DNA from: Blastocatellia bacterium
Lineage (GTDB): Bacteria > Acidobacteriota > Blastocatellia > RBC074
NCBI GenBank assembly: GCA_049317725.1
Contig: JBMOHS010000003.1
Location: 1 to 58,030, forward strand
Length of the DNA: 58,030 nucleotides
Direction: 5' to 3'
The notes under the pieces are model-generated. The model searched no databases. It was not told the origin of the DNA and worked only from the letters and a program-made list of their open reading frames with translations. Below are positions 1-58,030 of the stretch, one piece after another (positions within the stretch are counted from its first letter, which is position 1; each line of letters begins with the position of its first letter). A program made the translations under genes and the position numbers.

Positions 1-52
1 ATTCTCCATTCTCCATTCTCCATTCTCCATTCTCCATTCTCCATTCTCCATT
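1..52. repeat. Heptamer tandem repeat (ATTCTCC)x7 + ATT, truncated by the window edge
   Basis: Seven perfect copies read directly at 1-49. Confidence 0.97.
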
Positions 53-87
53 TACTTTCCGGTTGATGAGAGACGTGGAGGGGGACT

Positions 88-918
88 TCAGGAGAGGGAA
101 GGAGCCTGTTCGGCAGGGCGGGCGATGATGGCGATCCGGTGCTGATTGGCAGCGGCGAGGGTCTCCTCCCGGTCGAGAATCAAGGTCCGATCGGCGGTGA
201 GAGAGAGGGCGGTGACACGGCACGCGACGAGCGTCTCGATCGTTCGCGGGCCGATGACAGGAACATCGAAGCGCATGTCCTGATTGGGCTTGGCGACTTT
301 GACGACCCGCAGAGGACGGCCGTGCACCAGCTCGGCGGCGCGGCGGATCGTCGCATCGGTCCCCTCCATGGCCTCGAGAGCGACGACGGCCTGCTGCTTG
401 ACGACGATCGTCTGCCCCAGATCGAGGCGGGCCAGCTCGAGGGCGACGTGCAGGCCGTAGTCAAGGTCCGCCTGCTCCTCCCGGTTGGGAGCCCGACGGG
501 TCAGGACGCCTTGCCTCGCGAGAAGGGGCTGGAGAAAGAGCGTCGAATCGACCAGCTCGATGCCCTCCTTGGCCAGCTCCTCGGCGACCGCTCCGATGAG
601 GGCATCGGTATTGCGCCGCTTCAAGCGCGCGAGCATGCGGGCCATGCGCAGATCCGGCAGGGCCGAGAGGCGAAAGATCTGGACGTGGCGAACTTGGCCG
701 GCCATGATCACCTGCGTGACCCCGTGGTCGCGGAAGAAGCGGATCAGGCGATTGAGCTGGCCGACTCCCACCCATTCGAGCGTCGGTGCCACCTGCTCGA
801 TCGCCGGATCGCTCTCCTCCCGAATGGCGGCGACGACCAGCTCGGCCCCCGCCGCTCGTGCGCCGTCAAGCACGAGAAAGGGGAAGCGTCCATTGCCGGC
901 AATCAGCCCGTAACGCAT
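88..918 (-). CDS. lpxI: UDP-2,3-diacylglucosamine diphosphatase LpxI
   Basis: Start trimmed to MRYGLIAGNGRFP (ATG 918, GGAGAG upstream); DLGQTIVV, EAMEGTD and QDMRFDVPVIG motifs; directly downstream of lpxA. Confidence 0.9.
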   Translation of the reverse strand: MRYGLIAGNGRFPFLVLDGARAAGAELVVAAIREESDPAIEQVAPTLEWVGVGQLNRLIRFFRDHGVTQVIMAGQVRHVQIFRLSALPDLRMARMLARLKRRNTDALIGAVAEELAKEGIELVDSTLFLQPLLARQGVLTRRAPNREEQADLDYGLHVALELARLDLGQTIVVKQQAVVALEAMEGTDATIRRAAELVHGRPLRVVKVAKPNQDMRFDVPVIGPRTIETLVACRVTALSLTADRTLILDREETLAAANQHRIAIIARPAEQAPSLS

Positions 919-929
919 CGACTCTCCTC

Positions 930-1709
930 TCACCGGGTCGTCACGCCTCGGGTCGACTGCTCGATAAAGGCGATCAGTCGCTCGACTTCGGGCTGCCCCG
1001 CCAGCTCGGCCCGCATCCGCTCGACCGCTTGGCTCGTATTGAGCCGGGCGGCGAGCAGCCAGCGAAAGGCCTGCTGCAGTGCGCGGATCGCCTCGGCCGA
1101 GAACCCCTTTCGGCGCAAGCCCACGGTGTTGGCACCATAACACTTGGCCTCAGCCCCATCGGTTCGCGCGAAGGGCAGTGCATCCTTGACGATCTTGCTG
1201 AACCCACCGACGAAGGCGTACGTCCCGATCCGGCAGAATTGATGAACGCCAACAAATGCTCCGATAATCGCGTCATCCTCGACCACGACGTGGCCCGCCA
1301 GCGAGGCGATATTGGCAAAGACATTCCGCGAACCGACTTGGCAATCGTGGGCAATGTGGCACTGGGCCATGAGGAGGTTGTCGTCCCCCACCCGTGTAAT
1401 GCCACCGCCACCGACCGTTCCGCGGTTGATCGTCACATATTCCCGAATCGTGTTGCGGCTGCCGATCACCAAGCGGGTCGGCTCCCCCCGGTACTTGAGG
1501 TCCTGTGGGGCTTGGCCGAGGGAGGCGAAGGGGTAGATCCGGGTTCCAGTCCCGATCTCGCAGGGGCCTTCCAGCACAACGTGACCGGCTACTTCGACCT
1601 CGTCAGCGAGGACAACCCCCTCGCCGATCAGGGAGTAAGGCCCGATCGAGACGCCAGTTCCCAAACTCGCCCCCGCGTGGACGATGGCCGTTGGATGAAT
1701 CGTTGACAT
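930..1709 (-). CDS. lpxA: Acyl-ACP--UDP-GlcNAc O-acyltransferase
   Basis: IHPTAIV start, hexapeptide repeats, PQDLKY, HIAHDC, VHQFCRIG. Confidence 0.96.
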   Translation of the reverse strand: MSTIHPTAIVHAGASLGTGVSIGPYSLIGEGVVLADEVEVAGHVVLEGPCEIGTGTRIYPFASLGQAPQDLKYRGEPTRLVIGSRNTIREYVTINRGTVGGGGITRVGDDNLLMAQCHIAHDCQVGSRNVFANIASLAGHVVVEDDAIIGAFVGVHQFCRIGTYAFVGGFSKIVKDALPFARTDGAEAKCYGANTVGLRRKGFSAEAIRALQQAFRWLLAARLNTSQAVERMRAELAGQPEVERLIAFIEQSTRGVTTR

Positions 1710-1745
1710 CTGTTCCTCAAGTGGAGATGGAGAAGAGATCCGGCG

Positions 1746-2183
1746 CTAGGGCCGATGCTTATCGGCCAGGACGGAGGAGATCGTCGCTTCCGTCACCAGT
1801 TGGCCGTCGACAAAGGCCTCCGCCTTCAACTTGGCATAGCCCATGCGGTATTTGAGCACGGTCGCTTCGATGCGCAACTGGTCGCCCGGAACGACGGGGC
1901 GCCGGAAACGCGCCTCCTCGATCCCTGTGAAATAGATCAGCTTGCTCTCCCTGTCCGGTACCTCCCGAAAGAGGAGAACAGCTCCGGTTTGGGCCATCGC
2001 CTCGATGATCATCACGCCCGGGAAGACGGGTGCCCCCGGGAAGTGCCCTTCAAAGACGGCCTCGTTGATCGAGATGTTCTTGATCGCGACGATCCGTTTG
2101 AGGGGCTCCAGCTCGATGACCCGGTCGATCAAGAGCATGGGATACCGATGTGGCAGAATTGCCTGGATCTCCTTGATGTCCAT
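1746..2183 (-). CDS. fabZ: 3-hydroxyacyl-ACP dehydratase
   Basis: LPHRYPMLLIDRV, GHFPGAPVFPGVMIIEAMAQ, FRRPVVPGD; start trimmed to ATG 2183. Confidence 0.96.
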   Translation of the reverse strand: MDIKEIQAILPHRYPMLLIDRVIELEPLKRIVAIKNISINEAVFEGHFPGAPVFPGVMIIEAMAQTGAVLLFREVPDRESKLIYFTGIEEARFRRPVVPGDQLRIEATVLKYRMGYAKLKAEAFVDGQLVTEATISSVLADKHRP

Positions 2184-2289
2184 GAGTTGTTCGTTCTCTC
2201 TTTTTCTGATCTGGTGCGGAGCGACCGTCTGGGGAGGAACGCCCTCCCCTGCTCGGCCCTGCCCAGGATGTCCTCTCACTGCAGGGAGG

Positions 2290-3342
2290 TCACGACTCGC
2301 CGCGCGATTCCGGCGCCGACTGCTTCTCCATCCGACGCAGACGCTCGTAGAGTTCGGGAAGGCGCGCGTAGAGCACTTGTGAACGACGCCATTGTTGGTA
2401 GTCCATCGCGGGCATCATCCCGCCGACGACTTTTCCGTCGGCGACGCTCTTGGTGACACCGGTCCGGGCCGTGATGACGACCTGGTCACCGATGGTGATG
2501 TGTTGATTGGTTCCGATCTGGCCGGCGATGATGCAGCGACGGCCGACGCGTGTCCCTCCGGAGAACCCGGCGAGGGCCGCAACGACGGTGTCTTCGCCAA
2601 TCTCGACATTGTGTCCAATCTGGATCAGGTTGTCGAACTTGGCGCCCCGCCGAATTCGCGTCTCCCCGAATCCTCCGCGATCGACGCAGCAGTTGGCTCC
2701 CAGCTCGACGTCATCCTCGATGACGACCCGTCCGACTTGGAGCAGCTTGACCTGCCGCCCCTCCTCATCCGGGGTGAAGCTGAAGCCATCCGCCCCGATG
2801 ACCGATCCGCTGTGAATCCGACAGCGGGCCCCAATCCAGGTCCCCTCATAGACGGTGACATTCGGAAAGATCTCCGTCTCCGGGCCGACCTCGACCTGAT
2901 CTCCCAGGACGACGCCCGGGTGGAGTGTCACGCGATCGCCGATCCGACAGCCGTCTCCAATCGTCACTCGCGGGTGGATCGAACAGTCTGCGCCCAATTC
3001 TGATCCTTCGCCGAGGACGAGATCCGGGCTGACCCCCCTCGATCGGTACGGCCGCGCGTGGAAGAAGGCGATCGCCCGGGCGAAGGCCAGTTTGGGATTC
3101 CGGGCGATGAGGAGGTTCCGGCCCAAGAGGCGCGGCTCGCTCGCCAGCGAAGGGGGGACCAGAAAGGCCGTGGCCTTGGTCTCTACCGCTTCGGCCAAGC
3201 GTGCCCCGTCAGCAACATAGGTCAACTCCCCCGCCTGCACGAAAGAGAGCGACGACACCCCGGCGACGATGACAGCAGCATCACCTTGCGTCGCCGCTCC
3301 CAGTTGCGCAGCGAGGTCTCCCAATGGGATCTTCTTCGACAT
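2290..3342 (-). CDS. lpxD: UDP-3-O-acyl-glucosamine N-acyltransferase
   Basis: Hexapeptide repeats, IHSGSVIGADGF, KFDNLIQIGHNV; lpxD-fabZ-lpxA order. Confidence 0.94.
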   Translation of the reverse strand: MSKKIPLGDLAAQLGAATQGDAAVIVAGVSSLSFVQAGELTYVADGARLAEAVETKATAFLVPPSLASEPRLLGRNLLIARNPKLAFARAIAFFHARPYRSRGVSPDLVLGEGSELGADCSIHPRVTIGDGCRIGDRVTLHPGVVLGDQVEVGPETEIFPNVTVYEGTWIGARCRIHSGSVIGADGFSFTPDEEGRQVKLLQVGRVVIEDDVELGANCCVDRGGFGETRIRRGAKFDNLIQIGHNVEIGEDTVVAALAGFSGGTRVGRRCIIAGQIGTNQHITIGDQVVITARTGVTKSVADGKVVGGMMPAMDYQQWRRSQVLYARLPELYERLRRMEKQSAPESRGES

Positions 3343-3402
3343 GGCTGGTCTCTCCTTGAACGGGAGCCCCGCCCTCCCGCAACTGGGAGGAGAAAGAAAA
3401 TC

Positions 3403-3445
3403 GGCACGCGAGAGAACCGATGTCGTTCCGGCTTTCTCGCGTGCC
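3403..3445 (-). terminator. Probable intrinsic terminator after the skp genes
   Basis: GGCACGCGAGA / TCTCGCGTGCC perfect 11-bp arms, followed on the minus strand by GATTTTCTTT. Confidence 0.65.
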
Positions 3446-3553
3446 AGTCTCTCGTATTCTCATCTTCAGGCTGACTTCTTGAATCGTCTGGTCTCTCCCG
3501 AGAAGGGGGCATCAGGCGATCAGAATCAACCGAGCTCGGCGTCACACGGGCCG

Positions 3554-4183
3554 CTACTTGGCGGCCGGGTTGGCCTTGTTGTACTCCTTGATGAAGTCCT
3601 CGGTGACGTTGGTATTGGGCGAGGCAAAGATCAGCACTCCGGCCTGCTGCGCCGCGCCCCCCTCGAGTACCATGACGATGCCGCGGGCTTGACAGTACTG
3701 CTCCAGAAAGCGGCCGACCTTCTCGTAGACGGGCTGGGAGATCTCACCAAGCCGCTTCTGACCAAAGGCCTCGTAGTCCTCGGCACGACGCTTGAGGGTC
3801 TTCTCCTTCTCGGTCGCCTCTTCGACCCATTGGTTGCGGACCTGGACGCTGACCGTGCTGCCCTGCGTCTGGATCTTGTTCTTGAGGTTGTTGACCTCTT
3901 CCTCCAGGGCTTGGATCTCCTTCTTCTTCGGCTCGAACTCCGCGTTGAGCGTTTCGAGACGGAGTCGCAGTTCGTCGATGCCAGTCCGGAACTGGGCCGT
4001 ATCGATGTAGGCCACCTTGCCCTCAGCTCCTGTTCCACCGGCCTTCGGGGCGGCCGCTCCTGCGGCCGGGGTCGCCGGCGGGGTTGGCGTCTGGCTCCAC
4101 GCGACGCTGGTCGCCATCACCGCCAGCACAACAGCACACAAATGCTTCATCATCTTCTTCACGCTCCTTTTAGTCGATTCCAT
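3554..4183 (-). CDS. skp: OmpH/Skp family periplasmic chaperone (start may be 4153/4150)
   Basis: Signal peptide ending AWS-Q, KVAYID strand, long coiled coil, C-terminal NVTEDFIKEYN; downstream of bamA. Confidence 0.85.
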   Translation of the reverse strand: MESTKRSVKKMMKHLCAVVLAVMATSVAWSQTPTPPATPAAGAAAPKAGGTGAEGKVAYIDTAQFRTGIDELRLRLETLNAEFEPKKKEIQALEEEVNNLKNKIQTQGSTVSVQVRNQWVEEATEKEKTLKRRAEDYEAFGQKRLGEISQPVYEKVGRFLEQYCQARGIVMVLEGGAAQQAGVLIFASPNTNVTEDFIKEYNKANPAAK

Positions 4184-4332
4184 GATTACTTTCTGGTCTG
4201 ACAGGCAGATCGACGATCTCCTGGGTCCACTCTCCCCTGTTCATTGGGGATCAAAGGGGGATCGGGATCGGCCTTTTCCAATCAAATCCGGTTCACATGC
4301 AATTCTTCGGTAGCAACTGCTCACCCGCTCGA

Positions 4333-4923
4333 TCAGGGCTTCGCCGGCGCGGCTGGCGGCTGAAAAGGGTGCGCCTTGTTGTAAGCCGCGAGAAAGATGT
4401 CGGTGATGTTGGCGGTCTGCGAGGCGTAAACAATAATGCCTGTCTCCTGAAGGCGCCGGGCATCGTAGACCGAGGTGATCCCGTTCTGTCGGCAATACTC
4501 GTCGAGGAACTTGCTTAGCTTGTCGTAGACCGCTTCCGTCTCCTCCCCCTCACGGCGGCGGGCCAATACCTGAAGATCCTCGAGCTTGCGCTGGTACTCC
4601 TTCTTGGCAATCTCGATGTCGGCCGAGAGGCGCGACGCCTGCGGCGGCGTCAACGTCCGGTTCTCCGCCAGCGTCTTCTCCTGCGCCGCCAGCTTGGTCT
4701 GCATCGATTCCAGCTCGGTGTAGAAGGAGCTGAACTCCGTCTGCAGTTTGTCATATTTGTACTTCAGTTCGCCAACCTGCTCCCGGAACGAGAGAATATC
4801 GACGATGGCGATCTTCATCTTGGGGACGTCCACCGCCGCCGGGGCGGCGGCCTGCCCAAAGGCGATCGATCCGCCCAACAATACCCACCCCACTATCAAC
4901 CCAATGGTCTGTCTGATCCTCAC
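4333..4923 (-). CDS. skp: OmpH/Skp family periplasmic chaperone, second paralog
   Basis: GTG start at 4923 after GAGGGAG; signal peptide, KIAIVD strand, coiled coil, NITDIFLAAYN end. Confidence 0.8.
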   Translation of the reverse strand: MRIRQTIGLIVGWVLLGGSIAFGQAAAPAAVDVPKMKIAIVDILSFREQVGELKYKYDKLQTEFSSFYTELESMQTKLAAQEKTLAENRTLTPPQASRLSADIEIAKKEYQRKLEDLQVLARRREGEETEAVYDKLSKFLDEYCRQNGITSVYDARRLQETGIIVYASQTANITDIFLAAYNKAHPFQPPAAPAKP

Positions 4924-5044
4924 GACGTTCTCCCTCTTCGAGATATGAAATGCAATTTCTGACAACTTCGGTGACGGGCCAGATTGGTTCCCGCGACACA
5001 CCGCAGCACCTTTTCCGCCGGATCCGCTCGCCCACTTTCTCCGT

Positions 5045-8044
5045 TCAGAATGTTCGTCCCACTGTAAACCGCAGCACGGTCCGTCGCTCGATGAAGAGGA
5101 CACGCGGGTCTGTCACATCCGTTCGCGCCTGCGGATTGAAGGCGTAGATCAACCGGAATGGCACGTTGATGACCGGCATCTGCACCCGGAACTCCAGTCC
5201 GTAGGACGATCGCACATCGGAGAAGAGCTTGACCTTCTGCTCCGAGGAACGAAGAAAACTGTAATCGCGGGACTCCCCTTCGAGGTAGATGCGACGGTAG
5301 CCCACTGGATCTCCCAGAAAGTCGCGGGAGGTGCTGGACAGTTCCTCTTCGGTCGCGATCCGGCCGGCGGGATTGAGGAGCAACCCCGTCCGGGTGATCA
5401 ATTGGTTGACATAGTTGGTCGTCACCAGCTGATCAGCGTAGCGCCGGGAGTTGAAGGTGCTGCCCAGATCGGCGAAGGCCGCGATCGAGAGGACGCTGAA
5501 GACCGGTACCCGGTACTCCAGGTTGTAGATGAACTGGCTGTCTCCACCGATCGGTGTGAAGAAGCGCCCCGCGTTGACGACGTTGCAACCGGTCGCCTGA
5601 TCATTGACCTCTCCGCAGGTCGCATTCCCGACTCGCTGGGATGGCGACTCGAAGGTGTAGTTGCGCAGAACGCTTGGGTGGACCGTTCCTGCCGGAGCGT
5701 CGATAAATCTGGTAGGATCGGCGGGGTCGATGACCTTCGCCTTGACTTCCCTGGTCGAGAGGAACGACTCCGACGAGGCGACCGGCGAGATCGACCGGAA
5801 GTTATAGCCGCGAATATCGAACTCCCCCCCTAAAAAGAACCGCTCGAAGATCGGGATTCCGCCCACGAAAGAGAGTGAATTGGTGTCAAAAGGGCGGCCA
5901 AATGTCCGGATCGTGTCGGCACGGGCCCGCATCGCGATGACGTGCGGTTTGTCCGTGCGGCGTCGGAAGACCGGCACGAAGAGCTGATACTCGACCGAGG
6001 GGGCAATCGTCTTGACGTCCCCTCCCAGGATACCTCCCGCTAACGAGAACCCAAGGAAGAGGCTCTGTCCGCGCGTCGCGTCGATCGCCGCGTTCTTCGT
6101 GTTGTAGAAGAGGTTGGGAGTGATTCGGCTCGTCAAGATCCGCGGCTGGGAGAAGGTGACAGGAATGTCATTGCTCGGGTCATTGTCCCGATTGACCTTC
6201 GGGTCCTGGATACTGTTGGTCGTCAACGAGTAGGTCAGGCCAAACCGTGTCAACCCAGCGAAGTTGCGGAACCGACGGGTGAGAAGCTGCAAGGGGGCCG
6301 AAAGATTGATCGTTCCACCGGTGGTCTGCTGCGTGAAGAGGGTGTTGGCATCGATCGAACTGAGCCCGAAAAAGCTGTTCTGTAGCAACTGCGCCGCGTT
6401 CCCGAAGTTGAATCCCTGGCCGACAAACTGGGCGCGTTGCGCGAAGAGCGAAACGCCGAGGCTGATCGGTCTGCCCATCAGATACGGCTCAGTGAAGCCG
6501 AAACTGGCGAAGACTTGTCGGTTTCCCCCCGAGAGGGCGAGACTGAGCGACTCCCCATATCCAAGCAGGTTGTTGGTCGAATATTCCACCCCGAAGAAGC
6601 TCCCGGCAAATCCGGAGACTCCCCCGTTGAGCTGGATCTGCTGTCGCCCACGCTCCTTGACCTGCAGGTCGATGTCGACCGTCTGATCCCGATCGTTGGT
6701 ACGCGTAATCGCGTCCTTGTCCTTGATCTCGTCGAAGAGTCCCAACTGGTTGAGGCGCAGGATCGAGTAGTCCCAACGACGCTTGTTATAGGGGTCCCCC
6801 TCGTTGAGCAGGACTTCGCGCCGCAGGACGGCGTCGCGGGTATTGGTATTCCCGATGAACTCCAGCCGCCGCATGGTGAATTGACGCCCCTCGTCGACCT
6901 CAAGCGTGACCTCGAGATCCCCCTCTTCGGCCGAATCGGCCCGGGGGAGAAACTTCGGAATGAAGTTGACATCGGCCTGTATGTAGCCCTGGACACCGTA
7001 AAGGTCTTTGATCCCTTTGTAGACGTTGTCCATGATCTTCTTGGCGTCGATGTACTCTCCAACCCGCAGGCTGGAGACCGCGCTGACCACGCCGGGTTGG
7101 AAGATGGTGACCCCCTTCTCCTCGACCTTGGTGATCTTGTAACGGCGACCGACATCGACCGGAATGATCACTTTCAGGCCTGGCCCCTTTTTGCGGAGCC
7201 CCGGGAACGGGATGGGAAAGCCACCCGTTACCGTACCGGCACTCTCCACCTTCGGCTCGCCAAGCTTCGATTCAAGGTAGCCCCGCTGCCCGAGAAAGAG
7301 GCGGATCCGTTCGAGGTCATCCTGAAGCTTCTCCTTGAAATAGATGTCTTTCGAAGTCAGTGTCGAGAGAAAACCGGCCTCCTTGACCAGCTTCATCGCG
7401 CCACGCAGACGACGCTGAGAGAAGCCATCCCGGTCCCCGACAAACTCGATCTCTTTGATGCGGACTCGCGGGCCCTCCTCGACGTTGAAGATGAGGGCGA
7501 CCGTTGTCGCGGAGATGTCCTCGACCTCGACCTCGACGACAGCCTCCGGGTGGCCCTTCTCCGCGAGAATCTCCCGAAGGGCCAAGCGGGCACCATTGGC
7601 CTTCGCCGGATCGAACTGGGACTCCTTGCTGACCTGGACGCGCCGCTCCTTGAATCGCGTCAGAACGTCGCTCTCCGTCGCTGACTTCAAGCCACGGTAC
7701 TGCAGGTCGCGGATGATCGGATACTCCTTGACTTGAAAGATGATGATCTTGCCGCCCCTTGGCCCATCCTCGACGTAGAGTTTGGTGCCGAGCGGGTCGA
7801 AGAGGCCCATCTGAATGATCGCCTGCAGATCCCGCTGTGCCAGTCCAAGGTTGAAAGGATCCTGGGGCTTGCTCTGCACGTAGTAGAGAATCGATTCGCG
7901 TGGGATCCGACGGTTCCCTCTGATCTCGACATCCTCGACGAAGACTGCCTGATTGGCCGGTTGTGCCAAAATTTGATCGGGGGAGAAGAGGGTAAGTAAG
8001 ACGAAAATTGTTGCGCTTGCCAGAACGGTAATGCGCTGAGCCAT
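5045..8044 (-). CDS. bamA: Outer membrane protein assembly factor BamA
   Basis: Five POTRA-like repeats (e.g. FIGNTNTRDAVLRRE), ERFFLGG...IRGY motif, C-terminal F; start trimmed to MAQRIT (signal peptide, GGGAG RBS). The ORF is open up to 8314. Confidence 0.93.
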   Translation of the reverse strand: MAQRITVLASATIFVLLTLFSPDQILAQPANQAVFVEDVEIRGNRRIPRESILYYVQSKPQDPFNLGLAQRDLQAIIQMGLFDPLGTKLYVEDGPRGGKIIIFQVKEYPIIRDLQYRGLKSATESDVLTRFKERRVQVSKESQFDPAKANGARLALREILAEKGHPEAVVEVEVEDISATTVALIFNVEEGPRVRIKEIEFVGDRDGFSQRRLRGAMKLVKEAGFLSTLTSKDIYFKEKLQDDLERIRLFLGQRGYLESKLGEPKVESAGTVTGGFPIPFPGLRKKGPGLKVIIPVDVGRRYKITKVEEKGVTIFQPGVVSAVSSLRVGEYIDAKKIMDNVYKGIKDLYGVQGYIQADVNFIPKFLPRADSAEEGDLEVTLEVDEGRQFTMRRLEFIGNTNTRDAVLRREVLLNEGDPYNKRRWDYSILRLNQLGLFDEIKDKDAITRTNDRDQTVDIDLQVKERGRQQIQLNGGVSGFAGSFFGVEYSTNNLLGYGESLSLALSGGNRQVFASFGFTEPYLMGRPISLGVSLFAQRAQFVGQGFNFGNAAQLLQNSFFGLSSIDANTLFTQQTTGGTINLSAPLQLLTRRFRNFAGLTRFGLTYSLTTNSIQDPKVNRDNDPSNDIPVTFSQPRILTSRITPNLFYNTKNAAIDATRGQSLFLGFSLAGGILGGDVKTIAPSVEYQLFVPVFRRRTDKPHVIAMRARADTIRTFGRPFDTNSLSFVGGIPIFERFFLGGEFDIRGYNFRSISPVASSESFLSTREVKAKVIDPADPTRFIDAPAGTVHPSVLRNYTFESPSQRVGNATCGEVNDQATGCNVVNAGRFFTPIGGDSQFIYNLEYRVPVFSVLSIAAFADLGSTFNSRRYADQLVTTNYVNQLITRTGLLLNPAGRIATEEELSSTSRDFLGDPVGYRRIYLEGESRDYSFLRSSEQKVKLFSDVRSSYGLEFRVQMPVINVPFRLIYAFNPQARTDVTDPRVLFIERRTVLRFTVGRTF

Positions 8045-8786
8045 GCAAGTTCTCCCATCTCGACAATGTCGATCGCGCTCCATCTTCATCATTTTATGAT
8101 CTCGCCTCTCCCCTGCCGACGGGGCTCCACCGGGCACGATCTGGTGAATCTGGGGGACCGTGCCCCGGCGGCAGTCGTTGATCTTCAGCATTCTCTCCGG
8201 TCGTGGGTCGAACGGATCGGGGTGGTTCCTCTCCTGTCCTCTCTTCGGCCCTCTCTTCCATTCGGGACCAGACAAGAGCGAGGAACTTGATTCGGCAGGG
8301 TTTTGAATATTCATGGTTGGGGCAGGGTCCGACTTTCGTCTTCAGTCTCGCTCTCTTTTGGTCGTTTTCTCTCTTCCGCTGGCCACTCTTTAGACTCGGC
8401 CTTGAGCCACTCGACTACATTCGGCAGAACCCCACCTCACGCCAGCCGCAGACTGGCTTTCATCTGACTGGATGAAATCATTGACCGAGCGGGCAATCAA
8501 CCGTGCGACTTGAAGCTGCCATCTGAAACTGCCAGACTGTCCAAGCCGGCTTGGGTGGTGATTGACCAGGAATCATCCCTGGGGCCACCGCTGAGACTGT
8601 ATCTTCCTCAGGTTGGGGCTTGCCAAACAATCCTCGTCAGAACGATCCTCATTCCCCAATTTTGCAGCCTCATTTTAAGAGCGCGAATTATACGAAACTT
8701 CTCCCCGGTTGAACAACCCTCTCCCGGTTCCGGTCTCCATTCCGGACCGATTTTCCACACGGAGAAGAGGGGGGAGAGGGGAATGG

Positions 8787-11204
8787 CTACCCGACGAGAA
8801 CCTCATCAGGCCGGGCGAGGTCATTGCGAGTGGCGGGTCTGTACTGGAGACCGTTGCCATCGACATAGACTTCGATCTGGGAAACTCCATCGAATCGGCC
8901 CGTTAGAAGGGCATCTGCGAGAGGGTCTTCAATAAATTGTTGGAGGGCACGCCGGAGGGGGCGAGCCCCATAACTCCGGTCCGTGCAGGTCTGATCAACG
9001 ATCCACTGGGCCGCCTCCTCCGTCAGAGAGAGGCTTAACCCGCGCGATTGAAGGGTGAGGTTGAGCTGGTCGGTCAGACGAATCACGATCGCCAGCAGGT
9101 CGGCATCGGCCAACGGCTCAAAGACGATGATCTCATCGAGTCGGTTGATGAATTCCGGATTGAAGGTCTCTTGAACCGCCATCCGCACACGATCGCCAGA
9201 CCACTGCAGCGCCTCCTGCCTGGACGATTGAAAGCCGAGTGGACCACCTCTCTGCCCTTGTTGAATAAACCTGGCGCCGATATTGGAGGTCATGATGATG
9301 ATCGCGTGGCGAAAATCGGCGGTATTCCCGAGGGCATCGGTGAGGGTTCCGTCCTCGAAGACCTGCAAGAGAAGGTTGAAGATGTCCGGATGGGCCTTTT
9401 CGATCTCGTCGAGCAGAACGACTGCGTAGGGGTTGCGACGCACCCGCTCGGTCAATTGGCCGCCTTCCTCGTAGCCGACATAGCCCGGCGGGGAGCCGAT
9501 CAGCTTCGAGACCGAGTGCTTCTCCGTGAATTCAGACATATCGAATCGAATCAAAGAGCGCTCAGAGCCGAAGAGGAGGGTGGCAAGGGAGCGGGCAACC
9601 TCCGTCTTGCCGACCCCTGTCGGCCCGAGGAAGAGGAAGGAGCCAACAGGGCGCTGCACGGTCCGCAGGCCCGCCCGCGAGCGGCGAATGGCCCGCGCAA
9701 GCGCGGAGATGGCCGCCTCTTGGCGCACAATGCGCTGCCGCAGATCTTCTTCGATGCGCAGAAGACGGGCGGACTCCTCTTCGCAAAGGGCCGTGACAGG
9801 GATTCCTGTCCAACGGGCAATCACCTGATCGACATCCTGCTTGACCACCAGGGTAAGATCGGTCTCGTCCGGAAATGGCAGTGCGCGATCCAACTCATAC
9901 CTCGACGCCTCTCCAGTCGGGGAGGCGTACCACGCCGAACCTCGCTCCTCAGGAAGGCGGGTCTCTTCGCGAGCGGGTCGACGACGGGGGGGCTGCTCTT
10001 TGTGCAGGCGAAGTTTGACGTGTGCGCCCGCCTCGTCGAGGACATCGATCGCCTTATCGGGGAGGAAGCGATCGGGGAGGTAGCGGCTTGACTGGTAGAC
10101 GGCAGCTTCGATCGCTTCGTTGGCGTAGCGGACTTGATGGAAGGTCTCGTAGCGCTCCCGAATGCCTTCGAGGATGAGGATCGCCTCCTCTTCGCTCGGA
10201 GCGGCGACCCGCACGGCCTGGAACCGGCGCTCCAGCGAGCGGTCTTTCTCGACGGTCTTGCGAAATTCGGCAGGGGTACTCGCACCGATGCACTGCAGAT
10301 CCCCCCGGGAGAGAGCCGGCTTGAGGATGTTGGCAGCATCGAGACTCCCCTCGGCCGATCCGGCCCCGACGAGAGTATGCAGCTCATCGATGAAGACAAT
10401 GTACTGGGGGTTCTCGGCCAATTCGCGCATGATCGTCTTCATGCGCTCCTCGAACTGCCCGCGGTACTTGGTCCCGGCAACGACCAGCCCCAGGTCGAGG
10501 GCGAGAATTCGCTTTTCGGCGAGGAAGACGGGAACCTCCCCGGCGACGATTCGGCAGGCCAACCCCTCGACGATCGCGGTTTTGCCGACGCCAGGCTCGC
10601 CGATCAGGACAGGATTGTTCTTGGTCCGGCGGCAGAGGATCTGCATGACCCGGTCGATCTCTTCCTCGCGCCCGACCAATGGATCGAGCTTTCCTTCGAG
10701 GGCCGCCTCGGTCAGATCCCGGCTGAACTCGGCCAGATTCGGCGTCTCACGCCGCGGGCTGGTCCGTTCGTGCGACGATTGGCGCATCAGCTCCTGGCGA
10801 ATATCGGAGAGGCGAATGCCCCGCTCGTAGAGAATCTCCGCCGCGATCGAGTTCTCCTCGCGCAAGAGCCCGAGCAAGAGATGTTCGGTCCCAATGTGAC
10901 GATGGCCAAGCCGGGTCGACTCCTCGGCGGAAAAGGCGAGGACTCGCTTGGCCTCGCCCGAGAGTGGCAGATCGATCGTGCTTGAGACACGATCCCGCAG
11001 GACTGTCCGCCCCTCGATCTCCTTGCGGATGGCGTCGATGTTGACTTGGGCCCGGTGGAGAAACCGATTCGTCAGGCTCTTGTCCTCCCGGATCAGCCCC
11101 AAGAGGATGTGTTCGGCCTCGATCTGCGAAGCACCAAACTGACTCGCTTCGTAGCGGGCAAAGAAGATGACCCGCCGGGCTTTCTCTGTGTATCGCTCGA
11201 ACAT
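8787..11204 (-). CDS. clpC: ATP-dependent Clp protease ATP-binding subunit (ClpA/ClpC type)
   Basis: MFERYTEKARRVIFFA Clp-N repeats, Walker A motifs GEPGVGKT and GPTGVGKT, GSPPGYVGY pore loop, LGF ClpP-docking loop. Confidence 0.92.
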   Translation of the reverse strand: MFERYTEKARRVIFFARYEASQFGASQIEAEHILLGLIREDKSLTNRFLHRAQVNIDAIRKEIEGRTVLRDRVSSTIDLPLSGEAKRVLAFSAEESTRLGHRHIGTEHLLLGLLREENSIAAEILYERGIRLSDIRQELMRQSSHERTSPRRETPNLAEFSRDLTEAALEGKLDPLVGREEEIDRVMQILCRRTKNNPVLIGEPGVGKTAIVEGLACRIVAGEVPVFLAEKRILALDLGLVVAGTKYRGQFEERMKTIMRELAENPQYIVFIDELHTLVGAGSAEGSLDAANILKPALSRGDLQCIGASTPAEFRKTVEKDRSLERRFQAVRVAAPSEEEAILILEGIRERYETFHQVRYANEAIEAAVYQSSRYLPDRFLPDKAIDVLDEAGAHVKLRLHKEQPPRRRPAREETRLPEERGSAWYASPTGEASRYELDRALPFPDETDLTLVVKQDVDQVIARWTGIPVTALCEEESARLLRIEEDLRQRIVRQEAAISALARAIRRSRAGLRTVQRPVGSFLFLGPTGVGKTEVARSLATLLFGSERSLIRFDMSEFTEKHSVSKLIGSPPGYVGYEEGGQLTERVRRNPYAVVLLDEIEKAHPDIFNLLLQVFEDGTLTDALGNTADFRHAIIIMTSNIGARFIQQGQRGGPLGFQSSRQEALQWSGDRVRMAVQETFNPEFINRLDEIIVFEPLADADLLAIVIRLTDQLNLTLQSRGLSLSLTEEAAQWIVDQTCTDRSYGARPLRRALQQFIEDPLADALLTGRFDGVSQIEVYVDGNGLQYRPATRNDLARPDEVLVG

Positions 11205-11289
11205 CTGCGCTTCTCCACTCCCGATTTCGTTTGCCACTGAGGCGATGAGCGGTTCCCTCGCGCAACGGAGCGAACGCGCCATGGAGACT

Positions 11290-12027
11290 TCAGCTGGAGG
11301 AGGAGTCCACCAACCGCCGATCCGCCAGCAGGAGGACCCGGTCACAGGCGGCAGCCAAGTCTTCGTTATGGGTCACCAGGATGGCTGTCAATCGCTCCTC
11401 CCGGCGCAATTCGAGGAGCAGTTGTAAGATATCTGCCCCCGTCCGGTGATCAAGGTTCCCGGTCGGCTCGTCCGCGAGGAGGAGACACGGTGCCGCGACG
11501 AGCGCTCGCGCCAAGGCCACCCGCTGCTGCTCACCGCCCGAGAGGGCCCCCGGACGGTGAGCAGCCCGACCAGCCAACCCCACCCGGGCGATCAAGTCCC
11601 CAGCCCGCACACGTGCCTCCCGACGCCCGAGCCCGCCGATCAGCAGCGGCATCATCACGTTCTCAAGCGCGGTAAATTCAGGAAGGAGGTGGTGAAATTG
11701 AAACACGAACCCGATCTGCCGATTGCGGAACGTCGATAAGTCTAGCTCAGAGGTTTTTGTGATGTCAAACCCGTCGATCCGGACGCTTCCGGCGGTCGGT
11801 CGGTCGAGCCCGCCGAGCAGATGAAGGAGGGTCGACTTCCCCGCCCCGGAAGCCCCAACGATCGCAACCATCTCTCCAGACCGGATCGTCAGTGAGAGGT
11901 CCTCCAGAATAGGAATCTCCGTCTCAGCCAAGCGGTAGGCCTTGGTGAGCCCCTCGGCTTCGAGCAGAATCCGGTCCTCACCGCGAACCCGACTCCTGAC
12001 GGGGGATGGAGAAGGTGGCTGTTTCAT
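11290..12027 (-). CDS. lolD: LolD-like ABC transporter ATP-binding protein
   Basis: GASGAGKST, FRNRQIGFVFQFHHLLPEFTALENV, LSGGEQQRVA, ADEPTGNLD. Confidence 0.85.
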   Translation of the reverse strand: MKQPPSPSPVRSRVRGEDRILLEAEGLTKAYRLAETEIPILEDLSLTIRSGEMVAIVGASGAGKSTLLHLLGGLDRPTAGSVRIDGFDITKTSELDLSTFRNRQIGFVFQFHHLLPEFTALENVMMPLLIGGLGRREARVRAGDLIARVGLAGRAAHRPGALSGGEQQRVALARALVAAPCLLLADEPTGNLDHRTGADILQLLLELRREERLTAILVTHNEDLAAACDRVLLLADRRLVDSSSS

Positions 12028-13910
12028 GGTCGTGATGACCCTCCTGCTGGACCGGTCGCGACCGCCTCGGAAAGGGTCTTGCCCATTTCAGCGATGAGCG
12101 GAAAAGTACCGAAGGAAGAATGGGTCTCGACGAGGAGCCCATCGGTCAGCAGGGCGGTGCCGCGCACCGCCCAGGGCAAAGGAGTCCGCACGGCACCGGT
12201 GGAGGTCATCCCTTCCAACGGTTTTGTGCCGTTGACGAGCTGCTCGAGGATTGCTCGGAGCCGTTCGCGCTCCTCGTCTTCGCGGAAGTAGTGGCGCACC
12301 AGAAAGGGCGATGACGGGAGGGGATCGGCGAGGACAGGGGTCTCCCTCCAGGCTGGCGTCGCCAGGATCGACCCCGCCGAGTTCCGCCGATCGACCCAAC
12401 CACGCAGAACTGTCGGGCCCCCCCGCAGCAGCAGATCGTCAAGGAGGAGGGTCGCCGGATCTCCTGCCGCCTCGGGCAGGACGAGCCTCCCTCGCGCCAG
12501 CTCTTCAACCTCACGGACTCCCTTTTGTTGAGGCCCGTCTGGAGATGGTACGTTCAATGCGGAAGTCCCGCCGCGCGTCGACATCAACCAGACCCGCTCC
12601 TCCGGCGTTGCACCGAGCGTCACGGCGACCAGTCCATCCCCGATCGACGTCGCTGGTACAGGGGGAGATTGGCGATCAAGCAGCGTCCGCCGGACGCCGA
12701 GGACTGCCTGGTGGAGGAGGAAGCTCTCAGCCAACCCAAGGCGCGCCGAGAGCGCAGCCTCGACCGACTGGAGGGTGCCGAGCGGATCAGCGACCCGAAA
12801 GACGGTCCAGTCGATTGCGTCGGCGGGAACCAGCGCCAGTTGGCGGGCAGGCTCGTCGCCAAGTCGCAGCGACGGCGCAATCTGGTCGATCAGATCCTGG
12901 TTGAGCTGGACCAGCGTTTGTGTACGAGCCCGCCCCTCCAGATGGGCCTCGGCGAAGGCGATCCCGTGGAAGAGGCGGGGAGCGATGGCGGTCACTGCCT
13001 CTCCCAGCGCGCCAACCAGTCGACCCGTTTCCCCGACTGATTGCGTGCTCTCCATTGGGGAGAGCACGAGATGTGCTCCCGAACGGAGCAGCCGGGTGCC
13101 TCCATCGGCGGTGACATATCCATAAAGAGATGGAGAAGCAGAGGACGTCGTGACGATCCGTTGACGTGCCTGACGCCAGTAGAATTCTCCGGCCAGATTG
13201 GGAACTCGGCCGAGGTGGGCATCGAGGCAGGCGCGCAGGGCTGCGGACTGGTTGCTGACCATCCAGTACCCTTCTGCCCGGGCAATATAGAGGCCAATCT
13301 CTCCGGTCTCTGCGGTTTTTATGGATTCCCGTGGGTGATAACTGACGATCTCAACACCGCCGTACCGTTCGCGCCGTTCCTCGGTCGCCCCCAACATCTG
13401 CTCGACCAATGGTTGGAGCCGGGGCCCCCTCTCCACTCCCCACTGGCGTGGTGCCTCGGCGAGAAGAGTCCAATGTGGGCGAACCAACTCTCCGCGAAGC
13501 TCGAGCGCCATCAGGACCAGCCCCCATCGCCCCTCCAGCAGATCGGCGGTCTCCCCCGTTGCCTTCACCATCCAATCCACTACACCATTGGGCCACAGAC
13601 GATTCCACCAGGTCGACTCCCGGTTGTTACCTTTCGGCGAGACAAGCGGCCACGCCTTGAGTGACGTCAAGTGGCCAAGGAGCGCCGTCCCGGACTCGAC
13701 CTCGAGATAGCCCATCGCCGAACTGGGAACAGACTGGGCAAGGCTCTCCTGACGGGGGGGGCGCAGGGCCCACCAAGCAACCAGAGAGAGGGAGACCACT
13801 CCAGCCACGGCGACGCCGATCCGCCACCATCGTCTGCTTCCCAGCCGAGGGCGCTGCGGTTCGTGGCTCACCGGCGGACTTGTCTCCTGGTTCGACTCTT
13901 GACTCGTCAT
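12024..13910 (-). CDS. Hypothetical membrane-anchored (likely periplasmic) protein, about 630 aa
   Basis: Long ORF with a single N-terminal hydrophobic helix after RRWWR; ATG 13910 after AAGAGGGG; ATGA overlap with lolD. Confidence 0.75.
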   Translation of the reverse strand: MTSQESNQETSPPVSHEPQRPRLGSRRWWRIGVAVAGVVSLSLVAWWALRPPRQESLAQSVPSSAMGYLEVESGTALLGHLTSLKAWPLVSPKGNNRESTWWNRLWPNGVVDWMVKATGETADLLEGRWGLVLMALELRGELVRPHWTLLAEAPRQWGVERGPRLQPLVEQMLGATEERRERYGGVEIVSYHPRESIKTAETGEIGLYIARAEGYWMVSNQSAALRACLDAHLGRVPNLAGEFYWRQARQRIVTTSSASPSLYGYVTADGGTRLLRSGAHLVLSPMESTQSVGETGRLVGALGEAVTAIAPRLFHGIAFAEAHLEGRARTQTLVQLNQDLIDQIAPSLRLGDEPARQLALVPADAIDWTVFRVADPLGTLQSVEAALSARLGLAESFLLHQAVLGVRRTLLDRQSPPVPATSIGDGLVAVTLGATPEERVWLMSTRGGTSALNVPSPDGPQQKGVREVEELARGRLVLPEAAGDPATLLLDDLLLRGGPTVLRGWVDRRNSAGSILATPAWRETPVLADPLPSSPFLVRHYFREDEERERLRAILEQLVNGTKPLEGMTSTGAVRTPLPWAVRGTALLTDGLLVETHSSFGTFPLIAEMGKTLSEAVATGPAGGSSRP

Positions 13911-13938
13911 TGACCCCTCTTTCCAAATCAACGACACT

Positions 13939-13947
13939 ACTTTAGCA
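13939..13947 (-). promoter_or_regulatory. Possible extended -10 promoter (TGCTAAAGT) for the envelope block
   Basis: TGn-TAnnnT about 30 nt upstream of ATG 13910. Confidence 0.4.
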
Positions 13948-14065
13948 GCGAGCTACCAAGCTGAGAAGAGGGGAAGAATCGGACAAGAAGAGGAATGGCA
14001 GACACGCCGGGACAGAGGATCTACCTAAACGACCCTCGTAACGGAGGGTTTGACGGGAGGACCGC

Positions 14066-14596
14066 TTGATCGAGCTCTTTTTGATGCGCCACGGAATTGC
14101 GCTTGATCTGGGCATAAACGGAATCTTTCGGGATGAAGACCGCCCTTTGAGCGAAGTGGGGCGGAGAAAGATGCAAGAGGCGGCCCTGGGCGTGCGCTGG
14201 CTCGATCCCAGGCTCACCCTGATCTTGACCAGCCCCCTGCTCCGCTGTCAGGAGACGGCGGAGATCGTCGCGACCACCCTTGGGATGCAGGAGAGCGTCA
14301 AAACCCTTGACGCGCTCGCCCCGGGCCAGGGGTTTCTCCCACACGACGGCGCCGTTCCGCGCGTCATCGCAGATCTCGCCGCCTCTTCCTTCGAGCGCGC
14401 CCTGCTCGTTGGCCACCTCCCAGACCTTTCCGAGTTGGCCTCCTGGCTGCTAACTGGCCACCGCAGCTTGAACGTCGAGTTCAAGCGGGGTACCCTCTGT
14501 CTGATCGAAGTGACAAGTCTGCCGCCGCGTGGCCCCGGCCGCTTGCGTTGGGCCTTGTCACCGGGCCAACTGCGCCGGCTTGGCCAGCGCCATTGA
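14066..14596 (+). CDS. sixA: SixA-type phosphohistidine phosphatase
   Basis: LFLMRHG, DRPLS, TSPLLRCQETA, LLVGH; TTG start after GGAGG. Confidence 0.88.
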   Translation: MIELFLMRHGIALDLGINGIFRDEDRPLSEVGRRKMQEAALGVRWLDPRLTLILTSPLLRCQETAEIVATTLGMQESVKTLDALAPGQGFLPHDGAVPRVIADLAASSFERALLVGHLPDLSELASWLLTGHRSLNVEFKRGTLCLIEVTSLPPRGPGRLRWALSPGQLRRLGQRH

Positions 14597-14687
14597 GATA
14601 CCGCCCCCGAAGAGAAGAGTAGTGAAGAGTAGAGAAGAGAAGACTAGAAAAGTAGAGAGGATCGAGAAGAGAAAGGACTCTGATGCT

Positions 14688-15392
14688 ATGAATCGCTGGT
14701 TGCCGCTGATGATCATTCTGAGCGTTCTGCTCCTTGCTGCTGGAGGAGGAGTCTGGCTGTATCAATCGTCTCAACAGTCCTCCAATCAGAGTGCCGCGCC
14801 GTCAGAGTCCTCGTCGGCATCCACAACCGGGGAGACGCCACCATCGGCCGCCTCTCCGCTGCCTGGCCCAACAGCGACCCCAGGCCCTGTCGAAAGACGA
14901 AGTGTCGTCACCCTCGAAGAGTTCGGGGACTACCAGTGCCCGCCGTGCGGTCAGCTCCATCCTGAGCTGACCATCCTCAAGAAGGAGTTCGGGGAACGGC
15001 TGCGCTTCGTCTATCGCCACTTCCCGCTGATCCAGATTCACCCGAACGCGCAACCGGCCGCACTCGCCGCCGTGGCCGCCAGCTTCCAGGGCAGTTTCTG
15101 GGAGATGCACAATCTGCTCTATCAGAACCAGTCGACTTGGAGCGGACTGCCTGACATCGTTCCGCAGGTCACCCAGTATGCACGGCAGGCTGGGTTGGAC
15201 GTTCCGCGGTTTCTCAACGATATGCAGAGCCCTCGTGCATTCGCTGTCGTCAGTGCCGATCAGCGGGAGGGCACGAGTCGGAATGTGACGGGAACCCCGA
15301 CCCTCCTGATCAACGGCGAGATGCTCCCTTTTGAAAGCTACAGCCTGGATCAACTGCGACGGGAGATCGATCGTCGATTGCTGCCCCGCTAG
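14688..15392 (+). CDS. Membrane-anchored DsbA/thioredoxin-fold oxidoreductase
   Basis: N-terminal TM, Ser/Pro linker, EFGDYQCPPC, RHFPL, GTPT cis-Pro loop. Confidence 0.9.
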   Translation: MNRWLPLMIILSVLLLAAGGGVWLYQSSQQSSNQSAAPSESSSASTTGETPPSAASPLPGPTATPGPVERRSVVTLEEFGDYQCPPCGQLHPELTILKKEFGERLRFVYRHFPLIQIHPNAQPAALAAVAASFQGSFWEMHNLLYQNQSTWSGLPDIVPQVTQYARQAGLDVPRFLNDMQSPRAFAVVSADQREGTSRNVTGTPTLLINGEMLPFESYSLDQLRREIDRRLLPR

Positions 15393-15856
15393 TCGCGACT
15401 CCCTGGAGCTCCTGCCTCGTCCGCCACGGCCCTCCATCCGAGGAGCGAGAGCAGCACGATCAGCAGGGTAGCACTGGCCGAGAGCAGGCAGAAAGAGCAG
15501 TAGGCCCGCAACACAAACGCCTGCAGGTAGAGGAACCAGAGGGTCGCTGCCCCCATGAGCCCAGCCTGCAGACACAAGAGAAGGCGCCAGCGGCGGCCCT
15601 CTTTCGCGTCCGCAAAGAGAATCAGGATCGCCAGACTGAAGACGAGGAAATAAGCAATCGCCCCGTATGCCGCGGTTGGAACCCCTCCGATCGCGGCGTA
15701 CCGACTGGACAACACCGCCGAGCAACCCTTGACGATCGTGCAACGCACGCTCTGCCCGGTGAGGTGCTGGACCGTCAGATAGACGGCGTCGCCTAACCCA
15801 ACCAGTGAAGCCCCGAGCACACCACCATCAATCAACCTCCGACGTGACCATTTCAT
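15389..15856 (-). CDS. Vitamin K epoxide reductase (VKOR) family protein
   Basis: Loop Cys pair CTIVKGC followed by VLSSRYA; CSFC active site; four TM helices. Start could be 15889. Confidence 0.88.
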   Translation of the reverse strand: MKWSRRRLIDGGVLGASLVGLGDAVYLTVQHLTGQSVRCTIVKGCSAVLSSRYAAIGGVPTAAYGAIAYFLVFSLAILILFADAKEGRRWRLLLCLQAGLMGAATLWFLYLQAFVLRAYCSFCLLSASATLLIVLLSLLGWRAVADEAGAPGSRD

Positions 15857-16085
15857 CACGGACTCTCTCCCTCTTCCCAGAGTCTTCATGCTCCGTCCCC
15901 TTCGCGACTTCGCGTAAGACTTTTCCCTCTCACCTCCTGGAGGTCCCTCTTTTTCACAGCGCAGTCCGAAGCCTACCCTGCCCCCCATTCTTTGCCTCTC
16001 CCGAGGGGAGTCGACAAAGCAGGGGCACTCCCGTCATACTAGGGGCTTGACGAACCAAATGTAACTCGGCGCCAGAAGGAGGCAT

Positions 16086-17336
16086 GTGAGCTGGACGACT
16101 GCTGAAAAATTTCTTTTGAGCGGCCTGCTTCCAACCACGGCCAGCAGCCACCGCTTGCGTCGTCTGCTGACCGAACGGGCGACGACGATCGATTGGGAGG
16201 TGGTGCGCAGCCGTGGGAGCCACCTACAGGTCCTTCCGCTCGTCCGGTTCAACCTGACACAGGCGCACGGGGACCAAGGAGATCTGACCTTACGCTTGCC
16301 CTCCGACCTGCGAACCTACCTGCGAAGCCAGGCGGAGGAGTGGGCCGCCCGCGAGTTGGCCTACCTGCACGAGGTTCGCCACCTGATCGGCTTGCTCCAG
16401 GCACAAGGGATCCCGTCCCTGCCACTCAAGGGGGCCGCGCTGATGCTGGCCGGTTACTACCCGCAACCGGGGCTGCGTCCAGCCGTCGACATCGACCTCC
16501 TCGTCGCCCCGGAGGATGTGCAGGCCGCCGATGCGCTCCTCGCCCGGTATGAGTATCGCCCCCTGCCCGGGCAGCGTAAAGTCCGCGACAGTCAGCGACT
16601 TCCCAATCAACGCAACCATCTCTGGCCCCGGCGGGGCCGCTCCGGAATTGTCGTCGAGCTGCACCACCGGGCCTTCCAAGTCGTCGCGAGCGAGGCAGAG
16701 GTTGGATTCCCAGAGTTGTGGGGACGCGCGCGCTCGATCGGCGCGGGCTTCCTGCCCCTCCCCTCACCTGGGGACCTCGCCCTGCACCTGATCCACCACA
16801 GCATGGTCGATCTGCAGAGCGGCCATCTCATTCTGCGGACGCTCGCCGACCTCTTCTTCCTTGCCCGCAAAGCTCCAGAAAGCTTCGACCAAGCCCGCCG
16901 GCTCGCCGCACAACTGGGCTTCCCGGGCATCGTCCCCCTGGCCGAACAGGCCGTCCACCATCTCGAGGTAGCCAATCTCGAAGCCCTCGAGGTCGACGCC
17001 GCGCACCCGGACCTTGCCTTGCTCTTCGAGACGGCCATGCTGCCCTCCCACGAGCAGCTCGCCGAAGCGGCGCGCTTCTTCGAGTACTTTGACTTGGCGC
17101 GGCACCCCCGGAGGAAGATCCAGGCGCTGGCAGGCTTTCTAGCTCCGTCGTGGGAGCATCTCCACCAGCTCTATGGGCGTACAGAACCGACCGACCCATC
17201 CCGACCAGCCGTCTCCCGCTGGCACTACCTGCGTCGACCGTTCGATCTGCTGCGTCGAGTCGACTGGCGAAGCCTCCGACCGGCGATGGTGCGGCGGGTT
17301 CGCCACTGGAAGCGTCTGCCTACCCGGCAGGATTGA
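16086..17336 (+). CDS. Nucleotidyltransferase family protein (NTP_transf_5-like)
   Basis: LKGAAL...YP...R...DIDLLV and VELHHR motifs; GTG start after AGGAGG. Confidence 0.8.
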
Positions 17337-18948
17337 GCCCCTTCCCTCCCCCCATCGCCTTGGCAGAGTGCTTGCGGAGAAGCTCCAAGCCATAGCGGAT
17401 CGGGACGCCAAAGGTAGTTGAGGCCTGCGAGTTGAAGAGGATGGCTTGGTTGATGCCGATGACCCGACCGCTGCTCCCAAAGACCGGCCCCCCCGATCCA
17501 CCTTCATCCGTCCGTGCATCGTAGGTCAACTGCGGGGCGACGTCGCTGATATAGCCCTGCGTCGCCTGTGGACGGATCCGCCCGTTGGTGGCCAATTCGT
17601 TGAGCTGCATCCGAAACGAGAGGTTGCCAAAATTGCGTGTTGCGGTTCGGCCGCGGTCGGTAAAGCGGGCCACCAAGCCTTCCAACCCGGCGGGATAGCC
17701 GATCAGCACCATCTGCTGGCCGCTGATGACCCGATCGAGATCTTCTTCCAGGGGCAGGACCGGCAGAATCGGCTCTCCCTTCGGCTCAAAACTGCAGAGG
17801 GCGACATCCTGATCCTGCATCACCTCGACGACACGCAACGGAAAGGGCTCCCGTACCTGCGGGAAGTAGGCGAAGACCTCCCGCAAACGGGGACGATACC
17901 CGCGCATCCGAATGAGGCTGGTCAGATCGTCCTCCTCCCAGGCGTGGACGACGTGGCGGTTGGTGAGGATGAGCCCCTTCTCGACGACAAACCCGGTCCC
18001 GATGAACTCGATCTCATAGGAGCGGCCATTGCCTTCGGCGGTGAGCAGGACCTCTCCATTGGGACCGATCGGGTTGTCTCCGCTGCCGCCTTCGCGGAAA
18101 CGGACCTCGCGGCCGACTCTGGGGTCGACGAAGAAGTAGGTGCCATAGATCAGACAGACGCCAGGACCATAATTCCGGACGACCGTTTCGGGCAGGGAGA
18201 GCGAGGACCGCATGATGGCGGACTCTTCCCGCGCCTGCTGGAGTTCAGCACGGATCTTGTCGATCTCTTGGCGGGTCTCACCAAGCGTATCCTTGATCTC
18301 GCTGATCGCCTTGTTGTTGCTGCGGGTCACCAGCAAACTGAAGGTGTTGAAGTAGAGAAAGGTGATGAGAAGAAAGGCCGCGACTCCGACGATCGCGTAA
18401 AGAACCCGACGGGGAATCTCGGCGACCAGTTCCCGAAGGAGCTGCTTGACAAAGACGATGGCAACATCGGTCCGTGGCACGACCCGCTTGCGCCGCGATT
18501 CGCGGAGGGCAGGCCTCTCGGAGCGCGCTGAGGCGAGGACGAGATTGCCGCGCATGAGCGATTCAGTGATCGTCTCCGGAGCACTCAAAAAGAAGAAGCG
18601 GACGCGGATCCCCGTGGCACCAAAAAAGTAGGTGTCCCCATCGTGAACCGCCTCCCCGATGGCGATCGATTCCCCATCCCGCGTCATCCCGGCCATGGCC
18701 TCGACCGTGGTGATTCGGTAGGTAGGATCGGCCCCCTCCCGACGCCGGAGCGTGATGATCGTCGTGTCAAGCGGAAGCGCCCCCGGTGGCGAGTCGATGC
18801 GGAGGTCACAATCGGCGGCGGTGCCGATGGTGATCACCTCTTGATCGAAGATCTTCGTCACCGGCGGTTCAATGCCCGCCAGCCGGACCACCAACCCGCT
18901 CGCTGACTCCCCTTCCTTCACCGGCGCTGTCTCGTCGACTCGTCCCAT
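17320..18948 (-). CDS. Membrane trypsin-like serine protease with an N-terminal FHA-like domain
   Basis: GTGFVV, LTNRHVV (His), DVAL (Asp), GGSGGP (Ser); central TM plus coiled coil; ATG 18948 after AGGAGGGG. Confidence 0.82.
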
Positions 18949-19265
18949 TCCCCCTCCTGCCCTTTCTAGTCCGTCTCCCGAACCCCTTGCTCTCACTGCG
19001 CTAACCCTTCTGCTACCAGGAAGACAGGCAAATTCGTACGATATCACGGAACAGATCGATCTCCCTCAGCGCTCCCAAGGGGAAAAAGTTTTTTGCTGCA
19101 GGCGGTGGTCGATGTATCATCCAGTCGAGAGTCGAAGCAACGATTGGCGGCACAAAATGGTCGGCTCATCTCTGGGTTACTCAAGTAGTTGGGAATCAAT
19201 GAGAGGAAATGGCTGGAGATGGGTGAAGGTCAGAGAACAATCAGACACCCGGATGGAGGGAGACC

Positions 19266-20279
19266 ATGGCTGGAAACAACTTACCAGCAAACCGACAGCG
19301 AGGTCGTCAAATGCTGGCCATCGGACTGCTTTTGGGAGGACTCCTCGGGGGGCTCCTCTGGACCCTCCAACATCAGGTCGAGAAAGGACAAAGAATGCGC
19401 ACCGGACAGACAGGTCCTTCCGACCAACGAAGAGTGACCCAAAAGATGCTGGTGGCCCACCGGGGAGCGTCCGCCTACGCGCCCGAACATACCCTTGCCG
19501 CCTATCAGTTGGCCCTCGATCAGGGAGCCGACTATGTCGAGCAGGATCTCCAGATCACACGCGACGGGCAGCTCGTCTGCCTCCACGACGAGACACTCGA
19601 ACGGACCACCGATGTCGCAACGGTCTTCCCAGACCGCTTCCGGGAAGAGGGCTCCCGACGCCGATGGTATGTCGCCGACTTTACCCTCGACGAGATTCGG
19701 CGATTGGACGCGGGCAGATGGTTCCACGCCGATTTCGCGGGGGCCCGGGTTCCCACTTGGCAGGAGGCGATCGACCTCGTCCGTGGGAAGGCGGGGCTCT
19801 ACCCGGAGACGAAAGCGCCGGAAGCCTACGGGGCCCGTGGCTTCTCGATGGAGCGGCTGGTCATGGAGGTCCTGCGCCGCAATCAGCTCGACCAGCCGGG
19901 GGCCGATCCGGCAACCCCGGTCATCATCCAATCGTTCAGCGCCAAGAGCCTGCAGATTCTCCGGAATGACCTGAACTGCCAGCTGCCCCTCGTCTTTCTG
20001 CTCAACAGCGATCCCCAAGGGGAGTGGCTCCAGAAGGATGGGCTGGCCCGCATCACCCACTTTGCCAACGGCATCGGCCCCGCCAAGCGGCTCATCGAGA
20101 ACGATCCCGCCGTCGTCTCCCGTGCTCACCAAGCGGGACTGACCGTCACCCCCTACACCTTCCGCTCGGCCTCCATCGGCACTTACCCCTCTGTCCGCGC
20201 CGAGATGGAGCACTTTCTCTATACGTTGGGAGTCGACGCCCTCTTCACCGACAACCCGGACCAATTTCCCCGTCGATAA
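19266..20279 (+). CDS. Glycerophosphodiester phosphodiesterase
   Basis: [34 protein letters not shown]; N-terminal hydrophobic anchor. Confidence 0.93.
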
Positions 20280-20316
20280 TCGACAAGTGATGTCCCAGAT
20301 CGAAAGGAGACCCTCC

Positions 20317-20817
20317 ATGCCAGCCAAAAAAGCGACCTCCGCCAGTGAGACGAGTTCCTTCCTTCCCGTCGGCGGCAAGGCCCCGGCCTTCAGCCTCAAG
20401 AGTGCCGCCGGCAAGACCGTCAAGCTCTCCGATTTCAAGGGAAAGAAGGTGGTCCTTTATTTCTACCCCAAAGACCTGACCCCTGGTTGTACCACCGAGG
20501 CCTGCGGTTTTCGGGACGACTACTCCCTGCTGCAGCAACACGGCATCGAGGTCATCGGTGTCAGCGCCGATGATGTCGCCTCCCATCAAAAATTTACCGA
20601 GAAGCACTCCCTCCCCTTCCCGCTCCTCTCTGATCCTGACCACACGATGATCGAAAAGTACGGTGCCTGGGTCGAGAAGAGCATGTACGGCAAGAAGTAC
20701 TGGGGGGTGGCCCGGATCACCTATGTCATCGACGAAGAGGGCCGCATTGCTCACGTCTTCCCGAAGGTCAAACCGGACGGCCACAGCCAGGAGATCCTCG
20801 CCCTCCTCACCGCCTAG
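20317..20817 (+). CDS. bcp: Thioredoxin-dependent peroxiredoxin BCP/PrxQ
   Basis: [20 protein letters not shown]; ATG 20317 after AGGAG. Confidence 0.94.
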
Positions 20818-21024
20818 CATTCGCTGGAGTGGACCAAAGAAACTGATCCACAGAGGGCGCAGATTCTAGCTGAGGAGCAGGCGATCCACAATCGTTCTCC
20901 TCTTCGTGAATCTGCGTTTCTCTGGGACGCCCGTTGATCTCTTTCTGCAGATCCCCTCTTCTCTTTGCGTCTTCGCGCCTTCGCGTGAGGTATCACCTCT
21001 CCCTCTGGACATCTTTTCTTTGGC

Positions 21025-21075
21025 AAAAAACACAAAGACCCGGGAGACACTGTCGATCTCCCAGGCCCTTGTGTT
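21025..21075. terminator. Probable bidirectional terminator between bcp and the TonB-dependent receptor
   Basis: AACACAAAGACCCGGGAGA / TCTCCCAGGCCCTTGTGTT inverted repeat; A6 on the left gives a U-tract on the minus strand. Confidence 0.7.
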
Positions 21076-21125
21076 GTCGTTCCCTTCCCACTGCGGGGAA
21101 GATCCCATCATTCCGGGATCGCAGA

Positions 21126-24100
21126 CTAGAACTGCAACCGTGCCCCCAACTGCATCTGGAAGGGAGCTCCCGGATTGTTGTTGAGCAGGTAGTTGCCGTT
21201 GACGTCCTTGACACGGAGGAAGTTCCGGTTGGTCGGAGCGGCGAACCCGCAGTCCCGCGGAACCGGCGCCGCACAGTAGTTGGTCACCTGGGCCCCGGAG
21301 AGCTGGATGTTCTCCATGTTGAAGAGGTTGAAGAACTCGGCCGAGAAGGTCAAGCGACGCGAATCGCCGAGAGAGATCCCCTTCTGGAGGCGCATATCAA
21401 CCTCATAGGTCGCGAGGTTGCGGAACCCATTGCGGACGAAAGGCACACCGGGCGCCGAGTACGGCCGGTCCGGTCCACCGATATCCTCGTTGAAGTCCGA
21501 CCCGACCGAGGCATCGATCGGGAGCCCCGAGCGCAGCCGGATCGCACTCGATGCCTCGAAGCCGAGCGGAAGGAAGACCACCGTGTTGGCGACGAACTGA
21601 TGCCGACGATCGAGCCGCGAGAAGCTGAACTCGGGTGCGAGATTGTAGGCATTCTCGAAGGCAATTCCTCCCGCATCCCGCTCGTTGTCATCATCCGAGA
21701 GCGACCGCGAGAGGGTATAGAAGGCGTTGAACTGGGCGTACTTGCTGCGGTAGTTGGCTCGCAGAACCAAGGCTTGGTAGACGGAACGGCCCGTCGACTC
21801 CCGGACCTGCATGCTGCCGAGGCTGGGAATCGGGCGGTCGATCGCCGGCCGTCCCGCTGCTCCCCGCAACCCAAAGAACGGACGAAGGGCCGGATCTCCC
21901 GCCAAGATAGTCGGCGCCGGAAGATTGAGGTTCCGGTTGCGCTGCAGATAGATCGTATTGACCTGGCTGTAGTCGACACCGACATTGAGGCCACGTGCGA
22001 TCTCACGCTCGATGCCGCCACCCCACTGGTAGGACTTGGGGTTCTTGTACTCATCGGCCCAGGTGATCGGCTGCGCCCCGGTGAAGGGATCGAAGTTGGC
22101 CAATCCCAGGGCACCCGCGATCGACTGGACCTGCTGCGGAGTGAGGATCGGGAGTTTGTCGAGCGTGAAGTTGTTGAGGTCGATCCCGATCAACCGGAGC
22201 TGCTTGTAGATGGTATTGTTCGGATTGCCCGCGGGAACCCGGAAGGGAAGCTGCACCGACAGATCGCCCGGGATCTCCCGGAAATTGTTGAGTGGAGCGG
22301 CCAACAGGAGCATCGGAGTCCGCGCATAGTAGATGCCGCTGAAAGCACGGACGACCGTCTTGCCGCTGCCCGTCGGATCCCAAGCGAGGCCCAGACGGGG
22401 TCCCAACTGGTCGGTCACATCCGGAATCGTCGTCGGATCGACCGTGTGGCCGGAAGGGAACCGGAACCCGCGAACCTTATCGACCAGCGTCCGGTTGGTC
22501 GCCTCTGGGGCCGGGTTGTACTGCCCCTCCCAGCGCACCCCGTAGTTGATTGTCAGGTTGGGGCGGACACGCCACGAGTCCTGGGCATAGAGCGCGTACT
22601 CGTTAACTGTCAGATCGAGTCGACCATTCCCGAGCTGACGCAGGTAGGTCACGTCGGTCGAATCGAAGCGGTTGACCACTCCCGTCGTGATCGACGGCGT
22701 GTACGAGAGGATATCCATGATCGTGTTGGGGTTCGTTCCCTGGATGTTGAAGACCCCGAACTGGTTGAAGGCGAAGGTCTGGTCCGCAAAGACGTGGTTG
22801 ACCTCGGCCCCGAACTTGAAGCTGTGGTTCCCCTTGATCAGGGTCAGATTGTTGAAGATCTGCACGCGCCAATCGAACTGGGTCGTCGGGAGGAAGTTGA
22901 CCGTACCAAAGCGTCCAATCGCGTTGGTGACGTTGGGCGCCTCCGTATTGGCCAAGCGAGGACGAACCTCACGTGAATACTGCGCCCGCAACTCGTTGAC
23001 GAGGTTTGGCTTGAGGAAGCTGGTCAATTGTCCGACGATCGAGTAGTTGCGGTTCTGCTCCGTACCGTTATTGCTCAAGGCACTGACCGTGTTCGGGAAG
23101 AGCTGATTGCCCGTCGAGTTGGCGTTGAGCGCCCTGTTCCAGCTCTGGTTGTAGCGCAGATTGAGCCGGTTGGCCTCGCTGAAGTTGTAGTCGAAGCGGG
23201 CGAGATAGGCGATCGCGTCGTTCGTCTGATCGAAAGGGGTCTGCAAAGAGTTGTAGTAGTTGAAGGCCTCGCGCGTCACATCGGTCGCGGTGACATTCTG
23301 CAAGAGGTCGAAGAAGACGAAGCGGGGATTGGTGAACTTCTGCTGCTCGTAGGAGCCGAAGAAGAAGGCCTTGTCCTTCTTGATCGGTCCACCGATCGAG
23401 CCGCCGAACTGCTGCTGGGTCGGCGCGACGTTAACGGTCCGGCCCAAATTGCGCTGGAGCGCCTCATAGTAGGCATTCTTGCGGGAGAGGTCCTGCGGGC
23501 GAAGGAGGTAGAAAGCGGTCCCACGCGTCTCGTTGGTCCCCGACTTGGTCACCGCGGTCACCAAGCCTCCCGTCGACCGGCCAAACTCGGCGGAGTAACC
23601 CGACGCGACCACCTGGAACTCCTTGATCGACTCCTGCGGGATGGTGAAGGCGCTGTTCGAGCGCTCGCCACCGCGGACACCGCCAAAGAACGGCTGGTTG
23701 TAGTCCATCCCGTCGACGTTGATGTTCGAGTTGATGCCGCGCTGACCGGAGAGCGAGATCTGGCCACGCTGTGGGTCGACCTGGGCGGTCGGCGTCAGCG
23801 TGACGAAGTCCTGAAATCGGCGGCCATTGATCGGCAGGTTGGCGATCGAGGCCTCGTTGATCAGGGCATCCGGCTGCGAGACCGTCGTCTGGATGGCGTC
23901 GGCGGTCACCGTGATCGTCTCCGAGACAGCCCCGACTCCGAGGGTCAAGTTGATTTCAGTGACCTGCCCGACCTTGACCTGGACATTGGCCACTTCCCGT
24001 TTGGCGAACCCGCTCGCCTCCGTCGTCAGGAGGTAGGTCCCGGACGGAACCAGCACGAAACGGTAGATCCCGCTCTCGTTCGAGGTGGTGCTCGATTCAA

Positions 24101-24290
24101 GCCCGGTCTGGGTGCTGGCAATCCGCACCGCCGCTCCGGCAACCGCGGCTCCCGTCGAATCCCGTACCACACCCGAGATCTGGCCCGTACTTCCCTGGGC
24201 CTGCCCAAGCACTTGCCGGGCCCCAGCAATCATCAGCAGCGACAACGAGAGTGCCGCCACCGTCCCACGAATGATCGTTTGCTTCCCCAT
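21126..24290 (-). CDS. TonB-dependent receptor with N-terminal carboxypeptidase-regulatory-like domain
   Basis: Signal peptide, [28 protein letters not shown]...[11 protein letters not shown]...VTKSGTN plug, C-terminal MQLGARLQF. Confidence 0.92.
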
Positions 24291-24563
24291 AGAATTTTGC
24301 CTCACTTGAAAAATTGTTCTTCCTCCAGTTCCAGGCACGCCGGGTAGCGCGCGGGAAACCGGACCGATGCGTCGAAGCCCGCCTGCACTGTCTGTACAAA
24401 GGCAAGGAACTGTTGTCGATCGATCGGCTGGTAACGAGGCCCACTCCCCAGGTCCCCCTGGAAAGCTGACCAGACCAGCCGCTTCTCTCCCCTTCCCGAC
24501 ACGACTCTCCCCAATCAGGGTACGAGCGTGCGCTTTTGCCATTCCAGCAAGCTTCCTTGGCCT

Positions 24564-24599
24564 TGCCGACCTCTGTGCCGACCTCTGTACCGACCTTTG
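24564..24599. repeat. 12-bp tandem repeat x3 (TGCCGACCTCTG, TGCCGACCTCTG, TACCGACCTTTG)
   Basis: Read directly; intergenic, upstream of the receptor. Confidence 0.85.
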
Positions 24600-24975
24600 G
24601 TACGGTCACGGGTGACAATCGCCAGGACGTCAGTCAACTCTCTTCTCCTGTCCAGTCCATTCTCACGAACCGATATGGCCATCCCCACTAACGGTGAGGG
24701 AAAGCCTCCATCCCCTCGATTCGGAGGAATCAAATCCCGGAATCTTTCCTGAGCACAAGGGGCCTCCAAGGCCGTCCTGTGTGTCCATTCTCGGGTTGCT
24801 TGCACGGTGATTGAATCCGTACTTCGATGAAATAGGTGCTTAGTTCCTGTCGCGGTAGGTATGAAAGAGTAGAACAGTGAAGCAGGAAGGTCAAGTTAAG
24901 TTGCCCTCAGCTTCAAGGGGCAGGTGACGGAGGCCGACTTCCCGCCAATCAACAACGCCACCCAGGAGAATCGAC

Positions 24976-25022
24976 AAAGAGGCCGTTCGACACCAGTACC
25001 GATGGCATCAAACGGCCTCTTT
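24976..25022 (-). terminator. Probable groEL terminator
   Basis: AAAGAGGCCGTT / AACGGCCTCTTT perfect 12-bp arms about 40 nt after the groEL stop. Confidence 0.75.
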
Positions 25023-25063
25023 CAGTCAACCAGGAGGTTCTCTCTCAAGAAGAGAGAGGGTGA

Positions 25064-26833
<1,770 letters not shown>

Positions 26834-26873
26834 TCAAGGGCGAAAGGTCCGAGCCGCGGCCCGGCCCGGGCGA

Positions 26874-27203
26874 CTACTTGGCGCCCTTGCCCTTGGCCGT
26901 CCCCTCGATGACACCCAGCACGTCATCCTCGCGAAGGATCAACAGCTCTTCGCCATCCAGCTTGACCTCTGTCCCGGAATACTTGCCGAAGAGGACCCGA
27001 TCCCCCGGCTTGAGGTCGATCGTTGTCCGCGTGCCGTTGTCGAGCAACTTGCCGTTTCCAACCGCCAGAACCTCACCTTCCTGCGGCTTCTCCTTGGCGG
27101 TGTCCGGGATGTAGAGCCCTCCACGCATCTGCTCCTGCTCCTCCATCCGCTTGACAATAATCCGATCATTCAAGGGTCGAATCGACGACGCCATAATTTC
27201 CAT
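26874..27203 (-). CDS. groS: Co-chaperonin GroES (start may be 27194)
   Basis: [39 protein letters not shown]. Confidence 0.98.
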
Positions 27204-27406
27204 TCTCCTTTCGTGTCACTTGTGAACTTGGGATGACCGGTCTCCCGCCATCCCATCTCTCTCCCATTGCTTGCCTTGTCCTCTTAACGAACAGTCTCAA
27301 TCCGTTAATGGACAAGCTCAACCGGTTCAAACCCGGCGATCCCCCCTTCGCCCCATCGCAGACCTTCGTCCGCCTGCTCAGCTCCCGCGCTCTTTAGCAG
27401 TCGCTA

Positions 27407-27433
27407 TTAGCACTCCAGGCAAAGGAGTGCCAA
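27407..27433. promoter_or_regulatory. CIRCE element (HrcA operator)
   Basis: TTAGCACTC-N9-GAGTGCCAA, one mismatch from the TTAGCACTC-N9-GAGTGCTAA consensus, upstream of groES. Confidence 0.95.
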
Positions 27434-27461
27434 GTATAAAAATCGGATCGCTGGTTGTCAA
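27433..27461 (-). promoter_or_regulatory. Sigma70-type groESL promoter
   Basis: Minus strand TTGACA-N17-TATACT abutting the CIRCE box. Confidence 0.9.
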
Positions 27462-27481
27462 ATCGAGAAATGGGGAGGGTG

Positions 27482-27709
27482 TCAATCTGCCTGGGCAGTT
27501 GAGGAGGGGAGGGAGGGGGAATAGCCGGCAAGTCGCTTGCTGAGGGTATTGCGATGGATCCCGAGTTCAGTGGCGGCGCGAGAGAGATTCTGGTTGTGGC
27601 GGGCAAGGACCTGGAGGATGAACTGCTTTTCGAACTCGCGGACCGCCTCCTCGAAGAGGATTCCCTGGGAGATCATCTGTTGGATCAGGCGTTCGAGATC
27701 GGTCTTCAT
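27482..27709 (-). CDS. Small Fis-type helix-turn-helix protein (75 aa)
   Basis: FEKQFILQVL...NLSRAATELGIHRNTLSKRL (HTH_8 pattern); ATG 27709 after GGAGAG. Confidence 0.85.
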   Translation of the reverse strand: MKTDLERLIQQMISQGILFEEAVREFEKQFILQVLARHNQNLSRAATELGIHRNTLSKRLAGYSPSLPSSTAQAD

Positions 27710-27785
27710 CGATGACTCTCCGAGAGGCGCGGCGTTCTCCGTCAATGGATCGAGGAGGAGAACGGACCGTGCAGGGCCGAAGGCA

Positions 27786-28739
27786 TTACTGGGACAACGC
27801 GACGCTGGGCAACGGCTTGCCCGTGAGCAGAAGATAGGCTTCGAGGTAACGCGCGCTGGTCGCCTCAACGATGTCGTCTGGGAGGGGAGGAGCCGGCGGC
27901 TGTTTATCCCAGTCAAGGGTTTCGAGGTAATCCCGGACGAACTGCTTATCAAAAGAGGGGGGAGAAGTACCCGGGCGATAGCGATCAGCGGGCCAGAAAC
28001 GGGAAGAGTCGGGGGTCAGGGCCTCGTCAATGAGGATGATCCGACCGTCGCGCAGACCGAACTCGAACTTGGTATCGGCGATGATGATGCCACGTTCGGT
28101 GGCGTAGGCGGCAGCCTGTCGGTAGAGGGCCAAGCTGGTCTGCTCAAGAGAGTGGGTCAGATCAGTGCCGAGTTGGGCCGCCATCGTCGCCACGGAGACA
28201 TTGATGTCGTGACCCGATTCCGCCTTGGTCGCCGGGGTGAAGATCGGTGCGGGGAGCTGGGCTGCTTCCGACAAGCCCGCGGGGAGGACGTGTCCGCAGA
28301 CAGCACCCGTTTCACGATACTCTTTCCAGCCAGAGCCAGCGAGATAGCCTCGAACGACACACTCGAAGGGAAGAACCTCAGCACGCCGAACGAGCATGGC
28401 ACGTCCTGTCAACCAGCGGCGGGACTCGGCTGAGAGGCGGTGCAACAGAGAGGGGGGGAAGTGGTCGAGATCGGCTGTCACCAAGTGGTTCGGGACGAGC
28501 GCAGCCAGTTGGTGAAACCAGAAGACAGAGAGCTGGGTCAAGACCTCGCCTTTGCGCGGGATGGCGTTGGGCAGAATACAGTCGAAGGCGGAGAGGCGGT
28601 CGGTCGCCACCATCAGCAGGTGGTCCGAATCGACCTCGTAGAGATCGCGAACCTTGCCGCTGCGGAGAAAGGGGAGTTCGAGGTCTTCCCCACCTCCCGG
28701 CCGCTTCCCGTCCGCCCTGTCCAGTTGATCACTGCTCAT
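27786..28739 (-). CDS. purC: SAICAR synthase
   Basis: SGKVRDLY, ATDRLSAFD, ECVVRGYL, IADTKFEFG, DEALTPDSSRFW, FDKQFVRD. Confidence 0.97.
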   Translation of the reverse strand: MSSDQLDRADGKRPGGGEDLELPFLRSGKVRDLYEVDSDHLLMVATDRLSAFDCILPNAIPRKGEVLTQLSVFWFHQLAALVPNHLVTADLDHFPPSLLHRLSAESRRWLTGRAMLVRRAEVLPFECVVRGYLAGSGWKEYRETGAVCGHVLPAGLSEAAQLPAPIFTPATKAESGHDINVSVATMAAQLGTDLTHSLEQTSLALYRQAAAYATERGIIIADTKFEFGLRDGRIILIDEALTPDSSRFWPADRYRPGTSPPSFDKQFVRDYLETLDWDKQPPAPPLPDDIVEATSARYLEAYLLLTGKPLPSVALSQ

Positions 28740-28965
28740 CACCGCGCCCCTCCTGCCAACGTCGCCGATGCACCGTCTGAGCTTGGCGACGAACCCGTCC
28801 CGGCCCTCCCGTGCCCGCTCTCCCCTGCCCCACATGGCGATCAGACGGGAGAGTCCGGGACGAGAGTTCCGGGGTCGCTCCGCGATCGGCTCGAGCAGGG
28901 AATGTCTGGGCTGGCGGTTGTTCCTTGAGGAGAACACTTCGCTCCGCTCTTTCCTGAAGGGGCGC

Positions 28966-28994
28966 ATTATTGAGGCCGGGAGTGGCTTTGTCAA
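28966..28994 (-). promoter_or_regulatory. Probable purC promoter
   Basis: Minus strand TTGACA-N17-AATAAT. Confidence 0.55.
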
Positions 28995-29471
28995 GACAGC
29001 ACAGGGAAGGCATTGATCTGAAACAGCTCCGTCAGCCCGCTCCCGGCGACGCTCCCCGATCTGCCATTCAGTTGCTTCAATCTACATCAACCCGGCGATC
29101 GACGGCTCAGTTGCAATCGCCAACGGAGCGAACGTTCCCTCCGTCGATCAAAACCGAACCATCAGTTCCCAAGGCCAGCAAGAGGAGGGCCCGGACCGCC
29201 ATTCTCGGCGGAAAAAGTTGAACACCACACCATCAAATTCTTGACTTTCTCCGATAATTTCTCCTTACTAGCATCCGTCAGATTTTCATACTCACAGTGC
29301 CAACTTCGAACAAAGGAATGCAGGCTCGGGAATGAACGCCGGAAGAGCTTCAGTCCTGGCCTGATCCAGGCGGGCGAGGGGAATCTTCCCTTCGCCTTGG
29401 ACTGACATCCGATCTTCGCCCTGAGGTCAGAGACCGTGGCGTCAATGAAGATCACTAGTGGAGGGAAATAG

Positions 29472-31283
29472 ATGATTGTCGCGATACGGATAGGCCTTGG
29501 CTTGGCGCTTGCGTTGATCCTTGGGTTTCTCATTTTTGGCGGCGAGCGCCTCGCCAGCCGGGTCGATGCTGCGGGGCCGTTGCCGATCAAACTGGAGCGC
29601 CATTTGGCTGTGCCCATGCGGGATGGAGTGACCCTCTACGGAGATCTCTACCGGCCCCGGGCGGACGGGAAGTACCCAGTCCTGATCGTGCGAACGCCTT
29701 ATGGAGTGCAGCGCGACGGCGTCCACGAGACCATGATGAAGTTCGCGCAGAATGGGTACGCGACCTTCATTCAGGATACCCGCGGACGTTATGAGAGTGA
29801 AGGAAAATGGGAGCCGTTCCGGACCGAGGCTGAGGACGGGTATGACACGATCGAGTGGGCGGCAAAGCAGCCTTGGTCGAACGGCAAGGTCGCGACGCAG
29901 GGTGGATCTTACCTGGGCCACGTCCAGTGGCGAGCCGGAAGCCTGACCCCACCCAGCCTCGTCGCGATGTTTCCAGCAGTCGCTTCGACCAATATCTACG
30001 CCAACTGGATCACGCTTGGCGGGGCCTACCGGTTATCGTTCAACTATGGTTGGGGAGTGGTGCGCATGCCACACCGGATCATGCTGCCACAATACTGGCA
30101 CAGTGAGCCCTACTCGCCAACCGAGTTGAAGTACGAGACGATCCTCAATCACCTGCCGTTGATCGACGGCGACCTCGAGAGCGCTGGTGGAGTGGTTCAA
30201 CACTATCGGGACTGGCTCTCCCACCCAGACTACGACCAATACTGGCGCTCGATCAGCGACGAGGAGCGGTTTGCCAACGTCAAAGTGCCCGTCTTCACCA
30301 GTGGGGGATGGTTCGACATCTTCGTGCAAGGCACGATCAACGGCTATGTCGGGATGAAGAAGTACGGGGGCACGGAGAAGGCGCGGCGTGAATCTCGCAT
30401 GATCATCGGCGCGTGGGGCCATGGACCGAGTCAGAAGTTTGGCGATGTCGATTTTGGGCCGATCAACAACCGGAACCAGTTCGAGACCGAACTCCGTTGG
30501 TTCGATCACCACGTCAAAGGGATGCGCACCGATCTCGCGAATCTGCCGCCGGTCGAGATCTTCTACATGGGCGTCAACCAGTGGCAACACGAACAGGACT
30601 GGCCAATCCCCGGAGCGAAGGAGACCCCCTTCTACCTCTCGAGCGGGGGTGCCGCCAACACCCCGGCCGGCAATGGCCGTCTCAGCCTCGCCCAACCCAC
30701 CGGAGCACCGAGCGATCAGTATCGGTACGATCCGAATGATCCGGTTCCGACGCTGGGAGGAAACAACTGCTGCGGCACGCCGACGGTGGCGGGGCCGAAG
30801 GACCAACGGCCCCTGGCTGGGCGCAAGGACATCCTCGTCTACACCAGCGAGCCCCTCAAGGAGTCGCTGGCGATTGCCGGTCCGGTAAAGATGAAGCTCT
30901 TTGCCGCGACCGATGGGCCAGACACGGACTGGGTCGTCAAGCTGATCGATGTTCGCCCGGATGGCTTCGCCATCAATGTCTGCGAGGGGATTCTGCGGGC
31001 GCGTTACCGCCAGGGAACCGCGAAGCCCGAGTTGCTGACCCCGAACAAGGCCTACGAGTTTGAGGTCGATCTCGTCGGGACAGCCAATGTCTTTCTGCCC
31101 GGACACCGGATTCGGGTCGATGTGACGAGCAGCCATTTCCCGCAATTCGACCGCAACCCGAATACTGGCGAGCCGTTTGCACGCTCGGCAAAGGTTCGGG
31201 TCGCGGCCCAAACGATCTTCCATTCGACCGATCGACCCTCGCACATCGTGCTTCCAGTCGTGCCGGTGCCGAAGAAGAAGTGA
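29472..31283 (+). CDS. Exported CocE/NonD family serine hydrolase (peptidase S15-like)
   Basis: VPMRDGVTL, RTPY, GGSYLG nucleophile, GGWFD, GAWGHG, SSHFPQFDRNPNTG; N-terminal hydrophobic signal/anchor. Confidence 0.93.
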   Translation: MIVAIRIGLGLALALILGFLIFGGERLASRVDAAGPLPIKLERHLAVPMRDGVTLYGDLYRPRADGKYPVLIVRTPYGVQRDGVHETMMKFAQNGYATFIQDTRGRYESEGKWEPFRTEAEDGYDTIEWAAKQPWSNGKVATQGGSYLGHVQWRAGSLTPPSLVAMFPAVASTNIYANWITLGGAYRLSFNYGWGVVRMPHRIMLPQYWHSEPYSPTELKYETILNHLPLIDGDLESAGGVVQHYRDWLSHPDYDQYWRSISDEERFANVKVPVFTSGGWFDIFVQGTINGYVGMKKYGGTEKARRESRMIIGAWGHGPSQKFGDVDFGPINNRNQFETELRWFDHHVKGMRTDLANLPPVEIFYMGVNQWQHEQDWPIPGAKETPFYLSSGGAANTPAGNGRLSLAQPTGAPSDQYRYDPNDPVPTLGGNNCCGTPTVAGPKDQRPLAGRKDILVYTSEPLKESLAIAGPVKMKLFAATDGPDTDWVVKLIDVRPDGFAINVCEGILRARYRQGTAKPELLTPNKAYEFEVDLVGTANVFLPGHRIRVDVTSSHFPQFDRNPNTGEPFARSAKVRVAAQTIFHSTDRPSHIVLPVVPVPKKK

Positions 31284-31519
31284 CCCCGGTTTTTGCACCA
31301 CTGGCCCGTCTCTCCAAGATTGCCAAGGAGGGAACGGGCCGGTGGTGAAAATGCCCGTTTCCTCTTCCATCACGCGGCGATTCAGGCACTCTGTCAGCCA
31401 TTCCAGCTCAATCTGTCTTGACTCGACAAGTGCGAAAACTCGTGGAAATGGGAAGGATGCGTGTGATCGCGTGTAGACAAAAGGAGACCGTATTCATGAT
31501 GACGATGACGGAGGCATCT

Positions 31520-34500
31520 ATGATGAACGAGCCAACGAAATGGAGCACACTTGCAGTGGGCCTGCTTCTGACGCTGATGCTGGGACTGGCGCCGGGAGTG
31601 AGGGCCCAGACCACATCAACGACAATTCTCGGCGTGGTGGCCGATGCTACCGGCGCAGTGATCGGTGGCGCGAAGGTTACCGCCACCAATGTCAGCACGC
31701 GGGTCAGCCGCGAGGTTGTCTCCGGATCGACCGGTGACTTTACGTTTCCCTTGGTCGATGTCGGAATCTACGACATCACGGTCGATGCGCAGGGCTTCAA
31801 GACCGAGATTCGCCGCAACGTCATCGTCAACATCAATGAGAAGGTTCGCGTCGACTTTTCCCTGCAGGTCGGGGCGGCGAGCGAGCGGGTCGAGGTGACG
31901 GCGGAAGGAGCGACGCTGCGCACCGACGATGCGACGCTCGGCCAGACGATCGAGCAGCGGCGCGTCGAGGAGTTGCCGCTCAACAACCGTAACATCGGCG
32001 CGTTGGCCATTCTGCAACCCGGGGTTCAGTACGGCCCACGCAGCGGAACGGACGGCCAGGGCTTTGGACAGCGCCAGGGTTCGCACGGCGTGCCGATTCC
32101 GGGCATCGGCCTCTCGTTTGTCGCCAATGGGCAACGGGAGACCAACCAGCACGCAACGCTCGATGGGGTCGTCGCGACCGAGGCGCGCGTCAACACCGTC
32201 CCCTTCAGCCCGTCCGTCGAGGCGATTGCCGAGTTCAAGGTTCTCTCTGGCAGCTACTCGGCTGAGTATGGATTCAACGCCGGCGCCCAGACGATCATCG
32301 TCACCAGGTCGGGCGGGAACGAGTTCCACGGCTCCGCCTTCGAGTTCCTGCGCAACGATGTCTTCGATGCGGAGAACTATTTCCAGAACTACTTCAACGC
32401 ACCAGGGGCAACGCGGTCCAAGAAGAACAGCCTGCGACAGAACAATTTTGGCGGCGTGGTCACCGGGCCCTTCGCCATTCCCAAGATCTACGACGGAACC
32501 AACAAGACCTTCTTCATGTTCAACTACGAGGGGCGGAGACGTCGTGACGGCCGGTTTGCGCAGACGGCCAATCACCCACCAATGGCCTTCCGAAATGGCG
32601 ACTTCAGCTCGCTGCTCGGACTGCCAACCCCCCTGCGGATTGTCGATCCGTTGACCGGGGACCCCTTCCCGAACAACATCATTCCGGCCAACCGGATCAG
32701 CAACGCGGCGAAGGAGTTGATGAAGTTCTGGCCGGAGCCGCAGCGCGTCAATCCCAATCCACTCGTCGGGATCAACTACACCGGCTTCGAGCGGCGATCG
32801 CTGGATGACACCCAAGTCTTCGGACGCATTGATCACAACATTGGCGAGAACGACAAGATCTTTGCCCGTTACGCCTTCAACGATGTCACCTACCGTGTCG
32901 TCCCCGGGGACAACCCGAACTTCACCTACTTTGTCGCCGGTCGCAATCAGAATGTCGGAGCGGCGTGGATCCACATCTTCAATCCGAATCTGATCAACGA
33001 GGTTCGGTACGGCTACAACCGATCCGTCAACAATACGCTCAACAACCGGGCCAACACGACCTTTGATGTCGAGACGCTGGGATTGACCGGTTTCCGTGTC
33101 GTCAATGACAGCAACCGCAAGTTCACTCCCCGTGAGACAGGGGTGCCGACGATCTCCGTCAACGCCTTCTCGACGCTGGCCGAGCAGGATGGTGGCAACG
33201 GCTTCGACTTCAACAACCTGCACCAGTTCAATGACAACGTGACGTGGGTTCACGGCAACCACACCACCAAGTTCGGGTTTGACTACCGCTGGGTGGCGCT
33301 CTTTCGCGGGGCGGCCAACGTGCCCCGTGGCGGGTTGAACTTCAACGGGGACATCGCCAACAACGGCTTTGCCGCTTTCCTGTTGGGGTTCCCGAGCGTG
33401 ACGACGACCCCTGAGGGGTTGCCCTTGACGGAGACGCGCCAGCAGCGCTTCGCCGCCTACGCCATGGATGACTGGAAGATCTCGCGCAAGCTGACCCTCA
33501 ACTATGGTCTGCGCTGGGAGTACAACACCCCGGCGGTCGATATCAAGGGGCTCTGGCGCTCGTTGAGCTTCGACACACGGACCAATGGTCTGCCGACGGT
33601 CATCCCGAACATCGGAACCGAATTCCAGTTCTATCCGCCGCAGCGGGACATCTTCATGCCCCGGATCGGCATCGCCTACCGTCCAACCGACAACTGGGTG
33701 ATTCGGTCCGGTTTTGGCATCTACTACAACGTCCACCAGTTGAACAACTACACCATTCTCAACCTCAATCCGCCGAAGTCCGGGACGAGCAACTTTGCCA
33801 ACACCGCGACGGCGGGCCGGATCACCAATTCGCCAACCCAGCCGGTGCTGACCTTTGCCGCCCCGTTCGGGGTAGTCAATCCGACCAGTCCGACGGGGAT
33901 CAACGCGCTCAGTCCGGACAATCCGCAGCCGAGCGTGGCCCAGTGGAGCTTGGACGTGCAGCGACGGCTGCCCTTCGACATCGTGCTCTCGGTGGGCTAC
34001 GTCGGCAACAAGGGGACGCACATCGACCAGACGGTCGAGCTCAATGCGCCCGCACCGTCGATTCTGCCCAATCCCAACTCGCGGCGTCCGATCCCGTTCT
34101 TCGCCGATGGCGTCAATGGCCCAACCCGCGCGCTCAACCGGTTGCGCTGGCTGACCTCGGATGGAAATTCGTGGTACCACGCGTTGCAGGTCAATGCACA
34201 GAAGCGGTTCAGCAATGGGCTGCAGATGAATGTCGCCTACACCTGGGGACGGGCCATGGGAGAGGGCTATGGTCGGAACGAGGGGGGAGGCGCCATCCCG
34301 AACTCCTACCAGAACCCATTCGACCGGGCCGCGGAGAAGACCCGCTATGGCTTCGATTTCCAGCACAGCGCCGTGATCAGCTTCCTCTATGAGCTGCCAA
34401 CGCCCGGTGCCCTCAACAAGGGGTTTGGCAAGCACATCTTCGGTGGCTGGCAGATGAACGGAATCGTCGTGCTGCGCTCGGGGCTGCCGTTCTCGGTGAC

Positions 34501-34996
34501 CCAGACCAACACGCTCAACACCATTGAGGGTCACGTCCGCCCCGACTTGGTTCGCAATCCCAAGCTGGCCAACCCGACGGTCAACAAGTGGTTCGATCCG
34601 GATGCCTTCCGGGTGGTCACCTGCCAGCAGCCCGGTGCGGCGACCGATCCTGGGCGTGCACTCAACCAGTACCTCGCCGGCTTCTGCAAGTTCGGAAGTG
34701 CTGGACAGGGAATTCTCGAGGGTCCCGGATTCAAGAACGTCGACTACTCGTTGATCAAGAACATTCAGATCAAGGAGGATCTGCGGCTCCAGTTCCGGGC
34801 AGAGATCTTCAACATCTTCAACACGCCGCAGTTTGGCACGCCTAACGCGAGCCTCAACGCGGCGACAGCCTTCCTGCCGACGACGGCGGGTGGCGCCTTC
34901 CCGACCCAGGTCGCGCCCTCGCGCGGACCAGGGTCGATCGCCAACATCATCGCCCCGATGCGACAGATGCAGTTCGGGCTGAAGCTGATCTTCTAG
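31520..34996 (+). CDS. TonB-dependent receptor with N-terminal carboxypeptidase-regulatory-like domain
   Basis: Signal peptide (VRA-Q), GVVADATGAVIGGAKV, ELPLNNRN, YSAEYG, VTRSGGNEFHGSAFEFLRN, RQMQFGLKLIF end; ATG after GGAGG. Confidence 0.93.
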   Translation: MMNEPTKWSTLAVGLLLTLMLGLAPGVRAQTTSTTILGVVADATGAVIGGAKVTATNVSTRVSREVVSGSTGDFTFPLVDVGIYDITVDAQGFKTEIRRNVIVNINEKVRVDFSLQVGAASERVEVTAEGATLRTDDATLGQTIEQRRVEELPLNNRNIGALAILQPGVQYGPRSGTDGQGFGQRQGSHGVPIPGIGLSFVANGQRETNQHATLDGVVATEARVNTVPFSPSVEAIAEFKVLSGSYSAEYGFNAGAQTIIVTRSGGNEFHGSAFEFLRNDVFDAENYFQNYFNAPGATRSKKNSLRQNNFGGVVTGPFAIPKIYDGTNKTFFMFNYEGRRRRDGRFAQTANHPPMAFRNGDFSSLLGLPTPLRIVDPLTGDPFPNNIIPANRISNAAKELMKFWPEPQRVNPNPLVGINYTGFERRSLDDTQVFGRIDHNIGENDKIFARYAFNDVTYRVVPGDNPNFTYFVAGRNQNVGAAWIHIFNPNLINEVRYGYNRSVNNTLNNRANTTFDVETLGLTGFRVVNDSNRKFTPRETGVPTISVNAFSTLAEQDGGNGFDFNNLHQFNDNVTWVHGNHTTKFGFDYRWVALFRGAANVPRGGLNFNGDIANNGFAAFLLGFPSVTTTPEGLPLTETRQQRFAAYAMDDWKISRKLTLNYGLRWEYNTPAVDIKGLWRSLSFDTRTNGLPTVIPNIGTEFQFYPPQRDIFMPRIGIAYRPTDNWVIRSGFGIYYNVHQLNNYTILNLNPPKSGTSNFANTATAGRITNSPTQPVLTFAAPFGVVNPTSPTGINALSPDNPQPSVAQWSLDVQRRLPFDIVLSVGYVGNKGTHIDQTVELNAPAPSILPNPNSRRPIPFFADGVNGPTRALNRLRWLTSDGNSWYHALQVNAQKRFSNGLQMNVAYTWGRAMGEGYGRNEGGGAIPNSYQNPFDRAAEKTRYGFDFQHSAVISFLYELPTPGALNKGFGKHIFGGWQMNGIVVLRSGLPFSVTQTNTLNTIEGHVRPDLVRNPKLANPTVNKWFDPDAFRVVTCQQPGAATDPGRALNQYLAGFCKFGSAGQGILEGPGFKNVDYSLIKNIQIKEDLRLQFRAEIFNIFNTPQFGTPNASLNAATAFLPTTAGGAFPTQVAPSRGPGSIANIIAPMRQMQFGLKLIF

Positions 34997-35023
34997 TCAG
35001 GTCAGCAGGCAATTCAACCAACG

Positions 35024-35070
35024 CGGGGGATCTGCGGAGCATCGTCTTCCCGGGTCCCCCGTCTCTTATT
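35024..35070 (+). terminator. Stem-loop / possible partial terminator after the receptor
   Basis: CGGGGGATCTG / CGGGTCCCCCG (11 bp with G-U) followed by TCTCTTATT. Confidence 0.55.
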
Positions 35071-35121
35071 GTGGTCCGAGACACGAATAGTCCAATCCAT
35101 TTATTGCAAGAGGATCAAGCC

Positions 35122-36342
35122 ATGTCCAACCGTCGCAATTTTCTGCAGGCGATGTCGAGCCTTCCCTTCATCGGGTCGATCTTCAGCAGCGAGGCGCTGG
35201 CCGTCAAGAAGGCCGACCCGACGCGCGACTACTTCAGGGAGCTCGGCGTGCGTCCGTTCATCAACGCCGCCGGCACCTACACGACACTCACGGCATCGCT
35301 GATGCACCCCGAAGTGATGGCGGCGATCAACTATGCGTCCAAGACCTTTGTCCCGCTCAACGACCTGCACGACGCGGTCGGCAAGCGGATTGCCGAGCTG
35401 GTGGGCTGTGAAGCGGCGATGGTGACATCTGGCGCGGCCGCGGCGCTGACCGCCGGAACCGCCGGTGTCGTGGCTGGCAAAAATCCGGAGTGGATCAAGC
35501 GGATTCCTGACCTGACCGGCACGGGGATGAAGAACGAGGTGATTGTCCAGAAGGCGCATCGCAACGGCTATGATCACGCCGTCCGCAACTGCGGCATCAA
35601 GCTGATCGAGGTCGAGTCGGCCGAAGAGCTGGAGCGGGCCATCAACGAGAAGACCGCGATGATGTTCTTCTTCAACGATGCCGATCCGAAGGGTGAGGTC
35701 AAGCTCGAACAGTTTGTCGAGATTGCCAAGAAGCGCCAGATCCCGACCCTCAACGATGCGGCGGCCGATGTTCCGCCAACCGGCAACATCTCGAAGTACA
35801 CCCGGATGGGGTTCGATCTGGTCGCCTTCTCGGGTGGGAAGGGGATCCGCGGGCCGCAGAGTGCTGGCCTGCTCCTCGGGCGCAAGGATCTGATCGAGGC
35901 CGCCCGCCTCAACTACTCGCCGAACAGCGACAGTATCGGGCGTGGAATGAAGGTCAACAAAGAAGAGCTGCTCGGGATGATGGTCGCGGTCGAGGTCTAC
36001 CTCAAGCGTGACGAGGCAGCCGAGTGGAAGGAGTGGGAGCGGCGTGCGAGGGTGGTGATCGACGCCGCGATGGCGGCAAACAAGGCGGTCGTTGGGGAGG
36101 TCTACGTGCCGCCGATCGCCAACCACGTCCCGACCGTGCGACTCAAGTGGGAGAAGTCAGCCCTCGATCTGAACGCGGATGAGGTGCGGAGGCGAATGAA
36201 GGAGGGCTCCCCCTCGATCGAGATCACACCGGGCAATACCCCTCCAGCAGAGGCGACGCAATCGCTCTCCATCGGCATCTGGCAACTTCAGCCGGGTGAG
36301 GTCGATATCGTCGCGAAGCGGTTGAAGGCCTCACTCGCCTGA
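35122..36342 (+). CDS. SelA/DgaE-like fold-type-I PLP enzyme with a Tat signal peptide
   Basis: INAAGTYT, VTSGAAAAL, DAAA, FSGGK(PLP)GIRGPQ, IGRGMKV; N-terminus MSNRRNFL...EALA. Confidence 0.85.
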   Translation: MSNRRNFLQAMSSLPFIGSIFSSEALAVKKADPTRDYFRELGVRPFINAAGTYTTLTASLMHPEVMAAINYASKTFVPLNDLHDAVGKRIAELVGCEAAMVTSGAAAALTAGTAGVVAGKNPEWIKRIPDLTGTGMKNEVIVQKAHRNGYDHAVRNCGIKLIEVESAEELERAINEKTAMMFFFNDADPKGEVKLEQFVEIAKKRQIPTLNDAAADVPPTGNISKYTRMGFDLVAFSGGKGIRGPQSAGLLLGRKDLIEAARLNYSPNSDSIGRGMKVNKEELLGMMVAVEVYLKRDEAAEWKEWERRARVVIDAAMAANKAVVGEVYVPPIANHVPTVRLKWEKSALDLNADEVRRRMKEGSPSIEITPGNTPPAEATQSLSIGIWQLQPGEVDIVAKRLKASLA

Positions 36343-36358
36343 CACTGCGCTTTCCGCA

Positions 36359-36386
36359 AGGGGGGCCGACACAAGGTCGCCCCCCT
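36359..36386. repeat. REP-like GC palindrome
   Basis: AGGGGGGCCGAC-ACAAG-GTCGCCCCCCT, 16 nt after the stop codon. Confidence 0.55.
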
Positions 36387-36499
36387 CCAACTTGAACCCG
36401 AGGCCGATCGCGCCACGGCCGGTGACACCCAACGGCCAAAGACGTCGCGCTGCCCATCTGTCACCGTCTACCCAATCTCCTGTGGAGGGGGAACTTCCG

Positions 36500-38128
<1,629 letters not shown>

Positions 38129-38175
38129 CGCGCCCTGGTTGTTTCAGAATTCACGATCGAGGATGGAGTATTTTT

Positions 38176-39081
38176 ATGTCGAAGAAACTTGCGTCATTGC
38201 TGACCTTCAGTCTGTTGCTGGCAGCAGGAGTGGGCCTGTCTATCGGTTGGCAGGTAGAGTCGCAGATTCAGGTACCGCCAGGACTGCGCGCCGAGCGCAA
38301 TACCTGGACACCGCTGATGGATGTTCTGAAGAAAGATCGGCCGCGGGTCACCGACGAGCAGCTCGCCCGCATCGCCAAGTATCCGATCGAGGCCCTCTGG
38401 AATGGTGTGCAGAATCAGGGCTACACGCGGAACTTCGCCAACCACTTTCGTCTTACCCAACCGGGTACAAAACTGGTGGGACGAGCCCTGACGATGCGCT
38501 ACCTTCCCCTGCGGCCAGACATCGATGCGGCCACCAAGCAGTTGGCCAAGGAGGGCGACTGGGACTACCAGTACAACGTTCGGGCAGGAGAGGACGCCCA
38601 GCCGGGCGATGTGATCGTTGTCGAGCTCGGCGGGGCGGTCGATCGTGCGACCTTCCTCGGTGATGTGACCGGGATCGGAATGAGGCAGCGCGGGGTGCGT
38701 GGGGTCGTGGTCGACGGTGGAATTCGTGATCTGAACGAGTTCCTGGTGATGAAAGACTTCCCGATCTACTACGTCAACGCGCACGCCTCAGCCATGGCCG
38801 ACGAGGTTGGCGTCGAGTGGAACGCGCCGATCCGGATCGGTCACGTCTCAGTGCTGCCGGGGGATGTCGTGGTCGGGGATGAGGAGGGAGTACTCTTCTT
38901 CCCCCCCCAGATCACCGAAGAGGTCCTCAAATCAGCAGCCTTGACGGTCAACACCGAGAACTTCAAACGGGAGATGATGCGCTCCGGCAAGTATCGCTCG
39001 CGTGACATCTACCCGAAACTCAGCCCCGAGCTGGAAAAACGCTACCAGGAGTGGCTCAAGACCAATCCGATTGACAACTGA
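38176..39081 (+). CDS. RraA / HMG-CHA aldolase-like protein with an N-terminal signal peptide
   Basis: LVGRALT, PGDVIVV, GVVVDGGIRD, VLPGDVVVGDEEGV; N-terminus MSKK plus a hydrophobic stretch. Confidence 0.85.
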   Translation: MSKKLASLLTFSLLLAAGVGLSIGWQVESQIQVPPGLRAERNTWTPLMDVLKKDRPRVTDEQLARIAKYPIEALWNGVQNQGYTRNFANHFRLTQPGTKLVGRALTMRYLPLRPDIDAATKQLAKEGDWDYQYNVRAGEDAQPGDVIVVELGGAVDRATFLGDVTGIGMRQRGVRGVVVDGGIRDLNEFLVMKDFPIYYVNAHASAMADEVGVEWNAPIRIGHVSVLPGDVVVGDEEGVLFFPPQITEEVLKSAALTVNTENFKREMMRSGKYRSRDIYPKLSPELEKRYQEWLKTNPIDN

Positions 39082-39484
39082 GCGGATTCGCATCGATCAA
39101 GTCTCCCGTTGCCCCCGCTCCCAGCCGGGGAAGTGGGCCCTCTACCAGCCGCAGCAGGTCCGATTTTTCGCGGCCCATGGGGGGCTGCGCTCTTGAAACA
39201 ACCGCAAGTGCACTATACACTCAAGCTTTGCCAAGGAAGCTCCTCGTTGTGTGTCCAGTTACTCTCTTCCCCTACTTCCAGCATGACTTGGAGATCTTTT
39301 GCTCTTTCGTGGAGAAGTTCGGTCCAGGGAGCACCTCTCACCTGACCGGGAAAGTCAAGGAGGGGCTCCAAGAAAGCGTCTGGAGAGGAGCGCGTGGCCC
39401 AGACTGATGATCGCCTCTCGACAAGGGGCAGCCAAGAGAGATCGCGCATCGCCGAGCATCAGGAGCATCAGGGAGAATCGATGT

Positions 39485-40249
39485 ATGAACAAACCGCCAA
39501 CGAGTAACTCCGAGCCTCCTGCCAAGGCAACCGCCACGGGAAAAGAGAAGTTACTGGTCGTCGAGGACGATCCCGCCATCCAGCGAATGATCTCTGACTA
39601 CTTTCGTCGCCAAGTCGGGTACGAGGTCCTGACTGCGGGCGATGGGGAGATCGGGGTGAGGATGGCACTGACCGATCAGCCAACGGTGATGATCCTCGAC
39701 CTGATGCTGCCGCGATTGGACGGATTGACCGTCTGCCGACAGGTCCGTGAGCGGTACCCGACACTTCCGATCATCATGTTGACCGCAAAGGACGATGTGG
39801 TCGACAAGGTGCTGGGCCTCGAGATGGGTGCCGATGACTATATGACCAAACCCTTCAGTCTTCGCGAACTCGAAGCGCGACTGAAGAGTGTCTTGCGTCG
39901 GACACGCGCCCGCAGCAGCGATCCGGAGGAGACCGAGCAGGCTCCGATCGTGCGTGGTTCCCTGCGGATCGATCCGGCTCGACGCGAAGTCACCATTGGG
40001 GAGCGGATTGTCGACCTCACCCCCAAGGAGTTCGAGCTGCTCTCCCTCTTTGCGGCCCACCCAGGACGTGTCTATTCCCGCAAATACCTCCTCGAGAACA
40101 TCTGGGATTATACCTACAGCGGGTATGACCGGACGATCGACTCACACATCAATCGACTGCGCGCCAAGATCGAGGAGAATCCGGACGATCCCAAACTCGT
40201 GCTGACGGTCTGGGGAGTGGGCTACAAGTTCAACGACGAATCGGATTGA
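39485..40249 (+). CDS. OmpR/PhoB family response regulator
   Basis: LVVEDD, ILDLMLP, GADDYMTKPF, LTPKEFELL, RTIDSHINRLRAKIE, TVWGVGYKF. Confidence 0.95.
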   Translation: MNKPPTSNSEPPAKATATGKEKLLVVEDDPAIQRMISDYFRRQVGYEVLTAGDGEIGVRMALTDQPTVMILDLMLPRLDGLTVCRQVRERYPTLPIIMLTAKDDVVDKVLGLEMGADDYMTKPFSLRELEARLKSVLRRTRARSSDPEETEQAPIVRGSLRIDPARREVTIGERIVDLTPKEFELLSLFAAHPGRVYSRKYLLENIWDYTYSGYDRTIDSHINRLRAKIEENPDDPKLVLTVWGVGYKFNDESD

Positions 40250-40292
40250 TTCCCACGAGCATCTCCACGAGCACGGCGGGGGGACGGCAGGA

Positions 40293-43091
40293 CTACGGAT
40301 CCTCGGGCTTCCCCTTCTTTCCTTTACGCAATGGCTGGGAGGCAGGCAGCTCAGGAGCCTCCGCGCGAGGAGCGGGAGTCGCTGCGGATGGTGTGCTGAT
40401 TCGACTTCGAGTGGCTACTCGATCCGGTCCACCTGAGGGGGGCTCACCGGCAGAGGGAGCTTGCGCCGCGGCCGACGGGGATGTTGATTGACGTTGCACC
40501 GGTTCACGGGAACTCGTCGCCGCGGAAGAGGGCGGAATGGAGGGAGGAGGAGCGACTCTCGTGGGGGGGGAGGCCTTCCCAGTGGGAGCAGGAGAAGGGA
40601 CGGGGGCAGGCGGCGCCGCTTCTCCAAGAGGATCGAGATCAGGAATCTCCGCCGAGTCGGGCAGAATATCTCCGCTGAGCACTCCGAGTCGCGCCCGCTC
40701 CGAGGCATGTTGACTGGCGCGTACGTTCTGGATTCCCCGTAACTCCTCGGTCGGGGGGGGAGGGGCAGGAAATTGCTCTTTCTCCTTCTCCTTGAGGTAG
40801 GCGCGCATGAACTCCAGCCAGAAGGGAAGCGCGGCGGAAGCCCCCGCTTCTCCCTGTCCCAGCGTTCGTTTCTGATCGCTATAGCCAATCCAGACGCCAC
40901 AAACGACCGATGGGGTATAGCCGATGAACCAGGCATCGGTGAAGTCATTGACGGTGCCCGTCTTCCCGGCCAGTTCGTGACCAAGCGAGGAGGCAGAGGC
41001 AGCCGTGCCATACTGGACAGCACCTCTCATCAAATCGACCATCTGCCCCGCTACGTAGGGGGTCAGCACCTGCTCTCGGCGAGGTTGGGCCTCTTCGAGC
41101 AGGTTGCCGTCGCGGTCGACGACCCGCACGATCCGGCTCGGCTCGACCCAACGCCCTTGATTGGGAAAGACCGCATAAGCGGCGACCATATCGAGAAGGG
41201 GTTCTTCCGTGGCCCCGAGTGCGGAGGGAAGAAAGGGAGCCATCGGATTCGGTAGCTTGAGCCGCATCACCAGGTCTCCCGCATTCTTGACCCCGACCTC
41301 ATCGAGAATACGCACGGCTGGAATGTTGCGGGAGAGGGCCAGCGCTTGACGAAGTGAGATCGGCCCCAGGTAGGTATTGTCGTAGTTGTGAGGGCTCCAG
41401 TTCCCACGCTGGAAGGGGACATCATCGACGATGTCGTCCGGTTGCATCCCCTGCTCGAGCGCCGCTGCGTAGATGAAGGGCTTGAAGACGGATCCCGTCT
41501 GGCGGTTGGCCTGGGTGGCGTGGTTGAACTTGGTGGTAGCAAAGTCGTACCCGCCGACGAGAGCCCGAATCTGGCCTGTCCGCACATCAAGCAGAACCAG
41601 CGCCGCTTGGACATCGGGCTGGGGCTCGAACGTCACCTTGACCCGCTGGTTGGCGACATCGACAGATCGAATCCGGAAGGGAGCGAGGTCGCCGCGCTGG
41701 AAGATTGCGGCGGGAGCGCGCCCAGCGATGCGGGTCTCTTCGACCGTCACAGTCGCCCGGTAGCGACCAAACGAGACGGTCGCCCCCCGATCCGTGACCT
41801 CCCGTACAAGCCCCATGACGATCTCCTCGATCGCCGGCGCCGCGTTGCTCCAGGAGGCGTGCCGGTAGCCATCCAAGAGGGCCACGGCCCCATCCGACTC
41901 GCGCCCCCTGATCTTCGCCGCTTTCCCAACTCCAGCCCCAGCTCCAACTTTGCCGGTGAGAATATTTTCGAAGCGGAACCGCCAACCGTGACGGCGCTGA
42001 TACTGTTGGGCGCCCCAACGAACAGCCTTGACCGCAGCGATCTGGGCCTCCTCATCGAGCGAAGTGTAGACATTGAGCCCCGCGCGATAGACATCCATCG
42101 CGTCCTGCGAGTGCTTCTCGACGAGAAGACGCTGCAGCTCCTGGCGAACCTCCTCGAGGAAATAGGCGTGCGGGGAACGATCATTTCGGCCTCGCTGATC
42201 ATCTGGATCGAGGTCGAGCGGCAGGGCCTTGGCGGCCTGTGCCTCGGCGGCCGAGAGGAAGCCGGCCTGCACCATCGACTGGAGGACGAGGTTGCGCCGA
42301 TCCCGGGCCGCTTTTGGTCGCAGAAGGGGAGAGTAGACTTGGGTCCCCTTGGGAATTGCGGCCAACAAAGCGTATTGATGGAGCTTCAGCTCGCGCAGAG
42401 GCTTGCGAAAATAGTAGTTGGCCGCCGCTTCAAATCCATAGGCCCCACCGCCAAGGAAGATCTGATTGCAGTACATTGTGAGGATCTGTTCTTTGGTGTA
42501 GACCCGCTCAATCTGGAGCGCGAACATGGCCTCTTTGATCTTCCGGATGTAAGTCTTCTCAGGGCGAAGAAAGAGGACGCGGGCGAGCTGTTGCGTCAGA
42601 GTCGAAGCCCCCTGGGCACGGCGCCGCTGAATGATATTCTGGATCATCGAGCCGACGATGCGGACTGGATCAAGGCCAAGATGCTCGTAAAACCGGGTGT
42701 CCTCAATCGCCAGAATCGCCTGCTGGAGTTGTGAAGGGATCTCCGCATACTCGATCGGGATGCGGCGTTCGAGCGATAACTCTCCGATCAGATTGCCATT
42801 GCTGGCATAGACACGGGTGATCTCGGGAGGGCGGTAATCGGCAAGGGCGTCGACTTCGACCGCAAAACTGGTCAACGAGGCGAACGAGACCAGGACTAGA
42901 CCAGTCATCGCCCCGGCGAGCAGGGCGAGCACCAACAGCGCGTCGAGCCCTCCCCGTTGAAAGAAGAAGGGGACTCGCTGCAGCAGCAGTATTGATCGCT
43001 TGGTCGACGCGGACCAGCCTACTGATTGTCGAAGCGGGAGGTCTTCCTTTTGCGGAACCCCTTCCGGCTTTCCTTGCTTCTTCCAGGTCAT
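40293..43091 (-). CDS. Class A penicillin-binding protein (PBP1A family)
   Basis: EDTRFYEHLG, GASTLTQQL and RKIKE transglycosylase motifs; SVFK, SRN, KTG transpeptidase motifs; Pro-rich tail. Confidence 0.94.
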   Translation of the reverse strand: MTWKKQGKPEGVPQKEDLPLRQSVGWSASTKRSILLLQRVPFFFQRGGLDALLVLALLAGAMTGLVLVSFASLTSFAVEVDALADYRPPEITRVYASNGNLIGELSLERRIPIEYAEIPSQLQQAILAIEDTRFYEHLGLDPVRIVGSMIQNIIQRRRAQGASTLTQQLARVLFLRPEKTYIRKIKEAMFALQIERVYTKEQILTMYCNQIFLGGGAYGFEAAANYYFRKPLRELKLHQYALLAAIPKGTQVYSPLLRPKAARDRRNLVLQSMVQAGFLSAAEAQAAKALPLDLDPDDQRGRNDRSPHAYFLEEVRQELQRLLVEKHSQDAMDVYRAGLNVYTSLDEEAQIAAVKAVRWGAQQYQRRHGWRFRFENILTGKVGAGAGVGKAAKIRGRESDGAVALLDGYRHASWSNAAPAIEEIVMGLVREVTDRGATVSFGRYRATVTVEETRIAGRAPAAIFQRGDLAPFRIRSVDVANQRVKVTFEPQPDVQAALVLLDVRTGQIRALVGGYDFATTKFNHATQANRQTGSVFKPFIYAAALEQGMQPDDIVDDVPFQRGNWSPHNYDNTYLGPISLRQALALSRNIPAVRILDEVGVKNAGDLVMRLKLPNPMAPFLPSALGATEEPLLDMVAAYAVFPNQGRWVEPSRIVRVVDRDGNLLEEAQPRREQVLTPYVAGQMVDLMRGAVQYGTAASASSLGHELAGKTGTVNDFTDAWFIGYTPSVVCGVWIGYSDQKRTLGQGEAGASAALPFWLEFMRAYLKEKEKEQFPAPPPPTEELRGIQNVRASQHASERARLGVLSGDILPDSAEIPDLDPLGEAAPPAPVPSPAPTGKASPPTRVAPPPSIPPSSAATSSREPVQRQSTSPSAAAQAPSAGEPPSGGPDRVATRSRISTPSAATPAPRAEAPELPASQPLRKGKKGKPEDP

Positions 43092-43097
43092 GACGTG

Positions 43098-43106
43098 ATT
43101 ATAGCA
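43098..43106 (-). promoter_or_regulatory. Extended -10 promoter TGCTATAAT for PBP1A
   Basis: Perfect TGn-TATAAT 6 nt before ATG 43091. Confidence 0.65.
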
Positions 43107-43248
43107 GGGGGAATGGCGGAAAAGTCCAGACCAAATTGCGGGAGCCAAAAACGTCGCTACCGCAACCCAACCCACCCACCCTGTCACAGATTGGCTCGAT
43201 TGAGTCGACCGGGCAGGCCGCTCAACCATTAACTGGAGATCCTCAACG

Positions 43249-43752
43249 ATGAATGCGACAGCCTCCCGCGGGAGACACGACAACTGGCGCCAACGGCTCT
43301 CTTTGCGGCCGCTGTCGGCGCTGCTTCCCCTCGCCTTCCTGCTCTCTTCCGGGGCAGTGGGTTACGGCCAAGCGGTCAATCCAAAGGAGGAGCGGGCGAT
43401 TCGTCAGGTACTCGACTCGCAGGTCAACGCCTGGAATCAAGGCGACCTGCTGAAGTTCATGGAAGGATATTGGCAGTCGGAGAAGTTGACCTTCTTCTCT
43501 GGTACGCGCCGCTTGCGTGGGTGGGAAGCGACCCTGACCCGGTACCGTCAAACCTACCAGGCAGAGGGAAAGGAGATGGGGCAGCTCACCTTCTCCGACC
43601 TCGAAATCGAGATGCTTGGGCGAGATACCGCTGCCGTCCGGGGATCGTGGCAGCTTCGGTATCGGAACGGCTCCACCTCGGGTGGCATCTACACGCTTCT
43701 CTTTCGGCGCTTTGTCAACGGATGGAAGATCACTCACGACCACACCTCCTGA
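43249..43752 (+). CDS. Exported NTF2-like (DUF4440/SnoaL-type) protein
   Basis: Signal peptide; AWNQGDLLKFMEGYW, GQLTF, GWKITHDHTS. Confidence 0.85.
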   Translation: MNATASRGRHDNWRQRLSLRPLSALLPLAFLLSSGAVGYGQAVNPKEERAIRQVLDSQVNAWNQGDLLKFMEGYWQSEKLTFFSGTRRLRGWEATLTRYRQTYQAEGKEMGQLTFSDLEIEMLGRDTAAVRGSWQLRYRNGSTSGGIYTLLFRRFVNGWKITHDHTS

Positions 43753-44166
43753 GGTCCCAAAGGGAGGAAATGGGAAGGATCGGATCGATCCAGCAGGGCG
43801 GAAGAAGAGCCTTGGTTGACAGCCTTTTGAGGCCTATAGTACGTTGGTATTTGTTTTATTCAGGAATATCTGTGTGGGGTCTCGCGGCAAGTCCGTCATC
43901 AAGATCTACCTCGTTGAATCAAGCGGCTGAAGCATCCGAAGAGCAAGAGGACGCGCCAAGCACTGACAGGATTGATCCTGGCCTGACGTGCCTCCTGCCT
44001 CGTCCCGAGGCCGCGAAGTTTCACCAAGAGATCATCGTGGGGTACAGGGGTTGATCCATTCCCCTCCCCCTGGAGTCCCCCAAACCGTCTGTCGGTGACG
44101 GGGCCCCACGTCAGAAGGCCCATCCTGGAAGGTCAGGGGAAGAGACGAGAGACAAGAGGGAAGACG

Positions 44167-45129
44167 CTGAGAAGTTTGAAGATCACAATTCCGGAGCAGG
44201 GGCTGGAGGTGCTCTTTGGCCCATACGATCAGAACATCAAGTACTTGGAGTCGCTGCTGAGCGTTCGGGTAGGCGGACGCGGGGCGGACTTGATTGTCGA
44301 GGGCGAAGAGGCAGATGTTGCGGTGGTCGAGCGGATCCTGCGGGATTATGGCCAGCTCTTCACCGAAGGCCGCACCCCTTCGACGAGCGAACTGCGAGAG
44401 GCCTTCCGCTTGATCGCCGAGGACAGGGCGTCGTCGCTGCGCGAACTGCTCACCGGGCAGAAACGGATCAATCCCGGAGGCCGCAAGCAGGTGACGGCCA
44501 AGGGGCCCAACCAGAAGCGGTACCTCGAATCGATCGAGCAGCACGATATTGTCTTTGGAATTGGGCCAGCCGGAACCGGCAAGACATTTCTCGCGGTGGC
44601 GATGGCCGTCCAGTTCCTGTTGGCCAAGCGCGTCAACCGCATCGTCCTCGCCAGACCGGCGGTCGAAGCGGGAGAGAAGCTCGGCTTCCTGCCGGGAGAT
44701 CTACAGGAGAAAGTCGATCCCTACCTCCGCCCGCTCTATGACGCCCTCTTCGATCTGATCGACCCCGAGAAGGCGACCCGATTGATTGAGAAGCGGGTGA
44801 TTGAGGTCGCCCCGCTCGCCTTCATGCGAGGCCGCACGCTCGCCGACGCCTTCATCATCCTCGACGAAGGGCAAAATACAACCTCCGAGCAGATGAAGAT
44901 GTTCCTGACCCGGATCGGGTTTGGATCGAAGGCGGTGATCACCGGGGATGTCACGCAGATCGACCTGCCATCGGGTCGCAAATCGGGTCTCATCGAGGCC
45001 CAACGGGTCGTGCAAGGGATCGAGGGAATCACGTTTGTCATGTTCGATGAGCGGGATGTGGTCCGTCACCAGCTCGTCCAGATGATCGTCAAGGCCTACG
45101 ATGAGCACAACAAGAAGATCAACCTCTGA
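44167..45129 (+). CDS. phoH: PhoH family protein (start uncertain: CTG 44167, TTG 44176 or 44095)
   Basis: [47 protein letters not shown]. Confidence 0.95.
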
Positions 45130-45676
45130 TCGCTCGCCACACCAGTCCCAAAAGGTCGCCGCCCCCCCCATCGAGGTGCTCAACCGCCAACGCCACTGCT
45201 CCATCGACCGGACACGGGCGGCGCGGCTCGCCCGGCGGGTTCTCGACCAGATCGGCCTCGCCGAGGCGTCCCTGCAGATTGTCTTCGTCGGTGATCGCCG
45301 GATGCGACAACTCAACCGTACCTACCGCGGAATCGACCGGCCAACAGATGTCCTCTCTTTTGCTTACCACGAAACAGCGGATCCAGAGGAAGAGAGTGGC
45401 GAAGGTCAAGCCAGCCCTGACCACTTGGCCGATCCAGAAAACTTGGGAGACTTGGTCATTTCAGTCGAGACCGCGCAACGGTATGCCCTGGAAGCAGGCA
45501 TCGACTTTCAGCGTGAGGTCGACCAACTGGTCCTTCACGGAACGCTCCACTTGGCTGGGTATGACCACGAGGTTGACAACGGAGAGATGAATCGACTCGA
45601 GCGGCGTCTGCGGCAGCGGCTGCTTGCGACAGACGGGGTGGCTTCTCCCTCTCTCGACCAGCCCCCCACGAGGTAA
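45101..45676 (+). CDS. ybeY: rRNA maturation RNase YbeY (start uncertain)
   Basis: [35 protein letters not shown]. Confidence 0.93.
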
Positions 45677-45688
45677 TCCGAGGTAACC

Positions 45689-47026
45689 ATGGAAACCGAA
45701 ATAGTATTGACCAGCATCTTCCTTCTGGTGCTGGTCATGACGTCAACCGCCAAGAGCGCACTCGACGAATTGAGTGACGTCTCGCTGCGCCGGCTGGCCA
45801 CCGAGGCCGAGGGAACGCCGCTGGCCCCCTTCTGGTCCTTGTTGCAAGAGCAGTACCATCAGATCAGCTTTACGTTGACCTTCGGGCTGCACTTTGCGAT
45901 TGCGGCGATTGCGATTCTGGTCAGCTCCCTGGCCCAGCGTCGCCTGCCAGACTCCTTCCTCGTCGTCGCCTTTGGTGCGATGATCGGGATCGTCATGATC
46001 TTCCGGCTGATCCTCCCCTTGCTGGTCACCCAGAACAACCCGGAGCGGATGCTCCTGCGGCTGCGGATTCCCTTGCTCTCGCTCTTCTCTGGGCTGGGCA
46101 TCATCTCCAACCCGATCTATCGACTGGTGCGCCGCCTCCAGCGGGACGAGACAGAGCAGACTCCTGTCGCGACCGAAACGAATCAGAGTGAAGACAATGG
46201 GGATCTGCAGGCCCTGCTCGACGTCGGGGAAGAAGAAGGGATCATTGAGGAAGAGGAAGGCGAGATGATCCAATCGATCATCCGGTTCAGCGATCGGACT
46301 GTCGTCGAGGTGATGACCCCCCGCCCGAGAATCGTGGCCGTCGAAGCGACGACGACGGTGGAGAAGGTGCGGGACTTGATGATCGAATCGAAGTACTCGC
46401 GACTGCCTGTCTACCGCGATCAGATCGATCAGATCGAAGGCGTCATCTACGTCCGGGACCTGCTGCGCTACTGGGCAGCGGCCGAGAACGATCGCCCAGT
46501 CATTGAAGTCGCGCGACGCCAGCTCTACGAGGTTCCCGAATCGAAACCGATCGACGACCTCCTGCGGGAGATGCAGAAGGCCAAGGTGCAGATGGCTCTC
46601 GTCATCGATGAGTACGGAGGAATTGCCGGCCTCGTGACCCTCGAGGACCTCATCGAAGAGATCGTTGGAGAGATTGAGGACGAAGACGAACCGGAGCCGA
46701 TTGCCGATGAAGCGGAGATTGTCCGCCTTGACGATGATTCCTACCTTGTGCGGGGGGATGTCGAAGTCGGGAAGCTGGAACGCATCTTTGAAATCGAGCT
46801 GGCTGCCGACGACTTCATCACGGTGGCCGGGCTGGTCCTCAATCAACTGGGCCATCTGCCGACGGTCGGAGAAGAGATCGACCTGCACGGCCTGCACGTC
46901 AAAGTGATGGAAGCGGATCAGCGACGGATTTCACGCGTGTGTGTCCAACGCTTGGCGCTCCCCCTTCCCGAAGAAGAATCCCTGGCGGGCCCTCTCCCGT
47001 CTGAGTCCAGTCCGGAAAGAAAGTAG
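45689..47026 (+). CDS. HlyC/CorC (CNNM-CBS-CorC) family membrane protein
   Basis: N-terminal TM region, [39 protein letters not shown]. Confidence 0.92.
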
Positions 47027-47036
47027 AAGAGAACCT

Positions 47037-47996
47037 ATGAGCCTCCCCCCCCTGCCCTCCCCCACAGAGACGGCTGAACCGATCGGCGATCGCCAAGACG
47101 AGAAGCCACGTGCCGGGAGGGTCGCCCTCATCGGCCGGCCCAACGCCGGAAAATCGACCCTCCTCAACGCGCTGATCGGCGAACACATCGCGGCCGTCTC
47201 CTCCAAACCCCAGACCACGCGCACCCGCATCCAGGGAATTGTCACCCGACCTGAGGGGCAGATTGTCTTTGTCGACACGCCGGGAATCCACAAACCCGGC
47301 TACACGCTCAACCGACGAATGATGGGGTTGGTGGCAGACGCGCTGGCCCAGGTCGACTTGGTGCTGCTGATACGGGACGCCTCGACCCAATTTGGTTCTG
47401 GCGACCGCTTTACATTGGAGTTGATTCGTCAGGCAGGCAAGCCGACCCTTCTCTTGCTCAACAAGATTGACCTGCTGCGGGACAAATCGCTGCTCCTTCC
47501 ACTGATTGAGCAGTACCGGAGAGAGTACCCGTTTCTTGAGGTCATCCCGTTGTCGGCGCGAACGGGAGATAACCAGGAGCTGCTGGTGACCACGCTCTTC
47601 CGGCACCTGCCCGAGGGTGAGCCGCTCTTCGATCCGGAACTCTTCACCGACGAGATCGAGCGAAACATCGTTGCCGAGCTGGTGCGAGAGCAGATTCTCG
47701 AACGAACCGAGCAGGAGTTGCCGTTCGCGACGGCCGTCCGGACAGAACTCTGGGAACGCCACGGTTCGACGATCGACATCCACTGCATGATCTATGTCGA
47801 GCGGGAGTCGCAGAAACCGATTCTGATCGGGCGGGGAGGACAGATGCTCAAAGAGATCGGGACGCGGGCGCGACGTCGGATCGAACAACTGCTTGATCGC
47901 CACGTTCGGCTCCACCTCTTCGTGCGGGTGCAGGAGGACTGGCGCAATGATCCACGCCTCCTCGACGAACTGGGCATTCAGGAGCAATCGTCATGA
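47037..47996 (+). CDS. era: GTPase Era
   Basis: GRPNAGKST, KPQTTR, DTPG, NKID, KH domain LIGRGG. Confidence 0.97.
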   Translation: MSLPPLPSPTETAEPIGDRQDEKPRAGRVALIGRPNAGKSTLLNALIGEHIAAVSSKPQTTRTRIQGIVTRPEGQIVFVDTPGIHKPGYTLNRRMMGLVADALAQVDLVLLIRDASTQFGSGDRFTLELIRQAGKPTLLLLNKIDLLRDKSLLLPLIEQYRREYPFLEVIPLSARTGDNQELLVTTLFRHLPEGEPLFDPELFTDEIERNIVAELVREQILERTEQELPFATAVRTELWERHGSTIDIHCMIYVERESQKPILIGRGGQMLKEIGTRARRRIEQLLDRHVRLHLFVRVQEDWRNDPRLLDELGIQEQSS

Positions 47997-48889
47997 AGAT
48001 CTGGCACGCCATTGAGGTTGAGATCGACCGTACTGCCGAGATGATCGCCACCGCTCACCTCTGGTCCCATCAAACAACCGGGATCGAAGTCTCGGAAGAT
48101 CCTGCTGCACCAGCACGGGTAACGCTGCGCGCCTATTTCGACGTGGCTCCCTCGCTCGAGCAGTTGCGCGAGGAGCTGCTGCTCAGCCTGCGCCAGCACG
48201 GTCAGGTCGAGACGGCGCTGCGCCGTCTCGAGGCGCAGACGATCGCTGACCAGGACTGGCTGGCTGAGTGGAAAAAGGGGTATGAGCCAGTTGCTGTCGG
48301 AAGGCGATTGCTCATCTGCCCTTCGTGGAAGCGGGATCAGGTGGCCGGAACTGACCGGCTGGTGATCGAGATCGACCCCGGGATGGCGTTTGGAACAGGG
48401 ACCCACGAAACGACCCGCGGGTGCCTCGAAATGATCGAAACATACTGGCAGGGAGGGGCGATGCTCGATGTGGGTACCGGCACGGGCATCCTGGCGATGG
48501 CGGCACTGCGGCTCCATCCCTCCGCCCAAGTGATTGGCTTCGATAACGATCCGGAAGCGATCGAAGTTGCCCGGGAGAATGCCGATCAGAACGGGCTGGG
48601 TGAAGCACTCGATCTGGAAGTCAACCGGCTGGAGGCATACCAGGGAGAGACCTTCGACCTGATCGTCGCCAACCTGACGGCCGATGTCATCGAGCCCCTC
48701 GCGCCGCTCTTCCCTGGCCTGCTGAGACCGGGAGGGCACCTCGTTGTCTCTGGTATTCTGCGGACCCAGGAGGAGTCGGTCGGGGAGGCGCTGCGGCAGG
48801 TGGGATTGATCTGCGACAGCACCCGACCGGATGGAGAGTGGGTGACAATGGCTTGGCGTGGCAAGGAAGATCCGGGAGCACAGCCTTGA
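47993..48889 (+). CDS. prmA: Ribosomal protein L11 methyltransferase
   Basis: IDPGMAFGTGTHETT, LDVGTGTGIL, IVAN, SGIL; ATGA overlap with era. Confidence 0.94.
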   Translation: MKIWHAIEVEIDRTAEMIATAHLWSHQTTGIEVSEDPAAPARVTLRAYFDVAPSLEQLREELLLSLRQHGQVETALRRLEAQTIADQDWLAEWKKGYEPVAVGRRLLICPSWKRDQVAGTDRLVIEIDPGMAFGTGTHETTRGCLEMIETYWQGGAMLDVGTGTGILAMAALRLHPSAQVIGFDNDPEAIEVARENADQNGLGEALDLEVNRLEAYQGETFDLIVANLTADVIEPLAPLFPGLLRPGGHLVVSGILRTQEESVGEALRQVGLICDSTRPDGEWVTMAWRGKEDPGAQP

Positions 48890-49671
48890 GCGGCAAGGGG
48901 CGGCATCGGTTCATCTGGCCAGGAGCCTTCTCCTCTTCTGACCAAGAGATCGAGCTGTCGGCCGAGGAGTCGCACCACCTGACGGACGTCCTGCGCCTGC
49001 GCGAAGGAACGCAGGTGCTGGTCTTTGACGGAGCCGGGCAGGAGTGGCGTGCCGAAGTGGCTGAGGTGAGCCCTCGTCGCACCCGCCTGCGCCTCCTCGC
49101 ACCTTGGACACAACCCGTCGACTCGCCGCTCGACTTGACCCTTGCACTCGCCCTGCTCAAAGGCGAGAAGTTCGACTGGGTGCTCCAGAAAGCGACGGAG
49201 CTTGGCGTCTCGCGAATTGTGCCCTTGATCACCGAACACTGTGAATGGCGGCGCGGCGAAGGGGGGACGGCTGCACGCTCAACACGCTGGCAGCGGATCA
49301 CGCTGGAAGCGGCCAAGCAGTGTCGCCGCCGGACGTTTGTCGAGATTGCTCCTCCCACGCGGCTCGCAGACTTCTGTGCTTCCCGGGCGGGGGAGTCGTG
49401 CGTGACGATGCTCCTCTCGGAGCGGGGAGGACTCTCCTGGAAGGAGCTGTCCGCAGAGCTCGGGCCGGTTGCGTGCCTGAGCGTCGTCATTGGTCCGGAA
49501 GGCGGGTGGAGTGACACGGAGTACCGCCTCACCGAAGAGGCCGGCTTTCACCAGCTCCACTTGGGCCCGCGCATCCTGCGCGCAGAAACGGCGGCGATCT
49601 CCGCGGTCACTCTCGCGCAATTGCTCTTTGGTGACTTGACGGTCCCTCCTCGCTCCTTGGACTCCCCGTGA
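48886..49671 (+). CDS. rsmE: 16S rRNA m3U1498 methyltransferase
   Basis: HHLTDVLRL, QKATELGV, EAAKQCRR, IGPEGG, LGPRILRAETA; TTGA overlap with prmA. Confidence 0.95.
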   Translation: MSGKGRHRFIWPGAFSSSDQEIELSAEESHHLTDVLRLREGTQVLVFDGAGQEWRAEVAEVSPRRTRLRLLAPWTQPVDSPLDLTLALALLKGEKFDWVLQKATELGVSRIVPLITEHCEWRRGEGGTAARSTRWQRITLEAAKQCRRRTFVEIAPPTRLADFCASRAGESCVTMLLSERGGLSWKELSAELGPVACLSVVIGPEGGWSDTEYRLTEEAGFHQLHLGPRILRAETAAISAVTLAQLLFGDLTVPPRSLDSP

Positions 49672-49716
49672 GGGAGTGGGAACCGCCTTCCCAAGCTCTA
49701 TGGTATGATCGGGCGC

Positions 49717-50277
49717 ATGAACAACCAATCATTCGGACACTCGATCGGTCTGGCAACACTTGGAGGAGGCTGTTTCTGGTGCCTCGAAGCTGTCTACCTT
49801 GAATTGGTGGGCGTGACCAATGTCGTCTCTGGGTATGCGGGCGGCCACGTCGAGAACCCGACCTATCAGGAGGTCTGTCTCGAGACAACGGGTCACGCCG
49901 AGGTTGTCCAACTTCAATTCGACCCGGAAATCCTCTCTTTTGAGGAGATCCTCGAGGTCTTCTTCACGATTCATGACCCGACGACCTACCACCGCCAGGG
50001 AGCCGATGTCGGCAGCCAGTACCGCTCGGTCATCTTTTGTCACGACGCTGAACAGGAGCGGATTGCCCGCGAGACGATCCAAGCCCTGAACGCTTCCGGG
50101 AGGTGGTCCTCCCCAATTGTGACTGAAGTCCTCCCGCAGTCGCGCTTCTTCCCGGCGGAGGAGTACCATCAGCGATACTTTGAGCGCCACCCCTTTCAAC
50201 CCTATTGCCTGATGGTCGTGCGCCCCAAAGTGGGCACCTTTCGGAGCAAGTTCCCGGAACGGGTGCGCCAGGACTGA
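49717..50277 (+). CDS. msrA: Peptide-methionine (S)-S-oxide reductase
   Basis: GGGCFWC, GYAGG, HDPT, QYRS, AEEYHQ; start 49717 preferred over 49705. Confidence 0.95.
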   Translation: MNNQSFGHSIGLATLGGGCFWCLEAVYLELVGVTNVVSGYAGGHVENPTYQEVCLETTGHAEVVQLQFDPEILSFEEILEVFFTIHDPTTYHRQGADVGSQYRSVIFCHDAEQERIARETIQALNASGRWSSPIVTEVLPQSRFFPAEEYHQRYFERHPFQPYCLMVVRPKVGTFRSKFPERVRQD

Positions 50278-50294
50278 CCCGTCAACGACCAGGA

Positions 50295-51458
50295 TCACAG
50301 CGTGCGCGCGACAACCTCGGCGAAAACATCTCTCGTCTGCTGCATGGCTCGATCGAGCGTGAACCGACCTGACCGGTGCAAGGCGGCCTCCGAGAGCTGT
50401 TGTGCCAGCCGGCCGTCGCTGAGCAGCGCGAGAATGGCTCGCGCCAAGTCGTCTGGATCATTCGCCTGAAAGTAGAGTGCCGCCTCGCCGGCGATTTCAG
50501 GCAGCGCACTGGTCTTGGCAGCGACAATCGGGAGCCCCAGCGCCATCGCCTCGAGGAGAGGATAGGAGCAGGTCTCGGCCAGCGATGGCATGACAAAGAG
50601 GCGGGCTCGCCGGTAGATCGACTTGAGTTCTTCCCTGGGACAGCCGGGAAGGATCTGGACCCTGCTCTGCAGATCGCAGCGCTCGATCGCCTCGAGGACC
50701 TCCCGAACATAGGCTTTGTCGACCAGCTCCCCGACCAAGAGGAGCTGCACAGTGGGCTCGACTGCCGCCACAGTCGCGAATGCCTCGATCAACCGCACCA
50801 AATTCTTGTAGCGGTGAAAATGGGAGACACAGAGGAGGTACGGTGGACCTGGGACGACGGGATCTTCGTCGCCGGAGCCGATTGGCACCGGCTTCCAGTC
50901 AATTCCGTGAGGGATGACCGTCAACGAGGTCTGGAGATCAGGGAAGGCCGTCCGGATCAATTGCGCCGTATCTTCTGAGAAGACAATTGCGCGGTCTGCC
51001 TGCTGGAGTGATCGATGGAGGGACCTTCGCAACGCGAGCAGGCGAAGCCGCAAGGGAACGAGGGGCTCCTCGCGGATCAGCTCTGCCCGCAAGGGCATCG
51101 AGTTGTGAACTGCCATGACGGTACGCCAGGAACGGTCCGGCTGGGATGGAACCTCTCCACTGTTGGAGAAGAAGAGGTCTGGTCGCCAGCGCTCCAACCA
51201 ACGAGGAAGCGCCCAGCGCCGCCAAAGCGTTCGCCAGATTCCCGGAGGGACTCCGGGGAGGGCGAGAAAGGAGGGGAACCGGACGGCGTGGTATTGGATC
51301 TGGGTCTGTGAAGAGCCACATCGAGTGCTCGGGGGGGCATCGACGTGCAAGATCAACAGCTCTTTCGCCGTTCCCTCCTCCACCAGAGCATCGATCAGCG
51401 ACTCGAGATAGACCCCCCCTCCGCTGACGGCCGCGGTACCATCGATCAGAATTCTCAC
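50295..51458 (-). CDS. Glycosyltransferase family 4
   Basis: YKNLVRLIEAF, FVMPSLAE...PLLEAMALGLP. Confidence 0.9.
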   Translation of the reverse strand: MRILIDGTAAVSGGGVYLESLIDALVEEGTAKELLILHVDAPPSTRCGSSQTQIQYHAVRFPSFLALPGVPPGIWRTLWRRWALPRWLERWRPDLFFSNSGEVPSQPDRSWRTVMAVHNSMPLRAELIREEPLVPLRLRLLALRRSLHRSLQQADRAIVFSEDTAQLIRTAFPDLQTSLTVIPHGIDWKPVPIGSGDEDPVVPGPPYLLCVSHFHRYKNLVRLIEAFATVAAVEPTVQLLLVGELVDKAYVREVLEAIERCDLQSRVQILPGCPREELKSIYRRARLFVMPSLAETCSYPLLEAMALGLPIVAAKTSALPEIAGEAALYFQANDPDDLARAILALLSDGRLAQQLSEAALHRSGRFTLDRAMQQTRDVFAEVVARTL

Positions 51459-51740
51459 CCCATCCCCCCTTTGCTGATGACTGCGGATCGACCGCTGACA
51501 GCCACCGCTGCCGCGTTCGTCCGTGCCATTGTCCAGGATCTACTGAGCTGGGTCTACCCGTGGGCGTCGACTGCCCAAGTCAAAACGGGAGTGGCGCTGG
51601 CTGAGCGAGCTGGTCTCAACCAAAGTGGCTGTCTTCCTCCCAGGAATGGTACTATGCTGTGCGATTCGTGGCCCCTCGGCCCCGGGACGTTCCTGAAGAG
51701 CAGAATGACCGTGCGTACTGCCGCGACTGACCGCGCTGAA

Positions 51741-51770
51741 CCTGTTGATTCCTGTTGATTCCTGTTGATT
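51741..51770. repeat. 10-bp tandem repeat (CCTGTTGATT)x3
   Basis: Three perfect copies ending immediately before ATG 51771. Confidence 0.95.
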
Positions 51771-53231
51771 ATGGATATTGACATCCGACAACTGTTCCTT
51801 CTTCTGATCGCCATCGCCGTTCCGATGATTCTGATCTGGCGTCGCCAGTCTCGACTTCTGGGGGCTTGGGTCTGTTTCACCTTCTTCGTCCAGATCTTCG
51901 ACACCGTCATTCTGACCAACCTGCCAGCGGGCCGTATTGTTGGGCTGCTCTTTCTGCCCAATGCAGTCCGAACCATTCATCAATGGGCGAGGCTACGGCC
52001 CATTCAGGCGTGGCTGTTCAATTATGGGTGGTTGGTTCTGCTGGGATTGATGTTCGGATTTCTCTGGCCGTGGCCCGACACGACCCTGGCTCGGCCATTC
52101 TCCCTGCAAGCCCCCGGCCGCACCTTGATCTACCTGACACGGACCCTGGCGGATCTCTCCCTGGCGGTCTTTCTCGCCAAGGAGCTGGCGCGCACGCCCT
52201 CCCTGCTCTGGATGGGCCGCTGGCTGGTTGCTGGAGCGACCCTCAGCTCCTTAGCAGGAGTGCTCCAGTTCTTCTTCAATGTCGATCTTTACTACACTTT
52301 GACCGGGCTGGGAGAGCAGGTCGTCTTCATGGGCCGATCGAGGGGGTTGGTCGGAGAACCGCGCGCACTGGGACTCGCCTGCGCCTACGGGAGCATGACA
52401 CTCCTGCTCGGAAGAAGAAACATCACTCCCTACTGGACAGTCCTTCTCTTGATCAATCTGACCGGTCTGTTGTTGACCTACTCGGCCAGCTCACTCGTGC
52501 TTTTCCTGGCTGGAATCTTGGTCGTGCTGCTCTTCTTCTCCAACCAGGAGCGGCTCATCGCGCTGGCGGTGCTCGGCTTCATGTTGACGGTGATCTTGAT
52601 CTCATCGATTCTCCTTCCGGAGCAGTTTGCCTTTGCCGTCGACACTTTGCGGTACCGGTTCGATCCCGAGGTCAAGTTGTCCGGGATTCCTCCAGGGACT
52701 TGGGCACAAGAGATCGCCTATCGACTGGACGTCTTCGACGCAAGCGCCCTGCTCTTCCTGATCGACCAGCCGCTCTACGCCCTCCTCGGGACAGGACCGG
52801 GGCTGGTCACTCTCCCCGCATCCGAACACATCCCCCCCGGTCAGTATAGTTCCATCTGGACAGCGGAGGTAGGCATCAACAGCCCGCCCTACCACGGGCT
52901 GCTGCTTGAGATCGCCAACAGTGGGATGTTGGGCCTTGCCTTGTGGATCTGGCAGGTGCGCCTGTGTCTTCTCTCCTTGCGACGATTGAGCGCCTTCCCC
53001 TCTTTGACGGACCGACGAAGGGAGGAATGGGTCTTTGGATATGCCCTCTTTCTGCTGGGAGCCACTTTCTATTTGATCCAGGTGAGCTACTCCCCGGTCT
53101 GGTCCCTGTTTCTGGCGATCGGCTGGGCCGCAGTCAACTTGTTGGAGAAGCTCGAAGCGTCCTCAGTTGCACCAGAATGGGACCTCTCCCAGGCGAGCAG
53201 TGCTCTTGATCAAGAAAGGGGCCTTCGATGA
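51771..53231 (+). CDS. Polytopic Wzy/O-antigen-ligase-like membrane protein
   Basis: About 10-12 hydrophobic helices, RSRGLVGEP, LLGTGPG, HGLLLEIANSGMLG; glycan locus context. Confidence 0.7.
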   Translation: MDIDIRQLFLLLIAIAVPMILIWRRQSRLLGAWVCFTFFVQIFDTVILTNLPAGRIVGLLFLPNAVRTIHQWARLRPIQAWLFNYGWLVLLGLMFGFLWPWPDTTLARPFSLQAPGRTLIYLTRTLADLSLAVFLAKELARTPSLLWMGRWLVAGATLSSLAGVLQFFFNVDLYYTLTGLGEQVVFMGRSRGLVGEPRALGLACAYGSMTLLLGRRNITPYWTVLLLINLTGLLLTYSASSLVLFLAGILVVLLFFSNQERLIALAVLGFMLTVILISSILLPEQFAFAVDTLRYRFDPEVKLSGIPPGTWAQEIAYRLDVFDASALLFLIDQPLYALLGTGPGLVTLPASEHIPPGQYSSIWTAEVGINSPPYHGLLLEIANSGMLGLALWIWQVRLCLLSLRRLSAFPSLTDRRREEWVFGYALFLLGATFYLIQVSYSPVWSLFLAIGWAAVNLLEKLEASSVAPEWDLSQASSALDQERGLR

Positions 53232-54061
53232 GTTCGCCAACGCTCTGTTGTGTGATTCCGACTCTCAACAGCGGCCGGACCCTTGCGTTTACGCTGCTCT
53301 CCCTCCAATCCCAGCAGTTGAAGTCGCTGGAGATGGTGGTGGTGGACAGTGGTTCGACCGATGAGACCTTGGCTATTTGTGCCCGCTACGGAGTAACGCA
53401 TCTCTACATTGCTCCAGGGAACATGTACCGGGCCATCAACGCTGGCTTCGCTACCAGTCGGGCTGACTGGTTCTGCTATCTCAACTCGGACGACCTCACC
53501 TATCCGGGAAGCCTCCCAAGGCTCCTGGCCGAGGGGATGGCGACTGAGGCCGATGTCGTCTATGGAGACTGCGATTATCTCGATGCTGCAGGGCGATTTC
53601 TGCATTCCTTCGCCGCGGCGCAGCCAAATGAGCTGTTCTCCTTGTTCCGTTGTCGGCGAATGGGGTTCGCTCAACCCGCCAGCCTCTTCCGGCGCAGCAT
53701 CTTTCTCGAATTGAAGGGCTTCGACGAATCCTACCGGTACCGGGCCGATGCCGACTTCTTTCTTCGGGCACTGGTGGCCGGCAAGCGGTTTACCCGATGC
53801 CCGTCACCGCCCGTTGCCTGCTTCCGCATTCACCAGGGCCAATTCAGCAACCGGGAGCGGGCGGCTGGGGATGACGAAGCGGCGAGGCTCTTCGGGAAGC
53901 CTGAATGTCGGCCTTCCCTCCGGGACTGGAGGGTTGCCGCCGCTTGGCACGGGCGGAATCTTCCCCATTACGTGTTGCGGGTGCTCCGCGCTTCGCTGTT
54001 GAGCCGAGGGCTGCGGCTCCCGAGATCGATTGAACCACCTTCCGCCCCACCAACCTTTTGA
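53228..54061 (+). CDS. Glycosyltransferase family 2
   Basis: VIPTLN, VVDSGSTD, YLNSDD, QPA, GFDESY..ADADF. Confidence 0.92.
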   Translation: MSSPTLCCVIPTLNSGRTLAFTLLSLQSQQLKSLEMVVVDSGSTDETLAICARYGVTHLYIAPGNMYRAINAGFATSRADWFCYLNSDDLTYPGSLPRLLAEGMATEADVVYGDCDYLDAAGRFLHSFAAAQPNELFSLFRCRRMGFAQPASLFRRSIFLELKGFDESYRYRADADFFLRALVAGKRFTRCPSPPVACFRIHQGQFSNRERAAGDDEAARLFGKPECRPSLRDWRVAAAWHGRNLPHYVLRVLRASLLSRGLRLPRSIEPPSAPPTF

Positions 54062-54078
54062 TCCGTTCCGGGTGGAGA

Positions 54079-55227
54079 TCAGGGCGACAAGGAGCTTGGG
54101 CCAGTCTGACAGAGGGTCTCATAGAGACCCCGAATCTGGGCGGCGACGGCGGGCCAACGATAGACGGGCGAGAGGGGAGTGCGGTACCGGTCTGGATCTG
54201 CCATGACCTGCTGGATGGCGGCGCGGATTCCTCCCGGCTGATCTGGATCGCAGCGCAGGCAGTGCTCGAAGGGAGACTGCCTGGCGTATGGGTAGTCGCC
54301 CAGGATGACGGGCAGACCGCAGGCCATGGCCTCAAGGGCGGAGAGGCTTTGTGTCTCACTCGACGAGGGGAGACAAAAGACCCGGGCTGCCCGATAGGCA
54401 CTGGCCAGCAGTGGGTCGTTATAGGCGAGCCCCGGGATCCAGTGGAGATGTGTGTGGGCCTTAATCACCGCCGCAAACTCGTCGGCATAGGCCGACTCAG
54501 CCGGACTTGGATGACCGATGAAGACGCCCTGATACGGCAGATCGGCCAACGTCTTGGCAAGCGGCAGAACGTTCTTTCGCGCGAGAATGCCCGCCGTGCA
54601 GAGCACAAAGTCGCTCACCTGATACCGGGAGACAAATGGCTCGGGACCAACATCGCCCATTCCCGGGTCGACTCCATTTGGAATCACGTGAATCTGCTCT
54701 CGAGAGATCCCATACGTCACCCGCACAAACTCCGCTTCCAACTGATTGAGGCAGATCACTGCTGACGCACGCGCGAAGACCTCTCGCTGCTGTCCATAGC
54801 TGGTCGAGAGCCGCAGCGGCGCGACGAGGGAAGTGGCCATGCGCCAGATCGGCCCACGCCACCAGGCTGCTGTTGGCGCACTGCAAACGGCCGAGACGAC
54901 AATGGGCCATCGGCCGCTCACCTGACGACAGAGATCGACGTAGTTCCCCGTCGAACCGAACAGATGGAGGAGGTCAAAACGGTCCGTCTGGTCGAAAGCG
55001 GGCAGCGGCAGCGCCTCCACGCCAAGAGCCTGGAGGGCGTTCGCAGTGCGTAACGCTCGAATCTCCAACCCACCCGGGCTGACGCTCGTGGGAAACATCG
55101 AGACGAGGCGAACTCGAAGCAGTGGAGCTTTGTGAACTGTCACAGAGTCGATCACAACCACCTCCCCATCAGCAATGAGTGGGCCCATTCCAGCGAATTG
55201 TTTGGAGGTAACTACCCATGGCATCAA
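54079..55227 (-). CDS. Glycosyltransferase family 4 (true start probably nearer 55100-55125)
   Basis: VIPNGVD, RKN, FCLPSSSETQSLSALEAMACGLP. Confidence 0.88.
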   Translation of the reverse strand: MMPWVVTSKQFAGMGPLIADGEVVVIDSVTVHKAPLLRVRLVSMFPTSVSPGGLEIRALRTANALQALGVEALPLPAFDQTDRFDLLHLFGSTGNYVDLCRQVSGRWPIVVSAVCSAPTAAWWRGPIWRMATSLVAPLRLSTSYGQQREVFARASAVICLNQLEAEFVRVTYGISREQIHVIPNGVDPGMGDVGPEPFVSRYQVSDFVLCTAGILARKNVLPLAKTLADLPYQGVFIGHPSPAESAYADEFAAVIKAHTHLHWIPGLAYNDPLLASAYRAARVFCLPSSSETQSLSALEAMACGLPVILGDYPYARQSPFEHCLRCDPDQPGGIRAAIQQVMADPDRYRTPLSPVYRWPAVAAQIRGLYETLCQTGPSSLSP

Positions 55228-55391
55228 TGAACTTCAAGGGGTCCTATCTTCTTCTCGGTGATCTCTGTGCTCTCTCGTGCAATCATCTCTTCCTCACCGT
55301 GAGCGGTTACGTTTGGAGTATTGTTTTGAATCCCCGGTCAACAGCAGGCATCATCAAAGAGGGCGACAGATGAGCCTGCCACTGCCCCCCC

Positions 55392-56810
55392 TTAACGATT
55401 CGGCCCTTCTTGCTCCCCTAGAAAACGGTCAATGAGCCACCAACCAGGCAGGAGAAAGAAGATCCCGTACCCGAGAACCGTCGCCCACACGGCCCCGGCC
55501 GGGCCCCCCCAGAAAGTCAAGACCAGTTTCAGCCCCAGCGCGACAAGCGAGGCGGTCAAGTAGATCAACAGTTGCCCCCGAATCAACCCCGGTTGATTGA
55601 GGAGGAGCGTTAGGGCACCGCCCACTGCCCCACTGATCGAATAGAGTGCAAAGCCACTCAGCAAGAAGGGAGACGGGAGAAGAGCAGCCCCAACCCACCA
55701 GCGGACCAGCGTCTCTCCACCGACCCAGAGGACAATTCCGGAGAAGGTGCCAAGGATCAGACTGGCCTGAATGGATCGACTCAAGGCCTGCCGGACCCAC
55801 CTCCAATCTTGGCGCGCGAAGGCTTCACCGTAGGCCGGCCAGAGCGGAGAGAGCAGATGCTGGCTGAGAAACCCGAAAAAGAAGAGTCGCTGGACAACCG
55901 AGAAAGAGGCGACCGCCTCAGGACCGTGAAAATAGGCAATAATCAGGGGATCGACCGTCACCCCCAACACCGTCAGCAACTGGAGAAGAAAGTAGACCCC
56001 TCCCAGGCGGAGCAGTCGTCTGGTCACCCCCCGATCGACCCGCTGCCAGGAGGGAAGCAGCCACCGACGCTGCCGGAGGAGGAGGTCGGCGCCCTGTACC
56101 AGCGTGACGATCGCAGGTGGACTCAACATCGCCACGACTAACCAAGGCAGACTCACTTGGCGGTAGACTGCGGCGCCCAGTCCCACGAGCCCGGCCAAGG
56201 TCCCGCCCATCTGCCAAAGACTATGTCGTCCTCCCTCTTGATACCCCACCCGGATGCGCTCGATGAGGTTGAGGGGGAGCGACAAGAGAAAGAAGAACAG
56301 AAAAGCGGCCAGCGTCGGGGTCACCTCGGCCATCGCCTCAGTGGTCCTGATCTGAAAAAGCTCCGGCCAGGAGATCCAACTCCCCAAGAACCAGCCGAGG
56401 CAGCCGAGAAGCGATGCGGCGACCACCATCAGAAAGAAGGCGCTACTGACCAACTGGGCGGCCTCTTCGCGATCTTCGCGCCCATTGGCCTTGGCCAGGG
56501 AGGTGACAAGTCCATTGCCAATTCCCAAGTCCATAAAATGTAACGAAGCAATCAGCGAGCTGAGACTGACCCATAGTCCATAGCGCTCAACGCCAAGATG
56601 GCGCAGCGTCAAGGGAACGGAGATGAGCAGCGAGAGGGCATGCAGCCCTCTCGACATCAACGCCCCCCCACCGGCGAGCAGGGCTCGGCGATAACGATCC
56701 TGGGATCGCTGGTCCTGTATCGGGGAGTCCTGGGATTCCCCCCGCCGCAGCCACCCCGCCGTTCTTCCGGCCCACTCCCCCCGGTTCATCGTCCTTCCCT
56801 GACCTTCCAT
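55392..56810 (-). CDS. Wzx-type oligosaccharide flippase
   Basis: VPLTLRHLGVERYGLW, DLGIGNGL, about 12 TM helices. Confidence 0.85.
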   Translation of the reverse strand: MEGQGRTMNRGEWAGRTAGWLRRGESQDSPIQDQRSQDRYRRALLAGGGALMSRGLHALSLLISVPLTLRHLGVERYGLWVSLSSLIASLHFMDLGIGNGLVTSLAKANGREDREEAAQLVSSAFFLMVVAASLLGCLGWFLGSWISWPELFQIRTTEAMAEVTPTLAAFLFFFLLSLPLNLIERIRVGYQEGGRHSLWQMGGTLAGLVGLGAAVYRQVSLPWLVVAMLSPPAIVTLVQGADLLLRQRRWLLPSWQRVDRGVTRRLLRLGGVYFLLQLLTVLGVTVDPLIIAYFHGPEAVASFSVVQRLFFFGFLSQHLLSPLWPAYGEAFARQDWRWVRQALSRSIQASLILGTFSGIVLWVGGETLVRWWVGAALLPSPFLLSGFALYSISGAVGGALTLLLNQPGLIRGQLLIYLTASLVALGLKLVLTFWGGPAGAVWATVLGYGIFFLLPGWWLIDRFLGEQEGPNR

Positions 56811-56835
56811 CTATCTGACGTCTCGCGAGGTTTGT

Positions 56836-58030
56836 TCACGACAAGCCTTCCTCGGCAGGCGTGATCATGGCCGTTATCAGCAGAAAGAGCAGCGCATTGG
56901 AGGGGATCTGAAGGTTGAAATCGACCCAACTGTGGAGTGCCAGCCCCACCAGTGCGATCCACGCTCCGTAGAAGATCGCCGGATCCCCCCGGCCCACCGT
57001 GGCCATCTGTCTGACCTGAGCCCGCCACAAATGGACAGCGAGGATGAGAAAAGCGAGCAGGAGTCCTCCCCCGATCATCCCCGTCTCCACCAGCAGATGG
57101 AGATAGTCGTTGTGAACCTCCTCGACCCGTTCGAGTTGCGCCGATGAGCTGCCATACCTTGGATAGACGCTGGGAAATGCCCCTACTCCGACTCCTGTCA
57201 GCGGGTGGTCCAGCAGGATCCGCCAAGCAGCCTTCCAGTAGGCCAGCCGCGTCACTACCGAATAGTCTCGTGCTCCCTGCTCGAAGGTCGCGAGCCTCGT
57301 CAGCAACGACTGCGAGCCGATCCACCAGCTGAGCACAACGACCGCTCCCGCTCCAATCAAGAGGGTCCATCCTTGCCGTCCGCGGGGGCCACCCCGGGAT
57401 CGACCGGCGTGGCGCCGCCAGGGTTGCCTCATCAGCAAGATCCCGAAGAGCAAGAGCTGTCCCCCCATCGCCAGGAGCCCTCCGCGTGAGATGGAGAGAA
57501 TTCCCGCAACCAGCAACACAAGGGTCGACAGACGAAAGAGCACTCGTGAATCGCTCCTCTGCTCCCGAAGGAAGAGGAGGCTCGCCAAAGGCAGCGGAAA
57601 GAGCAGCTCGACGAACCCCGCAAAATGGTTGTAATTCGCAAAGGGACCGAAGGGGGCGACATAGTCCGAGACGGGACGGATCCAGTAGAGGGTGCGCGGG
57701 GAGGTCAGCCGTTGCAGAATGGCCAAGCAAGCGACCACTAACCCAAATGCCGCCAGCACTTGGACGGTCATTCGTCGCCGCGACGAGGTTCGCAGAACCT
57801 GCAATGCCGCGCTGAAATAGAGGTTGAACGAGAAGAGCTTGAAGGCGGCCGCCCGGGTCAGATGGGGCGCTTCGGAGATGGTGACCAATCGCAACTGCTC
57901 CATCGACAATCCCTCGGGTGGAACAGTGCCCGTCGCGCCGACCTCACCCGTCAACGGGAGCATCTGACAAACTGCACAGAGCAGCCATCCCCAGAGCGGG
58001 AGCGCCAACCACTGGCGCGACCACTCGAAG
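56836..58030 (-). CDS. O-antigen ligase (WaaL/Wzy_C) family protein, 5' end probably beyond the window
   Basis: GPFANYNHFAG, SISRGG, HPLTGVGVGAF, HNDYL, LHSWVDFNLQIPSN. Confidence 0.88.
   Translation of the reverse strand, partial: FEWSRQWLALPLWGWLLCAVCQMLPLTGEVGATGTVPPEGLSMEQLRLVTISEAPHLTRAAAFKLFSFNLYFSAALQVLRTSSRRRMTVQVLAAFGLVVACLAILQRLTSPRTLYWIRPVSDYVAPFGPFANYNHFAGFVELLFPLPLASLLFLREQRSDSRVLFRLSTLVLLVAGILSISRGGLLAMGGQLLLFGILLMRQPWRRHAGRSRGGPRGRQGWTLLIGAGAVVVLSWWIGSQSLLTRLATFEQGARDYSVVTRLAYWKAAWRILLDHPLTGVGVGAFPSVYPRYGSSSAQLERVEEVHNDYLHLLVETGMIGGGLLLAFLILAVHLWRAQVRQMATVGRGDPAIFYGAWIALVGLALHSWVDFNLQIPSNALLFLLITAMITPAEEGLS

Follow-up and report, generated by a model that had tools for sequence, protein, structure and literature searches.

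A candidate periplasmic route for amino- or sugar-acid breakdown in a freshwater acidobacterium, carried by two separable gene modules

Deamination by PLP lyases, clean-up of enamines by RidA, dehydration of sugar acids and cleavage of 2-oxo acids are cytoplasmic steps of metabolism; HMG/CHA aldolases convert 4-hydroxy-2-oxo acids to pyruvate. The ong cluster of Pseudoalteromonas prydzensis, which deals with the oxidised chitin product GlcNAc1A, is described as combining a TonB receptor, the deacylase OngB, the PLP deaminase OngC, the RidA protein OngD and an inner-membrane transporter (PMC9537276). In that description OngC yields KDG and also accepts D-Ser and D-Thr (PMC9537276). A second system is that of the amino-sugar-acid lyase DgaE, in which a His-162/His-163 loop, strictly conserved in DGL sequences, is described as protonating the enamine; by its authors' suggestion, this loop may also block the release of a toxic intermediate, and the DgaF aldolase step then gives pyruvate (PMC9529869). 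Furthermore, FlDet of Flavobacterium sp. UMI-01 is reported as a 2-keto-3-deoxy-glucarate dehydratase/decarboxylase; it is RraA-like, has a mass of about 27 kDa and shares 26% identity with RraAS2 and 20% with HMG/CHA aldolase (PMC8563752).

The locus described here belongs to a freshwater acidobacterium and comprises five adjoining ORFs, all on the plus strand, at positions 29472-39081 of the window, by which we mean the whole 58,030-nt stretch of DNA that was analysed (Table 1). Five consecutive plus-strand genes of the CocE/NonD, TonB-receptor, SelA/DgaE-like PLP, LctP and RraA-like families were what the sequence-only reading had claimed, and the ORFs and their profile matches bear this out. 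The true starts of the PLP, LctP and TonB-receptor (TBDR) genes are likely later than those of the longest ORFs: the start given for the PLP gene is an ATG chosen because the database cluster of the protein (P0006) has the corresponding length, the LctP start was also placed at an ATG, and the TBDR gene probably starts within 31496-31523, its signal ending between GVRA and Q. Independent contigs from other sequencing runs span the TBDR-PLP-LctP-RraA junctions, and the gene order is therefore no assembly artefact.

Table 1. Genes and predicted hairpins of the locus, in window coordinates
Feature	Position	Strand	Remarks
CocE/NonD (S15) serine hydrolase	29472..31283	+	TIGR00976, Peptidase_S15 and PepX_C; N-terminal hydrophobic signal or anchor, residues ~7-33
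Long GC-rich hairpin 3' of CocE gene	31288..31355	+	-51.5 kcal/mol, z -3.63, 0/200 shuffles equally stable
TonB-type outer-membrane receptor	31418..34996 (longest ORF)	+	CarboxypepD_reg, divergent plug, OMP_b-brl_4 barrel
GC-rich hairpin with U-rich tail, 3' of TBDR gene	35023..35062	+	z -2.11, 8/200 shuffles equally stable
Tat-signal (predicted) fold-type-I PLP enzyme, SelA/DgaE-like superfamily, 406 aa	35119..36342 (longest ORF 35071-36342)	+	RRNFLQ motif; PLP lysine in FSGGK
GC-rich hairpin in the 157-nt PLP-LctP spacer	36359..36386	+	-26.8 kcal/mol, z -2.45; marks module boundary
LctP-family monocarboxylate permease	36500..38128 (longest ORF 36392-38128)	+	TIGR00795
Sec-signal (predicted) RraA-like protein ('long' RraA/HMG-aldolase fold), 301 aa	38176..39081	+	PF03737

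The likeness to ong lies in the combination of receptor, hydrolase, PLP enzyme and inner-membrane transporter. As ong is described, its deacylation and deamination are cytoplasmic, whereas the window enzymes bear export signals; OngC is of fold type III and OngB is a D-aminoacylase, whereas the window PLP enzyme is of fold type I and the families are others; and KdgK phosphorylates KDG where the window has an RraA-like protein (PMC9537276). The families of the OngB-type D-aminoacylase, the OngC-type deaminase, RidA and KdgK have no member in the window.

Export signals on three enzymes of types that normally work in the cytoplasm, an importer and an acid permease together suggest extracytoplasmic degradation of an amino- or sugar-acid. 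The explanation that in our view best covers the observed gene content, conserved export signals, neighbourhoods and phyletic co-occurrence, and to which we give an even chance, is that the exported enzymes of two modules lying side by side act one after the other in the periplasm; it is from these observations that we infer the periplasmic location, reaction types, order of steps, substrate and LctP cargo. In the first module, the TonB-type receptor would import an ester- or amide-linked compound from which the CocE/NonD hydrolase would free an alpha-amino acid with a beta leaving group, possibly an amino-aldonic acid (e.g. glucosaminate) or a beta-hydroxy amino acid. From it, the Tat-exported, DgaE-like PLP enzyme would strip the beta substituent and ammonia, leaving a 2-oxo acid; an amino-sugar acid as substrate would yield a 2-keto-3-deoxy acid. 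In the second module, the Sec-exported RraA-like enzyme would convert a 4-hydroxy-2-oxo acid, either by retro-aldol cleavage to pyruvate and an aldehyde or by decarboxylation/dehydration, and LctP would import the resulting monocarboxylate.

The RraA-like protein and the permease

The RraA-like protein matches PF03737 with 97 bits, and its best NCBIfam model is NF006093/PRK08245 (137.5 bits, under the cut-off of 208); the HMG/CHA aldolase models TIGR02798 (77.5 vs 304.5 bits) and NF006731 (83 vs 179 bits) also stay under their cut-offs. The RNase E regulator RraA was considered and rejected as its identity, both on the scores (TIGR01935, 37.2 vs 123.8 bits; NF006875, 39.6 vs 136 bits) and because of the signal peptide and a length well above the ~160 aa of the regulator. 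The top Foldseek match of the modelled protein is the HMG/CHA aldolase 3NOJ (LigK/ProA; E 3e-16), while the best PDB sequence match is RraAS2 (5X15), not the aldolase. The motif DGGIRD aligns with DAGVRD of 3NOJ (Arg123-Asp124), a pair which we take to be catalytic or metal residues, and the aligned R184 and D185 are invariant in our alignment of the RraA-like family. Set against this likeness to the aldolase are an identity of about 23%, scores under the cut-offs, a window that holds no aromatic-degradation context, the predicted export of the protein and its N- and C-terminal extensions.

A retro-aldol step had been claimed from the sequence. What stands of it is that partners of the RraA-like family make 2-keto-3-deoxy or 2-oxo acids; since the protein scores nearer to PRK08245 than to the HMG/CHA aldolases, a FlDet-type decarboxylase or dehydratase role is as open as the retro-aldol one. 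The layout could thus be as proposed while the RraA-like protein is no aldolase at all, but a FlDet-like 2-keto-3-deoxy-acid dehydratase/decarboxylase or an oxaloacetate-type decarboxylase, so that a 2-oxo-acid semialdehyde, or pyruvate from decarboxylation, would be imported. We hold this to be possible, though we lean against it. The profile ranking and the RraAS2 match speak for it, as do the enolase-superfamily partners of the family, which weakly resemble aldarate dehydratases, and the precedent of FlDet, likewise RraA-like, acting on a 2-keto-3-deoxy sugar acid and sharing RraAS2 as a comparator. The structural match to 3NOJ and the invariant Arg-Asp pair, with its presumed residue roles, speak for the aldolase. 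The likeness to FlDet is one of description and not of sequence comparison, and by its description FlDet differs from the window protein in location and partners (PMC8563752).

The permease scores 477 bits against TIGR00795, over the subfamily cut-off of 341, and falls below the L-lactate and glycolate permease equivalogs (463 vs 918 and 451 vs 1121 bits). It is a paralogue distinct from a 47%-identical LctP encoded on another contig (C161). The link of LctP to the pathway is lineage-specific: LctP adjoins the RraA-like gene in none of 80 metagenome loci, four genomes (G023, G018, G009 and G010) have an orthologous LctP with none of these families nearby, and in another (G022) it has an MR/MLE gene at a distance of 3 kb. 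In G008 the locus keeps purC|LctP|RR, and the CocE, TBDR, PLP and RraA-like genes are jointly absent.

Neighbourhoods of the two modules

The locus consists of two separable modules, CocE-TBDR-PLP and LctP-RraA, and is not one conserved operon; the single five-gene system of the sequence-only reading does not hold. Seven loci of the same taxonomic family (f1, probably Blastocatellia) again have CocE-TBDR-PLP, in one gene order or the other. Adjacency of PLP and LctP is found in only two (G000 and G006) of the eight same-genus genomes with both genes; in the others they are kept apart by an OmpA gene on the opposite strand, alone or together with cys genes. Such opposite-strand genes split PLP from LctP-RraA in three genomes (G001, G005 and G007), and two more (G003 and G004) fit the same layout; co-transcription is therefore not ancestral.

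The neighbours of each family were sampled more widely. Across 80 PLP-family loci from several phyla, the partners within 5 kb of the PLP gene are RidA (33 loci), an amidohydrolase (21; NF006689, over cut-off), DUF362 (14), TBDR (14), CocE (10) and ApbE (8). Judged by eye, the short RidA copies beside PLP genes nearly all have RR (Tat-type) N-termini, and the amidohydrolases have Sec-type ones. CocE (at least 50% identity) and the amidohydrolase are mutually exclusive, with the other present in 0 of 9 CocE loci and 0 of 21 amidohydrolase loci; because they never stand together at PLP loci, this suggests that one hydrolase substitutes for the other. The RraA-like family keeps other company: an MR/MLE dehydratase (enolase superfamily, ManD/GalD-like) adjoins it in 34 of 80 metagenome loci, or 21 of the 37 loci of at least 5 kb, and 30 of the 31 complete MR/MLE partners carry an RR (Tat-like) motif. 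At one locus (L122) a Tat-signal, D-Ser-dehydratase/BhcC-like PLP enzyme lies 3' of RraA. These MR/MLE and BhcC-like partners all make 2-oxo or 2-keto-3-deoxy acids. An RraA-like gene lies within 5 kb at 3 of the 80 PLP loci, and a PLP gene is found at 4 of the 80 RraA loci.

The two modules may be functionally independent, brought together by gene-order drift: CocE-TBDR-PLP would handle one imported substrate, the RraA-like protein would belong to a different pathway, in which its normal companion is an exported sugar-acid dehydratase, and LctP would be a general monocarboxylate permease. We find this doubtful, although several observations favour it and were counted against a joint route. 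Beside the opposite-strand inserts, there are stable hairpins 3' of the CocE, TBDR and PLP genes, the last of them at the PLP/LctP boundary; the dominant partner of RraA is MR/MLE and not PLP; the LctP orthologues are unlinked elsewhere, one being retained in G008 without RraA or PLP; and one genome (G015) has internal stops in its PLP and CocE genes and an intact RraA. Also counted against the joint route are the lack in this genome of MR/MLE, the usual RraA partner, and the fact that our queries found no exported RidA, amidohydrolase or DUF362 in the genome.

Against independence stands the strong phyletic co-occurrence of the families. In a phylum sample of 251 genomes, 15 have the RraA-like gene, 31 the PLP gene and 11 both, where about 1.9 would be expected; within the family, 17 of 25 genomes have both, 6 neither, and the two discordant ones have PLP only and RraA only. 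Related genomes are not independent, and a common lifestyle or ancestry may underlie this co-occurrence. The co-occurrence of families that the sequence-only reading had put forward as a check is found for PLP, RraA-like and this type of LctP, but it does not extend to linkage of LctP, which is unlinked in five genomes of the family. Mixed loci also count for a link between the modules: one (L006) has LctP-RraA-amidohydrolase-ApbE in a single orientation next to Tat-DUF362, Tat-RidA and Tat-PLP, a second (L027) has the order RraA-amidohydrolase...RidA-PLP-TBDR, and a third (L125) TBDR-RraA-LctP-CocE-like, the first two placing RraA orthologues beside the usual partners of the PLP enzyme. RraA-like genes lie near PLP genes at seven loci in different phyla, PLP and RraA are gone together from the G008 locus, and the RraA-like gene of the window, the only copy found in the genome, stands without an MR/MLE partner.

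The PLP enzyme, the hydrolase and their predicted export

The match of the PLP enzyme to the SelA domain PF03841 covers only part of the profile. Its best NCBIfam model is TIGR01437 (185.6 bits vs a cut-off of 385.3), and it scores 162 bits against the DgaE model NF047797 (cut-off 600). An assignment as selenocysteine synthase was rejected (TIGR00474, 47.2 vs 267.9 bits), as was one as a DgaE orthologue, both DgaE cut-offs being far off and the His-162/163 loop missing: in the DgaE alignment both histidines fall in a gap of the PLP enzyme, and the family consensus has no His there. Nevertheless, DgaE is its closest relative that is both solved and characterised (E 3e-33), and the two share a fold-type-I, SelA-like scaffold with the PLP lysine (FSGGK aligned with YSGAK) and the alpha-carboxylate Arg-226 (GRK with GRK); the corresponding K240 and R254 are invariant in our alignment of the PLP family. 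Arg-301 of the DgaE phosphate cluster aligns to Thr, and Arg-332 and Arg-346 fall beyond the aligned stretch. The window enzyme further differs from DgaE in its Tat signal, in having no PTS or DgaF nearby and in the exported RidA that accompanies its family at many loci; the missing loop fits such a separate RidA partner. Of the DgaE-like deamination claimed earlier, the kinship and the RidA and hydrolase partners remain, and orthology does not. The association of the PLP family with a Tat-signal RidA and a hydrolase fits deacylation followed by beta-elimination/deamination, so that this proposed chemistry stands in outline.

The hydrolase scores 492 bits against TIGR00976 (cut-off 66.3) and matches cocaine esterase among solved structures (E 5e-119), with alpha-amino acid ester hydrolases next closest; its GGSYLG is presumably the nucleophile elbow motif. 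The receptor has a barrel matching OMP_b-brl_4 (733 bits) and PF00593 (TonB_dep_Rec_b-barrel; 34 bits vs a cut-off of 27), and, at the expected position, a putative Plug domain that scores 19 bits, under its cut-off of 23.9.

The Peptidase_S15 and PepX_C domains and the kinship with alpha-amino acid ester hydrolases would also suit the scavenging of peptides and amino acids, in which the S15-type hydrolase would trim imported oligopeptides and the PLP enzyme would deaminate the released residues of Ser/Thr/Cys type, in L or D form, so that LctP would import pyruvate or 2-oxobutyrate, with no sugar-acid chemistry. RidA partners typically go with Ser/Thr dehydratase chemistry, and the activity of the analogous OngC on D-Ser and D-Thr points the same way. 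We consider scavenging unlikely, as the PLP enzyme has its nearest characterised relative in an amino-sugar-acid lyase, the usual hydrolase partner is of the amidohydrolase/deacetylase family NF006689 and not a peptidase family, and the RraA-like partners elsewhere are sugar-acid dehydratases.

Export-like signals on all three enzymes were part of the sequence-only reading, and in each case they are conserved in homologues; our signal calls are based on motifs, hydropathy and conservation. The N-terminus of the PLP enzyme (MSNRRNFLQ...) has a twin-arginine followed by a hydrophobic stretch, SNRRNFLQAMSSLPFIGSIF. Of 120 homologues, 115 have the RR motif within their first 40 residues, and five have truncated or variant N-termini. 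The motif is also kept in PLP paralogues, and the genome encodes TatC (230.8 bits). By motif, hydrophobic stretch, conservation and translocase, the PLP enzyme is a predicted Tat substrate. There are precedents in PvdN and PtaA of pseudomonads, PLP enzymes exported folded by Tat to the periplasm, which serve in pyoverdine tailoring and are not catabolic lyases; we take them to belong to PLP subfamilies other than that of the window enzyme. PLP is also listed among the cofactors of Tat substrates in a 2026 review (PMC13673990).

The RraA-like protein has a variable hydrophobic segment followed by a conserved mature start, and among 120 homologues KD is at least 2.0 in 94 and 1.95-1.98 in 15. 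An N-terminal hydrophobic segment is present in all 11 CocE orthologues examined. That these segments are mis-called starts or cytoplasm-facing anchors, and the enzymes cytoplasmic, is highly improbable: in 11 of the 120 RraA-like homologues the N-terminus as called is shorter or less hydrophobic and the signal calls are predictions, but the RR motif is kept in nearly all PLP homologues, the signal regions vary yet stay hydrophobic with conserved mature sequence right after them, each of the three enzymes has positive charges ahead of its hydrophobic core, ribosome-binding sites lie upstream of the long starts, and the partner enzymes RidA, MR/MLE, DUF362, amidohydrolase and ApbE bear signals as well.

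A possible wider periplasmic route

The sequential working of the two modules in the periplasm could be one instance of something broader. We tentatively propose an ATP-free periplasmic catabolic route in Acidobacteriota, Bacteroidota and Planctomycetota, comprising uptake of amino-sugar acids and sugar acids through TonB receptors, deacylation by CocE/NonD or the NF006689 amidohydrolase, deamination by a DgaE-like PLP lyase and a RidA, both exported by Tat, or, alternatively, dehydration by a Tat-exported enolase-superfamily enzyme, and splitting or decarboxylation by a Sec-exported RraA-like protein. Only small monocarboxylates would cross the inner membrane, here via LctP, and the window would represent a minimal form of the route, in which the lyase branch is coupled with the RraA-like step. 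We found no published description of such a periplasmic route.

If this is true, the conserved export signals on the enzymes of all these steps, at hundreds of loci in several soil and freshwater phyla, would place part of central-type carbon and nitrogen catabolism outside the cytoplasm. It would provide testable functions for large unnamed subfamilies that are now annotated as 'selenocysteine synthase', 'RraA' or 'amidohydrolase'. Models of uptake, ammonia release and cross-feeding would change as well, for Acidobacteriota and for similarly abundant, poorly cultured bacteria.

The gene cluster and its surroundings

The five consecutive plus-strand genes proposed by the sequence-only reading are present, and Pfam and NCBIfam assigned them to a CocE/NonD hydrolase, a TonB-type receptor (TBDR), a SelA/DgaE-like pyridoxal-phosphate (PLP) enzyme, an LctP permease and an RraA-like protein (see table). 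Both flanks are housekeeping in character, with purC and GroEL on the minus strand upstream and an OmpR-type response regulator and PBP1A downstream; beyond GroEL lies a second large TonB-type receptor, whose orientation is unrelated to that of the cluster. The nearest named homologues and loci come from Blastocatellia and other Acidobacteriota, and the sequencing runs that contain DNA of the window are mostly freshwater metagenomes. Contigs from other runs bridge the junctions from the TBDR through the PLP enzyme and LctP to the RraA-like gene, one of 5.3 kb corresponding to 34341-39600, and the gene order is therefore real. In one run, X1, a contig matches LctP from about 36512 on and differs upstream, which points to a co-existing strain in which a different gene precedes LctP.

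Folding places strong GC-rich hairpins behind the first three genes (31288-31355 after CocE, 35023-35062 after the TBDR and 36359-36386 after the PLP gene) and no stable hairpin in the gap between LctP and the RraA-like gene. They could act as terminators or attenuators, or stabilise the mRNA. Consensus scans gave no excess over shuffled sequence, either for promoter-like sites (2 against 2.3 expected) or for terminator-like sites (4 against 9.1 expected).

Coordinates of the cluster genes and of related features in the window and in other loci
Feature	Location	Coordinates	Strand	Basis or remark
CocE/NonD hydrolase	window	29472-31283	+	TIGR00976, 492 bits vs cut-off 66
TonB-type receptor	window	31418-34996	+	CarboxypepD_reg + OMP_b-brl_4 (733 bits)
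SelA/DgaE-like PLP enzyme	window	35071-36342 (longest ORF)	+	Pfam/NCBIfam
LctP permease	window	36392-38128 (ORF)	+	TIGR00795, 477 bits vs cut-off 341
RraA-like protein	window	38176-39081	+	Pfam/NCBIfam
Second large TonB-type receptor	window	21126-24542	-	CarboxypepD_reg + OMP_b-brl_4, 1138 aa
PLP paralogue	own genome (G000), contig C63 (L010)	6368-7624	-	44-47% identical
TBDR paralogue	own genome, contig C63	~8932-12216
Tandem PLP pair	L003	8779-11334
Tandem PLP pair	L019	8630-11185
DUF362/ApbE example	L006	11224-12378	+
DUF362/ApbE example	L006	13524-14498	-
DUF362/ApbE example	L080	11633-12751
Tat-signal protein near RraA-like gene	L121	7139-8509
Tat-signal protein near RraA-like gene	L118	18102-19574
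Locus with internal stops	G015, contig C24 (L009)	445151-452542		assembly 82% complete

Export signals of the three enzymes

Conservation among homologues appears to bear out the export-like signals that the sequence-only reading had seen on all three enzymes, as judged by heuristic motif and hydropathy calls. Because the database form of the PLP enzyme has 406 residues, its start is most likely the ATG at 35119, which gives the N-terminus MSNRRNFLQAMSSLPFIGSIF. Of 120 homologues, 115 have a Tat-like twin-arginine motif and the other five are truncated or variant; the motif recurs in the paralogue on contig C63 of the same genome and in remoter paralogues. The RraA-like protein begins with a positively charged and hydrophobic stretch whose sequence varies between homologues, and a conserved ...VPxGLRAxRxT... 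block marks the start of its mature part; of the N-termini of 120 homologues, 94 reach the hydropathy threshold of 2.0, a further 15 score 1.95-1.98, and 11 are shorter or less hydrophobic as called. Its AlphaFold model has low confidence over residues 1-40 and is uninformative on the signal region. All 11 CocE orthologues examined have a hydrophobic N-terminal segment, and TatC is encoded in the genome of the window.

The C63 paralogue, a second Tat-signal SelA/DgaE-like gene with the N-terminus MNRREMIKYL..., lies divergent beside several genes with signals and a further TBDR paralogue. In five loci (L003, L019, L054, L058 and L061) PLP paralogues stand in tandem; in L003 and L019 a Tat motif can be recognised in the downstream copy but not in the upstream one (59% identity), which might mean that the two are exported together as a hetero-oligomer or that the start was called wrongly.

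Two modules and their partners in other genomes

The sequence-only reading had taken the five genes as one system. They are indeed consecutive and co-directional in the window, but they do not make up one conserved operon, as opposite-strand genes are inserted between them in genomes of the same genus. In the family to which the window belongs, CocE, TBDR and PLP enzyme recur as a unit in either order (L001, L004, L005, L008, L022, L024 and L025). LctP and the RraA-like gene are adjacent in all eight same-genus genomes that have both, as well as in G021 and G013, and near each other in G014; in seven other genera they are on different contigs or absent. Direct adjacency of the PLP gene and LctP, the junction between the two modules, was seen only in the genome of the window and in G006. 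An opposite-strand block (CysN/CysD/CysH-like, TauE and OmpA-family genes) lies between them in G001 and G005, an OmpA gene alone separates them in G007, and G003 and G004 have an OmpA gene upstream of LctP. In G008, also of the same genus, LctP (L129, contig C43, 1545-3170; an open frame of 834 aa in the search output) sits between purC and the response regulator, with none of the four other genes at the locus and no PLP or RraA match anywhere in the 93%-complete assembly. The loci of orthologous LctP genes in G023, G018, G009, G022 and G010 likewise lack PLP and RraA partners; a close CocE is missing too, although the G022 locus has one CocE-like gene at 31%.

Across genomes, the PLP and RraA-like genes tend to occur together, though the p-values overstate this because the genomes include close relatives and do not count as independent cases. 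Of 251 genomes sampled evenly across the phylum, 15 have the RraA-like gene (E<=1e-30), 31 the PLP gene (E<=1e-40) and 11 both, against 1.9 expected (Fisher p = 2e-8). Among 25 genomes of the family, 17 have both, six neither, one (G012) only the PLP gene and one (G017) only the RraA-like gene, with the PLP gene present as a fragment (p = 3e-4 by genome, 5e-3 by genus). These counts include the unpublished-flagged genomes G010 (family count, L215) and G087 (phylum count, L117). LctP of the window type (at least 68% identity) accompanies 16 of the 18 RraA-positive genomes of the family, and of the seven RraA-negative ones only G008 has it. The expectation that all five families would co-occur is therefore borne out in part: the PLP enzyme, the RraA-like protein and the LctP type co-occur across genomes and CocE-TBDR-PLP recurs in the family, but PLP and RraA-like genes are seldom close neighbours (an RraA-like gene within 5 kb in 3 of 80 PLP loci, a PLP gene in 4 of 80 RraA-like metagenome loci) and LctP is in none of those 80 RraA-like metagenome loci.

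For the best 80 of 591 relatives (one genome per species; Acidobacteriota, Cytophagales of the Bacteroidota, and Planctomycetota) we counted the loci that have a given family no more than 5 kb from the PLP gene: RidA 33, an amidohydrolase 21, DUF362 14, TBDR 14, CocE 10, ApbE 8, RraA-like 3 and LctP 1. Restricting the count to the 47 loci that extend 3 kb or more to each side gave RidA 21, amidohydrolase 15, DUF362 12, TBDR 9, CocE 5, ApbE 5, RraA-like 1 and LctP 0. Here and in the RraA-like set, the 80 loci are the best-scoring relatives rather than a random sample and many are short; genes were called with a crude longest-ORF script, and neighbours were detected with a few tblastn queries, which miss divergent members. 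By eye, nearly all short RidA copies adjoining the PLP gene have twin-arginine (Tat-type) N-termini and the amidohydrolases have Sec-type ones; the latter belong to NF006689, "amidohydrolase/deacetylase family metallohydrolase", with a score of 437 bits where the cut-off is 371. The nine CocE loci (at least 50% identity) and the 21 amidohydrolase loci do not overlap, a pattern suggestive of mutual substitution near the PLP gene though not statistically strong. Both complete PLP-positive genomes of the family without a CocE orthologue (G013 and G021) have the amidohydrolase/RidA version. When the window's own genome was searched with queries from other loci, there was no exported RidA, no NF006689 amidohydrolase, no Tat-signal enolase-superfamily sugar-acid dehydratase (MR/MLE) and no DUF362; the search returned two short RidA-like matches lacking the N-terminal region and a single Tat-signal DSD-like gene. 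The DUF362 genes near the PLP gene carry Tat signals and the ApbE genes (flavin transferase family) are signal-bearing, a possible sign of an exported redox partner that is flavinylated. In G015, the PLP and CocE orthologues have internal stops (TAG/TGA) while the RraA-like gene of that genome is intact, which may be module decay or assembly error.

Around the RraA-like gene, an enolase-superfamily gene adjoins it in 34 of the 80 best-scoring metagenome loci and in 21 of the 37 of at least 5 kb; seven of the 80 loci have a TBDR. Representatives of these enolase-superfamily proteins fit the ManD and galactonate-dehydratase models best, under the equivalog cut-offs, and 30 of 31 complete ones have a twin-arginine motif in the N-terminal region. 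Within the family of the window, a paralogous TBDR directly precedes the RraA-like gene in L120, L122, L123 and L125, the last in the order TBDR-RraA-LctP-CocE-like; the RraA-like gene of L122 is followed by one for a Tat-signal D-Ser-dehydratase/BhcC-like PLP enzyme. Tat-signal proteins near the RraA-like genes of L121 and L118 look like Gfo/Idh/MocA-type oxidoreductases from their N-terminal pattern. Some loci unite both sets of partners. L006 (in G021) has ADH-LctP-RraA-amidohydrolase-ApbE on one strand beside Tat-signal DUF362, RidA and PLP genes, with signals on all except ADH and LctP, and L027 reads RraA-amidohydrolase-ApbE-DUF362-RidA-RidA-PLP-TBDR. Loci from other phyla (L054, L065, L087, L134, L179, L185 and L196) have a divergent RraA-like gene no more than 10 kb from the PLP gene.

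A predicted periplasmic route and known systems

Curated cut-offs rule out a true DgaE, SelA, RraA regulator or LigK aldolase identity. The PLP enzyme, which the sequence-only reading had likened to DgaE, is not an orthologue of it: DgaE/DGL is its nearest characterised relative (E 3e-33), and the PLP lysine and a carboxylate-binding arginine are conserved, but it scores below both DgaE cut-offs, lacks the His-162/163 loop and aligns a Thr to Arg-301 of the phosphate-binding cluster. For the RraA-like protein, the aldolase-like reading keeps structural support from the AlphaFold model (pLDDT 81), whose predicted fold best matches the HMG/CHA aldolase 3NOJ, followed by PSPTO_3204, RraAS2 and YER010C, but not the LigK identity. 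The residues aligned to Arg123-Asp124 of 3NOJ, a pair reported to be catalytic in that aldolase, are invariant in the family. LctP is below the lactate and glycolate equivalog cut-offs.

All reaction steps are predicted from sequence and context. The TBDR would bring in a compound from which the hydrolase, CocE/NonD here and NF006689 elsewhere, would free the substrate of the PLP enzyme. In DGL, the His-162/163 loop protonates the enamine at C-3, and the authors of that study suggest that the loop may block release of a reactive intermediate (PMC9529869). An enamine-releasing enzyme fits the frequent exported RidA partner, and we therefore read the PLP enzyme as a putative periplasmic beta-eliminating ammonia-lyase, which would act on an alpha-amino acid that is unphosphorylated and has a hydroxyl or similar leaving group at the beta position. 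As RraA-like genes consistently lie beside makers of 2-oxo or 2-keto-3-deoxy acids, we infer that such an acid is the substrate of the RraA-like enzyme, which would act by retro-aldol cleavage or by dehydration/decarboxylation like that of the RraA-like FlDet (PMC8563752). LctP would then import the product.

The proposed order mirrors the dga pathway, in which DgaE is followed by the aldolase DgaF. It also mirrors the logic of the ong pathway for oxidised chitin, which comprises a TBDR, a deacetylase, a PLP deaminase yielding KDG and a RidA protein (PMC9537276). Both pathways carry out deacylation and deamination in the cytoplasm and use other enzyme families for several steps, whereas the enzymes here carry export signals. 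Tat-exported PLP enzymes have precedent in PvdN and PtaA (PMC13673990). Keyword searches of one library returned no description of exported DgaE-like lyases with exported RidA, or of exported RraA-like enzymes with Tat dehydratases. Nothing matched RraA, aldolase, signal peptide and periplasmic together; titles and abstract openings on twin-arginine, enolase superfamily and periplasm mention no such pathway, and the sole match for RidA, periplasmic, twin-arginine and pyridoxal concerns nicotine catabolism. The families and the pathway logic are known, whereas the predicted compartment and the combination appear to be new. In the window, two such modules of exported enzymes meet in a reduced form that is specific to the lineage.
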